The notes beneath the pieces are model-generated. The model was not told where the DNA came from and made no database searches. It saw nothing but the letters and a program-made list of their open reading frames with translations. Shown piece after piece: positions 1 through 64,000 of a stretch of 64,000 nucleotides of DNA. The stretch is from Deltaproteobacteria bacterium (lineage in GTDB: Bacteria > Desulfobacterota > Dissulfuribacteria > Dissulfuribacterales > DYLC01), in contig JAQVIJ010000004.1 of assembly GCA_028695735.1 (NCBI GenBank), positions 128,671 to 192,670 of the forward strand. Reading direction: 5' to 3'. The position numbers were made by a program, and so were the translations under genes. How positions within the stretch are numbered: the stretch's first letter is position 1; every line of letters begins with the position of its first letter.

Positions 1-1090
1 GCCAGATCTGCTGGGCCATGTCTATGATCAAGGGGTTCATGGTGGCCACATAGGGGATGTTATCCACTATGGCCGAGGCAACGGCTGAAAACCACAGCAC
101 CAACATGGAGGTGGCAAAGAGATTTCCCTGTGTGAGTCGCAACATCTGGGAGGAAAGCCAGCTAATGAGCCCCACCTTCACCACCGCACCCACCATCACA
201 AACAGTCCGATAAAAAAGAAGATGGTAGGCCACTCCACTTCAGCCAGCAGGTGGTGGGGGTCTTGAGTTTTAGACAGCAAAAGCAGAAGTCCTGCGCCGA
301 AAAGGGCTATTGTGGCTGGTTCCAGGTGTAGAGTGGAGTGCAAGGTAAAGCCTATCAGCACCAGCACCAGAACAGACATGGCCTTTTTGAGCAGGATCGA
401 GTCCTTTATGGCGGCCCTTTCATTCATTTTCAGTATCTTTTGCTGTAGTTCCTGTGTGGTGACCAGGCGTCTTCCCCAGATGAGCTTTATGGCTGCGATG
501 TAGCAGGCCATTATTATAATGACCACCGGTGTCAGGTGATAAATAAATGCCAGAAAGTCCAATCGGGCCTTGGATGCGATCATGATATTGGGTGGATCGC
601 CTATCAAAGTGGCCGTGCCGCCGATATTGGAGGCCAGGGCGCAGGAGATGAGGTAGGGCACAGGGTCCACATTCAATGCATCGGCAATGAGCAGGGTGAC
701 AGGTGTGATGAGCAAGACCGTGGTGACATTGTCCAAAAAGGCGCTCAGGACCGCAGTGATGATGGAAAATACCACCAAGATCCTAAAGGGTTCGGCCCGT
801 GCAAACTTGGCGCTTTTGATGGCGATATATTCAAAGATGCCAGTGGGTCGTAGAATGTTTATGATGAGCATCATGGAGATGAGCAGAAAGATGACATTCC
901 AGTCGATCCCCAGTTCCTCCATGTGAAAGGCCTCGTGTTGGTCTAAAATGCCGAGGACCAGCACCACGCCGGCACCGAAGACGGCCACAATGGTCTTGTG
1001 AATGCGTTCGGAGATGATGAGGCCATAGGCCGAAAGAAATATCAGCGTTGCGGCCCAGAATGAAAAAGACGATGACTCCATTGTGGTCAT
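1..1090 (-). CDS. ArsB/NhaD (CitMHS-type) permease, N-terminal 363 codons only (C-terminus runs off the window start)
   Basis: Absent from the ORF track because no stop lies in the window. My reverse-strand translation from ATG at 1090 reads MTTMESSSFSFWAATLIFLSAYGLIISERIHKT...FLDNVTTVLLITPVTLLIA...ASNIGGTATLIGDPPNIMIAS..., open and hydrophobic down to position 1. The DNVTT and GGTATLIGDPPN motifs are typical of the ArsB/NhaD permease superfamily. The short + strand ORFs here are antisense artefacts. Confidence 0.8.
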   Translation of the reverse strand, partial: MTTMESSSFSFWAATLIFLSAYGLIISERIHKTIVAVFGAGVVLVLGILDQHEAFHMEELGIDWNVIFLLISMMLIINILRPTGIFEYIAIKSAKFARAEPFRILVVFSIITAVLSAFLDNVTTVLLITPVTLLIADALNVDPVPYLISCALASNIGGTATLIGDPPNIMIASKARLDFLAFIYHLTPVVIIIMACYIAAIKLIWGRRLVTTQELQQKILKMNERAAIKDSILLKKAMSVLVLVLIGFTLHSTLHLEPATIALFGAGLLLLLSKTQDPHHLLAEVEWPTIFFFIGLFVMVGAVVKVGLISWLSSQMLRLTQGNLFATSMLVLWFSAVASAIVDNIPYVATMNPLIIDMAQQIW

Positions 1091-1110
1091 TGAATCCAAT
1101 TTCAGTCCCT

Positions 1111-1578
1111 TTAATTCAGCATGGCCTTTGTGATCACGAAGAAGACATCCCTTTCGTAGATCATGCCAGTGAGCCTGCCTTCCTCTGTAATCACTGGAAG
1201 CCTTTTGATGTTGTGTTTGAGCATGCGGTCGATACACTCCATCAGAGGCGCATCGGCAGGCACTGTGATCACCTCTTTGCTCATGATCTCCCTGACCTTT
1301 CGTTGGGATGACCGTCTGGCGATGTCCTCCAGCATGCCGTCCCAGGTGAAGTCGCCCAGGTCCATCATGGTCATATAAAAGGGGAAGACCGCCTTCAGGA
1401 TGTCCCGCATGGAGAGCATGCCTATGATTCGGCTGTCTGCGTCCAAGACGGGCAGGCCCTTGACGCCCACGCCTGCCTCGCCTCTGCGGGCGGTTTTGAG
1501 CAGAATCACCGCCTCTTTCAGGGTGTTTTCAGGGGTGAGGAAGTCCTGAACTGGTATCATGATGTCCTTTGCACGCAT
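1111..1578 (-). CDS. CBS-domain pair protein
   Basis: The 155-aa protein has two CBS-like repeats (..GLPVLDADSRIIGMLSMRDILKA.. and ..RLPVITEEGRLTGMIYERDVF..). It ends 20 nt upstream of the permease start, so likely the same operon. Confidence 0.85.
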   Translation of the reverse strand: MRAKDIMIPVQDFLTPENTLKEAVILLKTARRGEAGVGVKGLPVLDADSRIIGMLSMRDILKAVFPFYMTMMDLGDFTWDGMLEDIARRSSQRKVREIMSKEVITVPADAPLMECIDRMLKHNIKRLPVITEEGRLTGMIYERDVFFVITKAMLN

Positions 1579-1756
1579 ATTCTCCTCTAAAGGGGCTGTC
1601 CATGAAGATTGGGCATGGACATGAACTGGTATCGTGTTGAAAAATCAGCCTTAAAGGATACTCCATTTTTTATGGCGTGCAAACAGCTCAACACCTGCAA
1701 AATCCGTGAGCATTTGTCATGAACATAGGAAAATTAGTCCTAATATCCAAATGAGT

Positions 1757-1786
1757 AGGGGCAGGCCCCTGTGCCTGCCCCTCTAT
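1757..1786 (-). terminator. GC-rich hairpin downstream of the DUF1634 gene
   Basis: Inverted repeat aggggcaggc / gcctgcccct separated by 6 nt, lying 15 nt after the stop of the 1801-2259 gene on the minus strand. The T-tract is weak. Confidence 0.45.
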
Positions 1787-1800
1787 TCTCACAATAGGTA

Positions 1801-2259
1801 TCAATGCCCACCTACCGCCAAAAGCCCGCTGGCGGCCAGGGCCAATATCAGCACCTCGGCTATGCACATGATGGCATAGGCCTTATCGCCCTTCTTGAGC
1901 AGGGTTGGAATGATGGCTGCATAGCAGAAGATAGTTATGCCGGCCAGCAGGGCTATTCCCAGGAAGTTCATAAAGTCTGATTTATGTAAAAGGGTAGCCC
2001 ATGCCCACCCAGTGGGTGGATGTGGCAGATGCAGGGCATTTTGATTGATGGCCTCCAGATAGGTGTGTGAGTCCATGCTCCAGTACTTGGCGATCTCGCT
2101 CAGCGGCACTGCTGGCGAGACGATACCAAACACATAGATGGCAAAGGTGATGAACAGAAGCCCTATACCTGCGTACATGCCCTTTTCCAGGAGCGCTGCA
2201 TAGAGCATCTGCTCTTCCGAGGCCTCTTTGGTTACGCAGCTGCATTTAGAGTCAGTCAT
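1801..2259 (-). CDS. DUF1634-like small membrane protein (TSUP partner)
   Basis: 152 aa with about 4 hydrophobic segments, immediately downstream of a TSUP/TauE-SafE gene. The DUF1634 + DUF81 pairing is a known arrangement. Assignment is by architecture and context only. Confidence 0.65.
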   Translation of the reverse strand: MTDSKCSCVTKEASEEQMLYAALLEKGMYAGIGLLFITFAIYVFGIVSPAVPLSEIAKYWSMDSHTYLEAINQNALHLPHPPTGWAWATLLHKSDFMNFLGIALLAGITIFCYAAIIPTLLKKGDKAYAIMCIAEVLILALAASGLLAVGGH

Positions 2260-2289
2260 GATTTGTTACTCCTTTCTGTTATGGTCAGA

Positions 2290-3264
2290 TTAAAAGAAAA
2301 ACGGCAGGCCGAGGCCCTTGGTGATGGCCTTGAGCCCTGAGAAGAGCAAGAGGCCGATGACCATCCATTTAATAAAGGCAGGCTTGGCCACTTTCAATAT
2401 GCGCACACCCACCAATGATCCAAACATGATGCCTATGAGAGAAGGCACCACTATCATGGGTATTACGCAGCCCTTATTGAGATATACCCAGGCTGCAGAG
2501 GTGTCTGTGATGGAGAGCAGGAATTTACTTGTGGCAACACTGATCTTGAGCGGAGCGCCCATCAGCAGGTTCAGAACCGGCACATTGGCCCATCCTGCAC
2601 CCAGACCAAACATGCCGGCCATAATGCCTATGATTACGAAAAGGGCCAGGCCAAGGGGTGTGCGGTGAATCTTCCAGTTGATATCCTTGCCTGTGCTGGC
2701 CTCTGTATAGATCCCGTATATTCGCAGGGCTGAGGATAGGGAGTCTGACTCCTTGACATCAGGATAGTCTGATTTTTTGGCGGTGAGCATGATGACCACG
2801 ATACCCAGGATAGTGGCACCCAGGGCTGTCTGGACCACATTGGTGGGCAGGGCCAGCCCCATCATGGCGCCTGCTATGGCGCATGTGGATGCGATAAGGG
2901 CCACAGGTATTGCAAGCCTGAGACTGGCCAGGTTCATGCGCAAAAGCCCGGGGCCTGCGGCCAGGGCCCCTGCCAGGGCCACAAGAAGACCGGCGCCTCT
3001 TACGAAGTCCAGGTGAAATGGGAAAAATCCGCTGATAATGGGGACGAACAGCACACCGCCGCCCACGCCGCCTAAAACGGCCACTATCCCCATGACAAAG
3101 GTTACGACCAGCAGTACCAACGGCCACACCCACCACGCAGTGGTATTTGCAGCCTGTGGGTTTGTCGCCACGGTTTCTGCCGCCCAGGACAAGATTGGGC
3201 TTGAAACTGTGGCAACGAATGCAGCCGTTCCCAGCCCTGCGAGTTTGGAAAAGAGTTGAGACAT
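2290..3264 (-). CDS. TSUP (TauE/SafE, DUF81) family anion exporter
   Basis: Polytopic membrane protein with the internally duplicated Gly-rich TSUP pattern (..GGVGGGVLFVPI.. / ..GMFGLGAGWANVPVL..). Start moved from 3333 to ATG 3264, which is preceded by aaaGGGGGttatc. Confidence 0.8.
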   Translation of the reverse strand: MSQLFSKLAGLGTAAFVATVSSPILSWAAETVATNPQAANTTAWWVWPLVLLVVTFVMGIVAVLGGVGGGVLFVPIISGFFPFHLDFVRGAGLLVALAGALAAGPGLLRMNLASLRLAIPVALIASTCAIAGAMMGLALPTNVVQTALGATILGIVVIMLTAKKSDYPDVKESDSLSSALRIYGIYTEASTGKDINWKIHRTPLGLALFVIIGIMAGMFGLGAGWANVPVLNLLMGAPLKISVATSKFLLSITDTSAAWVYLNKGCVIPMIVVPSLIGIMFGSLVGVRILKVAKPAFIKWMVIGLLLFSGLKAITKGLGLPFFF

Positions 3265-3383
3265 GATAACCCCCTTTGTTAGAAAGTGTTGCAAAATGCA
3301 ATACTCATACTGCGATTTATAAGGGGTTGTCAAGTGGTGAAACAGTAAAATTGCAATCTGTTTTAATTTGTAATCATAAAAAA

Positions 3384-3581
3384 TTAATTTTTAATCTGCT
3401 CTTCGCAAATAAATTTCTTGTTCAGGAATTCGCATTCCTTTGGTGTGAGGTCGAAGCGGGTTTCTGCCTCATATATGAGGGATGTGCGGGTCTTTTCAGG
3501 GTGTTCTTTGCACATATCTGATATCCAACGAATGGCGTTTCTGAGTTTTTCTCCGTGGGGCAGCAGTTCTTCTGTTGACAT
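3384..3581 (-). CDS. small conserved-looking hypothetical protein (65 aa)
   Basis: ATG is 4 nt after the kinase stop, and an AAGGAG RBS is embedded in the last kinase codons (gtctcAAAGGAGtgaaaagATG). No recognisable domain. Confidence 0.55.
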   Translation of the reverse strand: MSTEELLPHGEKLRNAIRWISDMCKEHPEKTRTSLIYEAETRFDLTPKECEFLNKKFICEEQIKN

Positions 3582-3585
3582 CTTT

Positions 3586-5988
3586 TCACTCCTTTGAGAC
3601 TGTTTCGGCGAGTTTTTCCAGCAACTCGGTCATCTCCTGTATGCGGTAGGGTTTGGGCAGGGCTGCTGCAAAGCCGTATTCCTTGTAGTTGGCCATGATG
3701 GGGTCCTTGGAGTAGCCGCTGGAGACCACTGCCTTGACATTGGGATTTAGGGCCAAAAGCATGGGCATGGTCTCTTTGGCGCCCATACCTCCTTTAACCG
3801 TGATATCCATGATGACTATATCCACTGGTCTTTCTGAACTCAATGATTTTTTATAGATGTCCAGGGCCTCTTCTCCGTTTACGGCCGTCATGACCTCATA
3901 CCCCAGTTCCTTCAGCATCAAGGCGGCCAGTTCCAGTATCATTGAGTCATCATCCATGATCAGCAGTTTAAGTGGCTTGACAGGCTGGGCAAGGGTTGGA
4001 GCGGCGGTCTTTGGGGCCTCTGTTGCCTGGGATGCGGGCAGATAGATGGTAAAGGCGGTGCCTTTGCCCTCCTCTGATTCCACCACAGTGCAGCCTCCAT
4101 GTTTTGTGACGATGGAGTGAGAGATGGCCAGGCCCAGGCCGTTTCCATGTTCTTTTGTGGTGAAATACGGCTCAAAGATGCGCTCCAGCAGTTTTTTGGG
4201 AATGCCTGGGCCGTTATCCGAGATGGATAATTTGAGGTATCTGCCCTTGGGCAAGGCAAAGGGGCAGAGCCGGTTCCATTCCTCGGTGGTGTTTACGAGG
4301 CCGTTTGTCTGAATGGGTGGAGATTCTGACTTTTCAAAATTTTCACAGGTAATCCAGATATTTCCGCTGTCATTCATGGCCTGACGGGCATTCAATACGA
4401 TATTTTGTACCACTTGGCTTATTTGATTCTTGTCCGCATCCGCCATCCAAAGCCCTTCCTGAAAGTGATATTCACACCGTGTTCCAGAGCCTGTGAGCAT
4501 GAATTCCGTGGACTCCATCACGATCTCCTTTATGGAAAGGGGTTGTTTCAGGGGTTCTCCGCCCTTGGCAAAGGTGAGGAGTTGAGAGGTAAGCCCAACC
4601 GCCCTCTCCAGTGCCTTTTCCGCCTTTTTCAGGAATTCCAGCGCCTTTTGTGAATCCTTTTCCAGGAGTTTTGAGGCCATGCTGACTCCAGACATCACGG
4701 ATGTGAGGATGTTGTTGAAATCATGGGCGATGCCACCTGCCAATAACCCCAAGGATTCCAGCTTCTGGGCCTTATTCATCTCATTCAACAGCTTGGTGTG
4801 AGTGGTGATATCGCGAATGACCATAACCGTGCCTATGGGTTGGCTCTTGCTGTCTCGAATGAGATTGGCGGTACAGCTCACCTGCAGGGGCTCGCCTGAT
4901 CTTGTCTTGAGTTCATATTGACCGATAAATTCTATGGCATTACCTGTAGTTGTTGAAGTGTTCTTCTGTTTTTTGACAGGAGACAGCATGGAGAGCACAG
5001 AGGAGATGGGCTGTCCCAGGGCCTCTTCATGGCGAATACCCAACATCCTTTCCGCAGCCTTGTTGAAGAGAGTGATGTTCCCTGCAAGGTCATGGGCTAT
5101 GACTGCGTCGGCGATGGAACGGAGGGTCACATTCAGTCTTTCCGCCTCCTGTTCCGCCTGTCTGATGGCCTCGTCCCTCTCCGCCTCTCTGCGGGCAATG
5201 ATTTGAAGCTGCTCTTGAATCTGCTGCATGCGCTGCACAATGGCCACCACCATCTTGCTCAGGGCACATTTCAGGTCATTTAATTCCAGGTAAAATCTCC
5301 CTGAAAGCTGTGTGGAATAGCGGCCTGCTGCTATGTCATTGGCATAATCTATGAGCCTTTTGAGGGGCTGAATGAAAAGGTGTTGCGACGTCAGCACGAA
5401 CATCAGGGCGATTATTATGCTGATTGCCATCATCAGCAGATTGATGCGCTGAAACTGCTCACGATATCTAAAAAGCTCGGCATTCTCCAGGGTAATGCCC
5501 AGATAGTATTGCCAGGGCTCGTAAAGCATGAAAACGCCCCAGCGGGCCTTGCCGTCCTTGGTGTATGTGATGACGCCCTGCTGGCCGTGCAGTGACCTTT
5601 TGAACTCCTCATACTCAGGGCCTTGGTTTGAAACGCCTGCGTCCAGAATCAGTGCCCCTTCCCTGGTCGCTACGAACATTACCCCTGTGGACCTGTATTT
5701 ATATGTCCTGAAGCCCTCCATTGCCCTTGTCTTGATGGCTGCCAAATGTTCTTCGCTGTCCTCCAGACCCACGAGTTTCAGCCGTTCGTATTTATTGTTT
5801 ATTTGCTCTGTCATGTTTTGGAGTTCATTTAAAAGCAGTTCCCTTGTAAGGCTTATGGAAAGCTCTTCGATGGCGCGATTTCCCGTTAAATAAAGGGGAA
5901 TCGCTATGACAGCAGCCAGCAAAATAGGGGTGAAAAAACCAAGTGCCCTAATGGAGTTGAGGTATTTGGTCAGATTATTTAATGACAT
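3586..5988 (-). CDS. hybrid sensor histidine kinase (TM-periplasmic domain-TM, HAMP, PAS, HisKA, HATPase, C-terminal receiver)
   Basis: H-box [14 protein letters not shown]; N/G boxes (..NARQAM.., ..DNGPGIP.., ..GNGLGLA..); PAS-like segment [29 protein letters not shown]; receiver LKLLIMDDD...[14 protein letters not shown]...VSSGY. Confidence 0.9.
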
Positions 5989-7030
5989 AGTCCACTGTTT
6001 CCAGAATCTCCATGGGGATTTTAAGGCTGAAACGATGGGCAGCCTTAAGATTTATAAAGGCCTTTTGTTTGGCCGGAACCGGTGAAATTTTTTGAATTTC
6101 GGCCCCTTTTAAGATGGAGACGGCCATTTCTCCTGCCTCACGGCCACATACAGAAAATGGATTGAACAGCCCTGCCAGAATGGAGTCATCGTTAGCGAGA
6201 AAGACCTTCAGGGACTGCTCATCCATGTCAAGGGTAAAGGCACTTACGATGGGAATGCCTGCCTTTTTAAGGGTTTTAAGGAGTTGAAAGCCACCCACCA
6301 TGAAACACATGGCCTCGATGTGTCTGTCTTTAAGTTCCTGAATGGCAGCATCTATGCCCTTTGCCAGGTCTATGTAATGCAGAGTCAAACCGCCACGGCC
6401 CTCTTTCATGCCTTCAAAGGAGGCCTTATATACCGCGTCCGCCGGTATCCTGGAGTCATAGACATATGCAAAGTTTTTGATACGAGGCATGAGATTGACC
6501 GCCAATCGAGTCACCTTTTCGGGAGGATACCTGAGATAGACGCCTGTGATGTTGGTATTGGGCGGCATTGTGAGGGATGGCACCAGTTTCAATGCCACTG
6601 AGTCCAGTACGGGCAGAAAGATCTGCGGAGTGTCTGAGGATTTCAAGATCTCTCTTACATACAAAGAGACCCATCCACAGGTCACAAACAGGCTTGCGGT
6701 GTTTTTATAGCGTTGCACGGCCTCTTTTATCTCAGGCACAGAGGATTCGTCTGAAGTGCGTGTCAGGATGTCCACATATTGAATGTTGACTCCTTCAACA
6801 AACCCATTTTGCGCCAGAACTGCCTTGAATTCCCCTATGGCATTTCGAAATTGGTCAAACTCTATGGGATAGCGAATAATCACCACCTGTTTGAGGTCCT
6901 CTGCTGCGGAGGTCAATGGCAAGAAAGACATGAAAAACAGGAACAGCAGATGGAAAAGCGCTGATTTGCAGGACTGCCGGCATGAGTCGTAACAGGTCTT
7001 GAAAGCTCGCCTGCGGTTTTGAGTTCCCAT
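5975..7030 (-). CDS. periplasmic substrate-binding protein (ABC_sub_bind/BMP-like), probable sensor partner of the kinase
   Basis: The track ORF (to 7252) overlaps the upstream gene. ATG at 7030 has a perfect RBS (aaAAGGAGGacagccATG) and gives a signal peptide (..[16 protein letters not shown]). Its stop overlaps the kinase start by 14 nt. No ABC permease or ATPase genes are nearby. Confidence 0.75.
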
Positions 7031-7064
7031 GGCTGTCCTCCTTTTTAGCCCTTTGCCCCTTTGC

Positions 7065-7988
7065 CTACAGATTGAAGATATATCGAATGGCCGGCACCAG
7101 AAGGCAAAAGACCAGTATCCACTTGATGATGCGTGAAGGCACAAACCTCTGACACCTGGCGCCCAAATACATGCCCGCCATGCCGCCCATGCCGAAGAGC
7201 AGGCCCAATATCCAGTCAGGGGCCACCACCAGATGGGGATAGATGAAGGCAATGGCCTGGTAGAAGATCACACCTGCCACCGAGGTGACAAAGGTGCCCA
7301 TTAGAGTGGCACCTGCTATGCTGTGCACAGGCAGGCCAAAGAAGGTTATGAAGAATGGCGAGAGCATGGCGCCGCCGCCTATGCCGTATATGCCGCCTAC
7401 TATGCCCACGATGGCACTCAAGGCCATGATGGCCAGGCCGTTTACTGTGTGCACCTCGCCGCAGAATTCATAGCTGAGAGTGCGCCAGGAGTCTTTCAGG
7501 ATACGCACTTCAAAGGTAGTTCCTGTCTTGCAGGCCGCCTCCTTTTGAGCCTGTGCAGGCGTCTTGAGTGCATCAGATTGCTGTTTTTTTTGAGTGAAAA
7601 GCAGCTCCTTTAACATGCGAATGGCGATGTAGAGCAGCACAAGGCCTGCAAATATCTTAAAATGCCTTGGGTCAGGCAGGTATCGAATGCGCACAATGGC
7701 ACCTATAAAAACCCCTGGTAATGTGCCCACTACCACCACTCGCACCAAAGGCCAGACCATGCGGCCTTCCTTGATATACCTGTACACGCCGCTGGGAATG
7801 GCTATGATGTTGAACAATTGGTTGGTGGCACTGACAGAAGGGGTGTTATAGCCTAAAAAGCTCATTTGAAAGGGCAGAATGAGAAATGCGCCCGAAACCC
7901 CGCCCATGGAGGTAAAAAATGCGATTACAAAGGCCACCAGTGGTGGAATCAAGGGGTTGATCTCTATGTTGGCCGTTGGGAAATACAC
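7065..7988 (-). CDS. TSUP (TauE/SafE, DUF81) family membrane transporter, second paralogue
   Basis: Two 4-TM halves (..FFTSMGGVSGAFLILP.. / ..VGGIYGIGGGAMLSPF..) separated by a roughly 60-aa soluble loop. Start re-assigned to GTG 7988 (AAGGAGGgtgattGTG), 2 nt after the alr stop. Confidence 0.78.
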   Translation of the reverse strand: MYFPTANIEINPLIPPLVAFVIAFFTSMGGVSGAFLILPFQMSFLGYNTPSVSATNQLFNIIAIPSGVYRYIKEGRMVWPLVRVVVVGTLPGVFIGAIVRIRYLPDPRHFKIFAGLVLLYIAIRMLKELLFTQKKQQSDALKTPAQAQKEAACKTGTTFEVRILKDSWRTLSYEFCGEVHTVNGLAIMALSAIVGIVGGIYGIGGGAMLSPFFITFFGLPVHSIAGATLMGTFVTSVAGVIFYQAIAFIYPHLVVAPDWILGLLFGMGGMAGMYLGARCQRFVPSRIIKWILVFCLLVPAIRYIFNL

Positions 7989-7990
7989 AA

Positions 7991-9145
7991 TCACCCTCCT
8001 TGGCAGAAGACCCTGAAATTTTTGGCTCCTATGGAGCACATGAGCTCATAATTGATGGTGCCTGCCCACTTTGCCATCTCTTCCCATGTGATGGCATCGT
8101 TTCCCTGGCTGCCAAGCAAAACCACCTCCTGGCCCATGAGCCCTTCGGGCATTCTTTGCGACAAATGGGTTACATTTACCATCAGAGACCTCATGCAGAT
8201 GCGGCCCACCACAGGCGCCCTTTGGCCCTGAATCAGGACCTGTGCCTTGTTGGAAAGGCTGCGTAGATAGCCGTTGTCATAGCCTACGGGTATCACTGCG
8301 ATGTGTTCATGGCCCTGTGCCACATAGGTGGCTCCATAGCTCACCGCATCCCCTTTGTTTACAGTGCGCACCTCTACCACCTTACTCTTAAAATTCATGG
8401 CAGGCAATAAATTTATCAATGCCCTTGCCTGTTCATTACAATACCCACCATAGATGGCCAGACCTGGCCTCACCAGGTCATAATGTGTCTGAGGTAAATG
8501 CAGAATCCCCGCAGAATTGGCCAAGTGAAATCGAACATTGGAAATGCCCAGGGAAAGCACGGACTCTCTTATGGCCTCAAATGCCTGTATCTGCAGGCGG
8601 TTCATTGGGTGTTCCGGCTCATCGGCGCAGCAGAGGTGGGAAAAGATGCCGGTGATGAGCAGATGTGGCCATGAGTTAGTTGTGTAGGCCTGTAAGATCT
8701 TCAGAAGCGCAGTTCTGGTAAGGCCCATGCGGGACATGCCGGTGTCCACCTTTAAGTGCACTGTGCATGTGCGATTCTGCCGGGCGCAGGCGGCCTCCAG
8801 GGCGTTTAAGGCCTGTATATGAGTGATGCCTGGTGTGAGGTTGTGGGCACAGACTGCCTCTGCATTCTCCACAGACATGCCGGAGATGAGCACAATGGGG
8901 CATGAAATGCCCAGGGCCCTCAATGTGATGGCCTCGTCTATGTCAAAGACCGCAAGGCCCCAGACCAAATTCGAGATGGCCTGGCTGACCTCCTTCATGC
9001 CATGGCCGTAGGCATTGGACTTGACCACTGCCAGAATGCCAGGCGGATGGGCATTGTGGCGGGCCAAAAGACCTTTAATGGCGGCGATGTTGTGCCTAAT
9101 GGCCGAGAGGTCTATCTCAACTCGTGTCAGGGTGTTGGAATTCAC
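7991..9145 (-). CDS. alr: alanine racemase
   Basis: PLP-lysine motif AVVKSNAYGHG near the N-terminus, 384 aa, typical Alr length and C-terminal beta domain. GTG start. Confidence 0.9.
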   Translation of the reverse strand: MNSNTLTRVEIDLSAIRHNIAAIKGLLARHNAHPPGILAVVKSNAYGHGMKEVSQAISNLVWGLAVFDIDEAITLRALGISCPIVLISGMSVENAEAVCAHNLTPGITHIQALNALEAACARQNRTCTVHLKVDTGMSRMGLTRTALLKILQAYTTNSWPHLLITGIFSHLCCADEPEHPMNRLQIQAFEAIRESVLSLGISNVRFHLANSAGILHLPQTHYDLVRPGLAIYGGYCNEQARALINLLPAMNFKSKVVEVRTVNKGDAVSYGATYVAQGHEHIAVIPVGYDNGYLRSLSNKAQVLIQGQRAPVVGRICMRSLMVNVTHLSQRMPEGLMGQEVVLLGSQGNDAITWEEMAKWAGTINYELMCSIGAKNFRVFCQGG

Positions 9146-9164
9146 GGTGGTCCTTTAAGTCTGA

Positions 9165-10100
9165 TTAGGATGGTTTTATATCCACGCTTTTCAGGTAGGG
9201 CAGCCGTTTTTGAAGCTGTTTTTCCATGCCGTCTATGCGGCTGCCCACTATGCGTGTGATGCGGTTGGCAAATGATGCGCAGAACTGTAGAAAATCCCCA
9301 AAGGTCTTTATCTCTTCATATTCCTCTCTGAGCGTGTCCTCCATGTCCTTTATTAGAAGATAGCCGTTTATCTCCACCTCTGCTCGAATTCGGTGGCTTT
9401 CAGGGGTGAGCACGATCATGCGAATGTCTTTGATGTCCTCCACCAATGGCATCTCCTGCAGGGCCTCTCGCACCTCTTCTCTTAGAGTCTCAGGCGATGT
9501 CTTTTCCAGCAGGTATTCCAGGTTCTTTTTGATGAGCACCAGGGCGATGATGCCCAAAAGCAAGCCAACGAGAATGGAGCCCACTGCATCCCAGCGATAG
9601 TCGCCCGTGCTCTGTGCCCGCCATATGGAGACCGCTGCGATAAACACGCCCAGTACCGCTGCGCCGTCCTCCATGAGTACGGCCAGGGTGGTGGTGTCGC
9701 CTTTTCGCATCTCGAAAAAGGCCACCATAAACGAAATGCCCTCGGCCAGCAGGGATACTAACAAGACCACCCATGTCCAGTGCGTTATGGTCGGTATGGT
9801 GTGGCTATAAAGCCCCATTACTCCATGATATATGGTGACTCCAGCGCCCAGAAAGAAGATGCCGCAGGCTGAGATGAGGCCCCATACAAAGCGCTCCTTG
9901 CCCCTTCCAAACGGGAATTCCTCCGAAGGCCCTATGAGACTGCGGTGAATGCCCACCCAGAGCAGGGCCTGATTCAGTGTGTCCGCCAGGGAGTGCACGG
10001 CCTCCGCCAGCATGGAGGCGCTGCCCCCTGTGACAGCGATGGCCAATTTCAGGGCAAAGACCGTGATGTTTGCGGTGATGGCCGCCTTGACCGCTCTCAT
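9165..10100 (-). CDS. cation diffusion facilitator (CDF) family metal efflux transporter
   Basis: Six TM segments with the HSLADTLNQ and FPFGRGKER motifs, plus a C-terminal cytoplasmic domain. Start overlaps the upstream stop by 4 nt. Confidence 0.85.
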   Translation of the reverse strand: MRAVKAAITANITVFALKLAIAVTGGSASMLAEAVHSLADTLNQALLWVGIHRSLIGPSEEFPFGRGKERFVWGLISACGIFFLGAGVTIYHGVMGLYSHTIPTITHWTWVVLLVSLLAEGISFMVAFFEMRKGDTTTLAVLMEDGAAVLGVFIAAVSIWRAQSTGDYRWDAVGSILVGLLLGIIALVLIKKNLEYLLEKTSPETLREEVREALQEMPLVEDIKDIRMIVLTPESHRIRAEVEINGYLLIKDMEDTLREEYEEIKTFGDFLQFCASFANRITRIVGSRIDGMEKQLQKRLPYLKSVDIKPS

Positions 10101-13100
10101 TTCGCCTTGCCAGCAGCTGAGGATGGCTTGGCCCCTGTCTGCCCTGCCTTGGGCTGAACCGTCTGTTGCAGGTGAGTCGGGTGCTGCATTACTGCGGAGG
10201 CCATGCCCAACGGCCCGGTCATGGAGGTCAGGTTAAGGGCCTTTCGTTGAGCCTTTTTGTTTTTGTCTATGAGTTCCAGTTCAATGGAATCGTTTTCCTG
10301 TTTGAAGAGCAGGGCCAGTTTGAGGTCAGGTATCTTTTTGACCGGATTCCCGTCCACTGTGCGAATGATGTCTCCTGCCTCTATGCCGGCTGTCTTTGCC
10401 GCGCCATGAGGGGAGACCTCCTTGATTGCAAGGCCGTTTTCCTGCTCCTCCAGCATTACGCCGAGCTTGGCGGAAAACGGCGGGGTCAGGTATGGACATG
10501 AGAGCAGCAGGTCAGCCGCGGTTGCATCCAGGTCATCATGAAGGCAGATTATGACCCAGTCATCCCTGCCTGTGAGGCGTTTCAGCCGTTTTGGAATGCC
10601 GTGCCGATGGGCTATGTGTCCTGTGCCTGCCAGCACGACCAGCGTCTGCTGAGGATTCTTTTCAAGGTATTGGGCCGCTGACAGGGCCATGGTCTCGTCC
10701 CAGAGTATCTGGGCCTGATAGAAGTTGTCGAAGTTCTGCACAGGCCCCTCGGCATGGGCCGTGAAGATGCGCCTCAACAGATTTTTATAGGCCTCGTCAT
10801 TCCAGTCGATGTTTGCGGGAATGCGCCTCAATTCCTCTTCGGAAAGGCTGTTTATGCCCTCTCTGGCCACCTTTTGCGAGATCTCCATCTCCAGATTCAG
10901 GGCTGCGATGGGTATGTTGTTTTCCTTGCAAAAGCGAATGATAGGCCGGTAGAGGTGATAGTCGTAGCCCCAGCGCTTGAAATACTCGGTCTTTTCCACA
11001 AAGGCCCGTTCATCCATCTCTCCCTTGAGGTATGCATCGATCACGTCCTGAAATGGTCTTTGAAACATCTCCATGCCAACGGCCAGCCGATAGCCTTTTT
11101 TGTGCAGCTCTTCGATGACTTTCAACTGGGCCATGTGATCCGCAAATTCATCATGTTTTTCACCCACATAGACCACCTGGCCGGGCAGGATGCGATTCAG
11201 GGCCTGATGCAGATTCATGACCGTTCTGGTTTCAACCACATCGATGTCGTTATTTATTGAGGATATTATGCCGTTTTCTGTAGCCCGCGTTTCCTTCATG
11301 GTCAGTTTGCCGTCATTGTCCATGAGAATGGTGCTGTACTGCCCGAGGTGTGAGAGTCTGGGCAGCAGTAGGTCAACGTGGCGGGCAGAGGATGCCTGAA
11401 CCAGACCCAGGCAAAAGGAATGGGCCAATGGGTTGTTTTTTACCTCTATCGAGGCGCCTGTTCTGGTCTTATCCTGATTTTTGGGCAAAGACGATTCCCC
11501 AAAGATCCTTGCAAACTCAACAGTGGGTTCCCCAAGCCATAAAATGGAACCCTTGCTCCATTCAGCAGTATGTCTGGCCGGCAGCTCCACAAAACCATCC
11601 GCCTTCAATGTCTCGGCAAGCCGGTCGTAGATGGAGGAGGTCCGGACAAAATATCTGTTCTGCGCCCCAAGGATACGGGCCAGCACGGGAGGAAACTCCG
11701 CGGCCGTGAGGGAACGCATGATCTCGAAGTCTGAATCGACGGCCACTGCCTCCACATCATTTCGCGGCAGCCGTATGCGTTCCTGCTTCTGTGTTACAGA
11801 GGCCTGCCACTTAATGTCCTCTCCCTTGGTTTTGAGCAGCACCGGAAGCGTAAGGGTATAGGGCGGGTTATCCTTTTGTGTGACCACAAGAAAGATGTCC
11901 TCGCCTTTCTGCTCCAGAGCGGCTGTCAGGACAGGGATGTCTTTTCGCGTAAGCCATTGATTCCAAAAGGCCGTCAGGTCCCTGGAGGATGCGTTTTCAA
12001 ATGCCTTTTGAATGTCGTTCCATGAAGCGGCCCTGAAGCGGTTTTGCATGTAAAAGGAGCGTAACGCCTTGTAAAACGCCTCGTCGCCCACCTCATTTCG
12101 CAGCATGTGAAAGAGCATGGCGGTTTTCCCGTAGCCCACCGCCCGCTGTGTCTTGTCCCGGCCCCATCGAAAGCCGGTTACGGCGATGTCGGCGTCTTTT
12201 GCATAGCTCTGATAGTTGACAAGCAGTTCCTTGCGGTATTGAGGCCCTTTGCCGGCCTTTTCCTTGTAGAGATAATCGGCCAGGTAGCTGGTGAGGCCTT
12301 CGCACCAGTTGCCTTTTTCAAAATCCACATATACTGAATTGCCGAACCAGGAGTGAACAAACTCATGCCCCAGGGATGTGTCCGGAATAAACGGCAGTCT
12401 CATGACCTGCTGGCCTAAAAGCGTAAATGTGGCGAATCCCAGGCCTGTGGGTGCGCGATTCTCCACCACCGCAAAGCGCTTGAAGGGATAATCGCCCAAA
12501 ATGGGCCTGTAAAGCTCCAGGTAATAGGTCATTTTGTCCAGATAGGTGCGGGCCAGCTGCCTGTCCTCTGCATACAGATAGCAGGCCAGTTCCACATCCT
12601 CATGTTGAATGCGATGGATTTCATAGGGGCCTATCGCCAGAGAGACATCCTTTCGCAAGTGAGCGAAGTGAAAACGCCAACGTCGCTGATCGCCGTCAGA
12701 GTTCACATCCACCGAGTCTGCCTCTGAGACAGGGGTCAGGTCCTTTGGTGCTGTGACCGTCAGGTCATAGACCGCATAATCCTTGAGCCGAGGATGCCAT
12801 TCCTCTGTGAGCACCAGTGTATCCTGTAAAAATGTGTTGGCGTGAACACCGTGTTCAAGGCCCTGCATGGGCGCTGCCTGTATCCGCAGCCTGGAGATAT
12901 CCTTTCTGTAGCTTACAACTGCTTGTGAGGCGGTGTTGAACGGGCCTAATGCGAGTTCGTCGTCGATGGGTTTGAGGTTGTTTTTTTCTCCGTTTATGAG
13001 GACATCTGTAACGGATATGCCCGAAGTGGAGATGCTTAAGCGCTGTTTTGCCGGAATCGTCAAGCGGGCCTCGCCGGTGAGGGTTGCTTCTTTTAAGTTT

Positions 13101-13195
13101 ACAGATATGTCCAAAGATATGGCGGCCGGTTCACCGGCGGAGGATACGGCGTTGCAGAAGATGCAGAACAGGAAAATAACAATCATTATGTGCAT
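10097..13195 (-). CDS. secreted M1-family (gluzincin) metallopeptidase fused to a ChaN/Tiki-like domain and a C-terminal PDZ domain
   Basis: Signal peptide MHIMIVIFLFCIFCNAVSSA. HEFVH-x18-E zinc motif (around nt 12345-12368). Central ..VVYVGEKHDEFADH..VGMEMF.. ChaN/Tiki-type segment. PDZ-like ..GLAIKEVSPHGAAKTAGIEAGDIIRTVDGNPV... GGAGG RBS before the ATG. Confidence 0.85.
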   Translation of the reverse strand: MHIMIVIFLFCIFCNAVSSAGEPAAISLDISVNLKEATLTGEARLTIPAKQRLSISTSGISVTDVLINGEKNNLKPIDDELALGPFNTASQAVVSYRKDISRLRIQAAPMQGLEHGVHANTFLQDTLVLTEEWHPRLKDYAVYDLTVTAPKDLTPVSEADSVDVNSDGDQRRWRFHFAHLRKDVSLAIGPYEIHRIQHEDVELACYLYAEDRQLARTYLDKMTYYLELYRPILGDYPFKRFAVVENRAPTGLGFATFTLLGQQVMRLPFIPDTSLGHEFVHSWFGNSVYVDFEKGNWCEGLTSYLADYLYKEKAGKGPQYRKELLVNYQSYAKDADIAVTGFRWGRDKTQRAVGYGKTAMLFHMLRNEVGDEAFYKALRSFYMQNRFRAASWNDIQKAFENASSRDLTAFWNQWLTRKDIPVLTAALEQKGEDIFLVVTQKDNPPYTLTLPVLLKTKGEDIKWQASVTQKQERIRLPRNDVEAVAVDSDFEIMRSLTAAEFPPVLARILGAQNRYFVRTSSIYDRLAETLKADGFVELPARHTAEWSKGSILWLGEPTVEFARIFGESSLPKNQDKTRTGASIEVKNNPLAHSFCLGLVQASSARHVDLLLPRLSHLGQYSTILMDNDGKLTMKETRATENGIISSINNDIDVVETRTVMNLHQALNRILPGQVVYVGEKHDEFADHMAQLKVIEELHKKGYRLAVGMEMFQRPFQDVIDAYLKGEMDERAFVEKTEYFKRWGYDYHLYRPIIRFCKENNIPIAALNLEMEISQKVAREGINSLSEEELRRIPANIDWNDEAYKNLLRRIFTAHAEGPVQNFDNFYQAQILWDETMALSAAQYLEKNPQQTLVVLAGTGHIAHRHGIPKRLKRLTGRDDWVIICLHDDLDATAADLLLSCPYLTPPFSAKLGVMLEEQENGLAIKEVSPHGAAKTAGIEAGDIIRTVDGNPVKKIPDLKLALLFKQENDSIELELIDKNKKAQRKALNLTSMTGPLGMASAVMQHPTHLQQTVQPKAGQTGAKPSSAAGKAK

Positions 13196-13254
13196 GTGAG
13201 CCTCCAGAATGTAGGGTTCCCTCTTGGCATTGCCTTGGTAACTTTGCCTTTTGA

Positions 13255-14892
13255 TCAGGTTATTACATCAGGTGCTGTCTTGTGCAGGGATTTGCGTAAA
13301 TCAAATACATGTTCCGTCCAGTTCACGAGGGCCTGAACAGCCTCTTGTGTGTGTAGGGACAGGTTGCCGTGAGGCGTTTCGTAGCGTTCCAGATACAGTC
13401 TGATGGTGACGCCCTGTGTGCCGGTGCCGGATGGCCGAAACACCACACGAGAGCCGTCTTCAAACACGATTCGAATGCCCTGCCGTTGTGTCATGCTGTG
13501 GTCCACCGGGTCCACGTAGGAAAAGTTGTCGGTTGTTTTCACCGCAAGGCCGAAGACGGTGTTGCCGTTCAGGGAGGGCAGGAGTTCCTCCGAGCGCTTC
13601 ATGAATGCCTGTGCCAGGCTGGTGTCCACCGCCTCATAGTCGTGTCTGGAGTAGTAGTTTCTGCCGAAGCGCCTCCAGTGTCCCTGCACCAGCTCCTTTA
13701 CAGACTTTCGTGTCACAGCCAGTATGTTGAGCCAGAACAAGGCGGCCCAGACCCCGTCTTTTTCCCGCACGTGATTAGAGCCTGTGCCGAAGCTCTCCTC
13801 TCCACACAGAGTGACCAGGTCTGCATCCAAGAGATTGCCAAAGAATTTCCAGCCCGTAGGGGTTTCAAAACAGGGGATGCCCAGTTGTTCAGCTACCTTG
13901 TCGGCGGCCTGGCTGGTGGGCATGGAGCGGGCAATGCCCTTGAGGCCCGCACGATAGCCCGGCGCCAGAGTGGCATTGGCCGCTAAAATGGCCAGGCTGT
14001 CGCTGGGCGTGACAAATATCTCCCTGCCCAATATCATGTTGCGGTCTCCATCGCCGTCAAAGGCAGCGGCAAAGTCAGGTGAGGAGGCGCTGTGTCCTTC
14101 CACTACGCTTTTCACCAGGCTGGCCGCATATTTCAGGTTTGGGTCGGGGTGTATGCCGCCGAAGTCTTCCAGGGGTATGCACCGCAGCAGCGTCTCTTCG
14201 CCCATGTTCAGCCTGTCTTGAAAGATGGCCTTGAGATACGGGCCTGTGGCCGCATTCATGGCATCCAAACGCAGTGAAAAGCCGTTTTCCAGCAGTTCCT
14301 TAATGCGTGCAAGGTCAAACAGGGCCTCCATGAGCTGCACATAGTCGTATATTCCATCAAACACATGAATCGTGCCTTGAAGGACCTGTGCCGTGCCCAT
14401 GGAATCCATGTCTATATCAGGGATGTCAGCTATTAAATAGTGCGTGATGTTGCGGGTTTTATAGTAAATGGAGTTGGTGACAGACTCAGGGGCGGGCCCG
14501 CCGTTTGCCGTGTTGAATTTTATGCCGAAGTCCTCGTCGATGCCCCCCGGATTGTGGCTGGCGGAAAGGATGATGCCGCCGGAGATGCCGTATTTCCTGA
14601 TGAAATGAGAGGCGGCAGGCGTGGAGAGCAGTCCGTTTTTTGCCACATGAATGTGTTCGATGCCGTTGGCCAGGGCCATTTTGATGATGGTCTGTATGGC
14701 TTTATGGTTGTAATACCTGCCGTCGCCCCCGATTACCAGGCTGTTGCCGCCGGTTTCTTTCAGCTCCAGTAGAATGGATTGCACGAAGTTTTCCAGGTAA
14801 TTTGGCTGCATGAAGACGCGAGTCCTTTTGCGCAGTCCGGATGTGCCAGGTTTTTGGTCGTCGAAAGGGGTGGTCTGTATGGTTTTAATCAT
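13255..14892 (-). CDS. pgm: phosphoglucomutase, alpha-D-glucose phosphate-specific
   Basis: TSGLRK, active-site SASHNPGG, metal loop FDGDGDRN and sugar loop GEESFG are all present; 545 aa. Confidence 0.92.
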   Translation of the reverse strand: MIKTIQTTPFDDQKPGTSGLRKRTRVFMQPNYLENFVQSILLELKETGGNSLVIGGDGRYYNHKAIQTIIKMALANGIEHIHVAKNGLLSTPAASHFIRKYGISGGIILSASHNPGGIDEDFGIKFNTANGGPAPESVTNSIYYKTRNITHYLIADIPDIDMDSMGTAQVLQGTIHVFDGIYDYVQLMEALFDLARIKELLENGFSLRLDAMNAATGPYLKAIFQDRLNMGEETLLRCIPLEDFGGIHPDPNLKYAASLVKSVVEGHSASSPDFAAAFDGDGDRNMILGREIFVTPSDSLAILAANATLAPGYRAGLKGIARSMPTSQAADKVAEQLGIPCFETPTGWKFFGNLLDADLVTLCGEESFGTGSNHVREKDGVWAALFWLNILAVTRKSVKELVQGHWRRFGRNYYSRHDYEAVDTSLAQAFMKRSEELLPSLNGNTVFGLAVKTTDNFSYVDPVDHSMTQRQGIRIVFEDGSRVVFRPSGTGTQGVTIRLYLERYETPHGNLSLHTQEAVQALVNWTEHVFDLRKSLHKTAPDVIT

Positions 14893-14958
14893 GGCTTGCC
14901 TCGCAATGTGTTGTGGATTATAGCATCGTTATGATGGCATTTGTATTGAAATATAAAT

Positions 14959-15090
14959 GGAACCTCGAAAAATTGCCTTTTTGCCCGATAACTGCGTTGC
15001 TCACGGCGAAAAATGCCCCTACTCCTGTCTGCGTGCAAGGCACAGGCAGGCAGGGAGTGAGTGGGAACATTCTAATTTTTCAGGGTTCCC
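14959..15090. repeat. MITE-like intergenic repeat, copy A
   Basis: Terminal inverted repeats GGAACCTCGAAAAATT ... AATTTTTCAGGGTTCC. Its internal blocks (gaaaaattgccNtttNgcNcgataactgcNttgctc and cacaggcaggcagg) are shared with copy C at 42963-43123. Confidence 0.6.
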
Positions 15091-15107
15091 TGTAATGTAA
15101 AACGGTA

Positions 15108-16694
15108 ATGGTTTATTTTTCAAGGAACCTTAAAGAATTTTTCAAAGGAATAAAAGAGGCGCCTGCAGAGAGATTCCCCATCTGGGCGGCTAATCTACTG
15201 TTTTTCTTTTTGCTTTTCTGCATGGTGCTGTCGTTTTTTTTCTATCAGATGGCAGCGGCCCGAAATGCCTTTTTGAAGGATGTGAATGCCCATGGCAGGC
15301 TGGTTGCAGAAGTGGTGAGCCTCAATGCGAGGGGCGCTGTCCTGGCTGGGGATGTAGTGGAAGAGGTATTCGGCCGTTTTTTGAGCAATACCGCCAGATT
15401 TATTGATTATCTTGACACGGTTCAGCCGTTTACAGCAGAGGAGTTGACAGCCTTTGCCAGGGAATCAGGTTTGGCCGGCATCAGAATAGTGCGTTCCAGC
15501 GGTGCGTCAGTGGAAGGGCCCGGCCATTGGACCGAGGGTCTGAATGCGTCGTGCGGCCGGACTCCGAGCCTCAATTATATGGCTGACAGGCACCTCACGG
15601 TTTTGACTATCACAGGTATGCACGCCGGCTGTATTGTTTTGGCGGTGGGCACCAGTCAGATAGATGCCATGCTTTCAGAGGTCGGGCTTAAAAAGACGTT
15701 GTCCAAGCTGTATCAAATCGAAGGGATTCGGTATGTCAGGCTGGAAGGCGCGCTGCTGGACGATTCGGTGTTTCGCGGCAGCCACGAAGATTTAATGAAC
15801 GAGCCATCGGATTTGGGGCACGTGGTGGAGGAGAGGGTGCCTCTTGAGACCGGCGGTTTGCTGGTAGTGGGGATAGACGCCACGCTTTTCCATGAGATGA
15901 CTCATAGATTGGTCAGGGATTTCACCATATTCAGTCTGCTACTTGCGCTCGTGGGTTCATTGCTGTCCTGGCTGTTATACGGCATGCAGAAGAGATATCT
16001 TCAGGCGGCCAGGACCTTTGAGCAGAGTCTCTCCGCCCAGAGGGAGGATGCTGCGCTGGGAAGGGCCACGGCGGCTATCGCCCATGAGATCAGGAACCCC
16101 TTGAACGCCATTGCCATGGCCATGCAGCGTCTGATCATGGAGGTGCAGGGGCTTTCCGGCGAGCACAGGAAATTGCTCGATGTATCCCTTTCCGCTGTGG
16201 GAAGGGCCAACAGGATTATCTCCTCGTTGCTGCACTATGCCCGGCCCATTCAAATGCAGAAAACGGAAATGGACCTCAAGGGTTTTATAGAGGACAGCCT
16301 GCAACCCTATCGCGGGCGGTTGGAGGAGCTTGGGATAACATTGCAACTGGAAATGGAAGATGGTCTGAGAGTCGGGGCTGATGTGAATCTTTTGGGGCAG
16401 GTTATGGACAATCTCATTAAAAATGCCATGGATGCCCAGCCGGAAGGCGGTTTTTTGCGCATAAGTGTTCATCGTGCAGACGGTGAGGCCAGGCTGTGCA
16501 TTCAGAATGCCGGCTGCGCCTTGTCCGAAGATGAGGTACAGCGCGTCTTTGAACCCTATTATACCACTCGAATTCAGGGCACAGGGCTTGGTCTTGCCAT
16601 CGTGAAGAGGATTATCTTTGTGCATGGAGGCAGGGTCGAGGCATTTGCGAAGGAAGGCGTTTTTGAGTTGGTCTGTTACCTGCCGCTTTTATGA
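15108..16694 (+). CDS. sensor histidine kinase (two TM segments flanking a periplasmic domain; NtrB/ZraS-like)
   Basis: H-box AAIAHEIRNPLNAI; N box LIKNAMDA; G boxes (..QGTGLGLAIVKRI..). Confidence 0.9.
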   Translation: MVYFSRNLKEFFKGIKEAPAERFPIWAANLLFFFLLFCMVLSFFFYQMAAARNAFLKDVNAHGRLVAEVVSLNARGAVLAGDVVEEVFGRFLSNTARFIDYLDTVQPFTAEELTAFARESGLAGIRIVRSSGASVEGPGHWTEGLNASCGRTPSLNYMADRHLTVLTITGMHAGCIVLAVGTSQIDAMLSEVGLKKTLSKLYQIEGIRYVRLEGALLDDSVFRGSHEDLMNEPSDLGHVVEERVPLETGGLLVVGIDATLFHEMTHRLVRDFTIFSLLLALVGSLLSWLLYGMQKRYLQAARTFEQSLSAQREDAALGRATAAIAHEIRNPLNAIAMAMQRLIMEVQGLSGEHRKLLDVSLSAVGRANRIISSLLHYARPIQMQKTEMDLKGFIEDSLQPYRGRLEELGITLQLEMEDGLRVGADVNLLGQVMDNLIKNAMDAQPEGGFLRISVHRADGEARLCIQNAGCALSEDEVQRVFEPYYTTRIQGTGLGLAIVKRIIFVHGGRVEAFAKEGVFELVCYLPLL

Positions 16695-16754
16695 ATTGCA
16701 TATCCGGAAGTTCAGCCGGAGGAGTTCCCTTTATAAAAAAGATGGAGTGAGACA

Positions 16755-18080
16755 ATGAATATACTCGTGGTGGATGACGAACAGGAACAGCTTGATATGC
16801 TTGCAGGTTTTTTGAAACATCAGGGTTATGAGGTTGTTACGGCCTGTGACGGTCAGGCTGCCCTGAGGATCGTGAAGGATTCGCCGGTGTCAGTGGTCTT
16901 ACTGGATCACAGAATGCCCGGAATGACCGGCGACGAGGTGTTGGAGCGCATAATGGCCATAAATCCCCTGATAAAGGCCATCATGATTACGGCCTATGGC
17001 GAGGTGGGTACGGCTGTACGCGTGATGCAGTTAGGGGCAGTGGACTTTCTGGAAAAGCCTGTGGACCTGAGCCTGCTTTTACAGAAGATACAGGAGATAG
17101 AGGGTGCGCTGGAGGTTGAACAGGATGTGCAGGAGGTGGTGGAGCAGGTAAGTGAATCAGGGCTTCCCATTCGTATGTCGGCCAAGAGCAGGGCCATGCA
17201 GGAGGTCATTTCCATGGCAAGGCGCGTGGCCCAAAGCCCATGGCCTGTGCTCATTCGAGGCGAGACAGGTACGGGTAAGGAGCTTATCGCAAGGCTCATT
17301 CACTCCTTGAGCCCACGGAGCCAGGGCCCGTTTATAGAGGTCAACTGTGCTGCGATTCCTGAAAATCTCTTTGAAAGTGAGTTGTTCGGCCATGAAAAAG
17401 GGGCGTTCACCGGCGCAATAAACCAGAGAAAGGGCCGTTTTGAATTGGCCAATGGCGGCTCCCTTTTTCTGGATGAGGTGGGTGAGTTGCCCCTGTTTTT
17501 ACAGCCCAAACTGCTTCGGGCCATTCAGGAAGGCCGTATTGCCCGAGTGGGAAGCGAGAAGGACATGGCCGTTGATATTCGCATCCTCTCCGCCACCAAC
17601 CGGAATCTCAAGGGAATGGCGGCTGATGGAAGGTTCAGGGAAGACCTGTATTATCGTTTGAATGTCCTGGAGATCGAGATTCCTCCGCTCAGGGAACGCA
17701 GGGAGGATATTCCGGCGCTGGTGGAATTTTTTCTGTCCAGATATGCCTCAAGGCCTGTTCAGATATCACCTGAGGCCATGGACCTGCTGGTCAAGTATTC
17801 CTATCCAGGTAATGTCCGGGAGCTGGAGCATGTGCTGCAGAGGGTGGTGACCATGAGTAGAGGAGGTGTAATCAGGCCCGTGGACCTGCCTGCTGAGTTG
17901 CGCAGCACTTCAGCGGAAATGAACGGTCCCCTTGTGCAGAGACTGGAGTTCATGGAACTGCAAATGATACGGGATGCCCTGGAACGGCATGACTGGGTGC
18001 AGACCAGGGCGGCTGAGGCCCTTGGCATCAGTGAGCGCGTGCTACGTTACAAGATGGCCAAGTATGGCATTAAAAAATGA
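16755..18080 (+). CDS. sigma-54-dependent response regulator (REC-AAA+-HTH, NtrC family)
   Basis: Intact receiver (VVDDE...LLDHRMPGM), Walker A GETGTGKE, GAFTGA loop (EKGAFTGA), and a C-terminal Fis-type HTH (..RAAEALGISERVLRYKMAKYGI). Confidence 0.92.
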   Translation: MNILVVDDEQEQLDMLAGFLKHQGYEVVTACDGQAALRIVKDSPVSVVLLDHRMPGMTGDEVLERIMAINPLIKAIMITAYGEVGTAVRVMQLGAVDFLEKPVDLSLLLQKIQEIEGALEVEQDVQEVVEQVSESGLPIRMSAKSRAMQEVISMARRVAQSPWPVLIRGETGTGKELIARLIHSLSPRSQGPFIEVNCAAIPENLFESELFGHEKGAFTGAINQRKGRFELANGGSLFLDEVGELPLFLQPKLLRAIQEGRIARVGSEKDMAVDIRILSATNRNLKGMAADGRFREDLYYRLNVLEIEIPPLRERREDIPALVEFFLSRYASRPVQISPEAMDLLVKYSYPGNVRELEHVLQRVVTMSRGGVIRPVDLPAELRSTSAEMNGPLVQRLEFMELQMIRDALERHDWVQTRAAEALGISERVLRYKMAKYGIKK

Positions 18081-18260
18081 GGTGTTTCAAAAAGAAACAA
18101 AACATCAGGAATTACAGGTGGTTAATGTTTTTATTTAAAGATTTTTTAATGGTATTTGTAAAAAAACATAGAAAAAAGGCATTGACGAGTCTGTCGCCAA
18201 GTGATAGATGTAACAATGAATCGCCATTCATAAAGTTCAAGAGAGGAGGGTTTAAATGGA

Positions 18261-19673
18261 ATGAATAAAGATTGTAGTTATTGGAGGTTGCGGCCTCTCG
18301 GTTGCGGGAGTCTGTTGTTTGCGACCCTTCTGACGGGTTGCTTGGTATCGTCCGCCTCGGCCATGGAGACATCCGCTGGTGAGGTGGACATCAGTTCCAC
18401 CACGCGTTATCAACTCCAATGGGCAGGCTCGCCCGACAAAAAACTCCTCCCCAACGAGACCAGCGACCAGGATTTTTCAGAGCTTCTGGGGGTTCAGTAC
18501 ACATCCTCCAAGATAGACGGCCTGTCCTTTTCGTTTTTGGGCAAGTATTCCAAGGACCTGGACGGCACGGCCGAGGGCTCTGTGTTTCAGGACTATCTGG
18601 ATGTGAGCAGCAATGAGCGTCAGCGTCTGGATGCCTATTATGCCTATGCCGAAAAGAGGGACATCGTGCCTGGGTTGGATATGCGTCTGGGCCGTCAGTA
18701 TGTCTATGGTGCGGAGGTGGTGCACTTCGACGGTCTGTGGATGAAGGCCGACAGGCTGCTGGACAATCGCTTTAGTGTGGAGGCCTTCGGCGGCCAGATT
18801 GTTCAGATGTATTCGGATCTCAACAAGAATGAAGTGGGTGGCATAAATGTGGGTTATTACCCCATGAAGGAGCTGGCCCTGTATCTGAACAGCGTTTTTT
18901 ATGTGGAAAACTCCTTTGAGGCACAGGCCTATTGGCGTCCCATGGAGTGGCTGAAGGTCAACGGCCGATGGGAGCTGTTAAATACTCGAAATCGGGAGGC
19001 CTCGTTTGATGTCATCGGTGATATACACGCCACAGATACCACGGTGGGCGTAAATGTCTTCAGGAGGTTCAAGATTGCCCAGCACACCCCTGAGGATTTC
19101 CTGTTCGACTATACCTCTTCTCTGGATACTATAAATAATATCAAGCGGTTGTATCTGTCACGGGAAGAGGCCTATACGCAGTACACCCTTTCTGTATCCC
19201 AGCCCATCCCCCATCAAAAGGGGCTGTCTGTATTCGTAAGAGGGACGGTGCGTGACCTGGATCACGACGATGCAGAGACCCTGTACACAACGGACTTTTA
19301 CAGCCTTACAGGCGGCATCAATGTGGATGAGTGGCTTGGTCTCAAGGGTTTCCATCTGAGTACCGGTGTCACCTGGTGGTGGGAGGACCGCAATCGCATG
19401 TATGAGGCTGAGTCCAGGTCCGTGTTTCTGGATGCACGTCAGGAATTGCCATATAAACTGGAGCTGTCAGGCGGCTTCTATTACAAGGATGAGGATGTGA
19501 ACTCCCTGATAGAAGGCGAAGGAGCAGCCCACTACTACGGTGCATTGAAATACAAGTTCGCCAAAGACAAGTGGACAGAGGTCAAATACGAATATGAACG
19601 GGATGATTATTATAAAGAGTTTGGAGTAGGGGATATCAATGTATTGACCCTGACACTCCATGCCAACTTTTAA
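18261..19673 (+). CDS. putative outer-membrane beta-barrel (porin-like) protein
   Basis: Signal peptide ending ASA. Aromatic/Gly-rich sequence with alternating hydrophobicity, and a C-terminal ..LTLTLHANF ending in Phe as in OM barrels. GAGGAGG RBS. It heads the cytochrome cluster. No family is recognisable by eye. Confidence 0.6.
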   Translation: MNKDCSYWRLRPLGCGSLLFATLLTGCLVSSASAMETSAGEVDISSTTRYQLQWAGSPDKKLLPNETSDQDFSELLGVQYTSSKIDGLSFSFLGKYSKDLDGTAEGSVFQDYLDVSSNERQRLDAYYAYAEKRDIVPGLDMRLGRQYVYGAEVVHFDGLWMKADRLLDNRFSVEAFGGQIVQMYSDLNKNEVGGINVGYYPMKELALYLNSVFYVENSFEAQAYWRPMEWLKVNGRWELLNTRNREASFDVIGDIHATDTTVGVNVFRRFKIAQHTPEDFLFDYTSSLDTINNIKRLYLSREEAYTQYTLSVSQPIPHQKGLSVFVRGTVRDLDHDDAETLYTTDFYSLTGGINVDEWLGLKGFHLSTGVTWWWEDRNRMYEAESRSVFLDARQELPYKLELSGGFYYKDEDVNSLIEGEGAAHYYGALKYKFAKDKWTEVKYEYERDDYYKEFGVGDINVLTLTLHANF

Positions 19674-19689
19674 TTGAGGGAGTGGAAAG

Positions 19690-20610
19690 ATGAAGATACA
19701 AATCTCGTATAAAATTATATTCGTATCCTTGGTGCTTGTGCTGGTTCTTGGAGTCTATGGATGTAAAAAGGAAGACACCAGCCTGAAATTTGATCACAAG
19801 CTGCATGTGATGGACAATTCCCTTTCGTGTGACAGCTGTCATGCCAAGGGCAAGGACGGCAAGCTCACAAACCCAGGCATGGACAAGTGCCAGGAGTGCC
19901 ATGAGATAGATATGGATCATCCTTCGGAGAAGTGTCTGCAGTGTCATTCTGTGAAGTCCGCTGCCAACGACTATAAAATCGAAGGGACTATCCCTGAGAA
20001 ACCCAAGGGTTACAGGGACTTGATCTTTAAGCATGAGGCCCATGAAGGGGTTGCCGAGTGCGGCACGTGTCATAAGGGTATCTGTGGGCAGAATTCCCTT
20101 TCTCAGATAGAGTGGCCTGATATGTTTGTGTGTAAGAAGTGCCACAACGGCAAGGATGTGCCCATAGATTGTGAGATGTGCCATACAGAGGTGAGAAAGG
20201 AGATCAAGCCGGAGAGCCACAATGGCGATTGGGCCATGCACCATGGTCTGGAGAGCCGCTTTGACAGGTCATGCCAGTTCTGTCATGACAACCAGGAGCG
20301 TTTCTGCCAGGATTGCCACAGGACGCAGAAGCCCAAGGATCACATTCTGAGCTGGAAGACCAGCGGCCATGGTGAGGAGGCCATGCACGACAGAAGGCTC
20401 TGCGCCACCTGCCATACCGCTGCCTACTGTTCTGACTGCCATCGCTCTCAAAAGCCCATCTCCCATGCCCGTGGCAACTGGATGGCCTATACCCGTGAAA
20501 ACGGCCATGCCGAAGAGGCGAAACGGAATTTCAGAAGCTGTAATGTGTGTCATACCACCTCTGAGTGTATGCAGTGTCATCAGACCATTGCACTCAGAAG
20601 GATGAAATAG
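19690..20610 (+). CDS. dodecaheme c-type cytochrome, lipoprotein
   Basis: Lipobox LGVYGC. Twelve CXXCH motifs in 306 aa: CDSCH, CQECH, CLQCH, CGTCH, CKKCH, CEMCH, CQFCH, CQDCH, CATCH, CSDCH, CNVCH, CMQCH. Confidence 0.9.
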   Translation: MKIQISYKIIFVSLVLVLVLGVYGCKKEDTSLKFDHKLHVMDNSLSCDSCHAKGKDGKLTNPGMDKCQECHEIDMDHPSEKCLQCHSVKSAANDYKIEGTIPEKPKGYRDLIFKHEAHEGVAECGTCHKGICGQNSLSQIEWPDMFVCKKCHNGKDVPIDCEMCHTEVRKEIKPESHNGDWAMHHGLESRFDRSCQFCHDNQERFCQDCHRTQKPKDHILSWKTSGHGEEAMHDRRLCATCHTAAYCSDCHRSQKPISHARGNWMAYTRENGHAEEAKRNFRSCNVCHTTSECMQCHQTIALRRMK

Positions 20611-20635
20611 AGATTAAATATCAGGAGGTGTGAAA

Positions 20636-23600
20636 GTGAAAGTTAAGGGTAAGAAGTATGTCTTGTTGGGGCTGTTGGCGGCTCTATTGCTGCCTGCCAT
20701 GGCCTCCGCCCATCCAGCGGTACAGCTGCTGGATGAACAGGGAAGGCCTATTAAGGACCAGTTGGATCCATCTGATACGGTCCAGGCCGCAAATGGTACG
20801 GTCTATATGAGAGGTCCTGCCTATAGTCCAAAGCAGACCTGTGGTAAATGCCATGATTATCAGGCAGTTACACGCGGCTATCACTTCCGTGAGGGCGCAG
20901 GCAGGAACGGTGAAGGGGTGGATGACCATTGGTCTGCCAAAAATAAAGACGGCAGTCTGTATCGCTATCTTGCCAACGCCTATGGCCACCTGCTGAGTCC
21001 TGGTCAGTTCGGCGCGTGGTGACCGCCTTCTTACCGCCAGTTGGCGGCTAAGAAGGAACGTGGTGGACTGAAGGACCCCTTCTCCTCAGAAGGTAAGAGG
21101 TATTTCTTTGATCAGGGCACGGCAGACCACATGGCTGTCTGTTACTCTTGTCACCCAGGCGGCGGGCCTGCAGAGGGTATTGTGCAGGCGGATGGTACGG
21201 TAAAACCCTATACAGACCCATCCCTCAAGCCAACACATACCTATGATCGTGATTTTTATGCCTATAGCGGCAATCTCACAACACAGACTCTGAACAGCCT
21301 GGCATCTATCGCTGAGACCATGCAGGCTATGGGAGACCCCAAGCCCCATGATTGGCACAAGTCAGGTGTGATGGAGGCGGACTGTATGCTCTGTCATACG
21401 GATCCACAGAGCCCTTATGCCCTGAAGGCCGCGGATGGTCTGAAGGCTCAGCCCTTTAAGCCACGCATGATGATCTTTGCTGATCGTCAGGGTGGCAAGG
21501 TGCAAAGTATCTCTTTGGGAATGCCGCTCAAGACCGGTTTGGCCAATGAATCGGCCCTTTCTTACACCAATGACCCACAGCGCATGTCCAGGCCAACCAA
21601 GCTCTTCGCATTGGCTCAACTGCCCAAGGAGGTTGTGGGCGAGATGATGCAGATGTGGGTGGATGCCCTGAAGAACATGGAAAAGCAGGGGGTAAGGCTG
21701 CCCTATGCCCTTTATGGCCAGAATGTGACCAAGATCTGGACACAAAACGGCATCAATCCGGCTTATTGCGCCAATCCGGCTGGAGCAGCGGACGAGATGA
21801 ACCGTCTGATGAACGCAGCCCCTGCCATCAACCAGTTGTTTTCTGGCATGATGAGCTACATGAAGTCAAAGGGCTTGATGCCTGCAAACGCCACCATGAA
21901 CGACATGATGGGCATGTTCTTCAATGACTTCATCTATGCCTATAAAATAAAGGACCAGATGGGCAATCTCTTGCCCATTCCTGTGCCCCTGCGCGCCTAT
22001 GAGCCAGGCAAGTTCTATACGGATTGGGATACCAATCATGCATCCCTTAGGGATTATATGCGGGCACCCCTCATAGAAGGCGAGGGTATCGCCTATTCCG
22101 GCAAGGTCGGTATGGGCTGGGGTGCTGCCATGTATGCCATTCAAAAGGCCATGCAGGGCGATATGCGTTATATGAATGCCGCTGGTATGCCTGATGTGGC
22201 GGCAGTGATGGCGGACATGCAGAAGGGTGTGGTGAAGCCTCAGGATATTCAGGTCACCCTGCATGATTTCCTGCCCAGCTTCTTCTATATGATGCCCACA
22301 GCAGAGCTCATGGGCCTGGATTTCAATCAGGACGGTGCGCCTATCTCTTATGTTCGCATAGACAGGGCTGGAAATGAGTGGCAGGCCAAGGCCTATTGGA
22401 ATGTGGCAGACCTGAAGGACGGTTATCTGAATATGTCCATGTTCGGCGGCCCTGACGACATAAACTCCTATAAATGGGTCAATGTCTGCGGTCAGTGTCA
22501 TGTAATGACCAAGGACCATGGAAACAGCGAGTGGAACTACGCCCGTACATACAACCTCGGTATGCCGGCGGACTGGGTCAAAAACGGTGTGTATGTGAAC
22601 TTCACCGATGATGAAGAGGCATCCGGTTATGATGTGCATCTTTCAGGTAAACATCTGGGTTGTGGTTCCTGTCATTTGAGGACAGCCGGAAACATTGAAG
22701 ATAAGCACAATTTCCTGAAGGGAACAGATACCGCCCACATGGTGGCCAATGAGTTGGACAACAACCCCAAGCCCAAGACCTGTGAGTATTGTCACCTGGC
22801 TGGTGGCAGCACGAGGGCACCCAATCCCACACGGGCACACGAGGAGAAGTTCGGCGAAAACACAGGCCGGCACATGGCCGAGATCACCTGTGAGGTCTGT
22901 CATATCCCCTACAGACGCACATGGAGATTCCGTACCTTCGATAATACCATGGGATATTACGGCAACTTCGACAACCGTATGGGCTATAATGTCCTGCCGG
23001 GTGGAGATGCCAGAATGGCAGCCTATCCTGCCGAATACGCCTTGCCACCTGTCTATGCCACATCCCCAGGTTACGGCATATCCCATTTCCACATGGCTGC
23101 CAATCACATAGATGCAGACGGTAAGGGTGTGGTGCCCATGGATTTTGTGGCCCAGATGGTGGATTACTTCAATATGAGCAGCTCTGCCGACCCAGGCAAG
23201 GTCGTAAATGGTATGCCCACAAATATGCAGTTCGACTTCTGGCACTATTTCTACCAGATGTTCCTGAACAACTATAAGGCCATGGGTGTGCCCATCAATT
23301 ACGACCCAGAGCATGACAACGAGTCGGTCGTTCCGCTTTATTACGCCAACTCCAAGAACGGCTATCCACAGATTGTAAGTGGCAACCCCATCACCATCTT
23401 TACATGGGTGGATGCCAATCCGGAGCCTGGTCATGACATGAGCGATATTGCTTATGGCGGAGCAAAGGTGCTGTATATACGTGAACTCAACGCGGCTATT
23501 CAGTCCTATATTCCGCCCATTGAGTTGGGCAAGGTGAGCCCCATGGACCTCGCCAAGATTCCGCCCAATGATCCGACATGGGCCAAAAACCCCTATGTGG

Positions 23601-24595
23601 GCAAGATCATTTTGAAAGACAGTGGTTATGTCATCTTCGATCACACCGGCGATATGTATCCTGAACTCTGGTGGGATGAGGATGTACGTGCCATGCAGCA
23701 GGCCCTGATAAAGGTGTTGAAGGCCGAGGGTGAGACAAATCCAATGCCCATGCTCTTCATGGCCGCTCACTACTTCTCGGATTCCCATGGTGTTCAGCCT
23801 GCGGAGAAGGCCCTGGGGGCCAAGTCCTGCTATGACTGCCATGGTGATTACACCAAGGACCCAGGTTCTCATCGCATCACTGACAAGGTGGTTGTGTATA
23901 TGCCTTGGGCCCCGCCATGGTTCAGGGATGAAAATCGCGCCATGAAGTATGATCCTGCAAAGGGCATGGTGCCAGCCAATCCAAACGGCTTCTTCATAGT
24001 GGATGGCGAGGTGGATTACATCAAGCCCATTCAGGCCAACGGCCTCGGCGTGCTGGGTGCACAGGCCAAGGATGTCCTTGCCCTAAGCAAACACCATGCA
24101 GAGGATCTCTTCTACATTACCAGTGAAGGTACGGTGCGTGGCAGTGATCTGGGCTATCTCTCTGACTTCACTTCAGAGGAATTGAGCACTGAGTATGCGA
24201 AACAGGTGGTGAACGGGCCGTGGTCAGACAAGCTCTACTTCTATATTCCCAAGGACTTGAAGGATGAGCTGTCCGAGTGCGGATTCCAGCCACAGAGCGA
24301 GCCTGTCCTGTTGAGCGGCGCTGGTATGGCTGAAGGCTATGTGTTGAGGCTTGGTTTGAATACAAGCGAGCGCAAGGCCATGGTGATATCCCTGCCGTTT
24401 ACGGGTGCTGCCCCGGAGATCTGGACAAAACAGCCGGGTGATGCAGGCTTTAGCAAGGATACCTCCGCTGTCATTCTGGACTACAACAGTGCCTATATCG
24501 TGGCGAAGGTCAACCATCCAGGCGAGTTCGTGTGCATTGACAGCACTCGAATCACAGGGGCCAACCTGGATCTTTGGAAGGCCTTTATGAAATAA
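20636..24595 (+). CDS. giant octaheme c-type cytochrome; single reading frame containing one in-frame TGA (21020-21022), candidate selenocysteine codon
   Basis: Track ORFs 20630-21022 and 21041-24595 are in the same frame, separated only by TGA plus 6 sense codons. Only the first has a signal peptide (..LLAALLLPAMASA/HPA). The second starts at a TTG with no RBS and no signal peptide, yet carries 7 CXXCH motifs (CYSCH, CMLCH, CGQCH, CGSCH, CEYCH, CEVCH, CYDCH), with CGKCH upstream. Start preferred at GTG 20636, 7 nt after AGGAGG. That this DNA is coding is near-certain; the fusion via recoding is the uncertain part. Confidence 0.65.
21026..21056 (+). promoter_or_regulatory. SECIS-like mRNA hairpin 3 nt downstream of the in-frame UGA
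   Basis: CCTTCTTACCGCC-AGTT-GGCGG(C)TAAGAAGG forms a 13-bp stem with one bulged C and a 4-nt loop containing GU. The upper 5-bp stem starts 11 nt after the UGA. There is no T-tract, so it does not look like a terminator. Confidence 0.5.
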
Positions 24596-24656
24596 CCTGT
24601 TAGAGACAGACAGGGGCGAAATTCACCCCTGTCTGTTCCTGTTTAATTCGTGTTTA

Positions 24657-24697
24657 AACAAGAAAAGCGCCTAAATTAGGCGCTTTTCTTGTTTTTT
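24657..24697 (+). terminator. rho-independent terminator of the cytochrome operon (usable from both strands)
   Basis: Perfect 15-bp stem aacaagaaaagcgcc / ggcgcttttcttgtt with a 7-nt loop, followed by TTTT. A second hairpin lies at 24606-24636 (acagacagggg / cccctgtctgt). It sits between convergent genes. Confidence 0.75.
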
Positions 24698-24751
24698 AAG
24701 GATGTGAAACACTTCCAACTATCTTTTGGGTGTTGCCATAAGACTGTGCCA

Positions 24752-25231
24752 TCAGCCGGTGATGGCAGACCAATCTATGGTGAGCAGGTCGATGATGTTT
24801 ACCTTTAACGGCCCTGTTGCATCTATGGAGTAGGTAAGGTGGGCGTTGTTATCGAATGTTGATGTGGCCAAGTCATAGGCGCCCTTTGCAGTCAGGTTAT
24901 AGACCGCATGGATGTGGTTGGAATCCTTCATGAACATGGCATCCATAGTGGTCTTTAAGTCTGTGTCGAATTTCCCAGGGTCGGTCATAGAGAATTTGAA
25001 GGTGCCCTTGACCGAACCGCTACCAGTTATGCTGTAGCCGTTTTCTTTGCAATCTTGAGGCGTTAGAGTGAAATTTACTGTGCCGGACATGTCGTCATAG
25101 TTGCCGGTTATGTTTAAGGAGCCTGAATCCTTGCACGGCACGGATAGATTTATGTCAGTGGCATGGGCAAGCAATGGCATTGATGTAAGAACCATGGATA
25201 ATAATGCAGCCTTGATTGTTTTTGCTTTCAT
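24752..25231 (-). CDS. secreted hypothetical protein (159 aa)
   Basis: Signal peptide MKAKTIKAALLSMVLTSMPLLAHA. Thr/Asn/Asp/Gly-rich, beta-rich composition. GGAGG RBS. No recognisable family. Confidence 0.6.
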   Translation of the reverse strand: MKAKTIKAALLSMVLTSMPLLAHATDINLSVPCKDSGSLNITGNYDDMSGTVNFTLTPQDCKENGYSITGSGSVKGTFKFSMTDPGKFDTDLKTTMDAMFMKDSNHIHAVYNLTAKGAYDLATSTFDNNAHLTYSIDATGPLKVNIIDLLTIDWSAITG

Positions 25232-25442
25232 GGTGAAAACCTCCTTTATGAATTTTGATAAAATATTTTATAAAGTTTAATTTGAATTTTGTCAATAAAA
25301 AAGTAGAAAGTCGCAGCTAAAGTCGGCATCATTCAATACCATTTGAGAACCATGCTGTTCGATCAAAGGTAGTTTTGCCTTGAAATTTCCTTGAAAGCTT
25401 AAGGATGGGTGAAGTCTGGGAGTTAATTTATTTTAGGAGGGT

Positions 25443-25520
25443 TGGCGTCCCCGACGGGATTTGAACCCGTGTCGCAAGCGTGAAAGGCTTGTGTCCTGGA
25501 CCTGGCTAGACGACGGGGAC
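25443..25520 (-). tRNA. tRNA-Glu (anticodon UUC), CCA encoded
   Basis: Reverse complement GTCCCCGTCGTCTAGCCAGGTCCAGGACACAAGCCTTTCACGCTTGCGACACGGGTTCAAATCCCGTCGGGGACGCCA folds as a cloverleaf. The anticodon loop is CTTTCAC. It aligns closely with the canonical bacterial tRNA-Glu layout. Confidence 0.9.
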
Positions 25521-25535
25521 GCTTGTATAAAATTG

Positions 25536-25610
25536 TGGTGGGCCGTGCTGGGATCGAACCAGCGACTCTCTGCTTAAAAGGCAGATACTCTACCTCTGAG
25601 TTAACGGCCC
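25536..25610 (-). tRNA. tRNA-Lys (anticodon UUU), CCA encoded
   Basis: Reverse complement GGGCCGTTAACTCAGAGGTAGAGTATCTGCCTTTTAAGCAGAGAGTCGCTGGTTCGATCCCAGCACGGCCCACCA. The anticodon stem is TCTGC/GCAGA with loop CTTTTAA. Confidence 0.92.
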
Positions 25611-25687
25611 TTGTGTTCACACCATAAATATATACTTGGTGTTGAATTATATGGCAAGGGCCTCATGTCTGTTCAAAAAGACATATT

Positions 25688-25716
25688 TAAATAGCAGGAG
25701 GCGCCATGTGTGTCAA
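25688..25716 (-). promoter_or_regulatory. possible sigma-70 promoter for the tRNA-Lys/tRNA-Glu pair
   Basis: On the minus strand: TTGACA - 17 nt - TATTTA, about 70 nt upstream of the tRNA-Lys 5' end. The -10 matches only 3 of 6. Confidence 0.3.
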
Positions 25717-25781
25717 GCAAAAAGTGCACTTGCACCCTGCTGGCTGTCTTTTGCCTTCGACTGTTCTTTTCCCTTTTTTTC

Positions 25782-26498
25782 TCATATGGTTTCAGGATCT
25801 ATGTCCCTGTGTGTATATTTCACCACAGTGACATCTGAAAGTATGACGATTCCCTCTTTCAGCATGTCGTCCAGAATCGGAAGGACCTTGTTGATGTTCT
25901 CATCGGAATCTATCACCGTAATCAGCATGGGGAGTTCCCCTGTGCTGGTAAGGGTCTTTTTTTTGTGAAACCTTCTGTGAGGCCCATAGCCCGCCACAGC
26001 CTTGTAAACCGTAGCGCCTGCTATGTCCATCAGAATAAACCGTTTTACAATGGCCTCATACAGGGGTTCTCCCTCCCATTTGTCGTCCTCGCTCACGATC
26101 ACTCGCAGCATCTTTGCCTTGCCTTCCAGTTTCATGTGTTGTTGCACCTCTCTTTTCGTCTCAACAGTCTTGGCGGAGCATTTCAGGACATTTGTATCGG
26201 AAAGCTCCACAAGGCCCTTTTCAACCATCTGATACACATCGGGCAGAATGCGGTTTATGACATCCTCCGCATCCACAATCTCCAGCTTCACAGGCAGGTT
26301 TGTGGAGAGTTCCAGCATCTTAGAGGTATGAAACACTCCATCTCCACCATAACCGGCCACGCCCCGAAAGACGCTGACGCCTCCGATGCCTTTTTTATGA
26401 AAGAGGTTCAGCAGGGCCTCATAAACGGGTTTCCCCCCGAACCGGTCGGTTTCGTCCAGATAGATTGTGAGTTTTTTTGCCGATCCCTGTTTTACCAT
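25782..26498 (-). CDS. tandem DUF190 (PII-like, CrcB-associated) domain protein
   Basis: Two internal repeats (KKLTIYLDETDRFGGKPVYEALLNLFHKKGIGGVSVFRGVAGYG.. and MLRVIVSEDDKWEGEPLYEAIVKRFILMDIAGATVYKAVAGYG..). Lies directly downstream of crcB. Confidence 0.75.
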   Translation of the reverse strand: MVKQGSAKKLTIYLDETDRFGGKPVYEALLNLFHKKGIGGVSVFRGVAGYGGDGVFHTSKMLELSTNLPVKLEIVDAEDVINRILPDVYQMVEKGLVELSDTNVLKCSAKTVETKREVQQHMKLEGKAKMLRVIVSEDDKWEGEPLYEAIVKRFILMDIAGATVYKAVAGYGPHRRFHKKKTLTSTGELPMLITVIDSDENINKVLPILDDMLKEGIVILSDVTVVKYTHRDIDPETI

Positions 26499-26508
26499 AG
26501 CTGTTTCC

Positions 26509-26889
26509 TCATAGCATTCGGGCTATCGTCTCCCCTGTCTTCAACGCCGCAAATCCGGCAAGGACACTGAATATCACATTGGCCGCTGCCAGGAGCCATT
26601 CACCATCCTGCACCAGTCTGCCGGTCTCATATTCAAATGTGGAAAAGGTGGTGTATGCGCCCAGAAAGCCCACCACCAGCAACAGACGCCACAAGGGATT
26701 CACCATCAGTCTTTCAGTGAGCAGGTACATGAAAAGACCGATGAGAAAGCTGCCGCTTACATTTATGACAAAGGTGCCTAAAGGAAAGCTTCGGCCCCAT
26801 TTTTGGCCTATCCAGACCGCAAGTAGATACCGTGTGATCGCGCCGATAAAGCCACCAGCGCCCACAGCCGCTAACTGTAGAAGATTCAT
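26509..26889 (-). CDS. crcB: fluoride channel CrcB/FluC
   Basis: 126 aa, 4 TM segments, with characteristic GGFIGAITRY and GxLGxxTTFSTF motifs. Confidence 0.9.
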   Translation of the reverse strand: MNLLQLAAVGAGGFIGAITRYLLAVWIGQKWGRSFPLGTFVINVSGSFLIGLFMYLLTERLMVNPLWRLLLVVGFLGAYTTFSTFEYETGRLVQDGEWLLAAANVIFSVLAGFAALKTGETIARML

Positions 26890-26918
26890 GGCGTGTATCT
26901 CTGCAATTGGGTTTGTCT

Positions 26919-28637
26919 CTAAACAGCAGGCCCTGTCATACGCGTCTTGAGCTGCCTGATGCCGTTTTCAAGCACCTCGGCCCTGCCGCGCGAACCCATA
27001 CCCTTGTATATCTTGAGGGCGATTTCATAGGCATCCAGCGCCTTTTCCAACTCGCCCCGTTCCTCGAAGATATCTCCTATGCCGGTCAGATAAAAGGCTG
27101 CCTTTCCGCTGTCTCCCAGCCGTTCCACCAGCTCAAGGGCTTGCATGAAGTATGGATACGCCTTTTGTTTGGCGTTCTGGGCCTTGTAGATGTCTATGAT
27201 CTTTTCGCACAATAGCACTTCGCTTACTGGGTCGTTGTATTTTTCGCAGATGGCCATGGCCCTTTGATACAGAGGAACGGCTGGGTTGAGATTCCCCCGT
27301 TGAAGGTGCAGGTCCCCCAATTTTTCGCATGTATTGGCTATGTCTGCGTCAAGTTTATAGGTTTCAAATACAGTCAGGGCCTTCTCAAAATATTTGATGG
27401 CATCCAGTGACATGCCTCGATTGTAGCACATCATACCTTCCTGGAAGTCTTTTTTAGCGGCTTGTATCTCAGGGTTGTTCTGTAATTCTTCTGATTCCAT
27501 GCTCTTTTCCTCAAAATGCAAGTGGTTTTTCATTTCTTTCAGGCGCTGGCCTGCCTGTTGGGCCAGCTTGCCCACAGTTACATAATCGAATTTTTCGCCA
27601 TCGAAAAGGCCTATCTCTGTGATGTCGTCTTGCAGGGCGGCGATGGCCTTTTCCGCTTCCTTTGCCTGTATCCTGCCCAGTGCCCATACGGCATGGCCTC
27701 TGATGATGGGATCGGAATGGCTCAGCAGATCGAATATGACAAAAAAGGAGCTGGCTCTCACTAATTGCGGATGTGCCTCTCCAATCCTTCCAATGGCCCA
27801 TAACACAGCGGGGATGTGGCCGGGGTCGGATGCCATGAATCCAAGGATGTGCTGAACGAATGTGCCGAATATCTTGGGGTTGTTGCGGATTATCTCGCCG
27901 AGACTTTCTATGCTGCCCCAGCCGGCCTGGGCTGAATCGTTTGCAATGAAGAGGAGTGTCCTGATAAAATCGCCTACAACGCCCGGCTTGGTTTTGGAGA
28001 TCTCTTTGGTGATTATGCCGATGGCCAGTACCGAACGCCACCGCAGTTCTATGTCCGCAGAGCAGAGCAGGCGCTGAACGTTGCGTATGGCCAGCGGATC
28101 CTGGGCTGACATGAGCTTCAGCGCCGGGAGATCCATGTCCTGTACAATACGTGTGACCTCCTGTCTCGAGAAACGCCGGCGGATTGAAGGCTGTTGGGTC
28201 TCCTTTGCAGCAGGCCTTTCTATGATCTGGAGCCTTTTTTCGGGCCTGCCCTTGACAGCTTCCTGAATGTCGTCTGAGAGCCTGATGAAGGTCAATGTGC
28301 CCCTGACTCGCTTGCCGTCAGGTGTTCTGCCTGTGGGGTGTATGAGGTGTGTCTCTATATCGTAATCGGAGATAAAGTTGTCTGTATAGTCCTCGCCGGG
28401 CATGAGGCTCCAGGCCATTTCCCAGTCATCGTCTGTGGCCACGCCCATGGCCTCTATAATGGCGGCCCCCAGGTTGTGCCCTGTTATATCATGCACATAA
28501 ATGGCACCGCATGAACAGAAACCTGTCTCAAAATCCCCGAGACGTTTGGGCTCGAAGTCCTTGGGCCGGTCTATGAGACTGTCACAGAATGGGCATCTGG
28601 GCGAAAACGCCTGTGTCTTGTTGATATGCCTGGTCAT
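26919..28637 (-). CDS. Zn-ribbon / HEAT-like repeat / TPR multidomain protein
   Basis: N-terminal CPFC..x..CSCG cysteine pairs; central helical HEAT/ARM-like repeats (..WGSIESLGEIIRNNP..LWAIGRIGEAHP..AVWALGRIQ); C-terminal TPR-like helices. Start moved to ATG 28637, 1 nt after the upstream TAA (TAACATG). Confidence 0.7.
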   Translation of the reverse strand: MTRHINKTQAFSPRCPFCDSLIDRPKDFEPKRLGDFETGFCSCGAIYVHDITGHNLGAAIIEAMGVATDDDWEMAWSLMPGEDYTDNFISDYDIETHLIHPTGRTPDGKRVRGTLTFIRLSDDIQEAVKGRPEKRLQIIERPAAKETQQPSIRRRFSRQEVTRIVQDMDLPALKLMSAQDPLAIRNVQRLLCSADIELRWRSVLAIGIITKEISKTKPGVVGDFIRTLLFIANDSAQAGWGSIESLGEIIRNNPKIFGTFVQHILGFMASDPGHIPAVLWAIGRIGEAHPQLVRASSFFVIFDLLSHSDPIIRGHAVWALGRIQAKEAEKAIAALQDDITEIGLFDGEKFDYVTVGKLAQQAGQRLKEMKNHLHFEEKSMESEELQNNPEIQAAKKDFQEGMMCYNRGMSLDAIKYFEKALTVFETYKLDADIANTCEKLGDLHLQRGNLNPAVPLYQRAMAICEKYNDPVSEVLLCEKIIDIYKAQNAKQKAYPYFMQALELVERLGDSGKAAFYLTGIGDIFEERGELEKALDAYEIALKIYKGMGSRGRAEVLENGIRQLKTRMTGPAV

Positions 28638-28638
28638 G

Positions 28639-29256
28639 TTAGGTCTTGGCCCCCAGTTTGGCCAGAAAATCATCGGAAACCGCATGGCCTGCGGCCCTGG
28701 CCTTCATGGCCTGCTCCAATGCCCCTGCCTTGTCCCCTTTGTTGTACAGGGCCACGGCCAGATTGTTTCGGGCCAGGCCGAATGTGGGGGCGAGGGATAC
28801 GGCCTTTCGCCCTGTCTCCACTGCCTCGTCTATGCGGTCAAGGGCTATCAATACAGTGGTCAGGTTCGTCAGGGCAGGTACCATATCAGGTTTGGTCTCC
28901 ACGGCCATTTGCAGATATTTCAAGGCATCCTCCCATTTCTCTTGTTGTAGATATGCCGACCCGATATTGACCATGGCCTCCGCTGCCTCTGGATAGATCT
29001 CCAGCGCCTTTTTGTTCTCTGCGATGCCTTCCTCAAGCCTGCCTGTCTGAAGATAGAGCACCCCCAGGTTGGAGCGGATTTCAAATGAGTGCGGGTCGAG
29101 TTTCAGCGCCTTTTGAAAGGCCTCCGCTGCCTCGTCGAAGCGTTCGGCCCTCCAATAGGCAAGACCGAGGCGATGAAGGGCTATGACGGAGTTGGGATTG
29201 TTTTTTACCTCTGCCTGGAGTTGTTCCAGCAGAGAGGATATCTTGTTGTTGTCCAT
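28639..29256 (-). CDS. TPR repeat protein
   Basis: 205 aa made of about five 34-residue TPR units (..ALHRLGLAYWRAERFDEAAEAFQKALKLDP..). Confidence 0.8.
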   Translation of the reverse strand: MDNNKISSLLEQLQAEVKNNPNSVIALHRLGLAYWRAERFDEAAEAFQKALKLDPHSFEIRSNLGVLYLQTGRLEEGIAENKKALEIYPEAAEAMVNIGSAYLQQEKWEDALKYLQMAVETKPDMVPALTNLTTVLIALDRIDEAVETGRKAVSLAPTFGLARNNLAVALYNKGDKAGALEQAMKARAAGHAVSDDFLAKLGAKT

Positions 29257-29389
29257 GATGTCTCCTGAGCAGTTGGGATAATTTTAACTACTATAATACA
29301 AAACCATGAAAACTCCATTATGAATGCAGTGAATTGCGCCAAATATCTTTTTGCCTTTCCTCTCTTGTGACGGTAGAATAACAACTTGA

Positions 29390-29807
29390 GGGGACCTCGA
29401 AAAATTGCCTTACCCTCTCAATTCTCCTTTGTGATTGGTAGGTTATTGCCCTCCCCTGACAATGGATGGGTTTAGTGGGTTATCTCCCTCCCCTGACAAG
29501 GGGAGGGCCGGGGAGGGGTTAAAAGAAATCTCCTACATCGAAGCGGTGATCCACCCCATGTAGCCCAATGGTGATTGGTGAGCGTATAACAGCTATGAGT
29601 TAGAATCAAAAACAACCCCCCTCAATCCCCCCTTATCAGGGGGGAAGTTTGTACAGTGACGAATATAACGGCAAAGGGAGGTTATCTCCCTCCCCTGACA
29701 AGGGATGGGGTAGTGGGTTATCCCCCTCCCCTGATCAGGGGAGGGCCGGGGAGGGGTGAGAGCTTCCCTTTAATATAAAACGATAATGGGGTATTTTTAA
29801 GGTTCCC
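29390..29807. repeat. MITE-like repeat, copy B (same termini as copies A, C and D, different and larger interior)
   Basis: Left end GGGACCTCGAAAAATTGCC and right end TATTTTTAAGGTTCCC match the terminal inverted repeats of the family. The interior carries the G-rich palindromes listed separately. Confidence 0.5.
29431..29757. repeat. G/C-rich palindromic (REP-like) repeat cluster
   Basis: Four copies of GGTTATYNCCCTCCCCTGA(N2-4)GGGRKGGG, arranged as two tandem pairs at 29441/29477 and 29680/29715. The second member of each pair extends to GGGAGGGCCGGGGAGGGGT. A further palindrome CCCCCCTTATCAGGGGGG lies at about 29618-29645. Confidence 0.7.
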
Positions 29808-29869
29808 TTAAGAAACCCCCCAAGAGATCCTTGAGGATTAATTTTACAAATGCGGCAGGTGAAATCAAT

Positions 29870-32800
29870 ATGGTGCTTGAATCCGATGCCTTGCGTCAGA
29901 ATCTGCGTGAAACAGCCGTCAATTATGTCTTGATCGATGCCCGCTATGACAATCTGCTGGAGGCATTGCGAGCCTATCAGGGGGTTTTCAAAACAGCGGA
30001 ACACCTTGTCTATGAACTCCATCACCCTTTTGTGAACTGGGGGGTCTTTATAGATGAATTGCGCTCGTTTTCCCTGAAGAATCTGCCTGTCATCAGCAGA
30101 ACGCCTTGCGCCGACCAGGCCCTTGCCGTAATGCTCGAACTTTTCCATGACACCATTGTCAGGGCCCCCAAACAGCACCAGAAGCTGCTTGTACTCGATG
30201 GACTGCTGGCCTTTTACGAAAAACTCGGTTCCTCACTGGAACCCACTCTGCTGCATAAAATGATGTCAGCCCTGCAACAGAGTGTTTCCCGCTTGAGTGA
30301 GTTGGAAGAACCGCTTTTGATGGGAGTCGTCCGCAGTCTGTATCCCTTGCAGCGCACAGCCGGCGTCTTGCTGTCAAGGGTTGCGCCTGGCTTTGAAGAC
30401 CATGGTTTGTGGCAGGCATTGTTGTCTCTGCTTGTGCGTGTTCAGGAATTGTCCCTGGGTTATTGGATGCAATTGGATGACCCATTTGAATGGTTCGAAC
30501 GTACTATAAAGCAGTACGGGGTCTTTTTGCCCGATTCTCTGCTTGAAGAGGTCAGAAAACTGCTGCAACCCATTTCTAGGATGCGTATGCAGCAGGAATT
30601 GTCAAAGGTGGATGAAATACGGAAACGCTGTCTCACCCGGCTTTCGCCCCAGGCCGGCCATAAGCCTTCCGACGGGGCGCCGTCCGCAATCTCATGCCTT
30701 CAGGAGGCGCTTGCCGTTGTTTCGCATCTGGAGATAGTCAAGGCATACAGGACGGTGGCCCAGTCTTTTGGCGAGCATTACTGTACCCTTCAGGGATCAG
30801 CGGCTTCCGGATATGGAGAAAAAAACCCTGAGATAGACCTGCATATACTTTTCCTTTTTCACATGGTGGAGATCGACGCCCTTTCCACGATTCATGAGGA
30901 TGTGCTCCGGAATATCAACAAAAGACTGCTGTGCCTGGTGCGTACGGCTCAAATAGAACAGCTAAACGATATATTGCCGCGCGCCTTCCGTTTGCTCAAG
31001 CAGCAGATCGGAAACTTTCCTCAGACAGCCCTGCAGTGCATCGAGGCCCTGGGCGGTGAGATATCCAGGCTGAACAACGAAGGGCTGCTGGAGCTTTTTC
31101 TGGAGCAGGTGGTGGAGTTCGGCTTTCAAACCCCTGATATTCATGGAGTGGATGCCGAGTGGCATGTGCTTTCCAACCCGGCGCATCTTCAGAATATTCG
31201 TGTGTGGCTCAAGCTCATAAGGCAGAATCCGAAGGTGTTCAGCACGCTGCTCTCAGCCCTGATAGTGAATATATCCCTGGCGGGCACCTGCATAAAGGAC
31301 ACCGACCTCTTTCAGAAGGATGTCACACAGCTCTTGAATGCGGATATAGAGCCGGTCTATGCCTTGGTCAAACAGTTCACCAAGCTGCTGCCGGTTTATT
31401 TCAACGAGATAGGCGCAGAAGGTCTTTTGAGGGATGTCTCCACGGAACTGGATGAACTGACCCTGCGCCAGGACAGACTCATACATTTTCTGCGCAAACA
31501 GGCCCATGTGGAGAGTCACAATCTCATAGTGGATTTTATCGGTTCCATCCTGCATTTCTGGCATACAGGGGATAAATCCGTCCTGAAACCATGGGTGCCG
31601 GATGTGGTGCTGGAGGGTGTGACTGCGTCCGGTGAATTTTTCGATGAGGTGCATACGATCATCGCAAGACTGGCGGAAAGCTGTCCGCTGACAAGACCCC
31701 GAAACAGCGCGGATGTGCTGGAGAGCCTCTGCGACCTCTCTGAGACCCGTGTATCAGGGCTTCTGGAGGGTATGACAGATGTATCGGAGAGGGAGAAAAA
31801 GAGGGTTTGGCTGCTTTTCAAGATGTATCGCCTGGAGGTTTTGAAATACAGATTGGGTGTGCAGGAACTGGCAGGACATCTGAAGGAGGCCAGGGACTGG
31901 GGGTTCAACGGGCTGGACCGTGTCATAGAGATGCTTGAGCAGAACGGGCAAACGGCGGCCAATGACTCAGGCGCATTCAGCACTGGTCCTGCGGAACTGG
32001 AGGGCCGTTTGCAGATACTGCTTGAGACCCTGGAATGGCTTCAGACCATCATATTGAGCCGGCAGCAATTCGAGATTCGCGAGGATATCTACTACAAAAG
32101 GCACATTGCCGTGGATATTCCGTCCATGTACGGAAAATATCATGAAAAGAAGTTTGACGCCCTGAGCCTGAGTTTTCGTCTGGAAAATCTGGCCCAGACA
32201 TATTTCGAGTCCATGGTGGAGGACCTGGAGCTCACATTTGTCACGCGGGCACTTTTTGTAAAGATTGTGAGATATCTGAAGTTGTGTTACAGGGCGGTTC
32301 GTCTGAACGGCGTGCGGTCCCGTGGTTTCGAGTCCCATTTGACCTTGCTGGAACAGTCCCTTGAGATAAGGCGATTCAGCTTTTCGCAATATCTGGACAT
32401 CGTCAGAGGGCTGTCGGAAGGGGTCAAGGAGATGATTCATGTGCATTACATCAGCCCTCATCAGGACAATCTCGCCCGTGTCCTGAAACAATTGGGGGAG
32501 GAAGGTCTTTCTGTAAAATATCGTAACTCCTTTGGCCCGGAGACCGGTGAACTGCTTCCGCGAGTGTCCGAGCGTTTTTACAGGGACCTCATAGCCACCA
32601 CCTTCGGTATGCAGGTGCTGGATCGTTTTGTATCCCGGCTCTATCAGGTCATGGGCGAGCAAAAAGAGCGATTGAGTCAGAGGGAGCTGGACCTGCTGTT
32701 GAGTTACGATATGGAGCGGGTCTTGTGTCCCATACGCAACCCAAATCCTCAGACCAAAAACCTGATTTATCTCGGCAACAAAGGCTTTAATCTCGTGAAA

Positions 32801-34252
32801 TTGGCCGAAGAAGGGCTGGCTGTTCCGGCCGGGGTCATAGCGACCACCGAACTTTTCCGCTGCTATTCGGTGTTTCAGGCCTTTCCAAGGGTTTATGAGG
32901 ACTTTCAGGCGCAGTTGCGTGCGGCCATAGCGGATATGGAAAGACAGACCGGCAAACGATTCGGAGACAGCACCAACCCGTTACTGCTGTCCGTACGAAG
33001 CGGCGCCGCCATTTCCATGCCCGGTATGATGGCTACCATCATAAACGTGGGTATGAATCAGGGGATAGCCGAGGGACTTGCCGTATCCTCGCAAAACAGC
33101 TGGTTTGCCTGGGATAATTACCGCCGTTTTCTGCAATCATGGGGCATGGCATTCGGTATGGAGCGGGAGATATTTACTGAACTCATGATACATCACAAAA
33201 AGCTGTATGGAGTCAGCAAGAAACGGGAGTTTTCCGGAGATGCCATGCGGGAACTGGCGTTGTTATACAGAGAGGCGGTATTGTCTCATGGTATGGAGGT
33301 GGAGGACGATCCCTTCGAGCAGCTGCTGGTGTCCATTCGTCTGGTGCTCGGCTCCTGGGATTCCGCCAAGGCGAAGGCCTACAGGGCTATCATGGAGATA
33401 TCGGACTACTGGGGGACCGCTGTCATAATGCAGGCCATGGCATTCGGCAATATTTCGGAAAATTCAGGGACAGGGGTGGTATTTACCGCCAATCCAGCCA
33501 AAAAATTGGACAGGGTTTCCTTGTGGGGGGATTTTACGCCTGGGAATCAGGGCGAGGACATAGTGAGCGGCCTGGTGCTGACATATCCAATCTCCAGAGA
33601 ACAGAAGGCCGTGCGGGGAATAAATGGCGAGGTGACGCTGGAAGAGACCTTCCCTGAGATATATGCGGAACTCTCCGGCATCGCCAGCCGGCTCATCTAC
33701 GAAAAGAAGTGGAGCCCGCAGGAGATAGAATTCACCTTTGAGGGCCCGAGCCGCGAGCAATTATACATCCTTCAGACTCGAAACATGGCCATCAAAAAAC
33801 ACGATATGGTCAATATATTCGTGCCGGGAAGGTCGCTGGATGCGAATTATCTGGCCAGAGGTATCGGTGTGAGCGGCGGCGCATTGTCCGGAAAGGCGGT
33901 TTTCTGCCTGCGTGACATCGAAAGTTTCAGGTCTGAGGAGCCGGATACACCGCTGATCCTCATACGTTCTGATACTGTGCCGGAGGATATCCGTGAAATA
34001 TCATTGGCTGACGGAATCCTGACTGCGAGAGGCGGACAGACATCCCATGCCTCCATCGTGGCCTTCAGGCTTGACAAGGTCTGCGTGGTGGGCTGTAAAC
34101 AACTGAAGGTCTATGAGGACAAAGGGCTTGCAAAGATAAATGAATTGGATATACATACAGGGGATTACATCAGTATCGACGGCAGATTGGGTATGGTATA
34201 TTGGGGCAAACATAAGGTGCAGCGTGAAAAGCGTATCATATCGGTGCAATAG
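29870..34252 (+). CDS. giant PPDK-like protein: about 960-aa uncharacterised N-terminal region + PPDK-type ATP-grasp + phosphohistidine swivel domain; no PEP/pyruvate TIM-barrel domain
   Basis: The C-terminal 500 aa align by eye to pyruvate phosphate dikinase: LLLSVRSGAAISMPGMMATIINVGMN, WGTAVIMQAMAFGN..SGTGVVFTANP, QGEDIVSG, IEFTFE...LYILQTRN, and TARGGQTSHASIVAFRL with the catalytic His codon at 34044-34046. The ORF stops about 70 aa after that His. ATG 29870 (AGGTGA RBS) is preferred over TTG 29831. Confidence 0.85.
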   Translation: MVLESDALRQNLRETAVNYVLIDARYDNLLEALRAYQGVFKTAEHLVYELHHPFVNWGVFIDELRSFSLKNLPVISRTPCADQALAVMLELFHDTIVRAPKQHQKLLVLDGLLAFYEKLGSSLEPTLLHKMMSALQQSVSRLSELEEPLLMGVVRSLYPLQRTAGVLLSRVAPGFEDHGLWQALLSLLVRVQELSLGYWMQLDDPFEWFERTIKQYGVFLPDSLLEEVRKLLQPISRMRMQQELSKVDEIRKRCLTRLSPQAGHKPSDGAPSAISCLQEALAVVSHLEIVKAYRTVAQSFGEHYCTLQGSAASGYGEKNPEIDLHILFLFHMVEIDALSTIHEDVLRNINKRLLCLVRTAQIEQLNDILPRAFRLLKQQIGNFPQTALQCIEALGGEISRLNNEGLLELFLEQVVEFGFQTPDIHGVDAEWHVLSNPAHLQNIRVWLKLIRQNPKVFSTLLSALIVNISLAGTCIKDTDLFQKDVTQLLNADIEPVYALVKQFTKLLPVYFNEIGAEGLLRDVSTELDELTLRQDRLIHFLRKQAHVESHNLIVDFIGSILHFWHTGDKSVLKPWVPDVVLEGVTASGEFFDEVHTIIARLAESCPLTRPRNSADVLESLCDLSETRVSGLLEGMTDVSEREKKRVWLLFKMYRLEVLKYRLGVQELAGHLKEARDWGFNGLDRVIEMLEQNGQTAANDSGAFSTGPAELEGRLQILLETLEWLQTIILSRQQFEIREDIYYKRHIAVDIPSMYGKYHEKKFDALSLSFRLENLAQTYFESMVEDLELTFVTRALFVKIVRYLKLCYRAVRLNGVRSRGFESHLTLLEQSLEIRRFSFSQYLDIVRGLSEGVKEMIHVHYISPHQDNLARVLKQLGEEGLSVKYRNSFGPETGELLPRVSERFYRDLIATTFGMQVLDRFVSRLYQVMGEQKERLSQRELDLLLSYDMERVLCPIRNPNPQTKNLIYLGNKGFNLVKLAEEGLAVPAGVIATTELFRCYSVFQAFPRVYEDFQAQLRAAIADMERQTGKRFGDSTNPLLLSVRSGAAISMPGMMATIINVGMNQGIAEGLAVSSQNSWFAWDNYRRFLQSWGMAFGMEREIFTELMIHHKKLYGVSKKREFSGDAMRELALLYREAVLSHGMEVEDDPFEQLLVSIRLVLGSWDSAKAKAYRAIMEISDYWGTAVIMQAMAFGNISENSGTGVVFTANPAKKLDRVSLWGDFTPGNQGEDIVSGLVLTYPISREQKAVRGINGEVTLEETFPEIYAELSGIASRLIYEKKWSPQEIEFTFEGPSREQLYILQTRNMAIKKHDMVNIFVPGRSLDANYLARGIGVSGGALSGKAVFCLRDIESFRSEEPDTPLILIRSDTVPEDIREISLADGILTARGGQTSHASIVAFRLDKVCVVGCKQLKVYEDKGLAKINELDIHTGDYISIDGRLGMVYWGKHKVQREKRIISVQ

Positions 34253-34334
34253 TGTTCCCTTGTGACCTGCCAGGTTGTGCTTTTGAATGAAATGGAAATA
34301 ATAAAATAACCCATGTGAATCAGGAGGATTGCAA

Positions 34335-35594
34335 ATGATAGAAGTCGGCAACACCCCAAGACCCCTTAAGCTGGGGATAAACGGCCTTGGCAGAATCGGT
34401 AAATTGAGCCTTTGGCACCATGTGGCTAACCGTACTTTTTCAGAAATCGTTGTCAATATAGGCAGGCAGGCAGGCAAGTCCCTGGCCGATATCGCTGCAT
34501 ACATCGAACGGGACAGCAGTTATGGAAGGCTGTCCACATATCTGCATGGATATAAGGGCGGAGTTACTGTGGAGAATCTGAACGATGCCACAGGCTCCAT
34601 GACTGTAAACGGGGTCCCTGTGACCATTCTGAGGGACAAGAGAAACCCCAGGGAGATTCAATGGGCTGAACATGATGTGCGTTTTGTGCTGGACTCCACC
34701 GGAGTTTTCACCGACCCCACCGTACCGGCAGACAGCCCCAGAGGCGCCCTGCGCGGCCATCTGGAGGCGGGGGCCTCCAAGGTGCTGCTTTCAGCGCCCT
34801 TCAAGATCAAGGACAAGTCTGCATCCATGCCCGAAGATGCTGTAACCACTGTCATGGGCATCAACGAAGACGACTACATCCCTGCCAGACACAGCCTCAT
34901 TTCTGCGGCATCATGCACAACCACCTGTCTGGCATATATGGTCAAGCCCTTGCTCGATTATTTCGGCATATCCAGAATCCTTACGGCCTCCATGGTTACA
35001 GTGCATGCAGCCACAGGTAGTCAAGTGGTCCTGGATCGTCTGCCGGATGCAGGTGCCAAGGACCTGCGTAAGAATCGCAGTGTATTCAATAACATAATCC
35101 TTACCACGACCGGTGCGGCCAAGGCCTTGTCCCTGGTATTGCCTGAGATGAAGCAGATTGGTTTCATAGCCGAATCCGTACGCATACCCACCTCCACCGG
35201 CTCCATCGTCATATTGGTTCTGACCATTCACGACACCAGTCTTGAAACGCCCATAAAGCGGGAGCTCATAAACGGCATCTACAAGGATGCCGCGGAAGGC
35301 GCCATGAAGGGGCATCTGATCTTTACGGAGGAACAAAACGTCTCTTCCGATATCATAGGATATCCGAGGGCTGCAACCATTATCGAGGGCACCGAGACAC
35401 ATACCCGCACAGGGGCCATAAATGTGGATCCCTCCCTGATATGTTCAGGCCCTGAGGGTGCCAAAATCACCTGCGCCCCCCTTCAGATACCCGTTACTCA
35501 GGTTGTGATATATGGCTGGTACGACAACGAATTGGGCAGTTATACCAACATGTTGGGCGAACGGGCGGTAACTATAGCGGATTCGATGCTGTAG
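34335..35594 (+). CDS. gap: glyceraldehyde-3-phosphate dehydrogenase, long form (419 aa)
   Basis: Rossmann motif GINGLGRIGK and catalytic SAASCTTTCLA. ATG 34335 is 7 nt after AGGAGG, whereas the track start is a TTG 2 codons earlier. Confidence 0.9.
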   Translation: MIEVGNTPRPLKLGINGLGRIGKLSLWHHVANRTFSEIVVNIGRQAGKSLADIAAYIERDSSYGRLSTYLHGYKGGVTVENLNDATGSMTVNGVPVTILRDKRNPREIQWAEHDVRFVLDSTGVFTDPTVPADSPRGALRGHLEAGASKVLLSAPFKIKDKSASMPEDAVTTVMGINEDDYIPARHSLISAASCTTTCLAYMVKPLLDYFGISRILTASMVTVHAATGSQVVLDRLPDAGAKDLRKNRSVFNNIILTTTGAAKALSLVLPEMKQIGFIAESVRIPTSTGSIVILVLTIHDTSLETPIKRELINGIYKDAAEGAMKGHLIFTEEQNVSSDIIGYPRAATIIEGTETHTRTGAINVDPSLICSGPEGAKITCAPLQIPVTQVVIYGWYDNELGSYTNMLGERAVTIADSML

Positions 35595-35618
35595 ATGACG
35601 GTATCAGGAGGTCCTGAA

Positions 35619-36806
35619 ATGATCAGATATATCGATGAGCTGGATCTGGCGGGTAAAAAGGTCCTGATGCGTGTGGATTTCAATGTTCCCTTGAATGAGG
35701 CCTTGGAGATCACCGATGATCACCGCATTCGGGCGGCCTTACCCAGTGTGCGTTACGCACTTGAAAAAGGGGCAAGACTCATCCTCTGCTCGCATATGGG
35801 TAAACCCAAGGGGCAGCGCGTTGAAAAATTGAGCCTCAAACCTGCAGCCCTGCGTTTGAGTGAGCTGTTGGGTCAGCAGGTGCCGTTGGTTGCGGACTGC
35901 ATCGGGCCGGAGGTGCAGGCGGCGGTGGAGGCATTGCAGCCCGGCCAGGCAGTTCTGCTGGAGAACCTGCGTTTTTACAACGGCGAGACCAAGGACGATC
36001 CTGAGTTCGCCAAGGCCCTGGCGAGTCTGGCCGAGGTATATGTCAATGATGCCTTTGCTGTTTCTCACCGGGCCCATGCCTCTGTGCATGGAGTCGTCAA
36101 GTTTTTCAAGGCGTATGCGGCTGGTTTTTTGCTGAAGAACGAACTGGCCTACTTTGAAAGGGCATTGAAGGCCCCTGAAAGGCCTCTGGTAGCCATTCTC
36201 GGGGGCTCAAAGGTCTCCACCAAGCTTGGCGCCATTCAGAATATTTTGCCCAAGGTCAACAAAATCATCATAGGCGGGGCCATGGCCAACACCTTTTGGG
36301 CGGCTCAGGGTGTCTCCATGGGGAGTTCGTTGGTTGAACCTGATCTATTTGAGACAGCCAGATACCTGGTTTCCGAGGCGAGGCAGGCAGGCGTGAAATT
36401 TTATCTTCCGGTGGATGTAGTGATAGCACAGGAACTCAAGGCCGATGCAGTCAACAGAATAGTGCCTGTGCAGGAGATACCGGATGGCTGGATGGCCCTG
36501 GACATAGGCCCTGCAACTACTCAGCTCTTTTGCGAGGCCCTGGAGAACGCCAGAACCATTGTCTGGAACGGCCCTGTGGGCGCCTTTGAGATGCCTGCGT
36601 TCAGCGCCGGGACAATGGCCCTGGCCCATGCTGTGGGGGCCTCCAGTGCGCTTACCATAGTGGGTGGAGGCGACACGGATGCCGCTGTGGCTAAGGCCGG
36701 AGAGACAGGAAATATCTCTTATATCTCAACCGGCGGCGGGGCGTTTCTGGATTTGCTGGAAGGTAAGGAGCTGCCGGGCATTCTGGCGCTCACAGAGGGT
36801 GTTTGA
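35619..36806 (+). CDS. pgk: phosphoglycerate kinase
   Basis: ..KKVLMRVDFNVPL.., ..RIRAALPS.., ..SHMGKPKG.., and the C-terminal ..GGGDT..STGGGAFLDLLEG motif. ATG 35619 is preceded by AGGAGG. Confidence 0.93.
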   Translation: MIRYIDELDLAGKKVLMRVDFNVPLNEALEITDDHRIRAALPSVRYALEKGARLILCSHMGKPKGQRVEKLSLKPAALRLSELLGQQVPLVADCIGPEVQAAVEALQPGQAVLLENLRFYNGETKDDPEFAKALASLAEVYVNDAFAVSHRAHASVHGVVKFFKAYAAGFLLKNELAYFERALKAPERPLVAILGGSKVSTKLGAIQNILPKVNKIIIGGAMANTFWAAQGVSMGSSLVEPDLFETARYLVSEARQAGVKFYLPVDVVIAQELKADAVNRIVPVQEIPDGWMALDIGPATTQLFCEALENARTIVWNGPVGAFEMPAFSAGTMALAHAVGASSALTIVGGGDTDAAVAKAGETGNISYISTGGGAFLDLLEGKELPGILALTEGV

Positions 36807-36829
36807 GCCTTTTGGGCAGGAGAGATTGC

Positions 36830-37603
36830 ATGCTTCGAAAAAGACAGCCTATTTTTGCCGCCAACTGGAAGATGTACAAGACCATTCAAGAGACAAGGGC
36901 GTTTTTTGCCTCTTTTTTCGGTGCATTGAGTGAATATGCGGACAGAAAAACTGTAATAGCCCCGCCGTTTACCGCCCTTGCAGCGGCTCGAGAGGAAATC
37001 GGTGCCTTCAAGCGCCAGGATGTCTCCATAGCCGCCCAGAATGTATTTTTTGAGGAGCAAGGGGCATATACGGGCGAGGTCTCTCTGCCCATGTTGCAGG
37101 AACTGGGTGTTGAATTCGTTATCCTGGGGCATTCCGAGCGCAGGCATATCTTCGGCGAGACGGATATGGGTGTGGCATTCAAGGTGCGGGCCGTGTGCGA
37201 GGCAGGTTTGTGTCCCATTCTGTGCGTTGGGGAGCGCCTGAGTGAGCGGGAGGCAGAAAGGACGAATATGGTGATAGGCATTCAACTGGCAGCGGCCCTG
37301 GCCGCCCTGCCTGAGAATGCGCTGCATGGCCTGATCATCGCGTATGAACCCGTATGGGCCATAGGAACCGGCAAGGTGGCTTCCGCAGAACAGATAGCGC
37401 AGGTGCATGCCTTTATACGTTCCTGGTTTGCCGTGCATTTCAATTCGGCCCTTGCAGAAAATATAAGGATATTGTATGGTGGCTCGGTTAAATTAAACAA
37501 CGCCGCTCAAATAATGGGCATCGCTGACGTAGATGGCCTGTTGGTGGGTGGGGCGTCTCTTGATGCCGGTGAGTTTGTAAAAATTGTTTCCTGTGAGATA
37601 TAA
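36830..37603 (+). CDS. tpiA: triose-phosphate isomerase
   Basis: FAANWKM, ILGHSERR, AYEPVWAIGTG and LYGGSV motifs. ATG 36830 follows AGGAGA. Confidence 0.93.
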   Translation: MLRKRQPIFAANWKMYKTIQETRAFFASFFGALSEYADRKTVIAPPFTALAAAREEIGAFKRQDVSIAAQNVFFEEQGAYTGEVSLPMLQELGVEFVILGHSERRHIFGETDMGVAFKVRAVCEAGLCPILCVGERLSEREAERTNMVIGIQLAAALAALPENALHGLIIAYEPVWAIGTGKVASAEQIAQVHAFIRSWFAVHFNSALAENIRILYGGSVKLNNAAQIMGIADVDGLLVGGASLDAGEFVKIVSCEI

Positions 37604-38097
37604 TGTACACGTTACTCGTTACGATTCATATAATCATTTGTATTTTTTTGGTCTGTATAGTGCTTCTTCAAAAGGGTAAGGGCGCTGAGATCGGGGCCGT
37701 GTTCGGGTCAAGCGAGGCCCTTTTTGGTGCGGCAGGGCCTGCTACTTTTTTGAATAAGATGACCACGGTTACAGCGATATTGTTCATGCTTACCTCCCTG
37801 AGCTTGACTTATATGTCGGCCAAGATGAGCAATAGATCCGTTATGGACAGCGTGCAGGTACAGGACGGCTCAACAACAACGAACAACACCGGGCCTGCTG
37901 CACCTGCTGAAAATGTGAATAAACCTGCCTCGCAGGGTGATTCGTCAGGGAATTCCATGGATGTCGGCAAGCAGGCATCTCCTGTGGAAAATTCAAACAC
38001 ACACTTGGCGGTATCCACCGGCAAAGCGGAGGACAAGGGGAGCGGTGCTGACTCAAAGCTGGGTGGGAATGTGACACCGGCTGCAAAACAGAAATAG
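37603..38097 (+). CDS. secG: preprotein translocase subunit SecG with a long low-complexity C-terminal tail
   Basis: N-terminal 75 aa are typical SecG (..VLLQKGKGAEIGAVFGSS..FGAAG..). The remaining roughly 90 aa are a Ser/Thr/Asn/Gly/Ala-rich extension. Its start overlaps the tpiA stop. Confidence 0.85.
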   Translation: MYTLLVTIHIIICIFLVCIVLLQKGKGAEIGAVFGSSEALFGAAGPATFLNKMTTVTAILFMLTSLSLTYMSAKMSNRSVMDSVQVQDGSTTTNNTGPAAPAENVNKPASQGDSSGNSMDVGKQASPVENSNTHLAVSTGKAEDKGSGADSKLGGNVTPAAKQK

Positions 38098-38108
38098 TTT
38101 TTATTTTT

Positions 38109-38193
38109 GCCGAAGTGGTGGAACTGGTAGACACACCATCTTGAGGTGGTGGCGGGGTAACCTGTGGGGGTTCGAGTCCCCCCTTCGGCACCA
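38109..38193 (+). tRNA. tRNA-Leu (anticodon GAG), class II with long variable arm, CCA encoded
   Basis: GCCGAAGTGGTGGAACTGGTAGACACACCATCTTGAGGTGGTGGCGGGGTAACCTGTGGGGGTTCGAGTCCCCCCTTCGGCACCA. The anticodon stem is CCATC/GGTGG (one G-U pair) with loop TTGAGGT. Confidence 0.92.
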
Positions 38194-38209
38194 TATCTTT
38201 TTCCATCGA

Positions 38210-38242
38210 ACAGAAAGGGCGCCTATTTGGCGCCCTTTCTGT
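38210..38242 (+). terminator. strong hairpin after tRNA-Leu
   Basis: 14-bp perfect stem acagaaagggcgcc / ggcgccctttctgt with a 5-nt loop. No clear T-tract follows. Confidence 0.55.
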
Positions 38243-38360
38243 CTCATGCGGAATACCTATTCATACATCCAAGTCCCATAAGTGTCTCTGTTTCGAGATC
38301 CGATTGTGGAATCTGGGATAACAGAATCTCTTGGCACTTCTTTTGCAAAAACTTCTATCG

Positions 38361-38433
38361 GAAGCCTTAAAAATTAGAATTTTCGTTCGGGAAAAAGGCG
38401 CTATTAAGGCGAAAAAGTAATTTTCCAAGGCTC
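38361..38433. repeat. MITE-like repeat, copy D (miniature, inverted relative to copy C)
   Basis: Ends GAAGCCTTAAAAATT ... AATTTTCCAAGGCTC are inverted repeats. The interior aaaaattagaattttcgttcgggaaaaaggcg..aaggcgaaaaag matches the reverse complement of 43065-43120 in copy C. It is flanked by the direct repeat CTATCG (38355-38360 and 38435-38440). Confidence 0.5.
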
Positions 38434-38484
38434 TCTATCGAGATTGCCCGTAATCTCAGCATGTTCAATGGACAGGAGTGAGTT

Positions 38485-39837
38485 ATGCGACGTTTTTTTG
38501 CCCTGTTGGCACTTTGCTGTATGGCCTTTGAATGCCATGCCCCTGTTTGGGCTGGTAATAAGATTTATCTCACTACCGAGAAGCTGGTCTATGGATTTCC
38601 CCTAAAAGAGGATGTCCAGGTCATGGGTTATCTGCGGGAGGTACCTGCTGGAACACCTGTGGATATTGCCGTAAGCCTCCTGTTGCCCGACAATACCGTT
38701 GTATATTTGACGCCTGCATTGGAATTTCACTCCACATATACCTATGTCTTGAGCAAATTTCCCTTTGTAGCCGTGCCTACTACCAAACTTTTCCCCATAA
38801 ACGGCACTCTGGTGTTCAAGGAAGGGGCGGTCAATCCAAAGACCGGTGTGGCATCAGAGAGTAAAATAGGTGATATGCCTGCTGGCAGGTATGTGTTAAA
38901 GGCCACTTTGGCCGGTCCTGGTGTCAGTGACGCCAGCGAGGAACCCTTTTGGATAGTCGGCAAGGATCTCCTGCCATCCATTGCCGAGACACCAAGGCCC
39001 ATCATAGACGGGGTTACTCCGCCCTATGCCGATGTGGGGCAAGAGGTCAAGATAACAGGTCGAAATCTCAGGGGAAAGCCTGGGTTAGTGGATTTGAGTC
39101 TGGTGAATCAGTTTCAGATCAATGTGAGACTGGCGGGGAAGGAGGTGCCTGTGGTGGCTATGGACGAACAGGGAAACTGGTTGACGATCCGCATACCGGC
39201 TGACGCGGTGTCAGGCGAACTGGTGGTCTCCCTCACACTTCCGTACTGGGATGAATCTGCGGGCCAGGGACATCTCTCCATACCCCGTGTGGCGGTCTGG
39301 AGTTCCAATGCCTTTCCCTTTTTCTTGCCGCCCAAGGCCATGAGGATTGAGCCAGCATCGGCAATGCCAGGTGAGAGTGTAACCATAACTGGCTTGAATT
39401 TCAATGAAAATTCCTTGGCAAATCAGGTCTATTTCAACGAGGTCCCCGGCACTGTAACCGCCGCCACGGCCACATCCCTGACCGTGACAGTGCCTGCTGT
39501 GTCAAGCCCTTATGCCTGGGTGCAGGTGGTGAGTAACGGCATTCGCGGAAACGGACTGTCCATGGTCTTGAAATATCCCGTGATCTCCAACTACTACCCC
39601 CGTAAACTGCTGCCTGGGCAGATCTTGACCATCTCAGGGGCCAATTTTTCAGCTACCCCTGAAGAAAACTCGGTCTTTTTAGGCCAGCAATCCCTGAAGG
39701 TAATTTCTGCCACTGCCACGGAACTTCAGGCGGAAACAAATGCCGGTCTGCTGCCAGGCCGCTGGCCCTTGGTGGTACAAGTCAAAAACGCCGTGAGCGT
39801 GGGGAGTGCCGAGGTGGTTGTGTTGCCGGTCTGGTAG
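38485..39837 (+). CDS. secreted IPT/TIG-repeat protein
   Basis: Signal peptide ending in VWA. About 170-aa N-terminal domain followed by at least 3 IPT/TIG-like units (..ITGRNLRG.., ..ITGLNFNENSLANQVYFNEVPGTVTAATATSLTVTVP.., ..ISGANFS..). Confidence 0.8.
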   Translation: MRRFFALLALCCMAFECHAPVWAGNKIYLTTEKLVYGFPLKEDVQVMGYLREVPAGTPVDIAVSLLLPDNTVVYLTPALEFHSTYTYVLSKFPFVAVPTTKLFPINGTLVFKEGAVNPKTGVASESKIGDMPAGRYVLKATLAGPGVSDASEEPFWIVGKDLLPSIAETPRPIIDGVTPPYADVGQEVKITGRNLRGKPGLVDLSLVNQFQINVRLAGKEVPVVAMDEQGNWLTIRIPADAVSGELVVSLTLPYWDESAGQGHLSIPRVAVWSSNAFPFFLPPKAMRIEPASAMPGESVTITGLNFNENSLANQVYFNEVPGTVTAATATSLTVTVPAVSSPYAWVQVVSNGIRGNGLSMVLKYPVISNYYPRKLLPGQILTISGANFSATPEENSVFLGQQSLKVISATATELQAETNAGLLPGRWPLVVQVKNAVSVGSAEVVVLPVW

Positions 39838-39869
39838 CCCTGAAAAATGATGTGTGTTCAGGAGGAGTT

Positions 39870-41561
39870 ATGAAAAGGGTAGTCCTTTGTGTCATTATAA
39901 GCATTGTATCTTTTGTTTGCAGCCAGTTTGCCTGGGCTGGAAACAATATCTCCATCTCTACGTCCAAGGGGGTATATGTCCGGAATGAGCCCGTCTATAT
40001 TCAGGCGGCCTTGACCGGTCTTCCTGCGAATACCACGCTCAATCTCGCTGTCTCCCTTCGAATGCCGTCGGGTGAGATATTGTTTATGGGAGGAAACGGC
40101 GTGTTTGGCCGTGCCAATCCACTTTGGTTGATCACCAATTGGCCATATAGCCCCTTTAATGTGGCAGATGGGGCCTTGCCTCTGGTTGTCAGTCAGGATG
40201 TCTCCATGACGCCTGGTGAGTATCGCCTGCGCATAGAGATATACGCCGCTTATACCAATGTGCTCATAGACTATGATGAATCCGTATTTTATCTGGTCGC
40301 TACCCCATATTTGGATAGGGTTGAGCCATCAAAGGGCATTACAGGGGATGTATTGAAACTGGTGGGCCAAGGTTTTGGCAATCTTGCTTCTAAAGTAAAG
40401 ATATTTGTGGGAGGCAGGGAGGCCACGCCTATGGATGTGACGGACGATGCCGCGTACACTTGGGTGCCCTATGGCGCGGTTTCAGGCCAGGTGCAGGTGA
40501 GTGTGGATGGAGCCCTGTCCAATCCAGTCAATTTTATTGTGGGCCCGTATATCGACAGCGTTTCCGCCAACGTTGCGGGACCGGGGGACAAGATCAATAT
40601 CAAGGGATTCAATTTTGATGTGGACAAGAATAAAAACTATGTCTATTTCAATGGAATCAGGGGCACAGTGAATACCGCCACCGCTACTCAACTAAATGTC
40701 ACAGTGCCTGATGGCAACACAGGGCCGCTCACTGTTTCTGTAAACGACATGACCAGTAAACCCGTTTCCATGACCATTTTGCCCGTGATGGAGGCCATTA
40801 CCCCTGCATTTGGAGAGGCAGGGCAGACAGTGGTCATCAGCGGCAAGAATTTCAGCCCTGTGCCCAGTAATAACTATGTGGTCTTCAATGCAGGCGCCAC
40901 CTCTCAGGTGGCTGCAGCCGTGCTGGAGGCCACAACGGCCACCCTTTTGGTCAGGGCCCCTGCCTCTGAGACAGGTAAGGTCCTGGTCTATACAGACGGA
41001 CAGGCCGCAAAGGGCAGCCTGACCTTTACATATCCGCCTGCTGTGGATGTGGTTACGCCCACTGAGATAGTGGCTGGAGATACCATCAACATCGCAGGCA
41101 GGAATTTTGATGCAACGGCGGCCAAAAATACGGTTACCATAGGTGATGAGGTGCTCACCATCCTTTCCAGCACCGCAAACACTATCAGTGCCAGGCTGCC
41201 TATGACCGCTGTTTCAGGGCCTCTAAAGGTGACTGTCAACGGAGTGGGCAGCAAGGAGAGCCCATTTGTGACCGTGTATGGGGCGCCGCAGCTTCAGTCA
41301 ATTACTCCATCTTCCGTGTCTGCAACCAGCTCCACTGAAGTGGTGGTGACCGGAGTAGGCTTTTTGACAGGGGCATCCTTTCAGCTGACAGGCCCATCCA
41401 ATTCTGTCACAACCTTGAGCCCCACTTTGGACAGCTATACCAAGGCCCGTTTCAAGCTGCCAAAGGGTTTGGCCAGCGGGAGTTATCAGTTGACGGTTAA
41501 GCGCACTCTCAATGGCAGGACTATCACCAGTAACGCAGTGGCCCTGTCAGTTACTCCTTAA
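39870..41561 (+). CDS. secreted IPT/TIG-repeat protein (paralogue of the preceding gene, with more repeats)
   Basis: ATG 39870 follows AGGAGG. Signal peptide ..SQFAWA. The N-terminal domain is collinear with the neighbour (AGNNISISTSKGVY.. versus AGNKIYLTTEKLVY..). About 5 IPT/TIG units follow (..VGQGFGN.., ..IKGFNFD..VYFNGIRGTVNTATATQLNVTVP.., ..ISGKNFS.., ..IAGRNFD.., ..VTGVGF..). Confidence 0.8.
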   Translation: MKRVVLCVIISIVSFVCSQFAWAGNNISISTSKGVYVRNEPVYIQAALTGLPANTTLNLAVSLRMPSGEILFMGGNGVFGRANPLWLITNWPYSPFNVADGALPLVVSQDVSMTPGEYRLRIEIYAAYTNVLIDYDESVFYLVATPYLDRVEPSKGITGDVLKLVGQGFGNLASKVKIFVGGREATPMDVTDDAAYTWVPYGAVSGQVQVSVDGALSNPVNFIVGPYIDSVSANVAGPGDKINIKGFNFDVDKNKNYVYFNGIRGTVNTATATQLNVTVPDGNTGPLTVSVNDMTSKPVSMTILPVMEAITPAFGEAGQTVVISGKNFSPVPSNNYVVFNAGATSQVAAAVLEATTATLLVRAPASETGKVLVYTDGQAAKGSLTFTYPPAVDVVTPTEIVAGDTINIAGRNFDATAAKNTVTIGDEVLTILSSTANTISARLPMTAVSGPLKVTVNGVGSKESPFVTVYGAPQLQSITPSSVSATSSTEVVVTGVGFLTGASFQLTGPSNSVTTLSPTLDSYTKARFKLPKGLASGSYQLTVKRTLNGRTITSNAVALSVTP

Positions 41562-41656
41562 GGGCTTATTGCATGAATATTGACATATTTTTGCTTTTTG
41601 GGAGTGAGTGGGCTGTAGGCGGCAACCCCAACCCCTCACCGCACGCAGGGATGGAG

Positions 41657-42484
41657 TCAAGGCAGGGTCTTTTTCCCCTTCCCCTCTTCCCCGCCTCCGA
41701 AGCTGTGGTCCGCGTCAGGGAACTTGCCTTCCCTGACCTCGCTTAAAAAGGCGGCCAGGGCATCTTTAATGAGAGGGGCCAGATTTGCATATTTTTTGAC
41801 GAAACGGGGAGTGAATTTGTCAAATATGCCCAGCAGGTCATGGGTTACCAGCACCTGGCCGTCGCAAAACGGGCCTGCTCCTATGCCGATGGTGGGGATT
41901 GGAATGGTCTCTGTGATGTGTCTGGCTAGCTCGGTGGGAATGCATTCCAGGACTATGGAAAATGCCCCTGCCTGGCTCAATGCCACGGCATCATCACAGA
42001 GCCGTTTTGCTGTCTCGGCGTCTGCGCCTTGCACTTTATAGCCTCCAAGGGCGGTTGCAGTTTGAGGTGTGAGGCCGATATGGCCTACGACCGGAATGCC
42101 GGCTCGTGTGACAGCCCTGACCGTCTCGGCCATCTCTTGGCCTCCCTCTAATTTGACACCATGGCAGCCCGCCTCCTTTAGGAATCGTCCGGCATTTCTG
42201 ATGGCTTCTTCCACACTGATTTGATAGGACATATAGGGTAGATCACCGATCACAAAGGCCTTTTCTGTACCGCGTCTGACCGCCTTGGCATGATGCAGCA
42301 TCTCTTCCATGGTTACAGGCACGGTGGATTCATATCCCAGCACAACCATTCCAAGGGAATCTCCTACCAGAATCATGTCTATGCCTGCCTGGTCCAAAAG
42401 CCTTGCGAATTGGTAGTCATAGGCTGTGAGCATGGTGATGGGTTCTTTGGTGAGCTTTTTATTCTGAAAACGGGCGAGTTGCAT
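41657..42484 (-). CDS. panB: 3-methyl-2-oxobutanoate hydroxymethyltransferase
   Basis: ..ITMLTAYDY..A......G.D.ILVGDSLGMVVLGY..T..VT..EM..H.. is the PanB signature. ATG 42484 is preceded by GAGGAGG. The longer track ORF (to 42604) runs into rnpB. Confidence 0.92.
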   Translation of the reverse strand: MQLARFQNKKLTKEPITMLTAYDYQFARLLDQAGIDMILVGDSLGMVVLGYESTVPVTMEEMLHHAKAVRRGTEKAFVIGDLPYMSYQISVEEAIRNAGRFLKEAGCHGVKLEGGQEMAETVRAVTRAGIPVVGHIGLTPQTATALGGYKVQGADAETAKRLCDDAVALSQAGAFSIVLECIPTELARHITETIPIPTIGIGAGPFCDGQVLVTHDLLGIFDKFTPRFVKKYANLAPLIKDALAAFLSEVREGKFPDADHSFGGGEEGKGKKTLP

Positions 42485-42545
42485 GACATCCTCCTCTCTT
42501 GGCCATGGTTGTAGCACGGTGAATGAAGGGTAACAAATGAAAAAA

Positions 42546-42924
42546 TATGGCATGAGACGGCATAAGCCGGGTTCTGTCCCCTTTACAGAGTGACGGTCAT
42601 TCATCTTGCATGAAGGTCGCCCTTCATGTCACGCGACCAACCCGAAGGCGCGAGGGAAAACCCTCTTTGGCCGGGCCGGCCTCAAACACCTTCCTATGCG
42701 GTCTTGCTTCAGGTGGGGTTTTCCGTGCCCGCGTTGTCACCAACGCGGCGGTGAGCTCTTACCTCGCCTTTTCACCCTTACCGCCCAGAAAGGGCGGCGG
42801 TATATTTTCTGTGGCACTTTCCCTGGGGTCGCCCCCGATTCGCGTTACGAATCACCTTGCCCTATGAAGCCCGGACTTTCCTCTGACTCAAAAGAATCAG
42901 CGACCGTCGCCGTCTCTTGCCATA
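42546..42924 (-). ncRNA. rnpB: RNase P RNA, bacterial type A
   Basis: On the minus strand: universally conserved GAGGAAAGTCCGGGC (42883-42869), ACAGAACCCGGCTTA (42577-42563), plus GGGTGAAA, GGTAAGAGC and AGCAAGACC blocks. P1/P2 closure: 5' TATGGCA-A-GAGACGGC pairs with 3' GCCGTCTC-A-TGCCATA, followed by TTTTT. About 379 nt. End points are good to within about 5 nt. Confidence 0.88.
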
Positions 42925-42962
42925 CGAAACAATGTAAGGTGTTCATGCTTTAAAGGCAATAT

Positions 42963-43123
42963 CGGGGATCTTGAAAAATTGCCCTTTCGCTCGATAACTG
43001 CTTTGCTCGTCCCTGCCTGCAACTCACAGGCAGGCAGGAAGTAGGGGCGTAAAATACGCCCTACTGCTTTTTCGCCTTCCTTGCGCCTTGTTCCCGAACA
43101 AAAATTCTATTTTTCAAGATTGC
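42963..43123. repeat. MITE-like intergenic repeat, copy C
   Basis: Ends GGGGATCTTGAAAAATT ... TATTTTTCAAGATTGC are inverted repeats. Interior blocks are shared with copy A, and the right third is shared (inverted) with copy D. Flanked by the direct repeat CAATAT (42957-42962 and 43124-43129). Confidence 0.6.
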
Positions 43124-43131
43124 CAATATGT

Positions 43132-43866
43132 TTATTTCTGTTCAGCGTCTGATGGTTTTTCAATGGGTGGATGGTATAAAATGCGTTGGCATGAAGGGCA
43201 GGTGTGTAGTTTATTGCCTTTCAGGAGTTCGTTAAAAAGCTGCGGAGGCAGGTTTATATTGCAGCCTGTGCATGCCGGGTTGTTGACCGTTGCTATCACC
43301 ATGCCGTTTCTTTTGTCTTTCAGCAGGTTGTACCTCGCCAACAGGTCTTTTCTGATATTCGGCAGGCAGTTATTGCGGTCAGCTTCTAATTTTTGAATCT
43401 GCCCATCCAGTTCCGCCAAGATGCTGTCAAGAATCTTCTGCTCGGCATTGAGCTCATTTTCGATTTGCTCCGCCGCCAGCCTTTTTTGGGCGATTGTCTG
43501 TTGAAGATTTTCGATTGTTTCTACAAGTTTTAATATTTCATCCTCACGGACCTTGTTCGCAACTTTTATATCCTCTATTTCCTTTTGCAGGGCCTGATAT
43601 TCCCTGTTTGTCTTTATGCCCATGAGTTTTTGTTGTGATTTGTTGAGATGCTCTGTTTCTATAGCCAATTCGTCCTCGGTATCGATCTTGTGTCTTTGGG
43701 CGTCCTGTAAATTGTTGTTCAAGGCGTCCAGTTCCTGTTCGATATCGTTTTTTTTCTCGGTCAGCAGATTTACGCGAACAGGCGCTGCTGTCTTTTTCTC
43801 ATTTAGATCCCGTATGGACAGATCTATTTCTTGCAGTTTTAAGAGGGATTCTATGTGCGTTCTCAA
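43132..43866 (-). CDS. COG1579-type coiled-coil protein with C-terminal C4 zinc ribbon
   Basis: About 190 aa of heptad-rich coiled coil, then ..CTGCNINLPPQ...CPSCQRILY. Its start overlaps the NIF3 stop by 4 nt. Confidence 0.85.
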   Translation of the reverse strand: MRTHIESLLKLQEIDLSIRDLNEKKTAAPVRVNLLTEKKNDIEQELDALNNNLQDAQRHKIDTEDELAIETEHLNKSQQKLMGIKTNREYQALQKEIEDIKVANKVREDEILKLVETIENLQQTIAQKRLAAEQIENELNAEQKILDSILAELDGQIQKLEADRNNCLPNIRKDLLARYNLLKDKRNGMVIATVNNPACTGCNINLPPQLFNELLKGNKLHTCPSCQRILYHPPIEKPSDAEQK

Positions 43867-44699
43867 GCTGAAGGCTCCTTTCCTTGATAAAGTGATCTAG
43901 TATAAAGTTCGACGGGAGGGGATTCCCTGTGTATATGGATTGCGATGTCCCATGCCCGTTCTTGTACTGCCTTTTTTAATACATTGCCCATCTCTTCGAT
44001 GACGGGATGCTCGGTGAAAAAATGCCCTGCATCCACTACGGCTTTGCCCATGGCCTGGGCCTCACGGGCTATGTGGTGTTTGATCTCCGCGCTGATGAAT
44101 ATGTCCGCATCGTGCTGAACTGCAACAGGCCATAAATCAGAGCCTGAGCCGCTGCACAGGGCTACTTTTTGGACGAGCATTTCTGGCCGGCCCGCTGCCC
44201 ATATGCCAGGGGCACTTGTGGCGTCCAGAATCCTTTGCACCATCTCCTTCATTGTGATTGCCTTCTGCAGAAGCCCGATTCGGCCCAGTCCTGTGCCGGC
44301 TTTTGTATTAGATACAAGCGGTTGCGCATTCAATATGCCCAGCTTCTTCATCAGGACATCGCTTACGCCTCCGGCTGCTGAATCGAGATTGGTATGGGCT
44401 GCATACAGATTGATGCCGGAATGTAAAAAACCCGCCAGAAGGCGGGTTTTTGAGTATGAGATGTCGAGAGAAAGAATGGGTTTGAAAATAAGGGGGTGGT
44501 GCGTGATCACCATGTTTGCGCCTTTTTGAACGGCGTCTTGCAGCAGGTCTTCGGATGGGTCCAAGGCGAGCAGGATGCTGCGTACCTTATCCCCTGGATC
44601 TCCCACTTGCAGCCCGCAATTGTCCCAGCTTTCCGCCAGTTCAATGGGCGCCCATTCCAGAATAATCTGCCATATGTCGAAGGCTGAAGGTGTCAACAC
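43863..44699 (-). CDS. NIF3-family dinuclear-metal-centre protein (YbgI/GTP cyclohydrolase I type 2 homologue)
   Basis: ..WDNCGLQVG.., ..ITHHPLIF.., ..NLYAAHTNLD.. and a C-terminal ..GHFFTE.. motif. The track ATG (44723) lies inside the tRNA gene, so a GTG/TTG start around 44699-44696 is more plausible. The exact start is uncertain. Confidence 0.82.
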   Translation of the reverse strand: MLTPSAFDIWQIILEWAPIELAESWDNCGLQVGDPGDKVRSILLALDPSEDLLQDAVQKGANMVITHHPLIFKPILSLDISYSKTRLLAGFLHSGINLYAAHTNLDSAAGGVSDVLMKKLGILNAQPLVSNTKAGTGLGRIGLLQKAITMKEMVQRILDATSAPGIWAAGRPEMLVQKVALCSGSGSDLWPVAVQHDADIFISAEIKHHIAREAQAMGKAVVDAGHFFTEHPVIEEMGNVLKKAVQERAWDIAIHIHRESPPVELYTRSLYQGKEPSA

Positions 44700-44714
44700 T
44701 TGTTTTTTAAAAAA

Positions 44715-44788
44715 TGGGCCCACCAGGACTCGAACCTGGGACCAACCGGTTATGAGCCGGTGGCTCTAACCAACTGAGCTATAGGCCC
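44715..44788 (-). tRNA. tRNA with CAU anticodon (elongator Met or lysidine-modified Ile2); CCA not encoded
   Basis: GGGCCTATAGCTCAGTTGGTTAGAGCCACCGGCTCATAACCGGTTGGTCCCAGGTTCGAGTCCTGGTGGGCCCA. G1-C72 are paired, so it is not an initiator. C4/C5 in the acceptor stem and the TTGGTC variable region resemble tRNA-Ile2 (weak inference). Confidence 0.88.
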
Positions 44789-44803
44789 TAAAATGAAACA
44801 TCA

Positions 44804-44831
44804 AAATTACTCTTGTTTTTAATTTTGTCAA
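44804..44831 (-). promoter_or_regulatory. possible sigma-70 promoter for the tRNA(CAU)-NIF3 transcription unit
   Basis: On the minus strand: TTGACA - 16 nt - TAATTT, ending about 15 nt upstream of the tRNA 5' end. Confidence 0.3.
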
Positions 44832-45010
44832 TAGGGCTATGGGACCTCAAATCCGCTGCCGCCCCTTTTCCATTGTCTTTTTTGTTGTTGAGATTCAATC
44901 GCGGAATTTGGGTGAAATTTTGATGGGCATAAGTAACAAAAATACAGAGTAAGTGTTGACAAAATATATTGCGAGGGTATGTTAAAAGGTCAAAAAATAA
45001 GGAGGAATAC

Positions 45011-45709
45011 ATGAAACGTACATCCTATTTGGCATGTGTGTTGGTTGGTCTTCTGGTCCTGATATCCGGCTGTTCCAATATGTCGGCCAGACAGAAGGGT
45101 TTTCTTCAGGGTGCAGCTGTTGGAGCCGCTATCGGCGGCGGCGGCGGCGCTGCCATTGGAAGCGGTGTGGATAACAGCAATCGCGACAATGGTGCTGCCA
45201 TCGGTGCTGTTTCCGGTGCGTTGGTTGGTGGCGTGATCGGTGCGTTGATGGCTAAAGAGCCGCCTGCGCCTGAAAAGCCATGTCCACCGCCTGCCCCAAA
45301 GGTTGAGGCCCCTGCTCCTCCGCCACCTCCTGCTCCGAAGGTCGAGTTGCCGCCTCCTCCCCCAGTCAAGGAGAGAATCGTTTTGAGGGGTATCAACTTC
45401 GATTTCGACAAGTCTGACATCAAGAAGGAGTTCGTGCCGGTTCTGGAAGAGGCAGCCAAGATCCTCAAGACCCACCCCAATACAGCTGTTGTAATCGAGG
45501 GTCATACCGATGCTATTGGTACAGACAAGTATAACCAGGGCCTTTCCGAGCGCCGTGCCAATTCCGTCAAGAAATTCTTGATCAGCCGTGGCATACCAGC
45601 CAGCCAGTTGCAGACCATCGGTTATGGTAAGTCCAAGCCCATTGCGGACAACAAGACCGCTGCCGGCCGTGCCATGAACCGCCGTGTGGAATTCAAGGTT
45701 AACAACTAA
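45011..45709 (+). CDS. OmpA-family peptidoglycan-associated lipoprotein
   Basis: ATG 45011 follows AAGGAGG. Lipobox LISGC, a Gly-rich (glycine-zipper) segment and a Pro/Ala-rich linker, then the OmpA_C motif ..NFDFDKSDI...GHTD..G...YN..LS.RRA..V...L...G......GYG...P.....T..GRA.NRRVEF. Confidence 0.88.
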   Translation: MKRTSYLACVLVGLLVLISGCSNMSARQKGFLQGAAVGAAIGGGGGAAIGSGVDNSNRDNGAAIGAVSGALVGGVIGALMAKEPPAPEKPCPPPAPKVEAPAPPPPPAPKVELPPPPPVKERIVLRGINFDFDKSDIKKEFVPVLEEAAKILKTHPNTAVVIEGHTDAIGTDKYNQGLSERRANSVKKFLISRGIPASQLQTIGYGKSKPIADNKTAAGRAMNRRVEFKVNN

Positions 45710-45723
45710 TTCGCTGATTCAAG

Positions 45724-46254
45724 ATGATCTCATCGTTATTTTCTCGTAAAGTTTCTGCTATGCTGTTGGGGCTTTCGATAGCCCTGACAGCATACGGTGT
45801 TGTGTCTGCTCAAATGGCTTGGGCGGACACAACCACTGGCAGCAAGTCCAAGGCCAAACAGCCTGTCGCTACCGCCAAAAAAGAATCAGGTAAGCAAGCC
45901 GTGCCCAATGCCAATTCAGAAGAGACTGCCAACAAGCTTTTTGCGGATTTTGTTGCTGATTGGATGAAAAAGCTTGAGGGTATAAATAACGCCAATCGCG
46001 CCAAGCTCAAGATTCAGGCCGTGGATGGCGGCTATAGCTGTTGTTATGTGCATTACGGCCCGGATCGTGAGTTCTGGATAAAACGTACTGATTCGCCTGT
46101 CACGCCATTTGTGGGATTCCTGCGCTACTCTGAAAAGACCCTTCAGAAATATGGAAAGACTCAAGAAGAGGTACTGCAAGATGTGGAACGGGTGATCGCC
46201 GAGACCCCTGTAACGGAGATATTCCGTTATAGCAAGGGTAAGTGGGTATATTGA
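45724..46254 (+). CDS. secreted hypothetical protein (176 aa)
   Basis: N-terminal hydrophobic signal (..MLLGLSIALTAYGVVSAQMAWA). No recognisable domain. Lies 14 nt after the OmpA-family gene. Confidence 0.55.
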   Translation: MISSLFSRKVSAMLLGLSIALTAYGVVSAQMAWADTTTGSKSKAKQPVATAKKESGKQAVPNANSEETANKLFADFVADWMKKLEGINNANRAKLKIQAVDGGYSCCYVHYGPDREFWIKRTDSPVTPFVGFLRYSEKTLQKYGKTQEEVLQDVERVIAETPVTEIFRYSKGKWVY

Positions 46255-46270
46255 TTCATTTCTGGACGCT

Positions 46271-46855
46271 ATGCTCGATTTCCGCAGCCGTTTAAAAGAG
46301 TTAGTCCTTTCCAAATCCTTTCGTTATTCCCCTGATGCACCGTTTCTTTTGACCTCCGGCAAAACCAGCCCTTATTATTTTGATTGTAAAAGGACAACCC
46401 TCGAACCCGAGGGCGCTTTCCTGATAGGAGAAATCCTTTGTGACATGGTTCGGGATGTCCCGCTGGCCGGTGTAGGAGGTTTGACCCTGGGTGCAGACCC
46501 CATGGCCTCGGCCTTGATGCATTCCGCGTGGCGTAGAGGCCGGCGTATTCCGCAGTTTATTGTGCGCAAGGAACCCAAAAAACACGGCACGGCCCAGTGG
46601 ATCGAAGGCAATGTGCAACCTGGGGATCGTGTGCTGATAGTGGACGATGTTGTAACCACGGGCGGTTCAGTCATCAAATCCATAGAAAGGGCGAAAGAGG
46701 CCGGCTTAATCGTTCAAGAGGTGATTCTGTTGGTGGATCGGGAGGAATTCAATGCCATGGAGCATGTGAGGATCGCTGCGGATTCGGCGCCTGTGAGGGC
46801 AATCCTCACCAAGACGGAGCTGATGGAGCTTTACAATTCGAAAGAATCGGCCTGA
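46271..46855 (+). CDS. pyrE: orotate phosphoribosyltransferase
   Basis: PRPP-binding loop VLIVDDVVTTGGS. An upstream ..SGKTSPYYFDC.. motif is typical of PyrE. Confidence 0.9.
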   Translation: MLDFRSRLKELVLSKSFRYSPDAPFLLTSGKTSPYYFDCKRTTLEPEGAFLIGEILCDMVRDVPLAGVGGLTLGADPMASALMHSAWRRGRRIPQFIVRKEPKKHGTAQWIEGNVQPGDRVLIVDDVVTTGGSVIKSIERAKEAGLIVQEVILLVDREEFNAMEHVRIAADSAPVRAILTKTELMELYNSKESA

Positions 46856-47538
46856 CCTCCTGTTGTTTTTTGTCGCAGCCAGCGCCAGAACACGTCCACC
46901 TTTTCCTTCAGTTCCTTTTCTGTGCCGTCATTCCAGATTACATAGTCCGCCAATTGCGCCTTTTGTTCGTTTCCCATCTGTAGCTTGAGGAGTTGTTCGG
47001 CGGTCTCCTGTGCAAGCCCGCGTTTCTTTTGCAGTCTCTGTAACGCCGTTGAAACAGGTGTCAGTACGGCCAGGGCCAGATTGAAGAAGCGATTCCAGCC
47101 CTTTTCGAACAATAATGGTACTTCCACTGCAACTATTTCATTTCCAAGGGATTTTTGTTCACATAACCAATCGGACATGCGTGTAAAAATGGCTGGATGC
47201 AGTATGTCCTCCACTTGTTTTCTGTCCTCTGGCCGAGCCAGTATCTTCTCCAGTATGATTTTGCGGTCAGCAGCGCCGTTTGCCAGCAGAATTTCCGGGC
47301 CCAAGATATCGACCAACTTTTGAAGTATATTTGCGCCCGGCGATACCACATCTCTGGCCAGCCGGTCGGTGTCTATGATTGGCAGCCCTTTCCCCTTCAG
47401 GAGATTGCAGACAGTGCTTTTGCCTCCGGCAATGGTGCCTGTGATTCCCAGGCGGAAATCCGGCCAGTCTGTGGGGTGCTGTGCATTATTCAAAGCTGAG
47501 GTGTGTCTGTCCTGACTTGACATGTGTGTAACCAGCAT
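46831..47538 (-). CDS. coaE: dephospho-CoA kinase
   Basis: P-loop GITGTIAGGKST followed by ..IIDTD.LARDVV.PG... typical of CoaE. About 30 extra N-terminal residues make the exact start uncertain. The 3' end overlaps pyrE convergently by 25 nt. Confidence 0.85.
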   Translation of the reverse strand: MLVTHMSSQDRHTSALNNAQHPTDWPDFRLGITGTIAGGKSTVCNLLKGKGLPIIDTDRLARDVVSPGANILQKLVDILGPEILLANGAADRKIILEKILARPEDRKQVEDILHPAIFTRMSDWLCEQKSLGNEIVAVEVPLLFEKGWNRFFNLALAVLTPVSTALQRLQKKRGLAQETAEQLLKLQMGNEQKAQLADYVIWNDGTEKELKEKVDVFWRWLRQKTTGGQADSFEL

Positions 47539-47571
47539 TAGCTTTTATGCAAAAATTAAGGAGATAACCAT

Positions 47572-50157
47572 ATGCAATTGAATAAATTTACCATGAAATC
47601 CCAGGAAGCGATACAGGAGGCCCAGCGGCTGGCTCAATCCAAGGGCCATCAGCAGCTCGAACCCGAACACCTGCTTTACGCCATGTTGCAGCAGGCAGAT
47701 GGTGTTGTGCCGGCTGTGCTGAAGAAGATGGGTATAAACGACCATGCCTTGCTGAGTGCTGTGAACGAGGCGCTTGCCCGTATGCCGCAGGTCAGTGGAG
47801 CGGATCAGATATATCTCTCCAGGGATATGAACAGTGTTTTTGCCAAGGCCGTTTCCATAGCAGCCGGCATGAAGGACGAGTATGTCAGTCAGGAGCATCT
47901 GTTTATTTCCATGCTGGAGAGCGGGGTCAAGGTCTCCCATCTGTTGCAGGCTAACGGTGTTACCAAGGATGCCTTTCTCAAGGCGCTGGTAACGGTTCGC
48001 GGCAATCAGCGCATAACGGATCCAAATCCTGAGGCGACCTTTCAGGCCTTGGAAAAGTATGCTCGGGACCTGACTGCCCTGGCTACAGGCGGCAAGCTGG
48101 ATCCTGTCATTGGAAGGGATGACGAGATTCGCCGTGTCATACAGGTTTTGTCCCGCAGGACCAAGAACAACCCTATTCTCATTGGAGAGCCTGGTGTAGG
48201 AAAGACCGCCATCGTTGAGGGATTGGCCCAGCGCATAGTAGCTGGAGATGTGCCGGAGACCCTGAAAAACAGGCGCATAGTGGCCTTAGACATGGGTTCA
48301 CTCATTGCCGGAGCCAAGTACCGCGGGGAGTTTGAAGAGCGTCTGAAGGCGGTTTTGAAGGAGGTCTCGGAAAAGAGCGGAGAAATAGTGCTGTTTATCG
48401 ACGAGATACACACGCTTGTGGGTGCAGGTGCCAGTGAAGGGGCCATGGATGCCTCCAATATGCTGAAACCGGCCTTGGCAAGGGGTGAACTGCACTGTAT
48501 CGGGGCCACCACCATAGATGAATACAGGAAATATATCGAGAAAGATGCCGCGCTGGAACGGCGTTTCCAGCCCGTTTTGGTGGAGGAGCCCTCTGTGGAG
48601 GATGCCATCGCCATATTGCGCGGATTGAAGGTTAAATATGAGTTGCATCACGGTGTGCGCATAAAGGATGCCGCCATAGTGGCCGCCGCCACCCTGTCGC
48701 ATCGTTACCTGACGGATCGTTTTCTGCCGGATAAGGCCATTGATCTCATAGACGAGGCCGCCGCCAAATTGCGTATCGAGATTGACAGCCTGCCGTCTGA
48801 ACTGGATGAGATAGAGCGCCGGTTGATTCAGCTTGAGATCGAAAAAGAGGCCTTGAAAAAGGAGCAGGACGCGGCTTCACGGGATCGTCTGGCAAAGATC
48901 GAAAAGGAAATGGCCGACCTGAAGGAAAAAAGCATGGCCATGAAGGCGTCCTGGGAGCGTGAAAAGGCCGTAATTCAACGGGTGCGTGAAATCAAGGCGG
49001 AGATGGATCGTCTGAACACGGATGCGGAACGCTATCAACGCGAGGGCGATCTGAACAGAGTGGCCGAGATTCAATATGGGCATCTGCCCAGGCTGCAAAG
49101 GGAATTGGAGGAGGCACAGGCAGAAATCACGCGCATCAAACAGGAAGGAAAGGGTGTTCTGAAGGAAGAGGTGGATGATGAGGACATAGCTTCCATCATC
49201 TCCAAATGGACGGGGATCCCTGTGAGCAGGCTTATAGAGGGTGAGCGCGAAAAGCTGCTGCACATGGAGGAGCGTCTGGGAAGGCGCGTGGTGGGCCAGG
49301 AGGCGGCTATCCAGTCCGTGAGCAATGCTGTCAGGCGGGCGCGAGCCGGATTGCAGGACCCGAAGCGGCCACTTGGTTCTTTTCTGTTTTTGGGGCCCAC
49401 CGGTGTCGGCAAGACAGAGCTGGCCAGGGCGCTGGCCGAGTTCATGTTTGATACGGAACAGGCCGTGGTGCGTGTGGATATGAGCGAATACATGGAAAAA
49501 CACGCGGTTGCCAGGCTCATAGGCGCTCCGCCTGGTTATGTGGGCTATGAGGAAGGCGGTTACCTCACTGAGGCCATACGCCGCAGGCCCTATGCCGTAA
49601 TCCTCTTCGATGAGATAGAAAAGGCCCATCCAGATGTGTTCAATATCCTGTTACAGATACTGGATGACGGGCGTCTCACCGATGGCAAGGGCCGCACCGT
49701 GGACTTCAAGAATACCATCATCATAATGACCTCCAATATAGGTAGTGATGTGATTCTGGAGTTGCGGGACCCGCAGGAGATCGAAAGGCGTGTGAATGAG
49801 GCCCTGCGCTATGCCTTTAAGCCTGAGTTTCTGAACCGTGTGGATGCCCGTATAATCTTCCATGCCCTGGGCAGAGACCATCTAATGCGTATTGTGGAGA
49901 TACAGCTGGGCCTGCTGGAAGAGCGGCTCAAGGAGCATAATATCGGGATTTCAATTACGGAACAGGCCAAGGCGAAGCTGGCGGAATGGGGTTATGACCC
50001 AAGTTTCGGCGCCAGGCCCTTGAAGCGTGTCATTCAGCAGCACATAGAAGACCCTCTGGCCATGCGCATGCTTAGCGGTGAGTTCAAGGACGGGGATCGC
50101 ATACTGATAGACGTAAATGAAATCAGCAGCGGTCTGGAGTTCAAAAAGGCTGTCTGA
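47572..50157 (+). CDS. clpB: ClpB disaggregase (two AAA+ modules with middle coiled-coil domain)
   Basis: Clp_N repeats, Walker [10 protein letters not shown] and GPTGVGKTE, and a long coiled-coil M-domain (..[22 protein letters not shown]..). 861 aa. AAGGAG RBS. Confidence 0.95.
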
Positions 50158-50171
50158 TGGCCTGATTCGGG

Positions 50172-50206
50172 TTTGCAGGGGTGGCATCTGTGCCCGCCCC
50201 TGCAAA
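50172..50206. terminator. bidirectional hairpin between convergent clpB and glgP
   Basis: tttgcagggg ... cccctgcaaa forms a 10-bp stem enclosing a GC-rich loop. It sits 15 nt after the clpB stop and abuts the glgP stop. Confidence 0.55.
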
Positions 50207-50207
50207 A

Positions 50208-52835
50208 TTACCACCAGGTCAAAAGCCCCATTTCAAATCTGTAGCTGAATTCCTTGCGATAAGGATAGCACCTGACGGTATAGCCTATCTGACCACTGGA
50301 AAGGCAGAGGATATTGCCGGCAAAGTTATAGACAGTACCCTGATTCTCTCCTGTGTAGAGTAGCGGCAGCGGCTGGCCGTTTTCCACCTCGTCCCTTTCA
50401 CCAGGCCTTCCGATATACGCCTCCACACGGACATCATCAGGGGTCAGCACCCCCAATTCCACCCTGGCGCGCACAGGGACCCGATCACCGACCTTGGTTA
50501 TCGAATTGTTCTTGGAGGTTGTTTCCAGTATGCGCACCTTGGGCCACTCTGCTGCCACACGGCGTTTCCAGTCGCATATCTTCTTGAGTTCATTCCAATT
50601 CTGCTTTGACAGGACATTTGAACGTTGTGCGTTGGGCAGATAGAAGTTTTTGGCGTATTCTTCCACCATTCTGTTGGTATTGAAGAAGGGGCAGACGGTC
50701 TTGATGGAGTTTTTGACCATCTCTATCCATTCATATGGGAGATTGTTTTGTGAACGGTTATAGAAGGTGGGAACAACCGAGTTTTCCAGCAGTTCATAGA
50801 GGAGATTGCTCTCTATTTCATCCTGCATCTGTGGGTCTGCATATTCCTCGCCTGCGCCTATGGCCCAGCCGTTGTTCCCTTTGTAGCCTTCGACCCACCA
50901 GCCGTCCAGGATGCTCAGGTTCAGGCCGCCGTTGGCGGTCACCTTCATGCCGCTGGTGCCGCTGGCCTCGTTGGGCCTGAGAGGGGTGTTGAGCCAGACG
51001 TCCACGCCCTGCACCAGGTGTCTTGCGACTTCAATGTCGTAGTCCTCGATGAAGACGATGTGATTCCGGAGTTCAGGCATGTTTGCAAACTGCATGACCT
51101 GATGAATGAGTTCCTTGCCGTATTTGTCCTGGGGATGGGCCTTGCCGCTTATGATGATCTGCACCGGTCTTTCCGGATTCGTGAGTATCTTGGCCAATCT
51201 TTCAGGGTTGCGGAATATGAGGGTCGCACGTTTGTATGTGGCGAATCTCCTGGCGAAACCTATGGTCAGCGCCTCCGGGTCCAGGACCTCATCCGCCATC
51301 TTGATGCTCAGACCCGATGCGCCCTTTGCGGTCAGTTGACGTTTCAGTCGAGTGCGGGCAAAACTTATGAGGGTCTCCACCATGCGCTCTCGCGCCCGCC
51401 ATATCTCGAAGGCAGGTATGTTGTCCACGCGCTTCCAGATGGAGTGATTGGCCGGTTCATCGATCCATCTGTAACCGAGATACCGCTGATAGAGCCGGGC
51501 CATTTCACTGGAGAGCCATCCAAGGGTATGAATGCCGTTTGTTATGTGCGTTATGGGGGTCTCATGGCTGGGTATGTTGGGCCACAGGGATGCCCACATG
51601 CGTCTCGATACCTCGCCGTGCAGCTTGCTGACGCCGTTGGTCTGCGAGGCTGTTTTGATGGCAAGCACGGCCATGCAGAAGTCTTCATTGGAGTCGGATG
51701 GATGAATGCGTCCCATGCCCAGCAGTGTCTCGATGTTGATTCCGAGTCTTGCAGCGGTATTGCCGAAATATCTGCGAATCATGTCGGAGGGAAAGCGGTC
51801 TATGCCGGCAGGAACTGGGGTATGGGTGGTAAATACACTGGTAGTTCTCACCGCCTCCAGTGCCTCTTCAAAGGAAAGTTTTTCACGTTCCATCAGACAT
51901 GCCACTCGTTCCAGGGCGCTGAACGCCGAATGTCCTTCGTTCATATGGCAGACGGTGGGGCATTTCCCTATGGCATTCAGCATCTGCATGCCGCCCATGC
52001 CCAGAATGATCTCCTGCTGCAGACGGGTCTCGAGGCCGCCTCCGTAGAGATACGATGTGATCTTTCTGTCATTGGGGGTATTTTGCGGCACGTCTGTATC
52101 CAGCATGATTATCTCCACGCGGCCCACAAGCATGGACCATGCCTGTATGAAGACCCGGCGGTTTTCAAGCTCTATATCCACCAGCAGCGGTTCCCCTTTG
52201 TCATTCAGAATATGGCTTATGGGCATGTTGTAGAAATCGTTTTTGGGGTAGGTCTCCATCTGCCAGCCATCCGGGTTGAGGTACTGCCTGAAATACCCGT
52301 GTTTGTAGAGGAGTCCAACGCCAACCAGGGGCAGGCCCAGGTCGCTGGCGGACTTGATGTGATCACCTGCCAGGATGCCAAGTCCGCCCGAATACAGGGG
52401 CAGGCTTTCATGTATGCCGAATTCAGCGGAAAAATAGGCGATGATATTCTTGGGTTTTGCGCCGGCGATGGTGTAGTCGTCGGAGAGAGACGGCTCAAAG
52501 GCGAAATATGACTTCAGGTCGGTGTCGGATGTCTCTACCCTGTGTCTGAACCATGTCTGGGAGGAAAGATATCGCTGGAGTTCCTGATATACTTCCTTCA
52601 TGCGTGTAAGGAAGAAGTCGTCTTTGGCCAACTCTTCGATCTTGGGCTGTTCGATCATGCCCAGCATGGCAATGGGGTTATGGCCTGTGCGGTTCCACAA
52701 TTCGCGGTCCATGTCCTGGAATAGATAAATGGCATCTATATTCCAGGTCCACCAGAGGTTCTGGGCGATCTTGAGGAGGGGGGCCAGTGTTTCCGGCAGA
52801 TTCGGCGTGATAGTGATGGTCTGTAGATTTGGCAT
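50208..52835 (-). CDS. glgP: alpha-glucan phosphorylase (GT35, DUF3417-containing type)
   Basis: ..YFSAEFGIHESLPLYSGGLGILAGDHIKSASDLGLPLVGVGLLYKHGYFRQ.. and ..EASGTSGMK.. (PLP-lysine region). 875 aa. Confidence 0.9.
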   Translation of the reverse strand: MPNLQTITITPNLPETLAPLLKIAQNLWWTWNIDAIYLFQDMDRELWNRTGHNPIAMLGMIEQPKIEELAKDDFFLTRMKEVYQELQRYLSSQTWFRHRVETSDTDLKSYFAFEPSLSDDYTIAGAKPKNIIAYFSAEFGIHESLPLYSGGLGILAGDHIKSASDLGLPLVGVGLLYKHGYFRQYLNPDGWQMETYPKNDFYNMPISHILNDKGEPLLVDIELENRRVFIQAWSMLVGRVEIIMLDTDVPQNTPNDRKITSYLYGGGLETRLQQEIILGMGGMQMLNAIGKCPTVCHMNEGHSAFSALERVACLMEREKLSFEEALEAVRTTSVFTTHTPVPAGIDRFPSDMIRRYFGNTAARLGINIETLLGMGRIHPSDSNEDFCMAVLAIKTASQTNGVSKLHGEVSRRMWASLWPNIPSHETPITHITNGIHTLGWLSSEMARLYQRYLGYRWIDEPANHSIWKRVDNIPAFEIWRARERMVETLISFARTRLKRQLTAKGASGLSIKMADEVLDPEALTIGFARRFATYKRATLIFRNPERLAKILTNPERPVQIIISGKAHPQDKYGKELIHQVMQFANMPELRNHIVFIEDYDIEVARHLVQGVDVWLNTPLRPNEASGTSGMKVTANGGLNLSILDGWWVEGYKGNNGWAIGAGEEYADPQMQDEIESNLLYELLENSVVPTFYNRSQNNLPYEWIEMVKNSIKTVCPFFNTNRMVEEYAKNFYLPNAQRSNVLSKQNWNELKKICDWKRRVAAEWPKVRILETTSKNNSITKVGDRVPVRARVELGVLTPDDVRVEAYIGRPGERDEVENGQPLPLLYTGENQGTVYNFAGNILCLSSGQIGYTVRCYPYRKEFSYRFEMGLLTWW

Positions 52836-52843
52836 ATGTCCCT

Positions 52844-55117
52844 CTATTGTTTTCTGTCTTCGAACAAAATTTCTGATTGCCTTGTGTCTTCTGCATGTTT
52901 AAGGGTCAGCCCTGAACCGGTTGCATCGAACAGGGCGGTATCGCCTTTTTTGAGGGCACCCTTCAGGATGTGTTCCGCGAGCGCGTCCTTGATGGTCTCC
53001 TGTATCAGCCGCTGCAACGGCCTTGCCCCATATTTGGAATCAAATCCATGAAGGGCGAGCCACTCCCTGGCTGTATCGGTCAGATGCAGACCGATCTTTT
53101 TGGATTGCAGCTGGCTTTGCACCTCGGCTATGAGTTTATCGACGATTTTGCGCATGACGTCCTGTGTCAGGGCGTTGAAGTGCACAACGGCATCCAGACG
53201 GTTGCGGAATTCAGGACTGAATACCCGTTTTACTGCGTCGTTCATACGGCTGTCCTGTGTGTCTTTTTCGGGTGCTACCTGAAAGCCTATGGTGTTGGCT
53301 TCCAATTCCCTTGCCCCCACATTGGATGTCATGACCAGTATCACATGGCGGAAATCCGCTTTTCTGCCTGTATTGTCTGTCAGAGTGGCATTGTCCATCA
53401 CCTGAAGCAGGATGTTGAAGACGTCTTCGTGGGCCTTTTCCATCTCATCCAGCAGCAGAACGCAGTGCGGGTTTTTGCGGATTGTTTCTGTGAGCAGGCC
53501 TCCCTGTTCAAAGCCGATATAGCCCGGAGGCGCCCCGATAAGCCGGGACACAGCGTGTTTTTCCATGTATTCGCTCATGTCGATGCGGTGAAATTGCATG
53601 TCTAAACAGGCGGCCAGCTGTCTGGCCAGTTCCGTCTTGCCTACGCCTGTTGGGCCGGTGAACAGAAACGCTCCTATGGGATGGGTTGGGTGTGAAAGCC
53701 CTGCGCAGGAACGTTTGATGGCCTTGACTACCCGTTCCACAGCCTCATCCTGCGCAAAGATGACGGATTTGAGCCGCTCATTCAGGTTTTCCATTCGCTG
53801 CCTTTCATCCACGGATATGGTGGCGATGGGCAGATTGGTCATGCGCGCCACTATATTTTCTATGTGTTTGGCGGTTATGAGCATGTTGTCTTTGTAGGTG
53901 GCCGCCATGCGCGCCGATGCACCGGCCTCATCCAGGATGTCGATGGCCTTGTCGGGCAGGAACTTGTCGGGCATATAGCGTGTGGCCAGTTCAGAGGCGT
54001 ATTTCAATGCCTTTTCCGAATATCTGACACCATGATGCTGTTCATAGTATTTTTTTAGGCCGTTCAATATGTTGTAACATTCTTCTGTCGAGGGTTCTTT
54101 TATCTCGATTTTTTGAAACCGTCTGGCCAGGGCCCGGTCTTTTTCAAAGAAATTCCGGTATTCATCATAGGTTGTAGAGCCGATTACCTTGATTTCGCCG
54201 CCCACCAGGGCCGGCTTGAGTATGTTGGATGCATCTAAGGAACCCCCGCTTGCAGCGCCGGCGCCTACGACAGTATGTATCTCGTCGATGAACAAAATGG
54301 CGTTGGACATCCTGGAGAGCTGATTTATAAGGGCCTTGAGCCTGCCTTCGAACTCCCCGCGGTATTTGGTGCCTGCCACCAGCGCCCCCATGTCCAAGGC
54401 GTATATCTCTGCGTCCAGCAAGGGTTCAGGGGCGTCGAAATTGGATATTTTAATGGCAAGACCCTCGGCCATGGCTGTTTTGCCGACTCCAGGTTCGCCT
54501 ACGAAGATGGGGTTGTTCTTTCTGCGTCTGCATAGCACCTGCATGGTGCGCTGGAGTTCGTTCTCCCTGCCGATGAGGGGGTCAAGGAGTCCGGCCCTGG
54601 CCTTCTGCGTCAGATTGGCGGTAAAGAGGAGCAGGGGATTCTGTTCCTGTTGGGCGTTCTGGCCGCCTTCTCTGGTGGTTTCCTGTGTCTGGACCTGTCC
54701 TCCGCCGTGGGAGATGTAATTGAGTATGTTCAAGCGGGAAATGCCTTCCTGTTTGAGAAAATAGGTGGCATGGGAGTCTTCCTCGATCATGAGCATGGCA
54801 AGCAGGTCGCCCGGCTCTACCACCTGTTTCCCTGAGGATTGTATGTGCAGGATGGTGGCATTTATGACCCGCTGAAAGGCCACGGTGGGTTGAGGCGAGT
54901 CGGCGCCTTTTGTATTGGAGATATGGGTGTTGAAAAAGTCCTCTATCTGGGCCTTGATCCGTCGCGGGTCTCCGCCGCAGTCCTTGATGATCTGCGCCCC
55001 TGCCTCGTGGTTTGCGATGGCAAACAGCAGATGCTCCAGGGAGATATAGGGGTGATTGCGCCTGTGGGCCTCGTGTACAGCGATGCTGAGCATCAGTTCT
55101 ACATCTTTACTTAACAT
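52844..55117 (-). CDS. clpA: ATP-dependent Clp protease ATP-binding subunit ClpA
   Basis: Two AAA+ modules ([18 protein letters not shown]) with no ClpB-type middle domain. 757 aa, immediately downstream of clpS. Confidence 0.93.
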
Positions 55118-55146
55118 AGTTTTTAATTCCTCAATAAACCTTGAAA

Positions 55147-55458
55147 TTAATCCCGTTCCATCTCTGCCCTCAGGGGAAAACCATTGGCCTGCGCCCGTGT
55201 ATGCACCTGATGGACCTTGGTCTCGGCTATCTCCTTGGTATAGACCCCTGCAAGACCACGGCCTTTGTGATGCACATGAAGCATTATGCGCGTGGCCTCC
55301 TCAAAGGATTTGTCGAAGATATCCATGAGCACCTCTACGACAAAGTCCATGGTGGTATAGTCGTCGTTGAGCAGAAAGACCTTGTAGAGCGGAGGCTCCC
55401 TGAGGTCCTGTAGGGTTTTGTCCTGCGTGATATCCTGAATCCAAGTGTCCTGTGTCAT
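55147..55458 (-). CDS. clpS: ClpS adaptor (N-degron recognin)
   Basis: 103 aa with ..YKVFLLNDDYTTMDFVVEVL...F.........IMLHVHHKG.. core typical of ClpS. Confidence 0.9.
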   Translation of the reverse strand: MTQDTWIQDITQDKTLQDLREPPLYKVFLLNDDYTTMDFVVEVLMDIFDKSFEEATRIMLHVHHKGRGLAGVYTKEIAETKVHQVHTRAQANGFPLRAEMERD

Positions 55459-55529
55459 GGGTTATGTTCATATGTTAACAATTTAAGGATTTTCTTCAAT
55501 CGGAAAATGAATGGCATTCCAGTTGCTCT

Positions 55530-57059
55530 TCACCTTTTCACTGTTGGAAAGCGGGATGCATCGGTGTGCGGCAGAAACATGGCCGCGGTCAGAAGTTTCA
55601 TGAAGTCCCCCCTTGCATTCATCTCCAGGTATGTTAACCGCCCCAGGATCTCCTTTACCTCCTGAATGGCCGTGTGGTGAAGCAAAAGATGCACAGCGCC
55701 GCTGCTCGCTGAGTTGCCCACAGGCTTGAACCGTTCCAAAGGCAGATCAGGCAGCATGCCGATGGTGATGGCGGAGCGCGGGTTTATGTAGTTGCCGAAT
55801 GCCCCTGCAACAAAGATTTGATCTATGTCTTCAAATTTGAGGCCCACGCTACTCACTATCACCTCCAGAATGGTGTACATGGCCGCCTTGGAACGCATGA
55901 GGTTCTTGATGTCGCTCTGGCTGAGATACACGGGCTGGCCGTGGCTGGTCTCCGATGAGTTGGCCAGGGTATATGCCCATCCATCACCCGTCTTCATGGC
56001 CCGATCCCCCATGCGCTCGATGACAAGTTTACCTGTGGAGTCCACCACACCCGCTAAAAACAGGGCGGCCAGCAGGTCGATGACCCCTGAACCGCAGATG
56101 CCGCAGGCTGGCAGGCCCTCGATGGTGTTATAGGAGATGGCTTGCGTGCCATTGTCATTTGTGACACTTACGCGCTCGATGGCCCCGGGTCTTGCAACAG
56201 TGCCACAGGAGAGGATGCCGCCTTCCAGCGCAGGGCCTGCCGCTCCTGCGCAGGCTACGAGCCAATCCCTGTTGCCGAGCACCACCTCTGCATTGGTCCC
56301 CACATCCACCAGAAGCGAGATTCCCTCGCTGCGATGCATACCGGTGGCCAGAATGCCGGCCAGCAGGTCGCCGCCGAAGTAACTGCCGATATTGGGGAAG
56401 ATATAGACCATGGCCTCGGAATGGCAGTTAATGCCCAGTTCTTGCGCAGGAAATACATCGAAGGTATTGGCTTGAGGCATGTAGGGCTCACGGAATATGA
56501 GGGATGTGTCGAGCCCCAAAAGAAAGTGGCACATGGTGGTATTGCCTGCCACAGCCAGGTAGAATATATCCCCTGGAGCAAGTCCGTGCATTCTGCACAG
56601 GGATTCAATGGCCTGGTTGAAGAGTTGTAAAATGGGGCGTTGAAGGTGTTCCACGCCGTTTTGCGTTGCAAAAAGTATGCGGCTCAAGATATCTTCGCCA
56701 TATTGACGTTGGGGATTGGGCAGAGACAGGGGCGGAAGGGCCTTGCCTGTCTGGAGATCCACCAGTGTAAAGACCACCGAGGTGCTTCCCAGGTCCACGG
56801 CCAGGCCCATGACCTGCCGTGATGGCTGCATGGTCTGAAGCTCGGCAAGACGCCAGAGATTGCCATCATATACTGTGACCGCTGCACAATCATTTTTGTG
56901 AGTTAACGGTAAAACAGCCATCGTGCGCGGGGGAATGGTTACACCGGCATGCAACTGCCCCTGAAGGTGCTCTCGAATACGCAGTTCAGGGCTCTTGTTC
57001 GCTGGGATCGCCTGTGCAAGAGGCTCTGACAGTGAAAAACGTTTTACTGTGGAGTCCAT
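55530..57059 (-). CDS. ASKHA-fold DUF4445 protein (RACo-like ATPase module) lacking an N-terminal ferredoxin domain
   Basis: ..GLAVDLGSTSVVFTL.. (phosphate-1-like) and ..LAVAGNTTMCHFLLGLD.. together with ..DVGTNAEVVLG.. and ..VAGAFGNYI.. follow the DUF4445 pattern. No Cys cluster is present in the first 90 aa. Confidence 0.72.
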   Translation of the reverse strand: MDSTVKRFSLSEPLAQAIPANKSPELRIREHLQGQLHAGVTIPPRTMAVLPLTHKNDCAAVTVYDGNLWRLAELQTMQPSRQVMGLAVDLGSTSVVFTLVDLQTGKALPPLSLPNPQRQYGEDILSRILFATQNGVEHLQRPILQLFNQAIESLCRMHGLAPGDIFYLAVAGNTTMCHFLLGLDTSLIFREPYMPQANTFDVFPAQELGINCHSEAMVYIFPNIGSYFGGDLLAGILATGMHRSEGISLLVDVGTNAEVVLGNRDWLVACAGAAGPALEGGILSCGTVARPGAIERVSVTNDNGTQAISYNTIEGLPACGICGSGVIDLLAALFLAGVVDSTGKLVIERMGDRAMKTGDGWAYTLANSSETSHGQPVYLSQSDIKNLMRSKAAMYTILEVIVSSVGLKFEDIDQIFVAGAFGNYINPRSAITIGMLPDLPLERFKPVGNSASSGAVHLLLHHTAIQEVKEILGRLTYLEMNARGDFMKLLTAAMFLPHTDASRFPTVKR

Positions 57060-57060
57060 A

Positions 57061-57450
57061 TTATTTGGGCAGCATCTCCTGATCCACCCGTTCCGGATCG
57101 CCTGTGTTGTAGTACATGAGGTTTTTCAAAAAGGTCAGGTCATCAAGTGTCATTTCCACAAACTCGAAACCCATGCCGTTTTCGTCCACACGAGCGACAC
57201 GGGCCTTTACTGAAAACTCCGGTGTGCTCTGGCCCTGTATATAAAAGCTGAGCATGCACATGGTTCCAATGGGCAGTTTCGATGAAGAGATGCAATAGAT
57301 GCCCCTCAGGCTTATGTCACGAGTCTGTTCCTCTGGAATGCAGATCTCATTTTCATCAGGTGTATCCAAAAGGGATATCCAGACCTCTGCATTAAAGGAT
57401 GCCCGAATATTTCTGCGTTTGCCGTCTTTGACAGCCTTGTCCTGTTCCAT
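57061..57450 (-). CDS. PilZ-domain protein
   Basis: RRNIR (RxxxR) at residues about 12-16 and a D-x-S-x-x-G element (DISLRG), in a 129-aa beta-barrel-sized protein. Its stop is 1 nt before the DUF4445 start (TAATATG). Confidence 0.72.
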   Translation of the reverse strand: MEQDKAVKDGKRRNIRASFNAEVWISLLDTPDENEICIPEEQTRDISLRGIYCISSSKLPIGTMCMLSFYIQGQSTPEFSVKARVARVDENGMGFEFVEMTLDDLTFLKNLMYYNTGDPERVDQEMLPK

Positions 57451-57563
57451 GGCTTCTGCCTCCTGTGGAGATTGAAGAATCTTTTCTGAATTTGTCTTGC
57501 TTATTTTTATACTATATCATATTGTTTTCTGACAGTGTTTTATTAAAAGGGAAGGGAACCGGC

Positions 57564-59828
57564 TTGCGTTTTTCATTCTATTTCATGCTTGTTTTGACCC
57601 TGTTGCTGTTTTCTTCAGGCCATGTGGGCTCCGAAGACGCCGCACAGGTCTGGACTGCCATGCGCATAGATATGCAGACCCTGGGGAATCGAGTGGCCCG
57701 TTCCAGTGGCGGTGATAAAGAGGCGTTTCAGCAGCTCACTGCCGGTCTGAAACAGTTTATCCGTTCCTATCCAGACGCACCGGAGGCTGCGGAGGCCTAT
57801 TATCTCCTCGGTGAAGGCTATCTAAACGCAGGTTTCGAATCGGAGGGCATGGCCAACCTGCAGATAGCCGCTCAAAAATTTCCCGAAAGTCCCTGGGCTG
57901 AGGAGGCCCTCATGGCCCTGCTGCGATACATGGAAAAAAGCGGCGGAAAGGGGAAAAACGAGGCATTTTATCGGGATTTGATAAAAAAATACCCAAATTC
58001 CAAGGCAGGCCGCATCGCCCTTATAGCCAGCGGCATGGAACGGCTTGCCAAGGGCCAGAAGGCGAAGGTGGCCCTGGAGTTGGAAAATATGGAAAAGGAC
58101 AACCCGAATCTTTTTTTGGAGGTGCCCATGGCCTTGGACCTCAAGGCCCGCATTCTGTCTATGGATGGGAAGGAAGAGGAGGCCCGTGCATTGTGGCTGC
58201 AATATCTGAATCTGGCTTCCTCCAAGTCTGCCAAGACTCAGACGATATTCAACATCGCCGAGAGTTTTTTTCGGGAGAAACAGTGGGTACAGGCCAGAAA
58301 GTACTACGGATTGTTGGTCACCGGCTATCCGGATGCAAGGGAGTTGAGCCTGGCCCGCTTCCGTTTGCTGGCGATAGACGAGCTGGCCGGCAAGGAGTTG
58401 AGTGGGCTTGGGGCGAGGCCCAGGGAGATCTCGCCTGAAAAAAAGGAAGAGACCCTTCAAGCCGTGCTGAACGGCAATGCATCCCTTTCCCTGACTCAAG
58501 AGGCGTATCTCGAATTGTTGCGCCTGCGCCTGAAGAACGGACAATTTTTGGAATTTTTGACAAAAGCCGAGGAATTCGAGCGGAAGTGGCCTAAATCCCC
58601 TTACATGGAGGAGCTGGTAGGCCTTATGAAACAGGCGGAGTCCCTTATTCTCGCCCAGGATTTGGACACTAAGAATGCCCTGGACATACTTTCCTTCGGT
58701 CAGGGCTACCTGGCTTCTCATTCAAAGGCGCAGCTTTTGCCTTCATTTTTATGGATCACACAGGGCGTATGGCTGAAATTGGCTCAGAACCTTTTGAACA
58801 GCAAGGACTATGAATCCGCCATAGCCAATGCCTCCGGTCTTGCCTCCTTTGCAAAAGACCCAGACACCAAAGCGAAGGCCGTTGCCCTTGAACAGGAGGC
58901 AAGATTGGCCTGGATAGCCTTTTTGATGCAGAATAACGACTATGAAAATGCAGTATTACGGGCGGAGGAGGCGTTCAGGGCCTTTCCTGACACACAAACC
59001 GGCCATAACGCATTGGAACTGGGCAAAAAGGCATTGAATGAGTTTATGGCTGAATCCCTTAAACAGAATGGGCAGCTCCCCGCCCTGAATTTTTATTACA
59101 ATCACAAAGACGAGCTTGCCCCGCTTCTTACGCCTGATGCCGTTTTTCAAATGGGCCGTCTATGGAGGGGTATCGCCTGCCCCCATGCAGCCCAGAGGGC
59201 GTTTTTTCAGGCATGGCTGAAAAATGGCAGGAAGTTATGGCCTGAATTGTTTTATGAGTGGGTATCCATCGCCATAGAACAGGCGGAGATTCAGGAGGCG
59301 GACGCCCTTTTTTCCATGTTTGCGCGTCAACACCCAAAGGAGTTAAACGCCCTTTACTGGCTCACGAAGGCCAGGTCTGCAAGGATGGCCCAGGATTGGA
59401 AGGAGGTGTCTGCGGCAGCCCAGAAGGCCCTTTCCCTGGGTGCCAAGGATGAGACCGAGGCCAAGCGGTTGTGGTTCGATGCCGCTGTCAATCTTGGGCA
59501 ATGGCCGGAGGCCCAGGCCGTCTGGCTGGGTATGGAACAGGGGCTTGAGCCAGATGTGAAGGCAGGGCTTCTCAAGGCATGGGGGGACGCAGCTATACTG
59601 GCAGGGGCGTTCAATGAGGCTGTATATCCATATAAGGCGCTTCTGGACATGAAGGGGGATGATCCGGCTGTACTGGCCAGAAACGGAGTGGTGAGCTATA
59701 TGATCGGAGATGAACGGAATGCAGTCAAATATCTGGAAGCAGCCCGAAAGGATGCGGGACTTTGGGGCAAAATGGCCGGCGCTGTCCTGGACACACAGAC
59801 ATTTTTGAAAGAAAATAATGCGCGGTAA
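57564..59828 (+). CDS. large secreted TPR-repeat protein
   Basis: Helical TPR-like repeats throughout (e.g. ..PEAAEAYYLLGEGYLNAGFESEGMANLQIAAQKFPESPWAEEAL..). The track start 57465 would leave only 14 nt to the divergent PilZ gene. TTG 57564 (after GGGAAGGGA) or ATG 57585 gives a signal-peptide-like N-terminus. Confidence 0.72.
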   Translation: MRFSFYFMLVLTLLLFSSGHVGSEDAAQVWTAMRIDMQTLGNRVARSSGGDKEAFQQLTAGLKQFIRSYPDAPEAAEAYYLLGEGYLNAGFESEGMANLQIAAQKFPESPWAEEALMALLRYMEKSGGKGKNEAFYRDLIKKYPNSKAGRIALIASGMERLAKGQKAKVALELENMEKDNPNLFLEVPMALDLKARILSMDGKEEEARALWLQYLNLASSKSAKTQTIFNIAESFFREKQWVQARKYYGLLVTGYPDARELSLARFRLLAIDELAGKELSGLGARPREISPEKKEETLQAVLNGNASLSLTQEAYLELLRLRLKNGQFLEFLTKAEEFERKWPKSPYMEELVGLMKQAESLILAQDLDTKNALDILSFGQGYLASHSKAQLLPSFLWITQGVWLKLAQNLLNSKDYESAIANASGLASFAKDPDTKAKAVALEQEARLAWIAFLMQNNDYENAVLRAEEAFRAFPDTQTGHNALELGKKALNEFMAESLKQNGQLPALNFYYNHKDELAPLLTPDAVFQMGRLWRGIACPHAAQRAFFQAWLKNGRKLWPELFYEWVSIAIEQAEIQEADALFSMFARQHPKELNALYWLTKARSARMAQDWKEVSAAAQKALSLGAKDETEAKRLWFDAAVNLGQWPEAQAVWLGMEQGLEPDVKAGLLKAWGDAAILAGAFNEAVYPYKALLDMKGDDPAVLARNGVVSYMIGDERNAVKYLEAARKDAGLWGKMAGAVLDTQTFLKENNAR

Positions 59829-59837
59829 TCAGTCTGC

Positions 59838-61262
59838 ATGAAACCCATAGTCCTTACACAGCACATGGATCAACCCCAGAATGTGATGGAGTGGCTGAAA
59901 AAACTGGGTTATGACACACAGAAGGCCGACACTTACGAGGACCTTTTGAGCCTGCCTTTCGAACCCCACCAGCTTGTGCTGATGGGCCATGGTCCTGGCA
60001 AAGATGGTCTGGGTATGGCTGCGAATCTTCTGCGTAACAAACCGGATGCCAGGATATTGCTCATCGCCGTGAAACCCACCATCGAGGATGCAATTGCAGC
60101 CATGCAGTTGGGTGTAGCTGACATACTGTGTCAACCATTTGACGCAGAGGCGCTGGGACATGCCGTTGAGCGCAATTCGCCCGTGCTTCACCAGACTCCA
60201 CCGGTAACGGATTGGGACACGCAGGCAGGTTCGGGCATCGTCTGCCGTTCAGCGGCCATGATGAACATTTTGAATAAGGCCAAAAATGTGGCCAACAGCA
60301 GGGCATCTGTGCTGATATGTGGTGAGAGCGGTACCGGCAAGGAGTTGCTGGCCCGTTACATACACGAAAACAGTGACCGGAAGGCAGCGCCGTTTGTGGC
60401 TTTGAATTGCGCCTGCCTTCCTGAGACCCTTCTGGAAAGTGAGTTGTTCGGATATGAAAAGGGTGCATTCTCCGGCGCAACTGTCCGAAAACCGGGCAAA
60501 TTCGAGTTGGCTGACAAGGGCACGCTTCTGCTGGATGAGGTTGCGGAGATGGCCCTTCCACTTCAAGCCAAGCTGTTGAGGGTGCTTCAGGAAGGCGAGG
60601 TGGATCGTCTCGGCGGGGTAAAACCTGTAAAGATAGATGTTCGTATTTTGGCGGCTACCAACCGGAATCTGAAGGATGACATTCAGGCCGGACGTTTTCG
60701 TGAGGACCTTTTTTACCGCCTGAATGTCATTCAATTGAAACTGCCGGCCCTGAGGGAAAGGCGTGAGGACATTCCTGTCCTGGCCGGTTTTTTCCTTCAG
60801 CAGTTTACAAATGCCTATGGGAAATCTGGCCTGAAATTTGCTAATTCTACTATCGAAGCCATGTTGCAATGGCCCTGGCCGGGCAATATTCGGGAATTGA
60901 AAAATGCCGTGGAAAGAGGGGTGCTGCTGGCCCAGGGGAGTGTGATCCTCCCTGGCGATATCTGGGATGACTGGGTGAGCCCCGGCATTGAAGAGACGCA
61001 CATTCAGGAAGCGGCTGTAGGTGTCAGCCGGCCTGTGAGTAGGCCGGAGGAGAGGCAGGACAATACGCCTGAAGGTGCGCCGGAGGACATGCCGGAGCCC
61101 ACGGAGATCATGGACCTGACAACCCTTGAAAGATTCACCATTCAAAAGGCGCTTCAAAAGACCGACGGCAACAGGACTCATGCAGCACAGCTTTTGGGCA
61201 TAAGTGTCAGGACGCTGCGGAACAAACTGCTGGAATATCGTCGTATGGGGATAATGTTATGA
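59838..61262 (+). CDS. sigma-54-dependent transcriptional activator with degenerate (FleQ-like) receiver domain; probable flagellar master regulator
   Basis: Walker A GESGTGKE, GAFSGA loop, ..ELFGYEKGAFSGA.., and a C-terminal Fis HTH (..HAAQLLGISVRTLRNKLLEY). The N-terminal domain lacks the acidic pair and the phospho-acceptor Asp (..LVLMGHGPG..). Its stop overlaps the flgB start (ATGA). Confidence 0.9.
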   Translation: MKPIVLTQHMDQPQNVMEWLKKLGYDTQKADTYEDLLSLPFEPHQLVLMGHGPGKDGLGMAANLLRNKPDARILLIAVKPTIEDAIAAMQLGVADILCQPFDAEALGHAVERNSPVLHQTPPVTDWDTQAGSGIVCRSAAMMNILNKAKNVANSRASVLICGESGTGKELLARYIHENSDRKAAPFVALNCACLPETLLESELFGYEKGAFSGATVRKPGKFELADKGTLLLDEVAEMALPLQAKLLRVLQEGEVDRLGGVKPVKIDVRILAATNRNLKDDIQAGRFREDLFYRLNVIQLKLPALRERREDIPVLAGFFLQQFTNAYGKSGLKFANSTIEAMLQWPWPGNIRELKNAVERGVLLAQGSVILPGDIWDDWVSPGIEETHIQEAAVGVSRPVSRPEERQDNTPEGAPEDMPEPTEIMDLTTLERFTIQKALQKTDGNRTHAAQLLGISVRTLRNKLLEYRRMGIML

Positions 61263-61711
61263 AACAGCTTTTCAGTAACACCATAGATTTGCTTGAAAAA
61301 TCCATTGGTCTTCGTGTAAAGAGAAATACGGTGCTGACCTCCAATGTGGTCAATATGGACACGCCCGGCTACAAGGCCAAAGATGTGCCTTTCAACGAAA
61401 TCATGGCTGCATATATGGGAAAGGAATCCAGCGGCTTCATGCGGATTACCAATGCCGCTCACATAGATGCGGAGGCGGCCCTGCCGTCTGGAACCACCAA
61501 CCCAAGGCACATTCCCATAGGCCCTCAGCCCGGAGCGGACCCTTTCCATGTGTCCGTTTCCACAGAGAGAGGTACTCCCAACAATGTGGATATGGACAGG
61601 GAGATGGCTGAAATAGCCGTGAACAATATTCAATATCAGACCGCTGTGCAGTCCCTTATCAAGAAATTCGACGGGTTGCGCACCGCCATCACGGAAGGAG
61701 GTAAGTCATAA
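61259..61711 (+). CDS. flgB: flagellar basal-body rod protein FlgB
   Basis: ..LTSNVVNMDTPGYKAKDV.. rod-protein N-terminal signature, and gene order flgB-flgC-fliE. Confidence 0.9.
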   Translation: MKQLFSNTIDLLEKSIGLRVKRNTVLTSNVVNMDTPGYKAKDVPFNEIMAAYMGKESSGFMRITNAAHIDAEAALPSGTTNPRHIPIGPQPGADPFHVSVSTERGTPNNVDMDREMAEIAVNNIQYQTAVQSLIKKFDGLRTAITEGGKS

Positions 61712-62202
61712 TGGCCGATATGAGCATATTTACCGCTATTCAAATGGGCGCTCAGGGTATGAGCGCTGAGAGAACCCGCTTGAACATAGCCTCCATGAAC
61801 CTGGCCAATGCCCAGGTTACTCGCACTGTGGATGGCGGACCTTATGTGCCTCGCTCTGTTGTCTTCGAGGCGGTTCCATATAACCCTGAAGAGAGCGGGG
61901 TGAACACAGGCATGTCGCCTCTGGTTCCTGTAAAATCCTTTGACAATACCTTGCAGAAGGCCTCCGCCAGGCTGGAGACCGTGCGGGTCAAGGAGGTTGT
62001 GGAGGACAAATTTCCTTTCAAGGAGGTCTATGACCCAAGTCATCCCGATGCGGATGAAAACGGCATAGTCCGGCTGCCCAATGTCAATGTGATGGAGCAG
62101 ATGGTGGATGTCATGAATGCCTCTCGCGCGTACGAGGCCAATGTGACCTCCATCAACACAGCCAAGTCCATGGCCATGAAGGCGATGGAGCTGGGCAAAT
62201 AA
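61711..62202 (+). CDS. flgC: flagellar basal-body rod protein FlgC
   Basis: ..MSAERTRLNIASMNLANAQVTR.. and C-terminal ..MVDVMNASRAYEANVTSINTAKSMAMKAMELG typical of FlgC. Confidence 0.92.
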   Translation: MADMSIFTAIQMGAQGMSAERTRLNIASMNLANAQVTRTVDGGPYVPRSVVFEAVPYNPEESGVNTGMSPLVPVKSFDNTLQKASARLETVRVKEVVEDKFPFKEVYDPSHPDADENGIVRLPNVNVMEQMVDVMNASRAYEANVTSINTAKSMAMKAMELGK

Positions 62203-62220
62203 TCATATCCGGAGAAGCTG

Positions 62221-62511
62221 ATGAACATTAAATCCATATCAACTACACTGAATCCCTTGCAGAAGACCGGGGAGACTGCGGCAGGTAAGGACACCGGTTT
62301 TGCCGATCTGCTCAAGAATGCCATTCAAACCGTCAACGGGCGCATGAATGAGGCGGATGCCCTGACTCAAAAAAGTGCGGTGGGAGAGCCGGTGGATATC
62401 CACGAACTCATGATATCGTCCACCAAGGCCGAGTTGTCTTTCCGCACCCTTCTTCAGGTCAGAAACAAGGCCCTTACGGCCTATGAAGAGATCATGAGAA
62501 TGCAGTTATAG
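62221..62511 (+). CDS. fliE: flagellar hook-basal body complex protein FliE
   Basis: 96 aa. ..FADLLKNAIQTVN... and ..IHELMISSTKAELSFRTLLQVRNKALTAYEEIMRMQL match the FliE pattern. Confidence 0.88.
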   Translation: MNIKSISTTLNPLQKTGETAAGKDTGFADLLKNAIQTVNGRMNEADALTQKSAVGEPVDIHELMISSTKAELSFRTLLQVRNKALTAYEEIMRMQL

Positions 62512-62525
62512 CAGAAGGTTGAGAC

Positions 62526-64000
62526 ATGGCTACTCCCACAGAAATGCTGGAACAACTCAAGAACCTGGGTGCGTCCCTTACCCTGTCCCAAAAGATCATG
62601 GCGGCTGTGGTAGCCGGTGCGGTGCTTTTGGGTTTCGGCATCTTTTATGTCATGGCCAACCAGGTGACCTACAAGCCGCTTTATACGGATTTGAGGCCTG
62701 AAGACGCATCAGAGATCGTCAACTGGCTCAAGAAGGAGAACGTAAAATATGAGCTGGCCGCGGGCGGTTCCACGATTCGAGTGCCTGAAGACAGGCTCTA
62801 TGATATCCGTCTGTCGCTGGCAGGGGCAGGTCTGCCAAAACAGAACGGCGTTGGTTTCGAGGTCTTTGACCAGACTAACATGGGTGTTACGGACTTTGTG
62901 CAGAATGTTCAATATCAGCGGGCTGTCCAGGGCGAATTGGAGCGCACCATCAGCCGTTTCCCCCAGATTAAAAGTGTGCGGGTTCACCTCGCTCAGCCCA
63001 AGGACAGCCTGTTCGTAAGCGAACGCAAGGATCCAACGGCCTCCGTGGTGTTGCAGCTCAACAAGGGCGAGGAACTCTCTCCCGCCCAGGTCAAGGGCAT
63101 AGTGCATCTGGTCTCCAGCGCCATTCCCAAGCTCAAAAAAGAAAATGTGGCGGTGGTGGATACCAGCGGCAACATCCTCTATGACCCTGCAGAGATGGAA
63201 AAGGGCAAGGGTGATGACCCCGCGGGTCTTACAAATGCCCAATTGGTCTATCAGAAACGCCTTGAGGAGTACTATAAAAACAAGATACAGACCATGTTGG
63301 AAGATGCCCTCGGCCCGAACAAGGCCGTGGCACGAGTCTCCACTGATGTGGATTTCGATTCGGTTCAGATCAATGAAGACAAGTTTGATCCGGATGCCGT
63401 GGCCGTGCGCAGTGAGCAGAAGATGTCTGAGACTGATGTGCAGCAGGACAGCGGTGGAGTGCCTGGTGTAAAGGGCGGGCTTGCCGATAAACTGCAGGGC
63501 AATGCCAATCAGCAGAACCCGTCCGTGCTCAAGCAGAAGAAACAGGATACCACCAACTATGAGATAACCCGGACCCAGCGTCAGATCAATACGGCCCTCG
63601 GCAAGCTGAAGCGCATCTCCGTTGGCGTAATGGTGGATGGCGTCTATCAGCAGAAGGACAAGGAGACGGTTTATGTACCGCGTACCCCCGAAGAGGTGGC
63701 CAGTCTGGAAAAGATCGTAAAGGCGGCCATTGGTTACAGTATGGAGCGCGGGGATGAGGTGCGCGTTGTCAATGTGCCTTTCCATGCCCAAGCAGCCGCC
63801 CCCTCAACTGTGGCGCAGATGGCGGATATGGGTACAAAGGCCCTTAAGCCCATTGCCAATCTCATCCTTGCCGTACTGTTCATCTTTTTTGTGATTCGCC
63901 CGCTTTTGAACAGGTATGTGCTGAAACCACAGGAAAAAGAGATGTTACAGCAGCGTATGGCCCTTGAGGAGGAGGAGATGCTTGAAGGGGCTGCAGGCGC
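62526..64000 (+). CDS. fliF: flagellar M-ring protein FliF, N-terminal about 491 codons (runs off the window end)
   Basis: Absent from the track because there is no stop in the window. My translation from ATG 62526 reads MATPTEMLEQLKNLGASLTLSQKIMAAVVAGAVLLGFGIFYVMANQVTYKPLYTDLRPEDASEIVNWLKKENVKYELAAGGSTIRVPEDRLYDIRLSLAGAGLPKQNGVGFEVFD..., the canonical FliF N-terminus. The frame stays open to 64000. The 360-aa minus-strand ORF 62709-63791 is its antisense shadow. Confidence 0.88.
   Translation, partial: MATPTEMLEQLKNLGASLTLSQKIMAAVVAGAVLLGFGIFYVMANQVTYKPLYTDLRPEDASEIVNWLKKENVKYELAAGGSTIRVPEDRLYDIRLSLAGAGLPKQNGVGFEVFDQTNMGVTDFVQNVQYQRAVQGELERTISRFPQIKSVRVHLAQPKDSLFVSERKDPTASVVLQLNKGEELSPAQVKGIVHLVSSAIPKLKKENVAVVDTSGNILYDPAEMEKGKGDDPAGLTNAQLVYQKRLEEYYKNKIQTMLEDALGPNKAVARVSTDVDFDSVQINEDKFDPDAVAVRSEQKMSETDVQQDSGGVPGVKGGLADKLQGNANQQNPSVLKQKKQDTTNYEITRTQRQINTALGKLKRISVGVMVDGVYQQKDKETVYVPRTPEEVASLEKIVKAAIGYSMERGDEVRVVNVPFHAQAAAPSTVAQMADMGTKALKPIANLILAVLFIFFVIRPLLNRYVLKPQEKEMLQQRMALEEEEMLEGAAG

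Follow-up and report, generated by a model that had tools for sequence, protein, structure and literature searches.

A putative octaheme selenoprotein encoded with a predicted outer-membrane barrel and a 12-heme lipoprotein in a conserved operon

The window described here – the whole 64-kb stretch of DNA that was analysed – contains at 18261-24595 a single operon encoding an envelope redox module. It comprises three co-directional reading frames on the forward strand, at 18261-19673 (470 aa), 19690-20610 (306 aa) and 20630-24595, at the positions given in the first-pass annotation and with the tight spacing claimed there; the intergenic gaps are 16 and 19 nt, and each contains a Shine-Dalgarno-like sequence (GGGAG or AGGAGG). 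The strong terminator previously noted 3′ of the operon is a bidirectional intrinsic terminator at 24656-24697, in which a perfect 18-bp stem is followed by a T-run (U6 in the transcript), and the segment that contains it (24596-24710) folds at -55.7 kcal/mol, with z = -9.5 relative to shuffled sequences.

Two regulatory genes are located upstream on the same strand. The first (15108-16694) codes for a sensor histidine kinase with Pfam HisKA and HATPase_c domains and weak NCBIfam matches of the AtoS/ZraS type, and its topology, as read from the sequence, is of two predicted membrane segments flanking a periplasmic region of ~220 aa; the second (16755-18080) codes for an NtrC-type sigma-54 enhancer-binding response regulator (Response_reg, Sigma54_activat, AAA_lid_14 and HTH_8). 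The pair at 15108-18080 is thus present as first described, but its designation as ‘dedicated’ and its sigma-54 link to the cassette are unsupported, because no sigma-54 element (GG-N10-GC or TGGCAC-N5-TTGC) was found downstream of the regulator in 18081-18260 at three or fewer mismatches. Conservation of the two genes beside the cassette is limited to L001 and L004, the two closest relatives. A block conserved in the window and these two loci (18182-18210, forward strand; TTGACG, 17 nt, TGaTAGATG) looks like a sigma-70-like promoter, although a consensus promoter scan did not report it, and between this promoter-like site and the ribosome-binding site sits a palindrome (ATGAAT-N4-ATTCAT, 18216-18231) that is a candidate operator, with half-sites conserved in the three closest loci.

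The 470-aa protein (18261-19673, forward strand) has the signal peptide and C-terminal Phe reported previously, and nearly all of its homologues have an SPase-I signal peptide and end in F, W or Y. An AF2 model (pLDDT 82.3, pTM 0.74) has 22 strands by DSSP and matches only outer-membrane barrels in Foldseek, at TM 0.4-0.5, and the protein is accordingly predicted to be a generic outer-membrane beta-barrel of ~22 strands rather than a non-barrel protein. It lies outside the MtrB/PioB group, as judged by PF11854 and the NCBIfam models (PF11854 scores 38 bits on an MtrB-like neighbour in locus L040, which served as a positive control), and MtrB is not among the top 50 Foldseek matches of the model. 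The barrel matches no Pfam or NCBIfam family at E <= 0.01, and a profile of it finds no match among PDB sequences. MtrB has 26 strands and ~700 aa, as compared with the ~22 strands and 470 aa predicted here. One barrel relative, with 27% identity, is encoded directly upstream of multiheme cytochrome genes.

The second gene (19690-20610, forward strand) encodes a c-type cytochrome lipoprotein of 306 aa, for which the earlier count of 12 CXXCH motifs is correct, and its lipobox (...[GAS]C-K) is kept in all 42 homologues. It matches Pfam Cytochrome_C7, with c7-type domains in its first half and three closely paired CXXCH doublets in its second. The best PDB match is a 318-aa cytochrome, 3ov0 (E = 4e-9, with only the first half aligned), which we take to be the Geobacter dodecaheme GSU1996. 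This type of ‘nanowire’ cytochrome also has 12 hemes in ~300 aa and c7-type domains, whereas the protein described here is a lipoprotein. A TIGR04257 score of 25.4 bits is below the cut-off of 40, and the ExtM model NF040943 does not match the 306-aa protein, although it scores 218 bits on a neighbour of the cassette in Dissulfurimicrobium hydrothermale, used as a positive control. Paired_CXXCH_1 matches an MtrA-like neighbour in L040 but not the 12-heme lipoprotein. The main text of a proteomics paper (PMC13490349) makes no mention of the orthologue in Dissulfuribacter thermophilus (A0A1B9F7A6).

The third gene (20630-24595, forward strand) had been described as encoding a giant protein of roughly 1320 aa with eight CXXCH motifs. 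All eight motifs are present in this frame, and they are invariant among homologues, but the frame is not open, because codon 131 (21020-21022) is TGA, a point absent from the first-pass annotation. The ‘giant 8-heme protein’ exists only if this in-frame UGA is recoded, and it would then represent an unannotated family of heme selenoproteins, here of 1321 aa with selenocysteine (Sec) as residue 131 in the motif GQ[FY]GAW-U-PPSYRQ. Codon 131 is TGA in 57 of 61 loci, a Cys codon (TGT or TGC) in two, and CTG (Leu) in two, and the N-terminal and C-terminal parts (N-part and C-part) are always exactly one codon apart. The residues flanking Sec131 rank among the best-conserved of the whole protein, and in one of the Leu-type homologues (P0073) a single continuous protein runs across the junction.

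ORF finders and public gene calls split the giant into parts of 128-130 aa and 1137-1184 aa, and RefSeq likewise annotates two, with ‘cytochrome c3 family protein’ as its name for the D. hydrothermale part. These annotations agree with an alternative in which the TGA is a true stop, such that the locus encodes two separate products, a monoheme protein of 130 aa and another protein of 1184 aa, or is a decaying pseudogene. We find this scarcely credible, because the interruption is confined to exactly one codon and is never TAA or TAG, whereas these account for 93% of the true stops of the same three genes (TGA for 10 of 137), and some orthologues have Cys at the position. Moreover, the residues encoded between the TGA and the TTG taken as the start of the C-part are conserved, and the C-part (1190 aa) contains seven CXXCH motifs and has no signal peptide of its own to export them.

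Also at odds with a true stop is a predicted bacterial SECIS-like hairpin at 21026-21056 on the forward strand, CCUUCUUACCGCC-AGUU-GGCGG(c)UAAGAAGG, which begins 3 nt 3′ of the UGA and has its loop (AGUU or AGGU) 16 nt downstream of that codon. All 57 TGA loci retain the upper stem (CCGCC/GGCGG), in which four C-G pairs have changed to U-G, and the lower stem has eight compensatory C-G/U-A changes. Within the hairpin, the Tyr, Gln, and first Ala codons do not vary at their third positions, a synonymous-site constraint confined to the loci with TGA; the four loci without it (Cys and Leu) all have a broken hairpin. No SECIS family was matched in Rfam at the gathering score, the only matches being RNase P RNA and tRNAs. 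The gene has the properties expected of a UGA/SECIS selenoprotein gene, with an in-frame UGA, Cys variants, and a putative downstream stem-loop, and we conclude from these sequence comparisons that the TGA at 21020-21022 is in all probability read as selenocysteine and that the giant would be one protein. SelA, SelB, SelD, and tRNA-Sec are not encoded within the 64-kb window, and a search of it for other genes with in-frame TGA codons as a sign of Sec use gave nothing convincing. An FdhA-like protein of D. thermophilus ‘with size not in line’ is a weak hint of Sec machinery in that organism.

The giant has a predicted SPase-I signal peptide, at its N-terminus only, with a mature N-terminus of HPAVQLLD; with this signal in place of a lipobox, it is not a lipoprotein. 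Searches of PDB sequences with the full-length protein and with profiles of its C-part and N-part gave nothing better than E = 0.17, and a model of the 1190-aa C-part has no Foldseek match at E <= 0.001; the top matches to this model (GAIN domains and CBMs) were dismissed as noise, and its heme regions are of low confidence. Like OTR, MccA, and the HAO family, the giant has eight c-type hemes and a presumed catalytic role, although it is ~3x larger, and the possibility that it is a known periplasmic octaheme enzyme is not borne out by the OTR model TIGR04315, which scores 30.7 bits over ~100 residues against a cut-off of 375. The Leu-type paralogues have 11 extra hemes fused to the N-terminus. 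This extension was considered as a fused 12-heme gene and rejected, as the BLASTP alignments are driven by CXXCH motifs only (E = 0.004).

Comparison of 69 places (68 fetched loci and this window) shows that the barrel, 12-heme lipoprotein, and giant co-occur in the same order at 42 of them. About 16 of the remaining loci are cut short upstream, and in about 10 loci with upstream DNA the giant stands alone without a barrel. The flanks of the cassette differ between lineages, and include otsBA, mreBCD-pbp2-rodA, OFOR, and an Hsp70/AAA set; being lineage-dependent, these clusters were rejected as functional partners. Many of the source records are hydrothermal or sulfidic MAGs, as judged by record names, and the cassette is also present in D. 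hydrothermale Sh68T and D. thermophilus S69T, with the giant gene split in both. These two are cultured sulfur disproportionators. For D. hydrothermale, disproportionation of inorganic sulfur compounds is reported as the sole mode of growth (PMC8780430), and the cassette in this species is near a YedE/TusA cluster (weak YedE/YedF-type matches) and an ExtM-like cytochrome gene. Upstream of a stand-alone copy in locus L014 are PsrABC-like genes, a gene for a rhodanese lipoprotein, and two porin-like genes. Sulfur-related neighbours occur in these two loci only, and most flanks are housekeeping genes. Together, the hosts and some of the neighbourhoods suggest a role in sulfur chemistry and not in the reduction of metals.

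The operon had been interpreted as following the logic of trans-outer-membrane electron conduits, and a barrel, a lipoprotein multiheme cytochrome, and a large cytochrome do fit this pattern, which in MtrCAB of Shewanella (and PioAB/MtoAB) similarly joins a barrel, a small heme-dense cytochrome, and a large one. In a classical conduit to insoluble metals, electrodes, or partner cells, the giant would be an MtrC/OmcA-like terminal reductase at the surface, the barrel would insulate the 12-heme protein, and the selenocysteine would be peripheral. The central four-heme region of the giant is marginally matched, in one stretch, by the model of MtrC/MtrF domain II/IV (PF22113; 30.4 bits against a cut-off of 30), and the homologue P0058 scores 43.9 bits. 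In L024, L040, and L049 the cassette has MtrA/MtrB-like genes next to it; together with the MtrC-like central heme domain, these neighbours fit metal or electrode transfer equally well. Distant relatives of the barrel also precede cytochrome genes, and some homologues of the giant have C-terminal domains of the Lcl_C and MopE types, as is typical for surface proteins. Even so, we consider a classical conduit possible but rather unlikely. The predicted barrel and the conserved trio stand, but selenocysteine and the hosts point elsewhere, to catalysis and to sulfur: the Sec is invariant and lies in the best-conserved motif, the cultured hosts are disproportionators, stand-alone giants lack a barrel, and the barrel is not MtrB/PioB-like. 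Nor does the giant have the lipobox, ten hemes, and two pentaheme domains of MtrC/OmcA proteins, differing from MtrC in its eight hemes, its putative Sec, and its large non-heme domains.

The sizes and heme counts are also unlike those of any known conduit, as first remarked. The OmaB/OmbB/OmcB system of Geobacter has a similar composition, with an 8-heme periplasmic-type cytochrome, a porin-like barrel, and a 12-heme lipoprotein. Relative to it and to ExtABCD and ExtEFG, however, the sizes are inverted here – a small 12-heme protein (306 aa) and a very large 8-heme protein – the genes stand in another order, and a Sec is present; Pfam and NCBIfam scans show no similarity to the Geobacter porin-cytochrome complexes.

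The nearest functional precedent for the giant is MccSep/ExtKL of Geobacter sulfurreducens (GSU2937-2936; part of the extHIJKLMNOPQS cluster). For a long time it was regarded as a component of a Geobacter ‘conduit’, and recent work has demonstrated that it reduces polysulfide in the periplasm (PMC13510729). Similarly, it is a c-type cytochrome that carries several hemes and one Sec, specified by an in-frame UGA and a SECIS-like hairpin, its gene is also split in two by public annotation, and a Pro follows the Sec in both proteins (DG-U-P in MccSep, AW-U-PP in the giant). MccSep/ExtKL is encoded beside a porin-like barrel (ExtI), with the 12-heme ExtM in the same cluster, and it too is found in sulfur-reducing or sulfur-disproportionating Desulfobacterota (PMC13510729, PMC5877670). 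However, no sequence similarity was found between the two by phmmer and two profiles against the PDB at E <= 10, although the MccSep entries 9wt8 and 9wt9 were in the library searched as a positive control, and the NCBIfam ExtKL model does not match the giant. The giant has 1321 aa and eight hemes, in contrast to 450 aa and five hemes in MccSep, and its Sec is near the N-terminus (residue 131) instead of the C-terminus (residue 325). The window contains no rhodanese or ExtJ gene, unlike the MccSep/ExtKL cluster. The heme-ligating C239 of MccSep has no counterpart among invariant non-motif Cys residues, as there are none outside the eight CXXCH motifs in 48 full-length sequences. With no partner Cys conserved, it is conceivable, though unlikely, that the Sec engages a heme directly and even serves as its axial ligand.

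That a costly selenocysteine is invariant in the best-conserved motif argues for catalysis, and a giant that is a Sec protein points to a catalytic role and not to electron transfer alone. We infer that the giant is most likely an outer-membrane-associated enzyme that uses selenocysteine and heme to act on sulfur or polysulfide, and the explanation we prefer, which is on balance somewhat probable, is an envelope redox module with Sec131 catalysis on sulfur. Electrons would pass from the periplasmic pool to the 12-heme lipoprotein, acting as a short wire, and on to the eight hemes of the selenoprotein, where Sec131 would be the catalytic nucleophile that attacks a chalcogen, most likely zero-valent sulfur or polysulfide, in a manner like that of the unrelated MccSep. 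The barrel could sheathe the 12-heme protein, such that electrons reach a surface-exposed enzyme as in porin-cytochrome systems, or could admit a sulfur substrate to a periplasmic enzyme, as in ExtI/ExtKL. The localization of all three proteins is predicted only, and we think it distinctly unlikely that the giant is at the surface, where the 12-heme lipoprotein would connect it electrically through the barrel and the selenolate would open insoluble S8 or attack extracellular polysulfide.

A different substrate is suggested by the Geobacter phenotypes, as loss of ExtI impaired reduction of selenite and tellurite (PMC5877670) and MccSep reduces selenite in vitro (PMC13510729); by analogy, the barrel would import selenite, tellurite, or another oxyanion and the Sec-heme enzyme would reduce it. 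The ExtM-like cytochrome and YedE/TusA pair near the D. hydrothermale cassette are compatible with such a role. It is nonetheless very unlikely in our estimation, since MccSep uses selenite less well than polysulfide, its physiological substrate (PMC13510729), the habitats and hosts are sulfur-dominated, and none of the three proteins is matched by an Ext family model.

If acting on sulfur as we propose, the module bears on the coupling of sulfur chemistry across the outer membrane, a point that the authors of the MccSep study leave open (PMC13510729). The first attack on insoluble S0 by sulfur disproportionators is explicitly described as unknown (PMC8780430), and a barrel, a heme wire, and a selenoprotein together provide a concrete candidate for this first step. 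MccSep, published in August 2026 (PMC13510729), was the only Sec-plus-heme protein found in a literature search, and the giant would be a second such family, independent of MccSep, ~3x larger, and with a different Sec context; if so, Sec-plus-heme chalcogen chemistry would appear to have arisen more than once. The giant also reveals an annotation gap, as its gene is split in every public record examined.

The three plus-strand genes encode a 470-aa protein (18261-19673), a 306-aa lipoprotein (19690-20610) and, as the third reading frame, a giant cytochrome (20630-24595). The gaps of 16 and 19 nt each contain a Shine-Dalgarno-like GGGAG or AGGAGG, and the 306-aa product and the giant's frame carry 12 and 8 CXXCH motifs respectively. 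Downstream, the segment 24596-24710 is predicted to fold at -55.7 kcal/mol (z = -9.5) and includes a terminator – a perfect 18-bp stem followed by U6 – within 24656-24697. Upstream, domain matches mark 15108-16694 as a histidine kinase gene and 16755-18080 as that of an NtrC-type sigma-54 activator. The ORFs, gaps, heme-motif counts, terminator and regulatory pair of the first-pass annotation are therefore all borne out. It also treated the giant as a single frame, with correct coordinates and heme count, and overlooked an in-frame TGA at codon 131 (21020-21022), at which a mechanical ORF listing splits the frame into 130 and 1184 aa; public gene calls split it into 128 and 1137 aa.

The giant's gene almost certainly encodes one exported 1321-aa octaheme selenoprotein, as judged from comparison with 68 related loci taken from species-representative genomes, because several features of the junction and its surroundings agree. 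Matches to the parts before and after codon 131 (N-part and C-part) lie exactly one codon apart in every locus with both halves, and the junction codon is TGA in 57 of 61 loci, CTG in L046 and L056, and TGT or TGC in L053 and L054, which of all the relatives diverge most. By comparison, the 137 real stop codons that these loci have at the ends of the barrel, 12-heme and giant genes include 127 TAA or TAG and only 10 TGA. A predicted hairpin, CCUUCUUACCGCC-AGUU-GGCGG(c)UAAGAAGG, begins 3 nt past the TGA. All five pairs of its upper stem (CCGCC/GGCGG) are kept in the 57 TGA loci, the sole variation being four C-G to U-G changes, and the third positions of its Tyr, Gln and first Ala codons are invariant while adjacent third positions vary. 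One pair of the lower stem alternates between C-G and U-A in eight distinct sequences, with a covariation score exceeding all 500 shuffles, and the four non-TGA loci encode the same amino acids with different codons that disrupt the stem. The N-part always starts with an SPase-I signal peptide and the C-part (1190 residues, seven heme-attachment motifs) has none; a Leu-type homologue, P0073, is a single unbroken polypeptide through the junction; and the motif spanning it, GQ[FY]GAW-U-PPSYRQ[LV]AAK, is among the best-conserved stretches of the protein. Neither selA, selB, selC or selD nor a tRNA-Sec is present in the 64-kb window. A proteome entry of Dissulfuribacter thermophilus, DITHS69_2496 (PMC13490349), is possibly a second selenoprotein split at UGA, and if so would indicate selenocysteine use in Dissulfuribacter. 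The mature N-terminus (20708-20731) is His-Pro in most homologues (HP[AP]V[QT]L[LY]D). Histidine-brace copper sites have such an N-terminal His as their hallmark, and it could ligate heme too.

The main known comparison is MccSep (ExtKL) of Geobacter sulfurreducens, a 450-aa, five-heme periplasmic selenoprotein (described in August 2026) whose Sec325 lies in a D-G-U-P loop adjoining a His/Cys-ligated heme; it serves as a polysulfide reductase, and S0 respiration depends on it (PMC13510729); the porin-like ExtI is encoded beside it (PMC5877670). The giant shares this general plan but no detectable kinship, and it has no invariant extra Cys. Neither a phmmer search with the full giant nor profiles of the C-part and the Sec-containing N-part found a chain at E <= 10 in a PDB library that includes the MccSep entries 9wt8 and 9wt9. 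The cytochrome selenoproteins listed in a May 2026 review are ExtKL, the GSU2204 family and OTR-type octahemes, of which only the last gave any match to the giant, through the OTR model TIGR04315 (30.7 bits, cut-off 375). The only other family signal comes from the central region with four hemes, which marginally matches the model for domain II/IV of MtrC/MtrF (30.4 bits; 43.9 bits for the homologue P0058). The C-part was also modelled with AlphaFold (pLDDT 77, pTM 0.79), and no PDB structure resembles the model significantly.

The 470-aa protein has no relatives by sequence in Pfam, NCBIfam or the PDB, and membership of the MtrB/PioB families is not supported by any Pfam or NCBIfam match. Structure prediction points to an outer-membrane barrel, as the first-pass annotation had proposed, and to about 22 strands: the AlphaFold model built from 44 homologues is all-beta and confident (pLDDT 82.3, pTM 0.74, 22 DSSP strands), and in Foldseek it resembles outer-membrane barrels only (MOMP, FimD usher, Occ porins and AlgE; TM 0.4-0.5), with MtrB absent from the best 50 matches. 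SPase-I signal peptides recur among homologues of the protein, almost all of which have F, W or Y as the last residue. The 306-aa protein contains c7-type domains (Pfam) and three closely paired CXXCH doublets in its second half, and its lipobox is kept in 42 of 42 homologues. Among solved structures its best match is 3ov0 (E = 4e-9), a cytochrome of 318 aa that corresponds to the Geobacter dodecaheme GSU1996.

In 42 of the 69 places compared, the genes run in the order barrel, 12-heme lipoprotein, selenoprotein, despite flanks that vary by lineage (trehalose synthesis, mreBCD-pbp2-rodA, 2-oxoacid:ferredoxin oxidoreductase and others); about 16 of the remaining loci end before the upstream region that would show this order. 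In about ten loci whose upstream DNA is present, the selenoprotein lacks both partners. The family has few members: among 1.84 billion representatives, a profile search picked up 197 matches, only 20 of them at E <= 1e-30, and the distant ones cover heme-binding stretches only. Nearly all sources are Desulfobacterota MAGs (Dissulfuribacterales, at 94% identity to the window, Desulfobulbales, Thermodesulfobacteria and Desulfuromonadaceae), many of them hydrothermal or sulfidic to go by the record names. One MAG can carry Sec-type, Cys-type (1771-2334 aa) and Leu-type (19 hemes) copies; in JALWJV01 and WGBG01, Leu- or Cys-type paralogues accompany the Sec-type copy. The Leu-type proteins (L046, L056; 1910 aa, 19 hemes) have an 11-heme N-terminal extension, and the Cys-type proteins (L053, L054) a very long C-terminal one, reaching 2334 aa. 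Complete cassettes including the TGA occur in two cultured sulfur disproportionators, Dissulfurimicrobium hydrothermale Sh68T (CP085041.1) and D. thermophilus S69T (MAGO01000004.1), in which direct testing is possible. RefSeq labels the truncated 1188-aa part in D. hydrothermale 'cytochrome c3 family protein', and the genome paper for that organism does not discuss the gene. Large multiheme selenoproteins of this kind, which come with a barrel and a heme wire of their own, form a family that had not been annotated before; the original observation was real, if incomplete.

On the best account of its function, the giant would act as a chalcogen reductase with Sec and heme (a 'sulfur activase'), either on the cell surface or in the periplasm, and would receive electrons from the 12-heme lipoprotein. 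The invariant Sec argues for catalysis, and the sulfur disproportionation of the cultured hosts favours a chalcogen substrate, as do a YedE/TusA cluster and an ExtM-like cytochrome flanking the D. hydrothermale cassette, and a lone selenoprotein copy (L014) located downstream of genes for a PsrABC-like molybdoenzyme, a rhodanese lipoprotein and two porin-like proteins. In D. hydrothermale the YTD-like cluster (YedE-like transporter, TusA and three small ORFs; 2680-5183 of locus L076) lies upstream, with a PilC/GspF gene before the cassette, and the cytochrome (15686-17044; NF040943, 218 bits, below the cut-off of 800) downstream. In L014 (369-9423) the copy stands behind a 4Fe-4S subunit, an NrfD/PsrC membrane subunit, a TAT-signal molybdopterin oxidoreductase, the rhodanese lipoprotein and two porin-like ORFs without a Pfam match, an arrangement reminiscent of both Psr/Sud and ExtH/ExtI. 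A trans-membrane conduit, the first-pass interpretation, is compatible with this chalcogen chemistry. In favour of a conduit, the barrel is large and consistently paired with a heme-dense lipoprotein, its relatives are also cytochrome-associated (a 38%-identical barrel belongs to a trio as well, and a 27%-identical one sits upstream of a different multiheme cytochrome pair), some giant homologues end in Lcl_C and MopE-type modules typical of surface proteins, and in three loci the cassette has MtrA/MtrB-like neighbours. A 10-heme MtrA-like cytochrome (Paired_CXXCH_1) lies downstream in L040 (13882-16824), L024 and L049, and in L040 and L024 the next gene encodes a barrel of the MtrB/PioB family (PF11854, verified for L040); some genomes thus hold a classical conduit beside the new cassette. 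The architecture of the earlier reading was partly right, and its emphasis on function probably wrong.

Dedicated sigma-54 control of the cassette is unsupported, because 18081-18260 contains no -24/-12 element and, beyond the closest relatives, the kinase/regulator pair (15108-18080) is not found with the cassette. In six other loci the gene immediately before the barrel encodes a different protein, a kinase-receiver fusion of ~720 aa; the remaining loci have none at this position. An inverted repeat, TGTTTC-N5-GAAACA (18083-18099), lies just past the regulator stop, and a block conserved with the related loci L001 and L004 combines TTGACG-17 nt-TGaTAGATG with the palindrome ATGAAT-N4-ATTCAT (18216-18231), just ahead of the barrel gene ribosome-binding site. 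With half-sites identical in L001 and L004, this palindrome is a candidate operator. A sigma-54-like element with two mismatches (TGGCATTTGTATTGAA, 14935-14950, plus strand) precedes the start of the histidine kinase gene by ~160 nt and, if functional, may confer autoregulation of the pair with possible read-through into the cassette.

The sole perfect sigma-54 consensus in the window (TGGCACTTCTTTTGCA, 38332-38347, plus strand) could be a genuine target of an activator like that at 16755-18080. It is ~150 nt upstream of a 450-aa ORF (38485-39837) without an NCBIfam match; the ORF after that one, of 569 aa, shows a local match of the LIC10067-lipoprotein type. Class A RNase P RNA (42547-42919) and the tRNA-Glu and tRNA-Lys genes, adjacent to each other (25443-25610), all on the minus strand, are ordinary housekeeping loci. 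A 1473-aa ORF (29831-34252, plus strand), conserved in L001 and L004, has a long N-terminal region ahead of a C-terminal part that, judged by eye, resembles PEP-utilising enzymes and contains the motif GGQTSHASIV.

What the first reader, a model, noticed from the sequence alone, without database searches (positions are those of the whole stretch)
20630..21060. In-frame UGA plus SECIS-like hairpin joins a signal-peptide ORF to a signal-less 1184-codon heme ORF: candidate selenocysteine-containing giant cytochrome
Seen directly:
- ORF 20630-21022 (signal peptide plus one CGKCH) and ORF 21041-24595 (seven CXXCH) are in the same frame.
- They are separated only by TGA (21020-21022) and six sense codons (..GQFGAW-TGA-PPSYRQLAAKKERGG..).
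- The downstream ORF has no ATG or GTG start, no RBS and no signal peptide. The track had to invoke TTG 21041, which sits in the loop of a hairpin.
- Three nt after the TGA begins a 13-bp hairpin, CCTTCTTACCGCC/AGTT/GGCGG(C)TAAGAAGG, with a bulged C, a GU-containing tetraloop and no T-tract.
- Its apical 5-bp stem starts 11 nt after the UGA.

Established knowledge:
- c-type cytochromes need Sec-dependent export for heme attachment, so a 7-heme protein without a signal peptide is not viable on its own.
- Bacterial Sec insertion needs a SelB-binding hairpin immediately 3' of UGA. In the E. coli fdhF paradigm the apical stem-loop sits about 11 nt downstream.

Inference: this is one roughly 1320-aa octaheme protein with Sec at about residue 131. 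I am not aware of a characterised Sec-containing multiheme cytochrome.
Basis: partly seen in the sequence, partly recalled or inferred. Interest (0 to 1): 0.86.

Follow-up and report, generated by a model that had tools for sequence, protein, structure and literature searches.

The report
Selenocysteine-containing giant octaheme cytochrome gene
Two ORFs that gene callers split at a TGA are almost certainly one exported ~1,320-residue eight-heme cytochrome with selenocysteine at that codon, and it belongs to a large, so far unnamed family of such selenoproteins in sulfur-cycling anaerobes.

Summary

- **The codon.** Of 61 homologous loci, 57 have TGA at exactly this codon, 2 have Cys and 2 have Leu. 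None has TAA or TAG. The six codons between the TGA and the supposed TTG start are invariant as amino acids but vary synonymously, so they are translated.
- **The hairpin.** Its apical part (CCGCC-AGUU-GGCGG, 21034-21047) is invariant in TGA-type loci, silent sites included, and is degraded in Cys and Leu forms. It meets all four criteria of the published bacterial SECIS model.
- **The wider family.** The same TGA-plus-hairpin arrangement recurs in ~600-aa octaheme cytochromes from metagenomes, with a compensatory C-G to A-U change in the stem.
- **The operon.** The gene follows an outer-membrane beta-barrel and a 12-heme lipoprotein.
- **Family membership.** The protein matches no named family, including the three known haem-linked selenoprotein families, and has no solved structural relative.
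- **Correction.** A Sec multiheme cytochrome has now been characterised (MccSep/ExtKL, 2026).
- **Not shown.** Selenium incorporation, Sec-decoding genes in this genome (none in the window) and the protein's function.

The parts
18261..19673 (+). First gene of the conserved three-gene cluster: a 470-aa outer-membrane beta-barrel.
   Evidence: The AlphaFold2 model has pLDDT 81 and about 22 strands. The Foldseek PDB top hits are porins and usher pores (E = 5e-11, TM 0.4-0.5). No Pfam or NCBIfam hit. Found directly upstream in 41 loci, counting the window itself, of the 61 spanning the junction. It is 100% identical to P0241, a 'MAG: Deltaproteobacteria bacterium' protein.
19690..20610 (+). Second gene: a 306-aa cytochrome with 12 CXXCH motifs and a lipoprotein signal (..LGVYGC|KKE).
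   Evidence: Twelve CXXCH motifs. The same 12 motifs and a conserved ..[SA]GC/GAC-KKE lipobox are seen in all 44 homologues recovered, the window included; one (L019) is cut before its N-terminus. Found at the same offset upstream of the Sec gene in 43 loci, counting the window. Pfam Cytochrome_C7 match, E = 9e-12.
20623..20628 (+). Shine-Dalgarno sequence AGGAGG of the selenoprotein gene.
   Evidence: Read directly. The 7-nt spacing points to GTG 20636 as the start rather than GTG 20630.
20630..24595 (+). The complete selenoprotein gene: one ORF of 1321 codons (1319 from GTG 20636) ending in TAA, with eight CXXCH motifs and one in-frame UGA.
   Evidence: Forty-six complete Sec-type orthologues of 1319-1459 aa all carry eight CXXCH motifs.
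20630..20710 (+). Signal peptide (type I, ..PAMASA|HPAV..).
   Evidence: Read directly. All complete orthologues have a comparable N-terminus followed by a conserved mature end, HP[AP]V.LLD.
20840..20854 (+). Haem-binding motif 1 (CGKCH, residues 71-75), upstream of the UGA.
   Evidence: Invariant in 46 orthologues.
21020..21022 (+). In-frame UGA, proposed selenocysteine codon (residue 131, or 129 from GTG 20636).
   Evidence: TGA in 57 of 61 loci, TGC or TGT in 2 and CTG in 2, never TAA or TAG. TGA is otherwise the commonest ordinary stop in the window, so there is no genome-wide reassignment.
21026..21056 (+). SECIS-like hairpin inside the coding sequence: an 8-bp lower stem, a bulged C at 21048, a 5-bp apical stem at 21034-21038/21043-21047 and the loop AGUU at 21039-21042.
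   Evidence: Fold. The apical stem-loop is invariant in all 57 TGA loci apart from four G.U wobbles. Synonymous-codon entropy is 0-0.37 bits at codons +4 to +8, against 0.7-2.5 bits at most other degenerate codons. TGA and CC-AGUU-GG occur together (93/6 against 7/41). One stem pair covaries, C-G in 16 and A-U in 11 distinct sequences. The hairpin meets the published bSECIS criteria.
21140..21154 (+). Haem-binding motif 2 (CYSCH, followed by the conserved PGGGPAEG).
   Evidence: Invariant.
21383..21397 (+). Haem-binding motif 3 (CMLCH).
22487..22903 (+). Cluster of haem-binding motifs 4-7 (residues 620, 678, 718, 754). This is the only region with any similarity to named families.
   Evidence: Pfam MtrC/MtrF domain II/IV, 30.4 bits against a cut-off of 30. 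NCBIfam TIGR04315 (OTR octaheme), 27.9 bits against a cut-off of 375. A family profile against the PDB gives NrfA at E = 1e-4 and cytochrome c554.
23828..23842 (+). Haem-binding motif 8 (CYDCH).
24606..24697 (.). Two GC-rich hairpins after the TAA: ACAGACAGGGG..CCCCTGTCTGT, then AAGAAAAGCGCC..GGCGCTTTTCTT followed by TTTTTT. They probably end the operon; the second could serve both convergent genes.
   Evidence: Read directly from the sequence printed. The consensus scan did not list them, so this is a reading, not a tool call.

Best explanation
Positions 20630 (more likely 20636) to 24595 form one gene.

**The protein.** It encodes a Sec-pathway-exported c-type cytochrome of about 1,290 mature residues with eight CXXCH haem sites. 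The UGA at 21020-21022 is decoded as selenocysteine.

**The recoding mechanism (inferred from the standard bacterial pathway).**
1. The mRNA hairpin at 21026-21056 acts as a bacterial SECIS element.
2. Its apical part (5-bp stem plus AGUU loop, 16 nt past the UGA) binds SelB-GTP-Sec-tRNA(Sec).
3. That complex delivers Sec when the UGA enters the ribosomal A site.
4. The element lies inside the reading frame, so the same bases also encode the invariant peptide Y-R-Q-L-A.
5. Ribosomes that fail to recode release a 130-residue monohaem fragment.

**Family and context (shown).** The protein belongs to a large unnamed superfamily of octaheme cytochromes. Its core form is about 600 aa; this lineage has large insertions. 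The Sec site (S-P-G-x-[FY]-G-x-W-U) and its SECIS are ancestral and widespread. The gene is the last of a conserved operon: outer-membrane beta-barrel, 12-haem lipoprotein, Sec-cytochrome.

**Function (inferred, not shown).**
- The haem chain delivers electrons across the cell envelope to a catalytic site in which the selenolate attacks a chalcogen substrate. The most likely substrates are the S-S bonds of polysulfide or elemental sulfur.
- This would be a functional analogue of MccSep. It is not a homologue and it lacks MccSep's haem-ligating cysteine.
- The carriers are mostly Desulfobacterota from sulfidic or hydrothermal settings. They include Dissulfuribacterales, MAGs labelled Dissulfurimicrobium, Desulfocapsa, Desulfobulbus and Thermodesulfatator, and one isolate (Thermodesulfobacteriota bacterium B35).

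The confidence of 0.85 applies to the claim of a single gene recoded at UGA as Sec. The functional part deserves about 0.3.
For: **One gene, translated through the UGA**
- tblastn of the junction region matches 61 loci in a single frame.
- Codons +1 to +3 (P-P-S) vary only synonymously and codons +4 to +6 (Y-R-Q) hardly vary at all; all six are invariant as amino acids.
- P0073 and its loci L048/L055 (Leu) and L052/L053 (Cys) are continuous ORFs.
- Only the N-terminal part has a signal peptide.

**Sec rather than a plain stop**
- TGA in 57 loci, never TAA or TAG, with Cys in paralogues.
- In the wider family, 38 cluster representatives end exactly at the motif and 18 carry Cys there.
- All six loci fetched for four distant representatives (five distinct sequences) show TGA with in-frame continuation.
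- Among the 86 loci of that wider set (80 from the metagenome scan plus those 6), 42 have TGA.

**SECIS**
- Fold energy -24.5 kcal/mol.
- All four criteria of the published bSECIS model are met: loop 3-9 nt, upper stem 4-16 bp, G then G/U in the first loop positions, 16-37 nt from the UGA, MFE <= -7.5.
- Silent-site variation collapses exactly over the apical stem-loop.
- The motif travels with TGA and decays without it (Fisher p = 1e-22, not corrected for phylogeny).
- Covariation score 0.171 against 0.062 +/- 0.014 in shuffles, 0 of 500 reaching it, and above every slid control.

**Other support**
- UGA is otherwise a normal stop in this window.
- Thermodesulfobacteriota are among the most selenoprotein-rich bacteria (PMC13188914).
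- Operon.
Against: - There is no direct evidence of selenium in the protein.
- No selA, selB, selD or tRNA-Sec lies in the 64-kb window or in the flanks held for 60 related loci. Their presence in the genome is assumed from the phylum.
- Within the close family the apical stem never varies. It gives conservation but no covariation, and the lower stem is unpaired in many members.
- In the ~600-aa clade the non-Sec relatives mostly carry Met, Thr, Ser or Leu at the site rather than Cys. That is unusual for a catalytic Sec and leaves its role open.
- The proposed sulfur function rests only on taxonomy, habitat and analogy with MccSep.
- The cytochrome has a type I signal peptide, not a lipoprotein signal, so whether it ends up in the periplasm or on the cell surface is not settled.
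Confidence: 0.85

Rival explanations
1. The UGA is a true stop. Two proteins are made: a 130-aa exported monohaem cytochrome and a separate 1184-aa protein started at TTG 21041. This is how gene callers annotate it.
For: All public gene calls split the locus this way. A truncated 130-aa product is probably also made whenever recoding fails.
Against: - The downstream part has no RBS and no signal peptide, yet carries seven covalent-haem motifs that need export.
- The six codons before the TTG are invariant as protein, and the first three vary at silent sites.
- The stop is always TGA.
- Paralogues have a sense codon and one ORF.
- The TTG sits in a hairpin loop.
Confidence: 0.03
2. The UGA is read through, but not as selenocysteine. 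The hairpin would stimulate near-cognate decoding (Trp, Cys or Arg), or another recoding event, giving a full-length protein with a standard residue.
For: Sequence alone cannot tell which residue is inserted. No Sec machinery was seen in the window. Many relatives tolerate Met, Thr, Ser or Leu at this site.
Against: - The hairpin meets all the specific bSECIS criteria, including the loop G followed by U or G at the right distance.
- Cys occupies the site in paralogues and in 18 distant clusters.
- The carriers belong to the most selenoprotein-rich phylum.
- As far as I know, no hairpin-stimulated non-Sec UGA read-through system conserved over such distances is known in bacteria.
Confidence: 0.07
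3. The TGA is a sequencing or assembly error, or the gene is a pseudogene.
For: None specific. One relative (L065) does carry a frameshift elsewhere in the gene.
Against: The same TGA is present in 57 independent assemblies and in 42 more distant loci, with strong purifying selection on both sides.
Confidence: 0.01
4. Functional rival: Sec is not a substrate-attacking nucleophile. It would instead be the distal axial ligand of one haem (His/Sec ligation), tuning its potential or gating a catalytic site.
For: - Met, a classical haem ligand, is the commonest replacement of Sec in the ~600-aa clade (15 of 44 non-TGA loci).
- No conserved cysteine exists outside the CXXCH motifs to play the haem-ligating role that Cys239 plays in MccSep (PMC13510729).
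- Sec lies between haem motifs 1 and 2 in a strictly conserved loop.
Against: Thr, Ser, Leu, Gly, Ile and Val also occur at the site and cannot ligate haem. No coordinates were available to measure Sec-to-haem distances. Plenty of conserved His residues exist for bis-His ligation of all eight haems.
Confidence: 0.2

Closest known systems
MccSep / ExtKL (GSU2937-2936) of Geobacter sulfurreducens: pentahaem selenoprotein polysulfide reductase (PMC13510729; NCBIfam NF040886)
   Same: - An exported multihaem c-type cytochrome whose gene is split by annotation at an in-frame UGA followed by a SECIS-like hairpin.
- Sec/Cys alternation among homologues.
- Found mainly in Desulfobacterota and other sulfur-cycling anaerobes.
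- The gene lies next to an outer-membrane porin gene and a 12-haem cytochrome gene (ExtI and ExtM; PMC5877670).
   Different: - No detectable sequence relationship: NF040886 is not hit at E <= 0.01.
- 1,321 aa and 8 haems, against about 430 aa and 5 haems.
- Sec lies near the N-terminus between haem motifs 1 and 2 (..GAW-U-PPSY..), not in a C-terminal Ig-like domain (..PDG-U-PTP..).
- No conserved extra cysteine that could be the haem ligand essential in MccSep.
Tetrathionate reductase (OTR) family octaheme c-type cytochromes (TIGR04315), listed with GenBank-annotated Sec forms in PMC13188914
   Same: Eight CXXCH motifs. There is weak local similarity over haems 5-7 (27.9 bits here, 32-39 bits for the ~600-aa relatives). 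The family is linked to sulfur chemistry.
   Different: Scores are an order of magnitude below the family cut-off of 375 bits. Size, N-terminal module and overall predicted fold differ. Foldseek finds no PDB relative at E <= 1e-3.
NrfA / cytochrome c554 type catalytic multihaem core
   Same: A profile of the family weakly matches NrfA (E = 1e-4) and c554 (E = 5e-4) over one pair of haem motifs.
   Different: Only about 55-100 residues align. There is no CXXCK motif. The relationship is at most that of a shared haem-packing module.
Porin-cytochrome (Pcc/Mtr-type) trans-outer-membrane conduits
   Same: A conserved operon of an outer-membrane beta-barrel plus multihaem cytochromes, one of them a lipoprotein. 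Marginal Pfam hit to MtrC/MtrF domain II/IV.
   Different: The barrel matches no MtrB/PioB or other model. The large cytochrome is not a lipoprotein and is not a decahaem. No Sec is known in Mtr or Pcc components, except for the separately listed GSU2204 family (NF041027), which this protein does not match.
Bacterial SECIS elements (E. coli fdhF paradigm; consensus model of Zhang and Gladyshev as summarised in PMC13188914)
   Same: - A hairpin directly 3' of the UGA inside the ORF.
- A small apical loop with G followed by U.
- An upper stem that starts 11 nt after the UGA, as in fdhF (the fdhF detail is from my own knowledge).
- All four criteria of the consensus model are met.
   Different: The sequence is unrelated to fdhF, and the bulge is a C on the 3' side rather than a U on the 5' side. 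No Rfam family matches. That carries little weight, since I am not aware that Rfam models bacterial SECIS elements (own knowledge).

Membership tests
Bacterial selenoprotein gene (UGA recoded through SECIS/SelB) | In-frame UGA conserved at one codon across orthologues, never replaced by another stop codon. | tested here: met
   TGA in 57 of 61 loci, no TAA or TAG. TGA in 42 of 86 more distant loci.
Bacterial selenoprotein gene (UGA recoded through SECIS/SelB) | Homologues with Cys at the position aligned to the UGA. | tested here: met
   L052 (TGC) and L053 (TGT). Eighteen of 148 distant cluster representatives have W-C-SPAP... In the ~600-aa clade, however, non-Sec forms are mostly Met, Thr, Ser or Leu, with only one Cys.
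Bacterial selenoprotein gene (UGA recoded through SECIS/SelB) | Protein-level conservation continuing in frame on both sides of the UGA. | tested here: met
   ..SPGQ[FY]GAW-U-PPSYRQ[LV]AAK.. is 78-100% conserved apart from the F/Y position, and codons +1 to +3 after the UGA vary only at silent sites.
Bacterial selenoprotein gene (UGA recoded through SECIS/SelB) | SECIS hairpin fitting the consensus model: loop 3-9 nt, upper stem 4-16 bp, G in the first two loop positions followed by G or U, 16-37 nt from the UGA, MFE <= -7.5 kcal/mol. | tested here: met
   Loop AGUU, 5-bp upper stem, 16 nt spacing, -24.5 kcal/mol. Criteria as printed in PMC13188914.
Bacterial selenoprotein gene (UGA recoded through SECIS/SelB) | RNA-level selection on the hairpin (silent-site conservation, covariation, loss in non-Sec forms). 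| tested here: met
   Silent-site entropy about 0 at codons +4 to +8. One pair shows C-G in 16 and A-U in 11 distinct sequences, with a covariation score above all 500 shuffles and all slid controls. The motif is absent in 41 of 48 non-TGA loci. Within the close family alone, covariation is weak.
Bacterial selenoprotein gene (UGA recoded through SECIS/SelB) | selA, selB, selC (tRNA-Sec) and selD present in the same genome. | not testable with these tools
   None is present in the 64-kb window and no tRNA-Sec lies in the flanks held for 60 related loci. The rest of the genome is not available.
Bacterial selenoprotein gene (UGA recoded through SECIS/SelB) | Selenium in the polypeptide. | not testable with these tools
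   Needs 75Se labelling or mass spectrometry.
MccSep / ExtKL family (NF040886) | Match to the family model. | tested here: not met
   NF040886 is not among the NCBIfam hits at E <= 0.01.
MccSep / ExtKL family (NF040886) | Five conserved CXXCH motifs with Sec/Cys in a C-terminal Ig-like domain. | tested here: not met
   Eight CXXCH motifs, with Sec at residue 131 of 1321.
MccSep / ExtKL family (NF040886) | Strictly conserved Cys serving as distal ligand of the active-site haem. | tested here: not met
   The only conserved Cys in 46 orthologues are those of the eight CXXCH motifs plus the Sec position.
OTR-family octaheme cytochrome (TIGR04315) | Score at or above the curated cut-off of 375 bits. 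| tested here: not met
   27.9 bits over residues 665-761 only. The ~600-aa relatives score 32-39 bits.
GSU2204 family CXXCH selenoprotein (NF041027) | Match to the family model. | tested here: not met
   No hit for the cytochrome or for the neighbouring barrel.
MtrC/OmcA outer-surface decahaem cytochromes | Ten haems, a lipoprotein signal and the MtrC domain architecture. | tested here: not met
   Eight haems and a type I signal peptide. There is a single marginal PF22113 hit (30.4 bits against a cut-off of 30). TIGR03507 is not hit.
Porin-cytochrome conduit (works-like, not a homology family) | A conserved operon with an outer-membrane beta-barrel and multihaem cytochromes. | tested here: met
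Porin-cytochrome conduit (works-like, not a homology family) | Physical complex spanning the outer membrane, with the large cytochrome exposed on the surface. | not testable with these tools
   Localisation and complex formation need experiments.

The most novel reading that the evidence does not exclude
This would be the founding, best-conserved example of a large unrecognised superfamily of octaheme selenocytochromes. In it, a lone selenocysteine with no partner cysteine works directly with a haem. It would act either as a natural His/Sec axial ligand or as the nucleophile of a cell-envelope enzyme that opens S-S bonds of elemental sulfur or polysulfide. In the Dissulfuribacterales-type lineage that enzyme could be the long-sought sulfur-activating step of S0 disproportionation or respiration, wired to the cell through a porin-cytochrome conduit.
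Probability: 0.2. Interest if true: 0.9.

Novelty: new variant of a known kind. Interest (0 to 1): 0.68.

Why it matters
**Annotation.** Every public gene call seen here splits these genes into a 'hypothetical protein' of about 130 aa and a 'cytochrome c3 family protein'. This affects more than 120 clusters for this lineage and more than 550 metagenomic stretches for the wider family. Haem counts, localisation predictions and selenoproteome censuses for many Desulfobacterota are therefore wrong.

**Biochemistry.** MccSep showed in 2026 that Sec working with a haem can reduce polysulfide. A second family, unrelated, larger and much more widespread, with a different active-site make-up (no Cys ligand), would show that Sec-haem chemistry arose more than once. 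It would also offer a contrast for working out the mechanism.

**Physiology.** How sulfur-disproportionating and sulfur-respiring Desulfobacterota attack insoluble S0 is still unresolved. A conserved operon of outer-membrane barrel, 12-haem lipoprotein and Sec-octahaem cytochrome is a concrete candidate that can be tested genetically.

**Method.** The SECIS here is so conserved (CC-AGUU-GG encoding x-Q-L-A) that it can serve as a search handle for the whole family.

Tried and rejected
- **Rfam.** Gathering thresholds over the window, and permissive E-values over 20950-21120, gave no SECIS or other relevant family. This is uninformative, because I am not aware that Rfam models bacterial SECIS elements (own knowledge).
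- **Sec machinery.** ARAGORN and Rfam found no tRNA-Sec in the window or in 60 related loci. NCBIfam scans of 30 further window ORFs gave housekeeping genes only and no selA, selB or selD.
- **Other Sec genes.** A scan of the window and of 70 loci for other TGA-bridged ORFs with a hairpin found nothing convincing. L065's apparent second TGA is a frameshift.
- **Structure of the fused protein.** Only the part after the UGA was modelled (pLDDT 88). Foldseek found no PDB relative for it at E <= 1e-3.
- **Alignments.** MAFFT placed the short N-terminal ORFs wrongly against the long proteins. Those alignments were discarded and junctions were analysed by tblastn instead.
- **PDB by sequence.** Nothing for the single sequences. 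A family profile gave only weak NrfA and c554 hits over one haem pair.
- **Promoter.** A sigma-54 consensus search upstream of the operon, prompted by the adjacent sigma-54 activator, found no match in 18080-18260.
- **MccSep supplement.** The data tables are not held, so I could not check whether its authors' genome list overlaps these MAGs.
- **Metagenome scan.** The first attempt failed because the alignment was too diverse. It worked with a narrower alignment.
- **Considered and rejected:** a terminator (no T-tract; not called), genome-wide UGA reassignment and an assembly error.

Full report
**1. What is in the sequence**

- ORF 20630-21022 and ORF 21041-24595 share a frame.
- The only interruption is TGA at 21020-21022, in the context ..SPGQFGAW*PPSYRQLAAKKERGG...
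- One CXXCH lies before the TGA (residue 71). Seven lie after it (171, 252, 620, 678, 718, 754, 1067).
- The N-terminus is a type I signal peptide (..LLPAMASA|HPAV..). The stretch after the TGA has neither an RBS nor a hydrophobic segment (read directly).
- The hairpin CCTTCTTACCGCC/AGTT/GGCGG(C)TAAGAAGG occupies 21026-21056. It folds at -24.5 kcal/mol, z = -2.7.
- Its 5-bp apical stem starts 11 nt after the UGA. The supposed TTG start overlaps its loop.
- The AGGAGG at 20623-20628 fits GTG 20636 (7-nt spacing) better than GTG 20630, so Sec is probably residue 129 of 1319.

**2. One gene, not two**

- A protein search with the fused sequence returned 87 close homologues. Most are 1150-1250 aa long and most of those start at the equivalent of 'LAAK'. 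Gene callers therefore cut almost all of them at the same place.
- A search with the junction region returned more than 120 clusters of 117-151-aa ORFs that all end at ..G-A-W.
- I fetched 70 genomic loci and aligned the junction by tblastn. Sixty-one loci, counting the window, span it in one frame.
- The codon at the site is TGA in 57, TGC in 1, TGT in 1 and CTG in 2. It is never TAA or TAG.
- The four sense-codon loci are continuous ORFs. They occur in the same MAGs as Sec-type copies, so they are paralogues.
- The six codons between the TGA and the 'start' are invariant as amino acids (P-P-S-Y-R-Q). The first three vary freely at silent positions: CCT/CCC/CCG/CCA, CCC/CCT/CCA/CCG, TCT/TCC/TCA/TCG. 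That is the signature of translated sequence under protein-level selection.
- All 46 complete Sec-type proteins have a signal peptide, eight CXXCH motifs and 1319-1459 residues.
- TGA is the commonest ordinary stop among long ORFs of the window (20 of 39). The organism has therefore not reassigned UGA.

**3. The hairpin is a selected RNA element tied to the UGA**

- In the 57 TGA loci the apical stem-loop CCGCC-AG[U/G]U-GGCGG is invariant apart from four G.U wobbles.
- Codon usage shows this is not a by-product of the conserved peptide. Synonymous-codon entropy is 0-0.37 bits at codons +4 to +8 (TAC CGC CAG TTG GCG). It is 0.7-2.5 bits at almost every other degenerate codon from -18 to +42.
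- The Cys-type loci read ..TTCAGGCAGCTTGCAGC.., with no hairpin. The Leu-type loci have a mismatch in the stem.
- The lower stem is looser. One pair shows C-G, U-A and U-G, and several positions are often unpaired. This agrees with the known unwinding of the lower SECIS helix during decoding (PMC13188914).
- The element meets all four criteria of the published bacterial SECIS consensus:

| Criterion | Required | Here |
|---|---|---|
| Apical loop | 3-9 nt | AGUU, 4 nt |
| Upper stem | 4-16 bp | 5 bp |
| UGA to loop | 16-37 nt | 16 nt |
| MFE | <= -7.5 kcal/mol | -24.5 kcal/mol |

**4. The site is ancestral in a much larger family**

- A profile of the N-terminal ORFs searched against 1.84 billion representatives gave 241 hits.
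- Among the best 148, 38 are short ORFs ending exactly after S-[PD]-G-x-[FY]-G-x-[WH], 18 have Cys next (..GGxW-C-SPAPLY..), and a few have Tyr, Leu, Ser or Gly.
- I fetched DNA for four of the short ones. Every locus has TGA, in-frame continuation through ..Q-L-A-x-K.. to a C-x-x-C-H-P-G-G-G motif, and a hairpin with the same CC-AGUU-GG top, placed 6 nt further from the UGA.
- A metagenome scan found more than 552 related stretches. In the resulting set of 86 loci (80 kept from the scan plus the 6 fetched before), 42 have TGA. The rest have ATG, ACG, TCN, CTG, GGA, ATA or GTC, and one has TGC.
- Nearly all complete fused ORFs there are 586-672 aa with eight CXXCH motifs. One form of 892 aa carries a C-terminal cytochrome b domain.
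- Over all 147 loci, TGA goes with the CC-[AGUU/AGGU/GGUU]-GG motif in 93 of 99 cases. Only 7 of 48 non-TGA loci keep it (Fisher p = 1e-22, uncorrected for relatedness). Non-TGA loci drift to CAA/CTG/CTT codons for the same Q-L.
- On 32 distinct hairpins, one apical pair switches between C-G (16) and A-U (11). The covariation score is 0.171 against 0.062 +/- 0.014 in shuffles (0 of 500) and exceeds every slid control.
- The window's protein is thus an expanded member of this family, about 700 residues longer through insertions.

**5. Context**

- The gene closes a conserved three-gene cluster, found in 41-43 of the 61 loci (the window included), and is followed by two strong hairpins.
- Gene 1 (18261-19673) has no family match. 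It models confidently as a beta-barrel of about 22 strands whose nearest solved relatives are porins and usher pores.
- Gene 2 (19690-20610) has 12 CXXCH motifs in 306 residues and a conserved lipobox.
- A sensor kinase and a sigma-54 response regulator lie upstream here and in the closest relatives.
- The rest of the window is housekeeping: ClpA/B, phosphoglucomutase, GAPDH, PGK/TPI, RNase P RNA and others.
- The carriers are mostly Desulfobacterota MAGs from vents, sulfidic caves and sediments. The closest are a Dissulfuribacterales MAG (94%) and a Dissulfurimicrobium MAG. One isolate, B35, also carries it.

**6. Comparison with what is known**

- Sec-containing multihaem cytochromes are no longer unknown. 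ExtKL/MccSep was predicted in 2007. In 2026 it was shown to be a pentahaem, Sec- and Cys-dependent polysulfide reductase essential for S0 respiration (PMC13510729; PMC5877670).
- A 2026 review lists three haem-related selenoprotein families: ExtKL NF040886, GSU2204 NF041027 and OTR-type TIGR04315.
- The present protein matches none of them. The only NCBIfam hit is TIGR04315 at 27.9 bits against a cut-off of 375. The ~600-aa relatives behave the same way.
- Pfam gives one marginal MtrC/MtrF-domain hit.
- No PDB sequence relative exists. A family profile only touches NrfA and c554 over one haem pair.
- A confident model of residues 132-1321 (pLDDT 88, pTM 0.86) has no Foldseek relative at E <= 1e-3.
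- Unlike MccSep, there is no conserved cysteine outside the CXXCH motifs.
- The recoding device is standard and the general kind, a multihaem selenocytochrome, is known. The family, its architecture and its active-site make-up are new.

**7. How it most likely works**

*Shown:* one ORF, a conserved UGA, a selected hairpin with SECIS properties, an export signal, eight haem sites and the operon partners.

*Inferred from the established bacterial pathway:*
- SelB-GTP-Sec-tRNA(Sec) binds the apical stem-loop and inserts Sec at the UGA.
- Failure to recode releases a 130-aa monohaem fragment.

*Inferred by analogy and context (about 0.3):*
- The haem chain, fed through the barrel and 12-haem lipoprotein module, supplies electrons to a site where the selenolate attacks S-S bonds of polysulfide or S0.
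- The Se-S adduct is then resolved by haem-derived electrons, because no resolving cysteine exists.

*Alternative role (about 0.2):* Sec is an axial haem ligand, suggested by the frequency of Met at this position in non-Sec relatives.

The type I signal peptide leaves periplasmic versus surface location open.

**8. Limits**

- No selenium data exist.
- No Sec-decoding genes were found in the window or in the held flanks, and the rest of the genome is unavailable.
- The association statistics are not corrected for phylogeny.

**9. Verdict**

It should be reframed: this is not the first selenocysteine multihaem cytochrome. It is a well-supported member of a second, unrelated, widespread and unannotated family of them.

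Noticed in passing
window 38332-38347 (+): A perfect sigma-54 promoter consensus, TGGCACTTCTTTTGCA, with 0 mismatches. It lies about 140 nt upstream of ORF 38485-39837, which together with ORF 39852-41561 weakly resembles LIC10067-family lipoproteins.
   Followed up: no
window 29831-34252 (+): A 1473-aa ORF with a TTG start. Only its C-terminal third (residues ~973-1467) matches pyruvate,phosphate dikinase or PEP synthase, and below the cut-offs. The N-terminal ~970 residues have no assignment, so this may be an unusual fusion or a mis-set start.
   Followed up: no
window 21410-22465 (residues 261-612 of the cytochrome): The haem-free segment between haem motifs 3 and 4 is 9.4% methionine (runs such as MMQMW and MNDMMGMFF), against 1.5-6% elsewhere in the protein. 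Its meaning is unknown; metal or sulfur binding and an oxidant sink are possibilities.
   Followed up: no
L042/L053/L048 (MAG JALWJV01) and L062/L052/L055 (MAG WGBG01): The same two MAGs each carry three paralogues of the cytochrome: one Sec-type, one Cys-type (L052, 2334 aa; L053 is cut at both contig ends) and one Leu-type (1910 aa, 19 CXXCH, with a long N-terminal extension).
   Followed up: partly
L071 4001-6676 and L072: A distant Sec-type relative (892 aa when fused) ends in a cytochrome b (Ni_hydr_CYTB/FdnI-like) membrane domain. Some members of the family are therefore membrane-anchored, possibly quinol-linked. Several non-Sec relatives have the same fusion.
   Followed up: partly
L077-L156 (metagenome loci): In the ~600-aa clade, the residue replacing Sec is most often Met (15), then Ser (11), Thr (7) and Leu (5), with Cys only once. 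This is atypical for selenoprotein families, where Cys is the usual substitute.
   Followed up: partly
window 20711-20716 and orthologues: The first residues after the predicted signal-peptide cleavage are conserved as His-Pro-[Ala/Pro]-Val (His28 in 87% of 46 orthologues). A conserved N-terminal His in a mature exported protein could be a metal or haem ligand.
   Followed up: no
L065 around 10775: This relative has a frameshift about 160 codons after the Sec codon, so it is either an assembly error or a pseudogene. It first looked like a second in-frame TGA.
   Followed up: yes
window 15108-18080 (+): A sensor histidine kinase and a sigma-54-dependent response regulator lie directly upstream of the operon. 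They are syntenic in the two closest relatives (L015, L001). No sigma-54 promoter consensus was found in the 18080-18260 spacer.
   Followed up: partly
window 42547-42919 (-), 25443-25610 (-), 38109-38193 (+), 44715-44788 (-): RNase P RNA (class A, 310 bits) and tRNA-Glu, -Lys, -Leu and -Met. The tRNA-Glu/tRNA-Lys pair just downstream of the operon is also present in L001 and L015.
   Followed up: no
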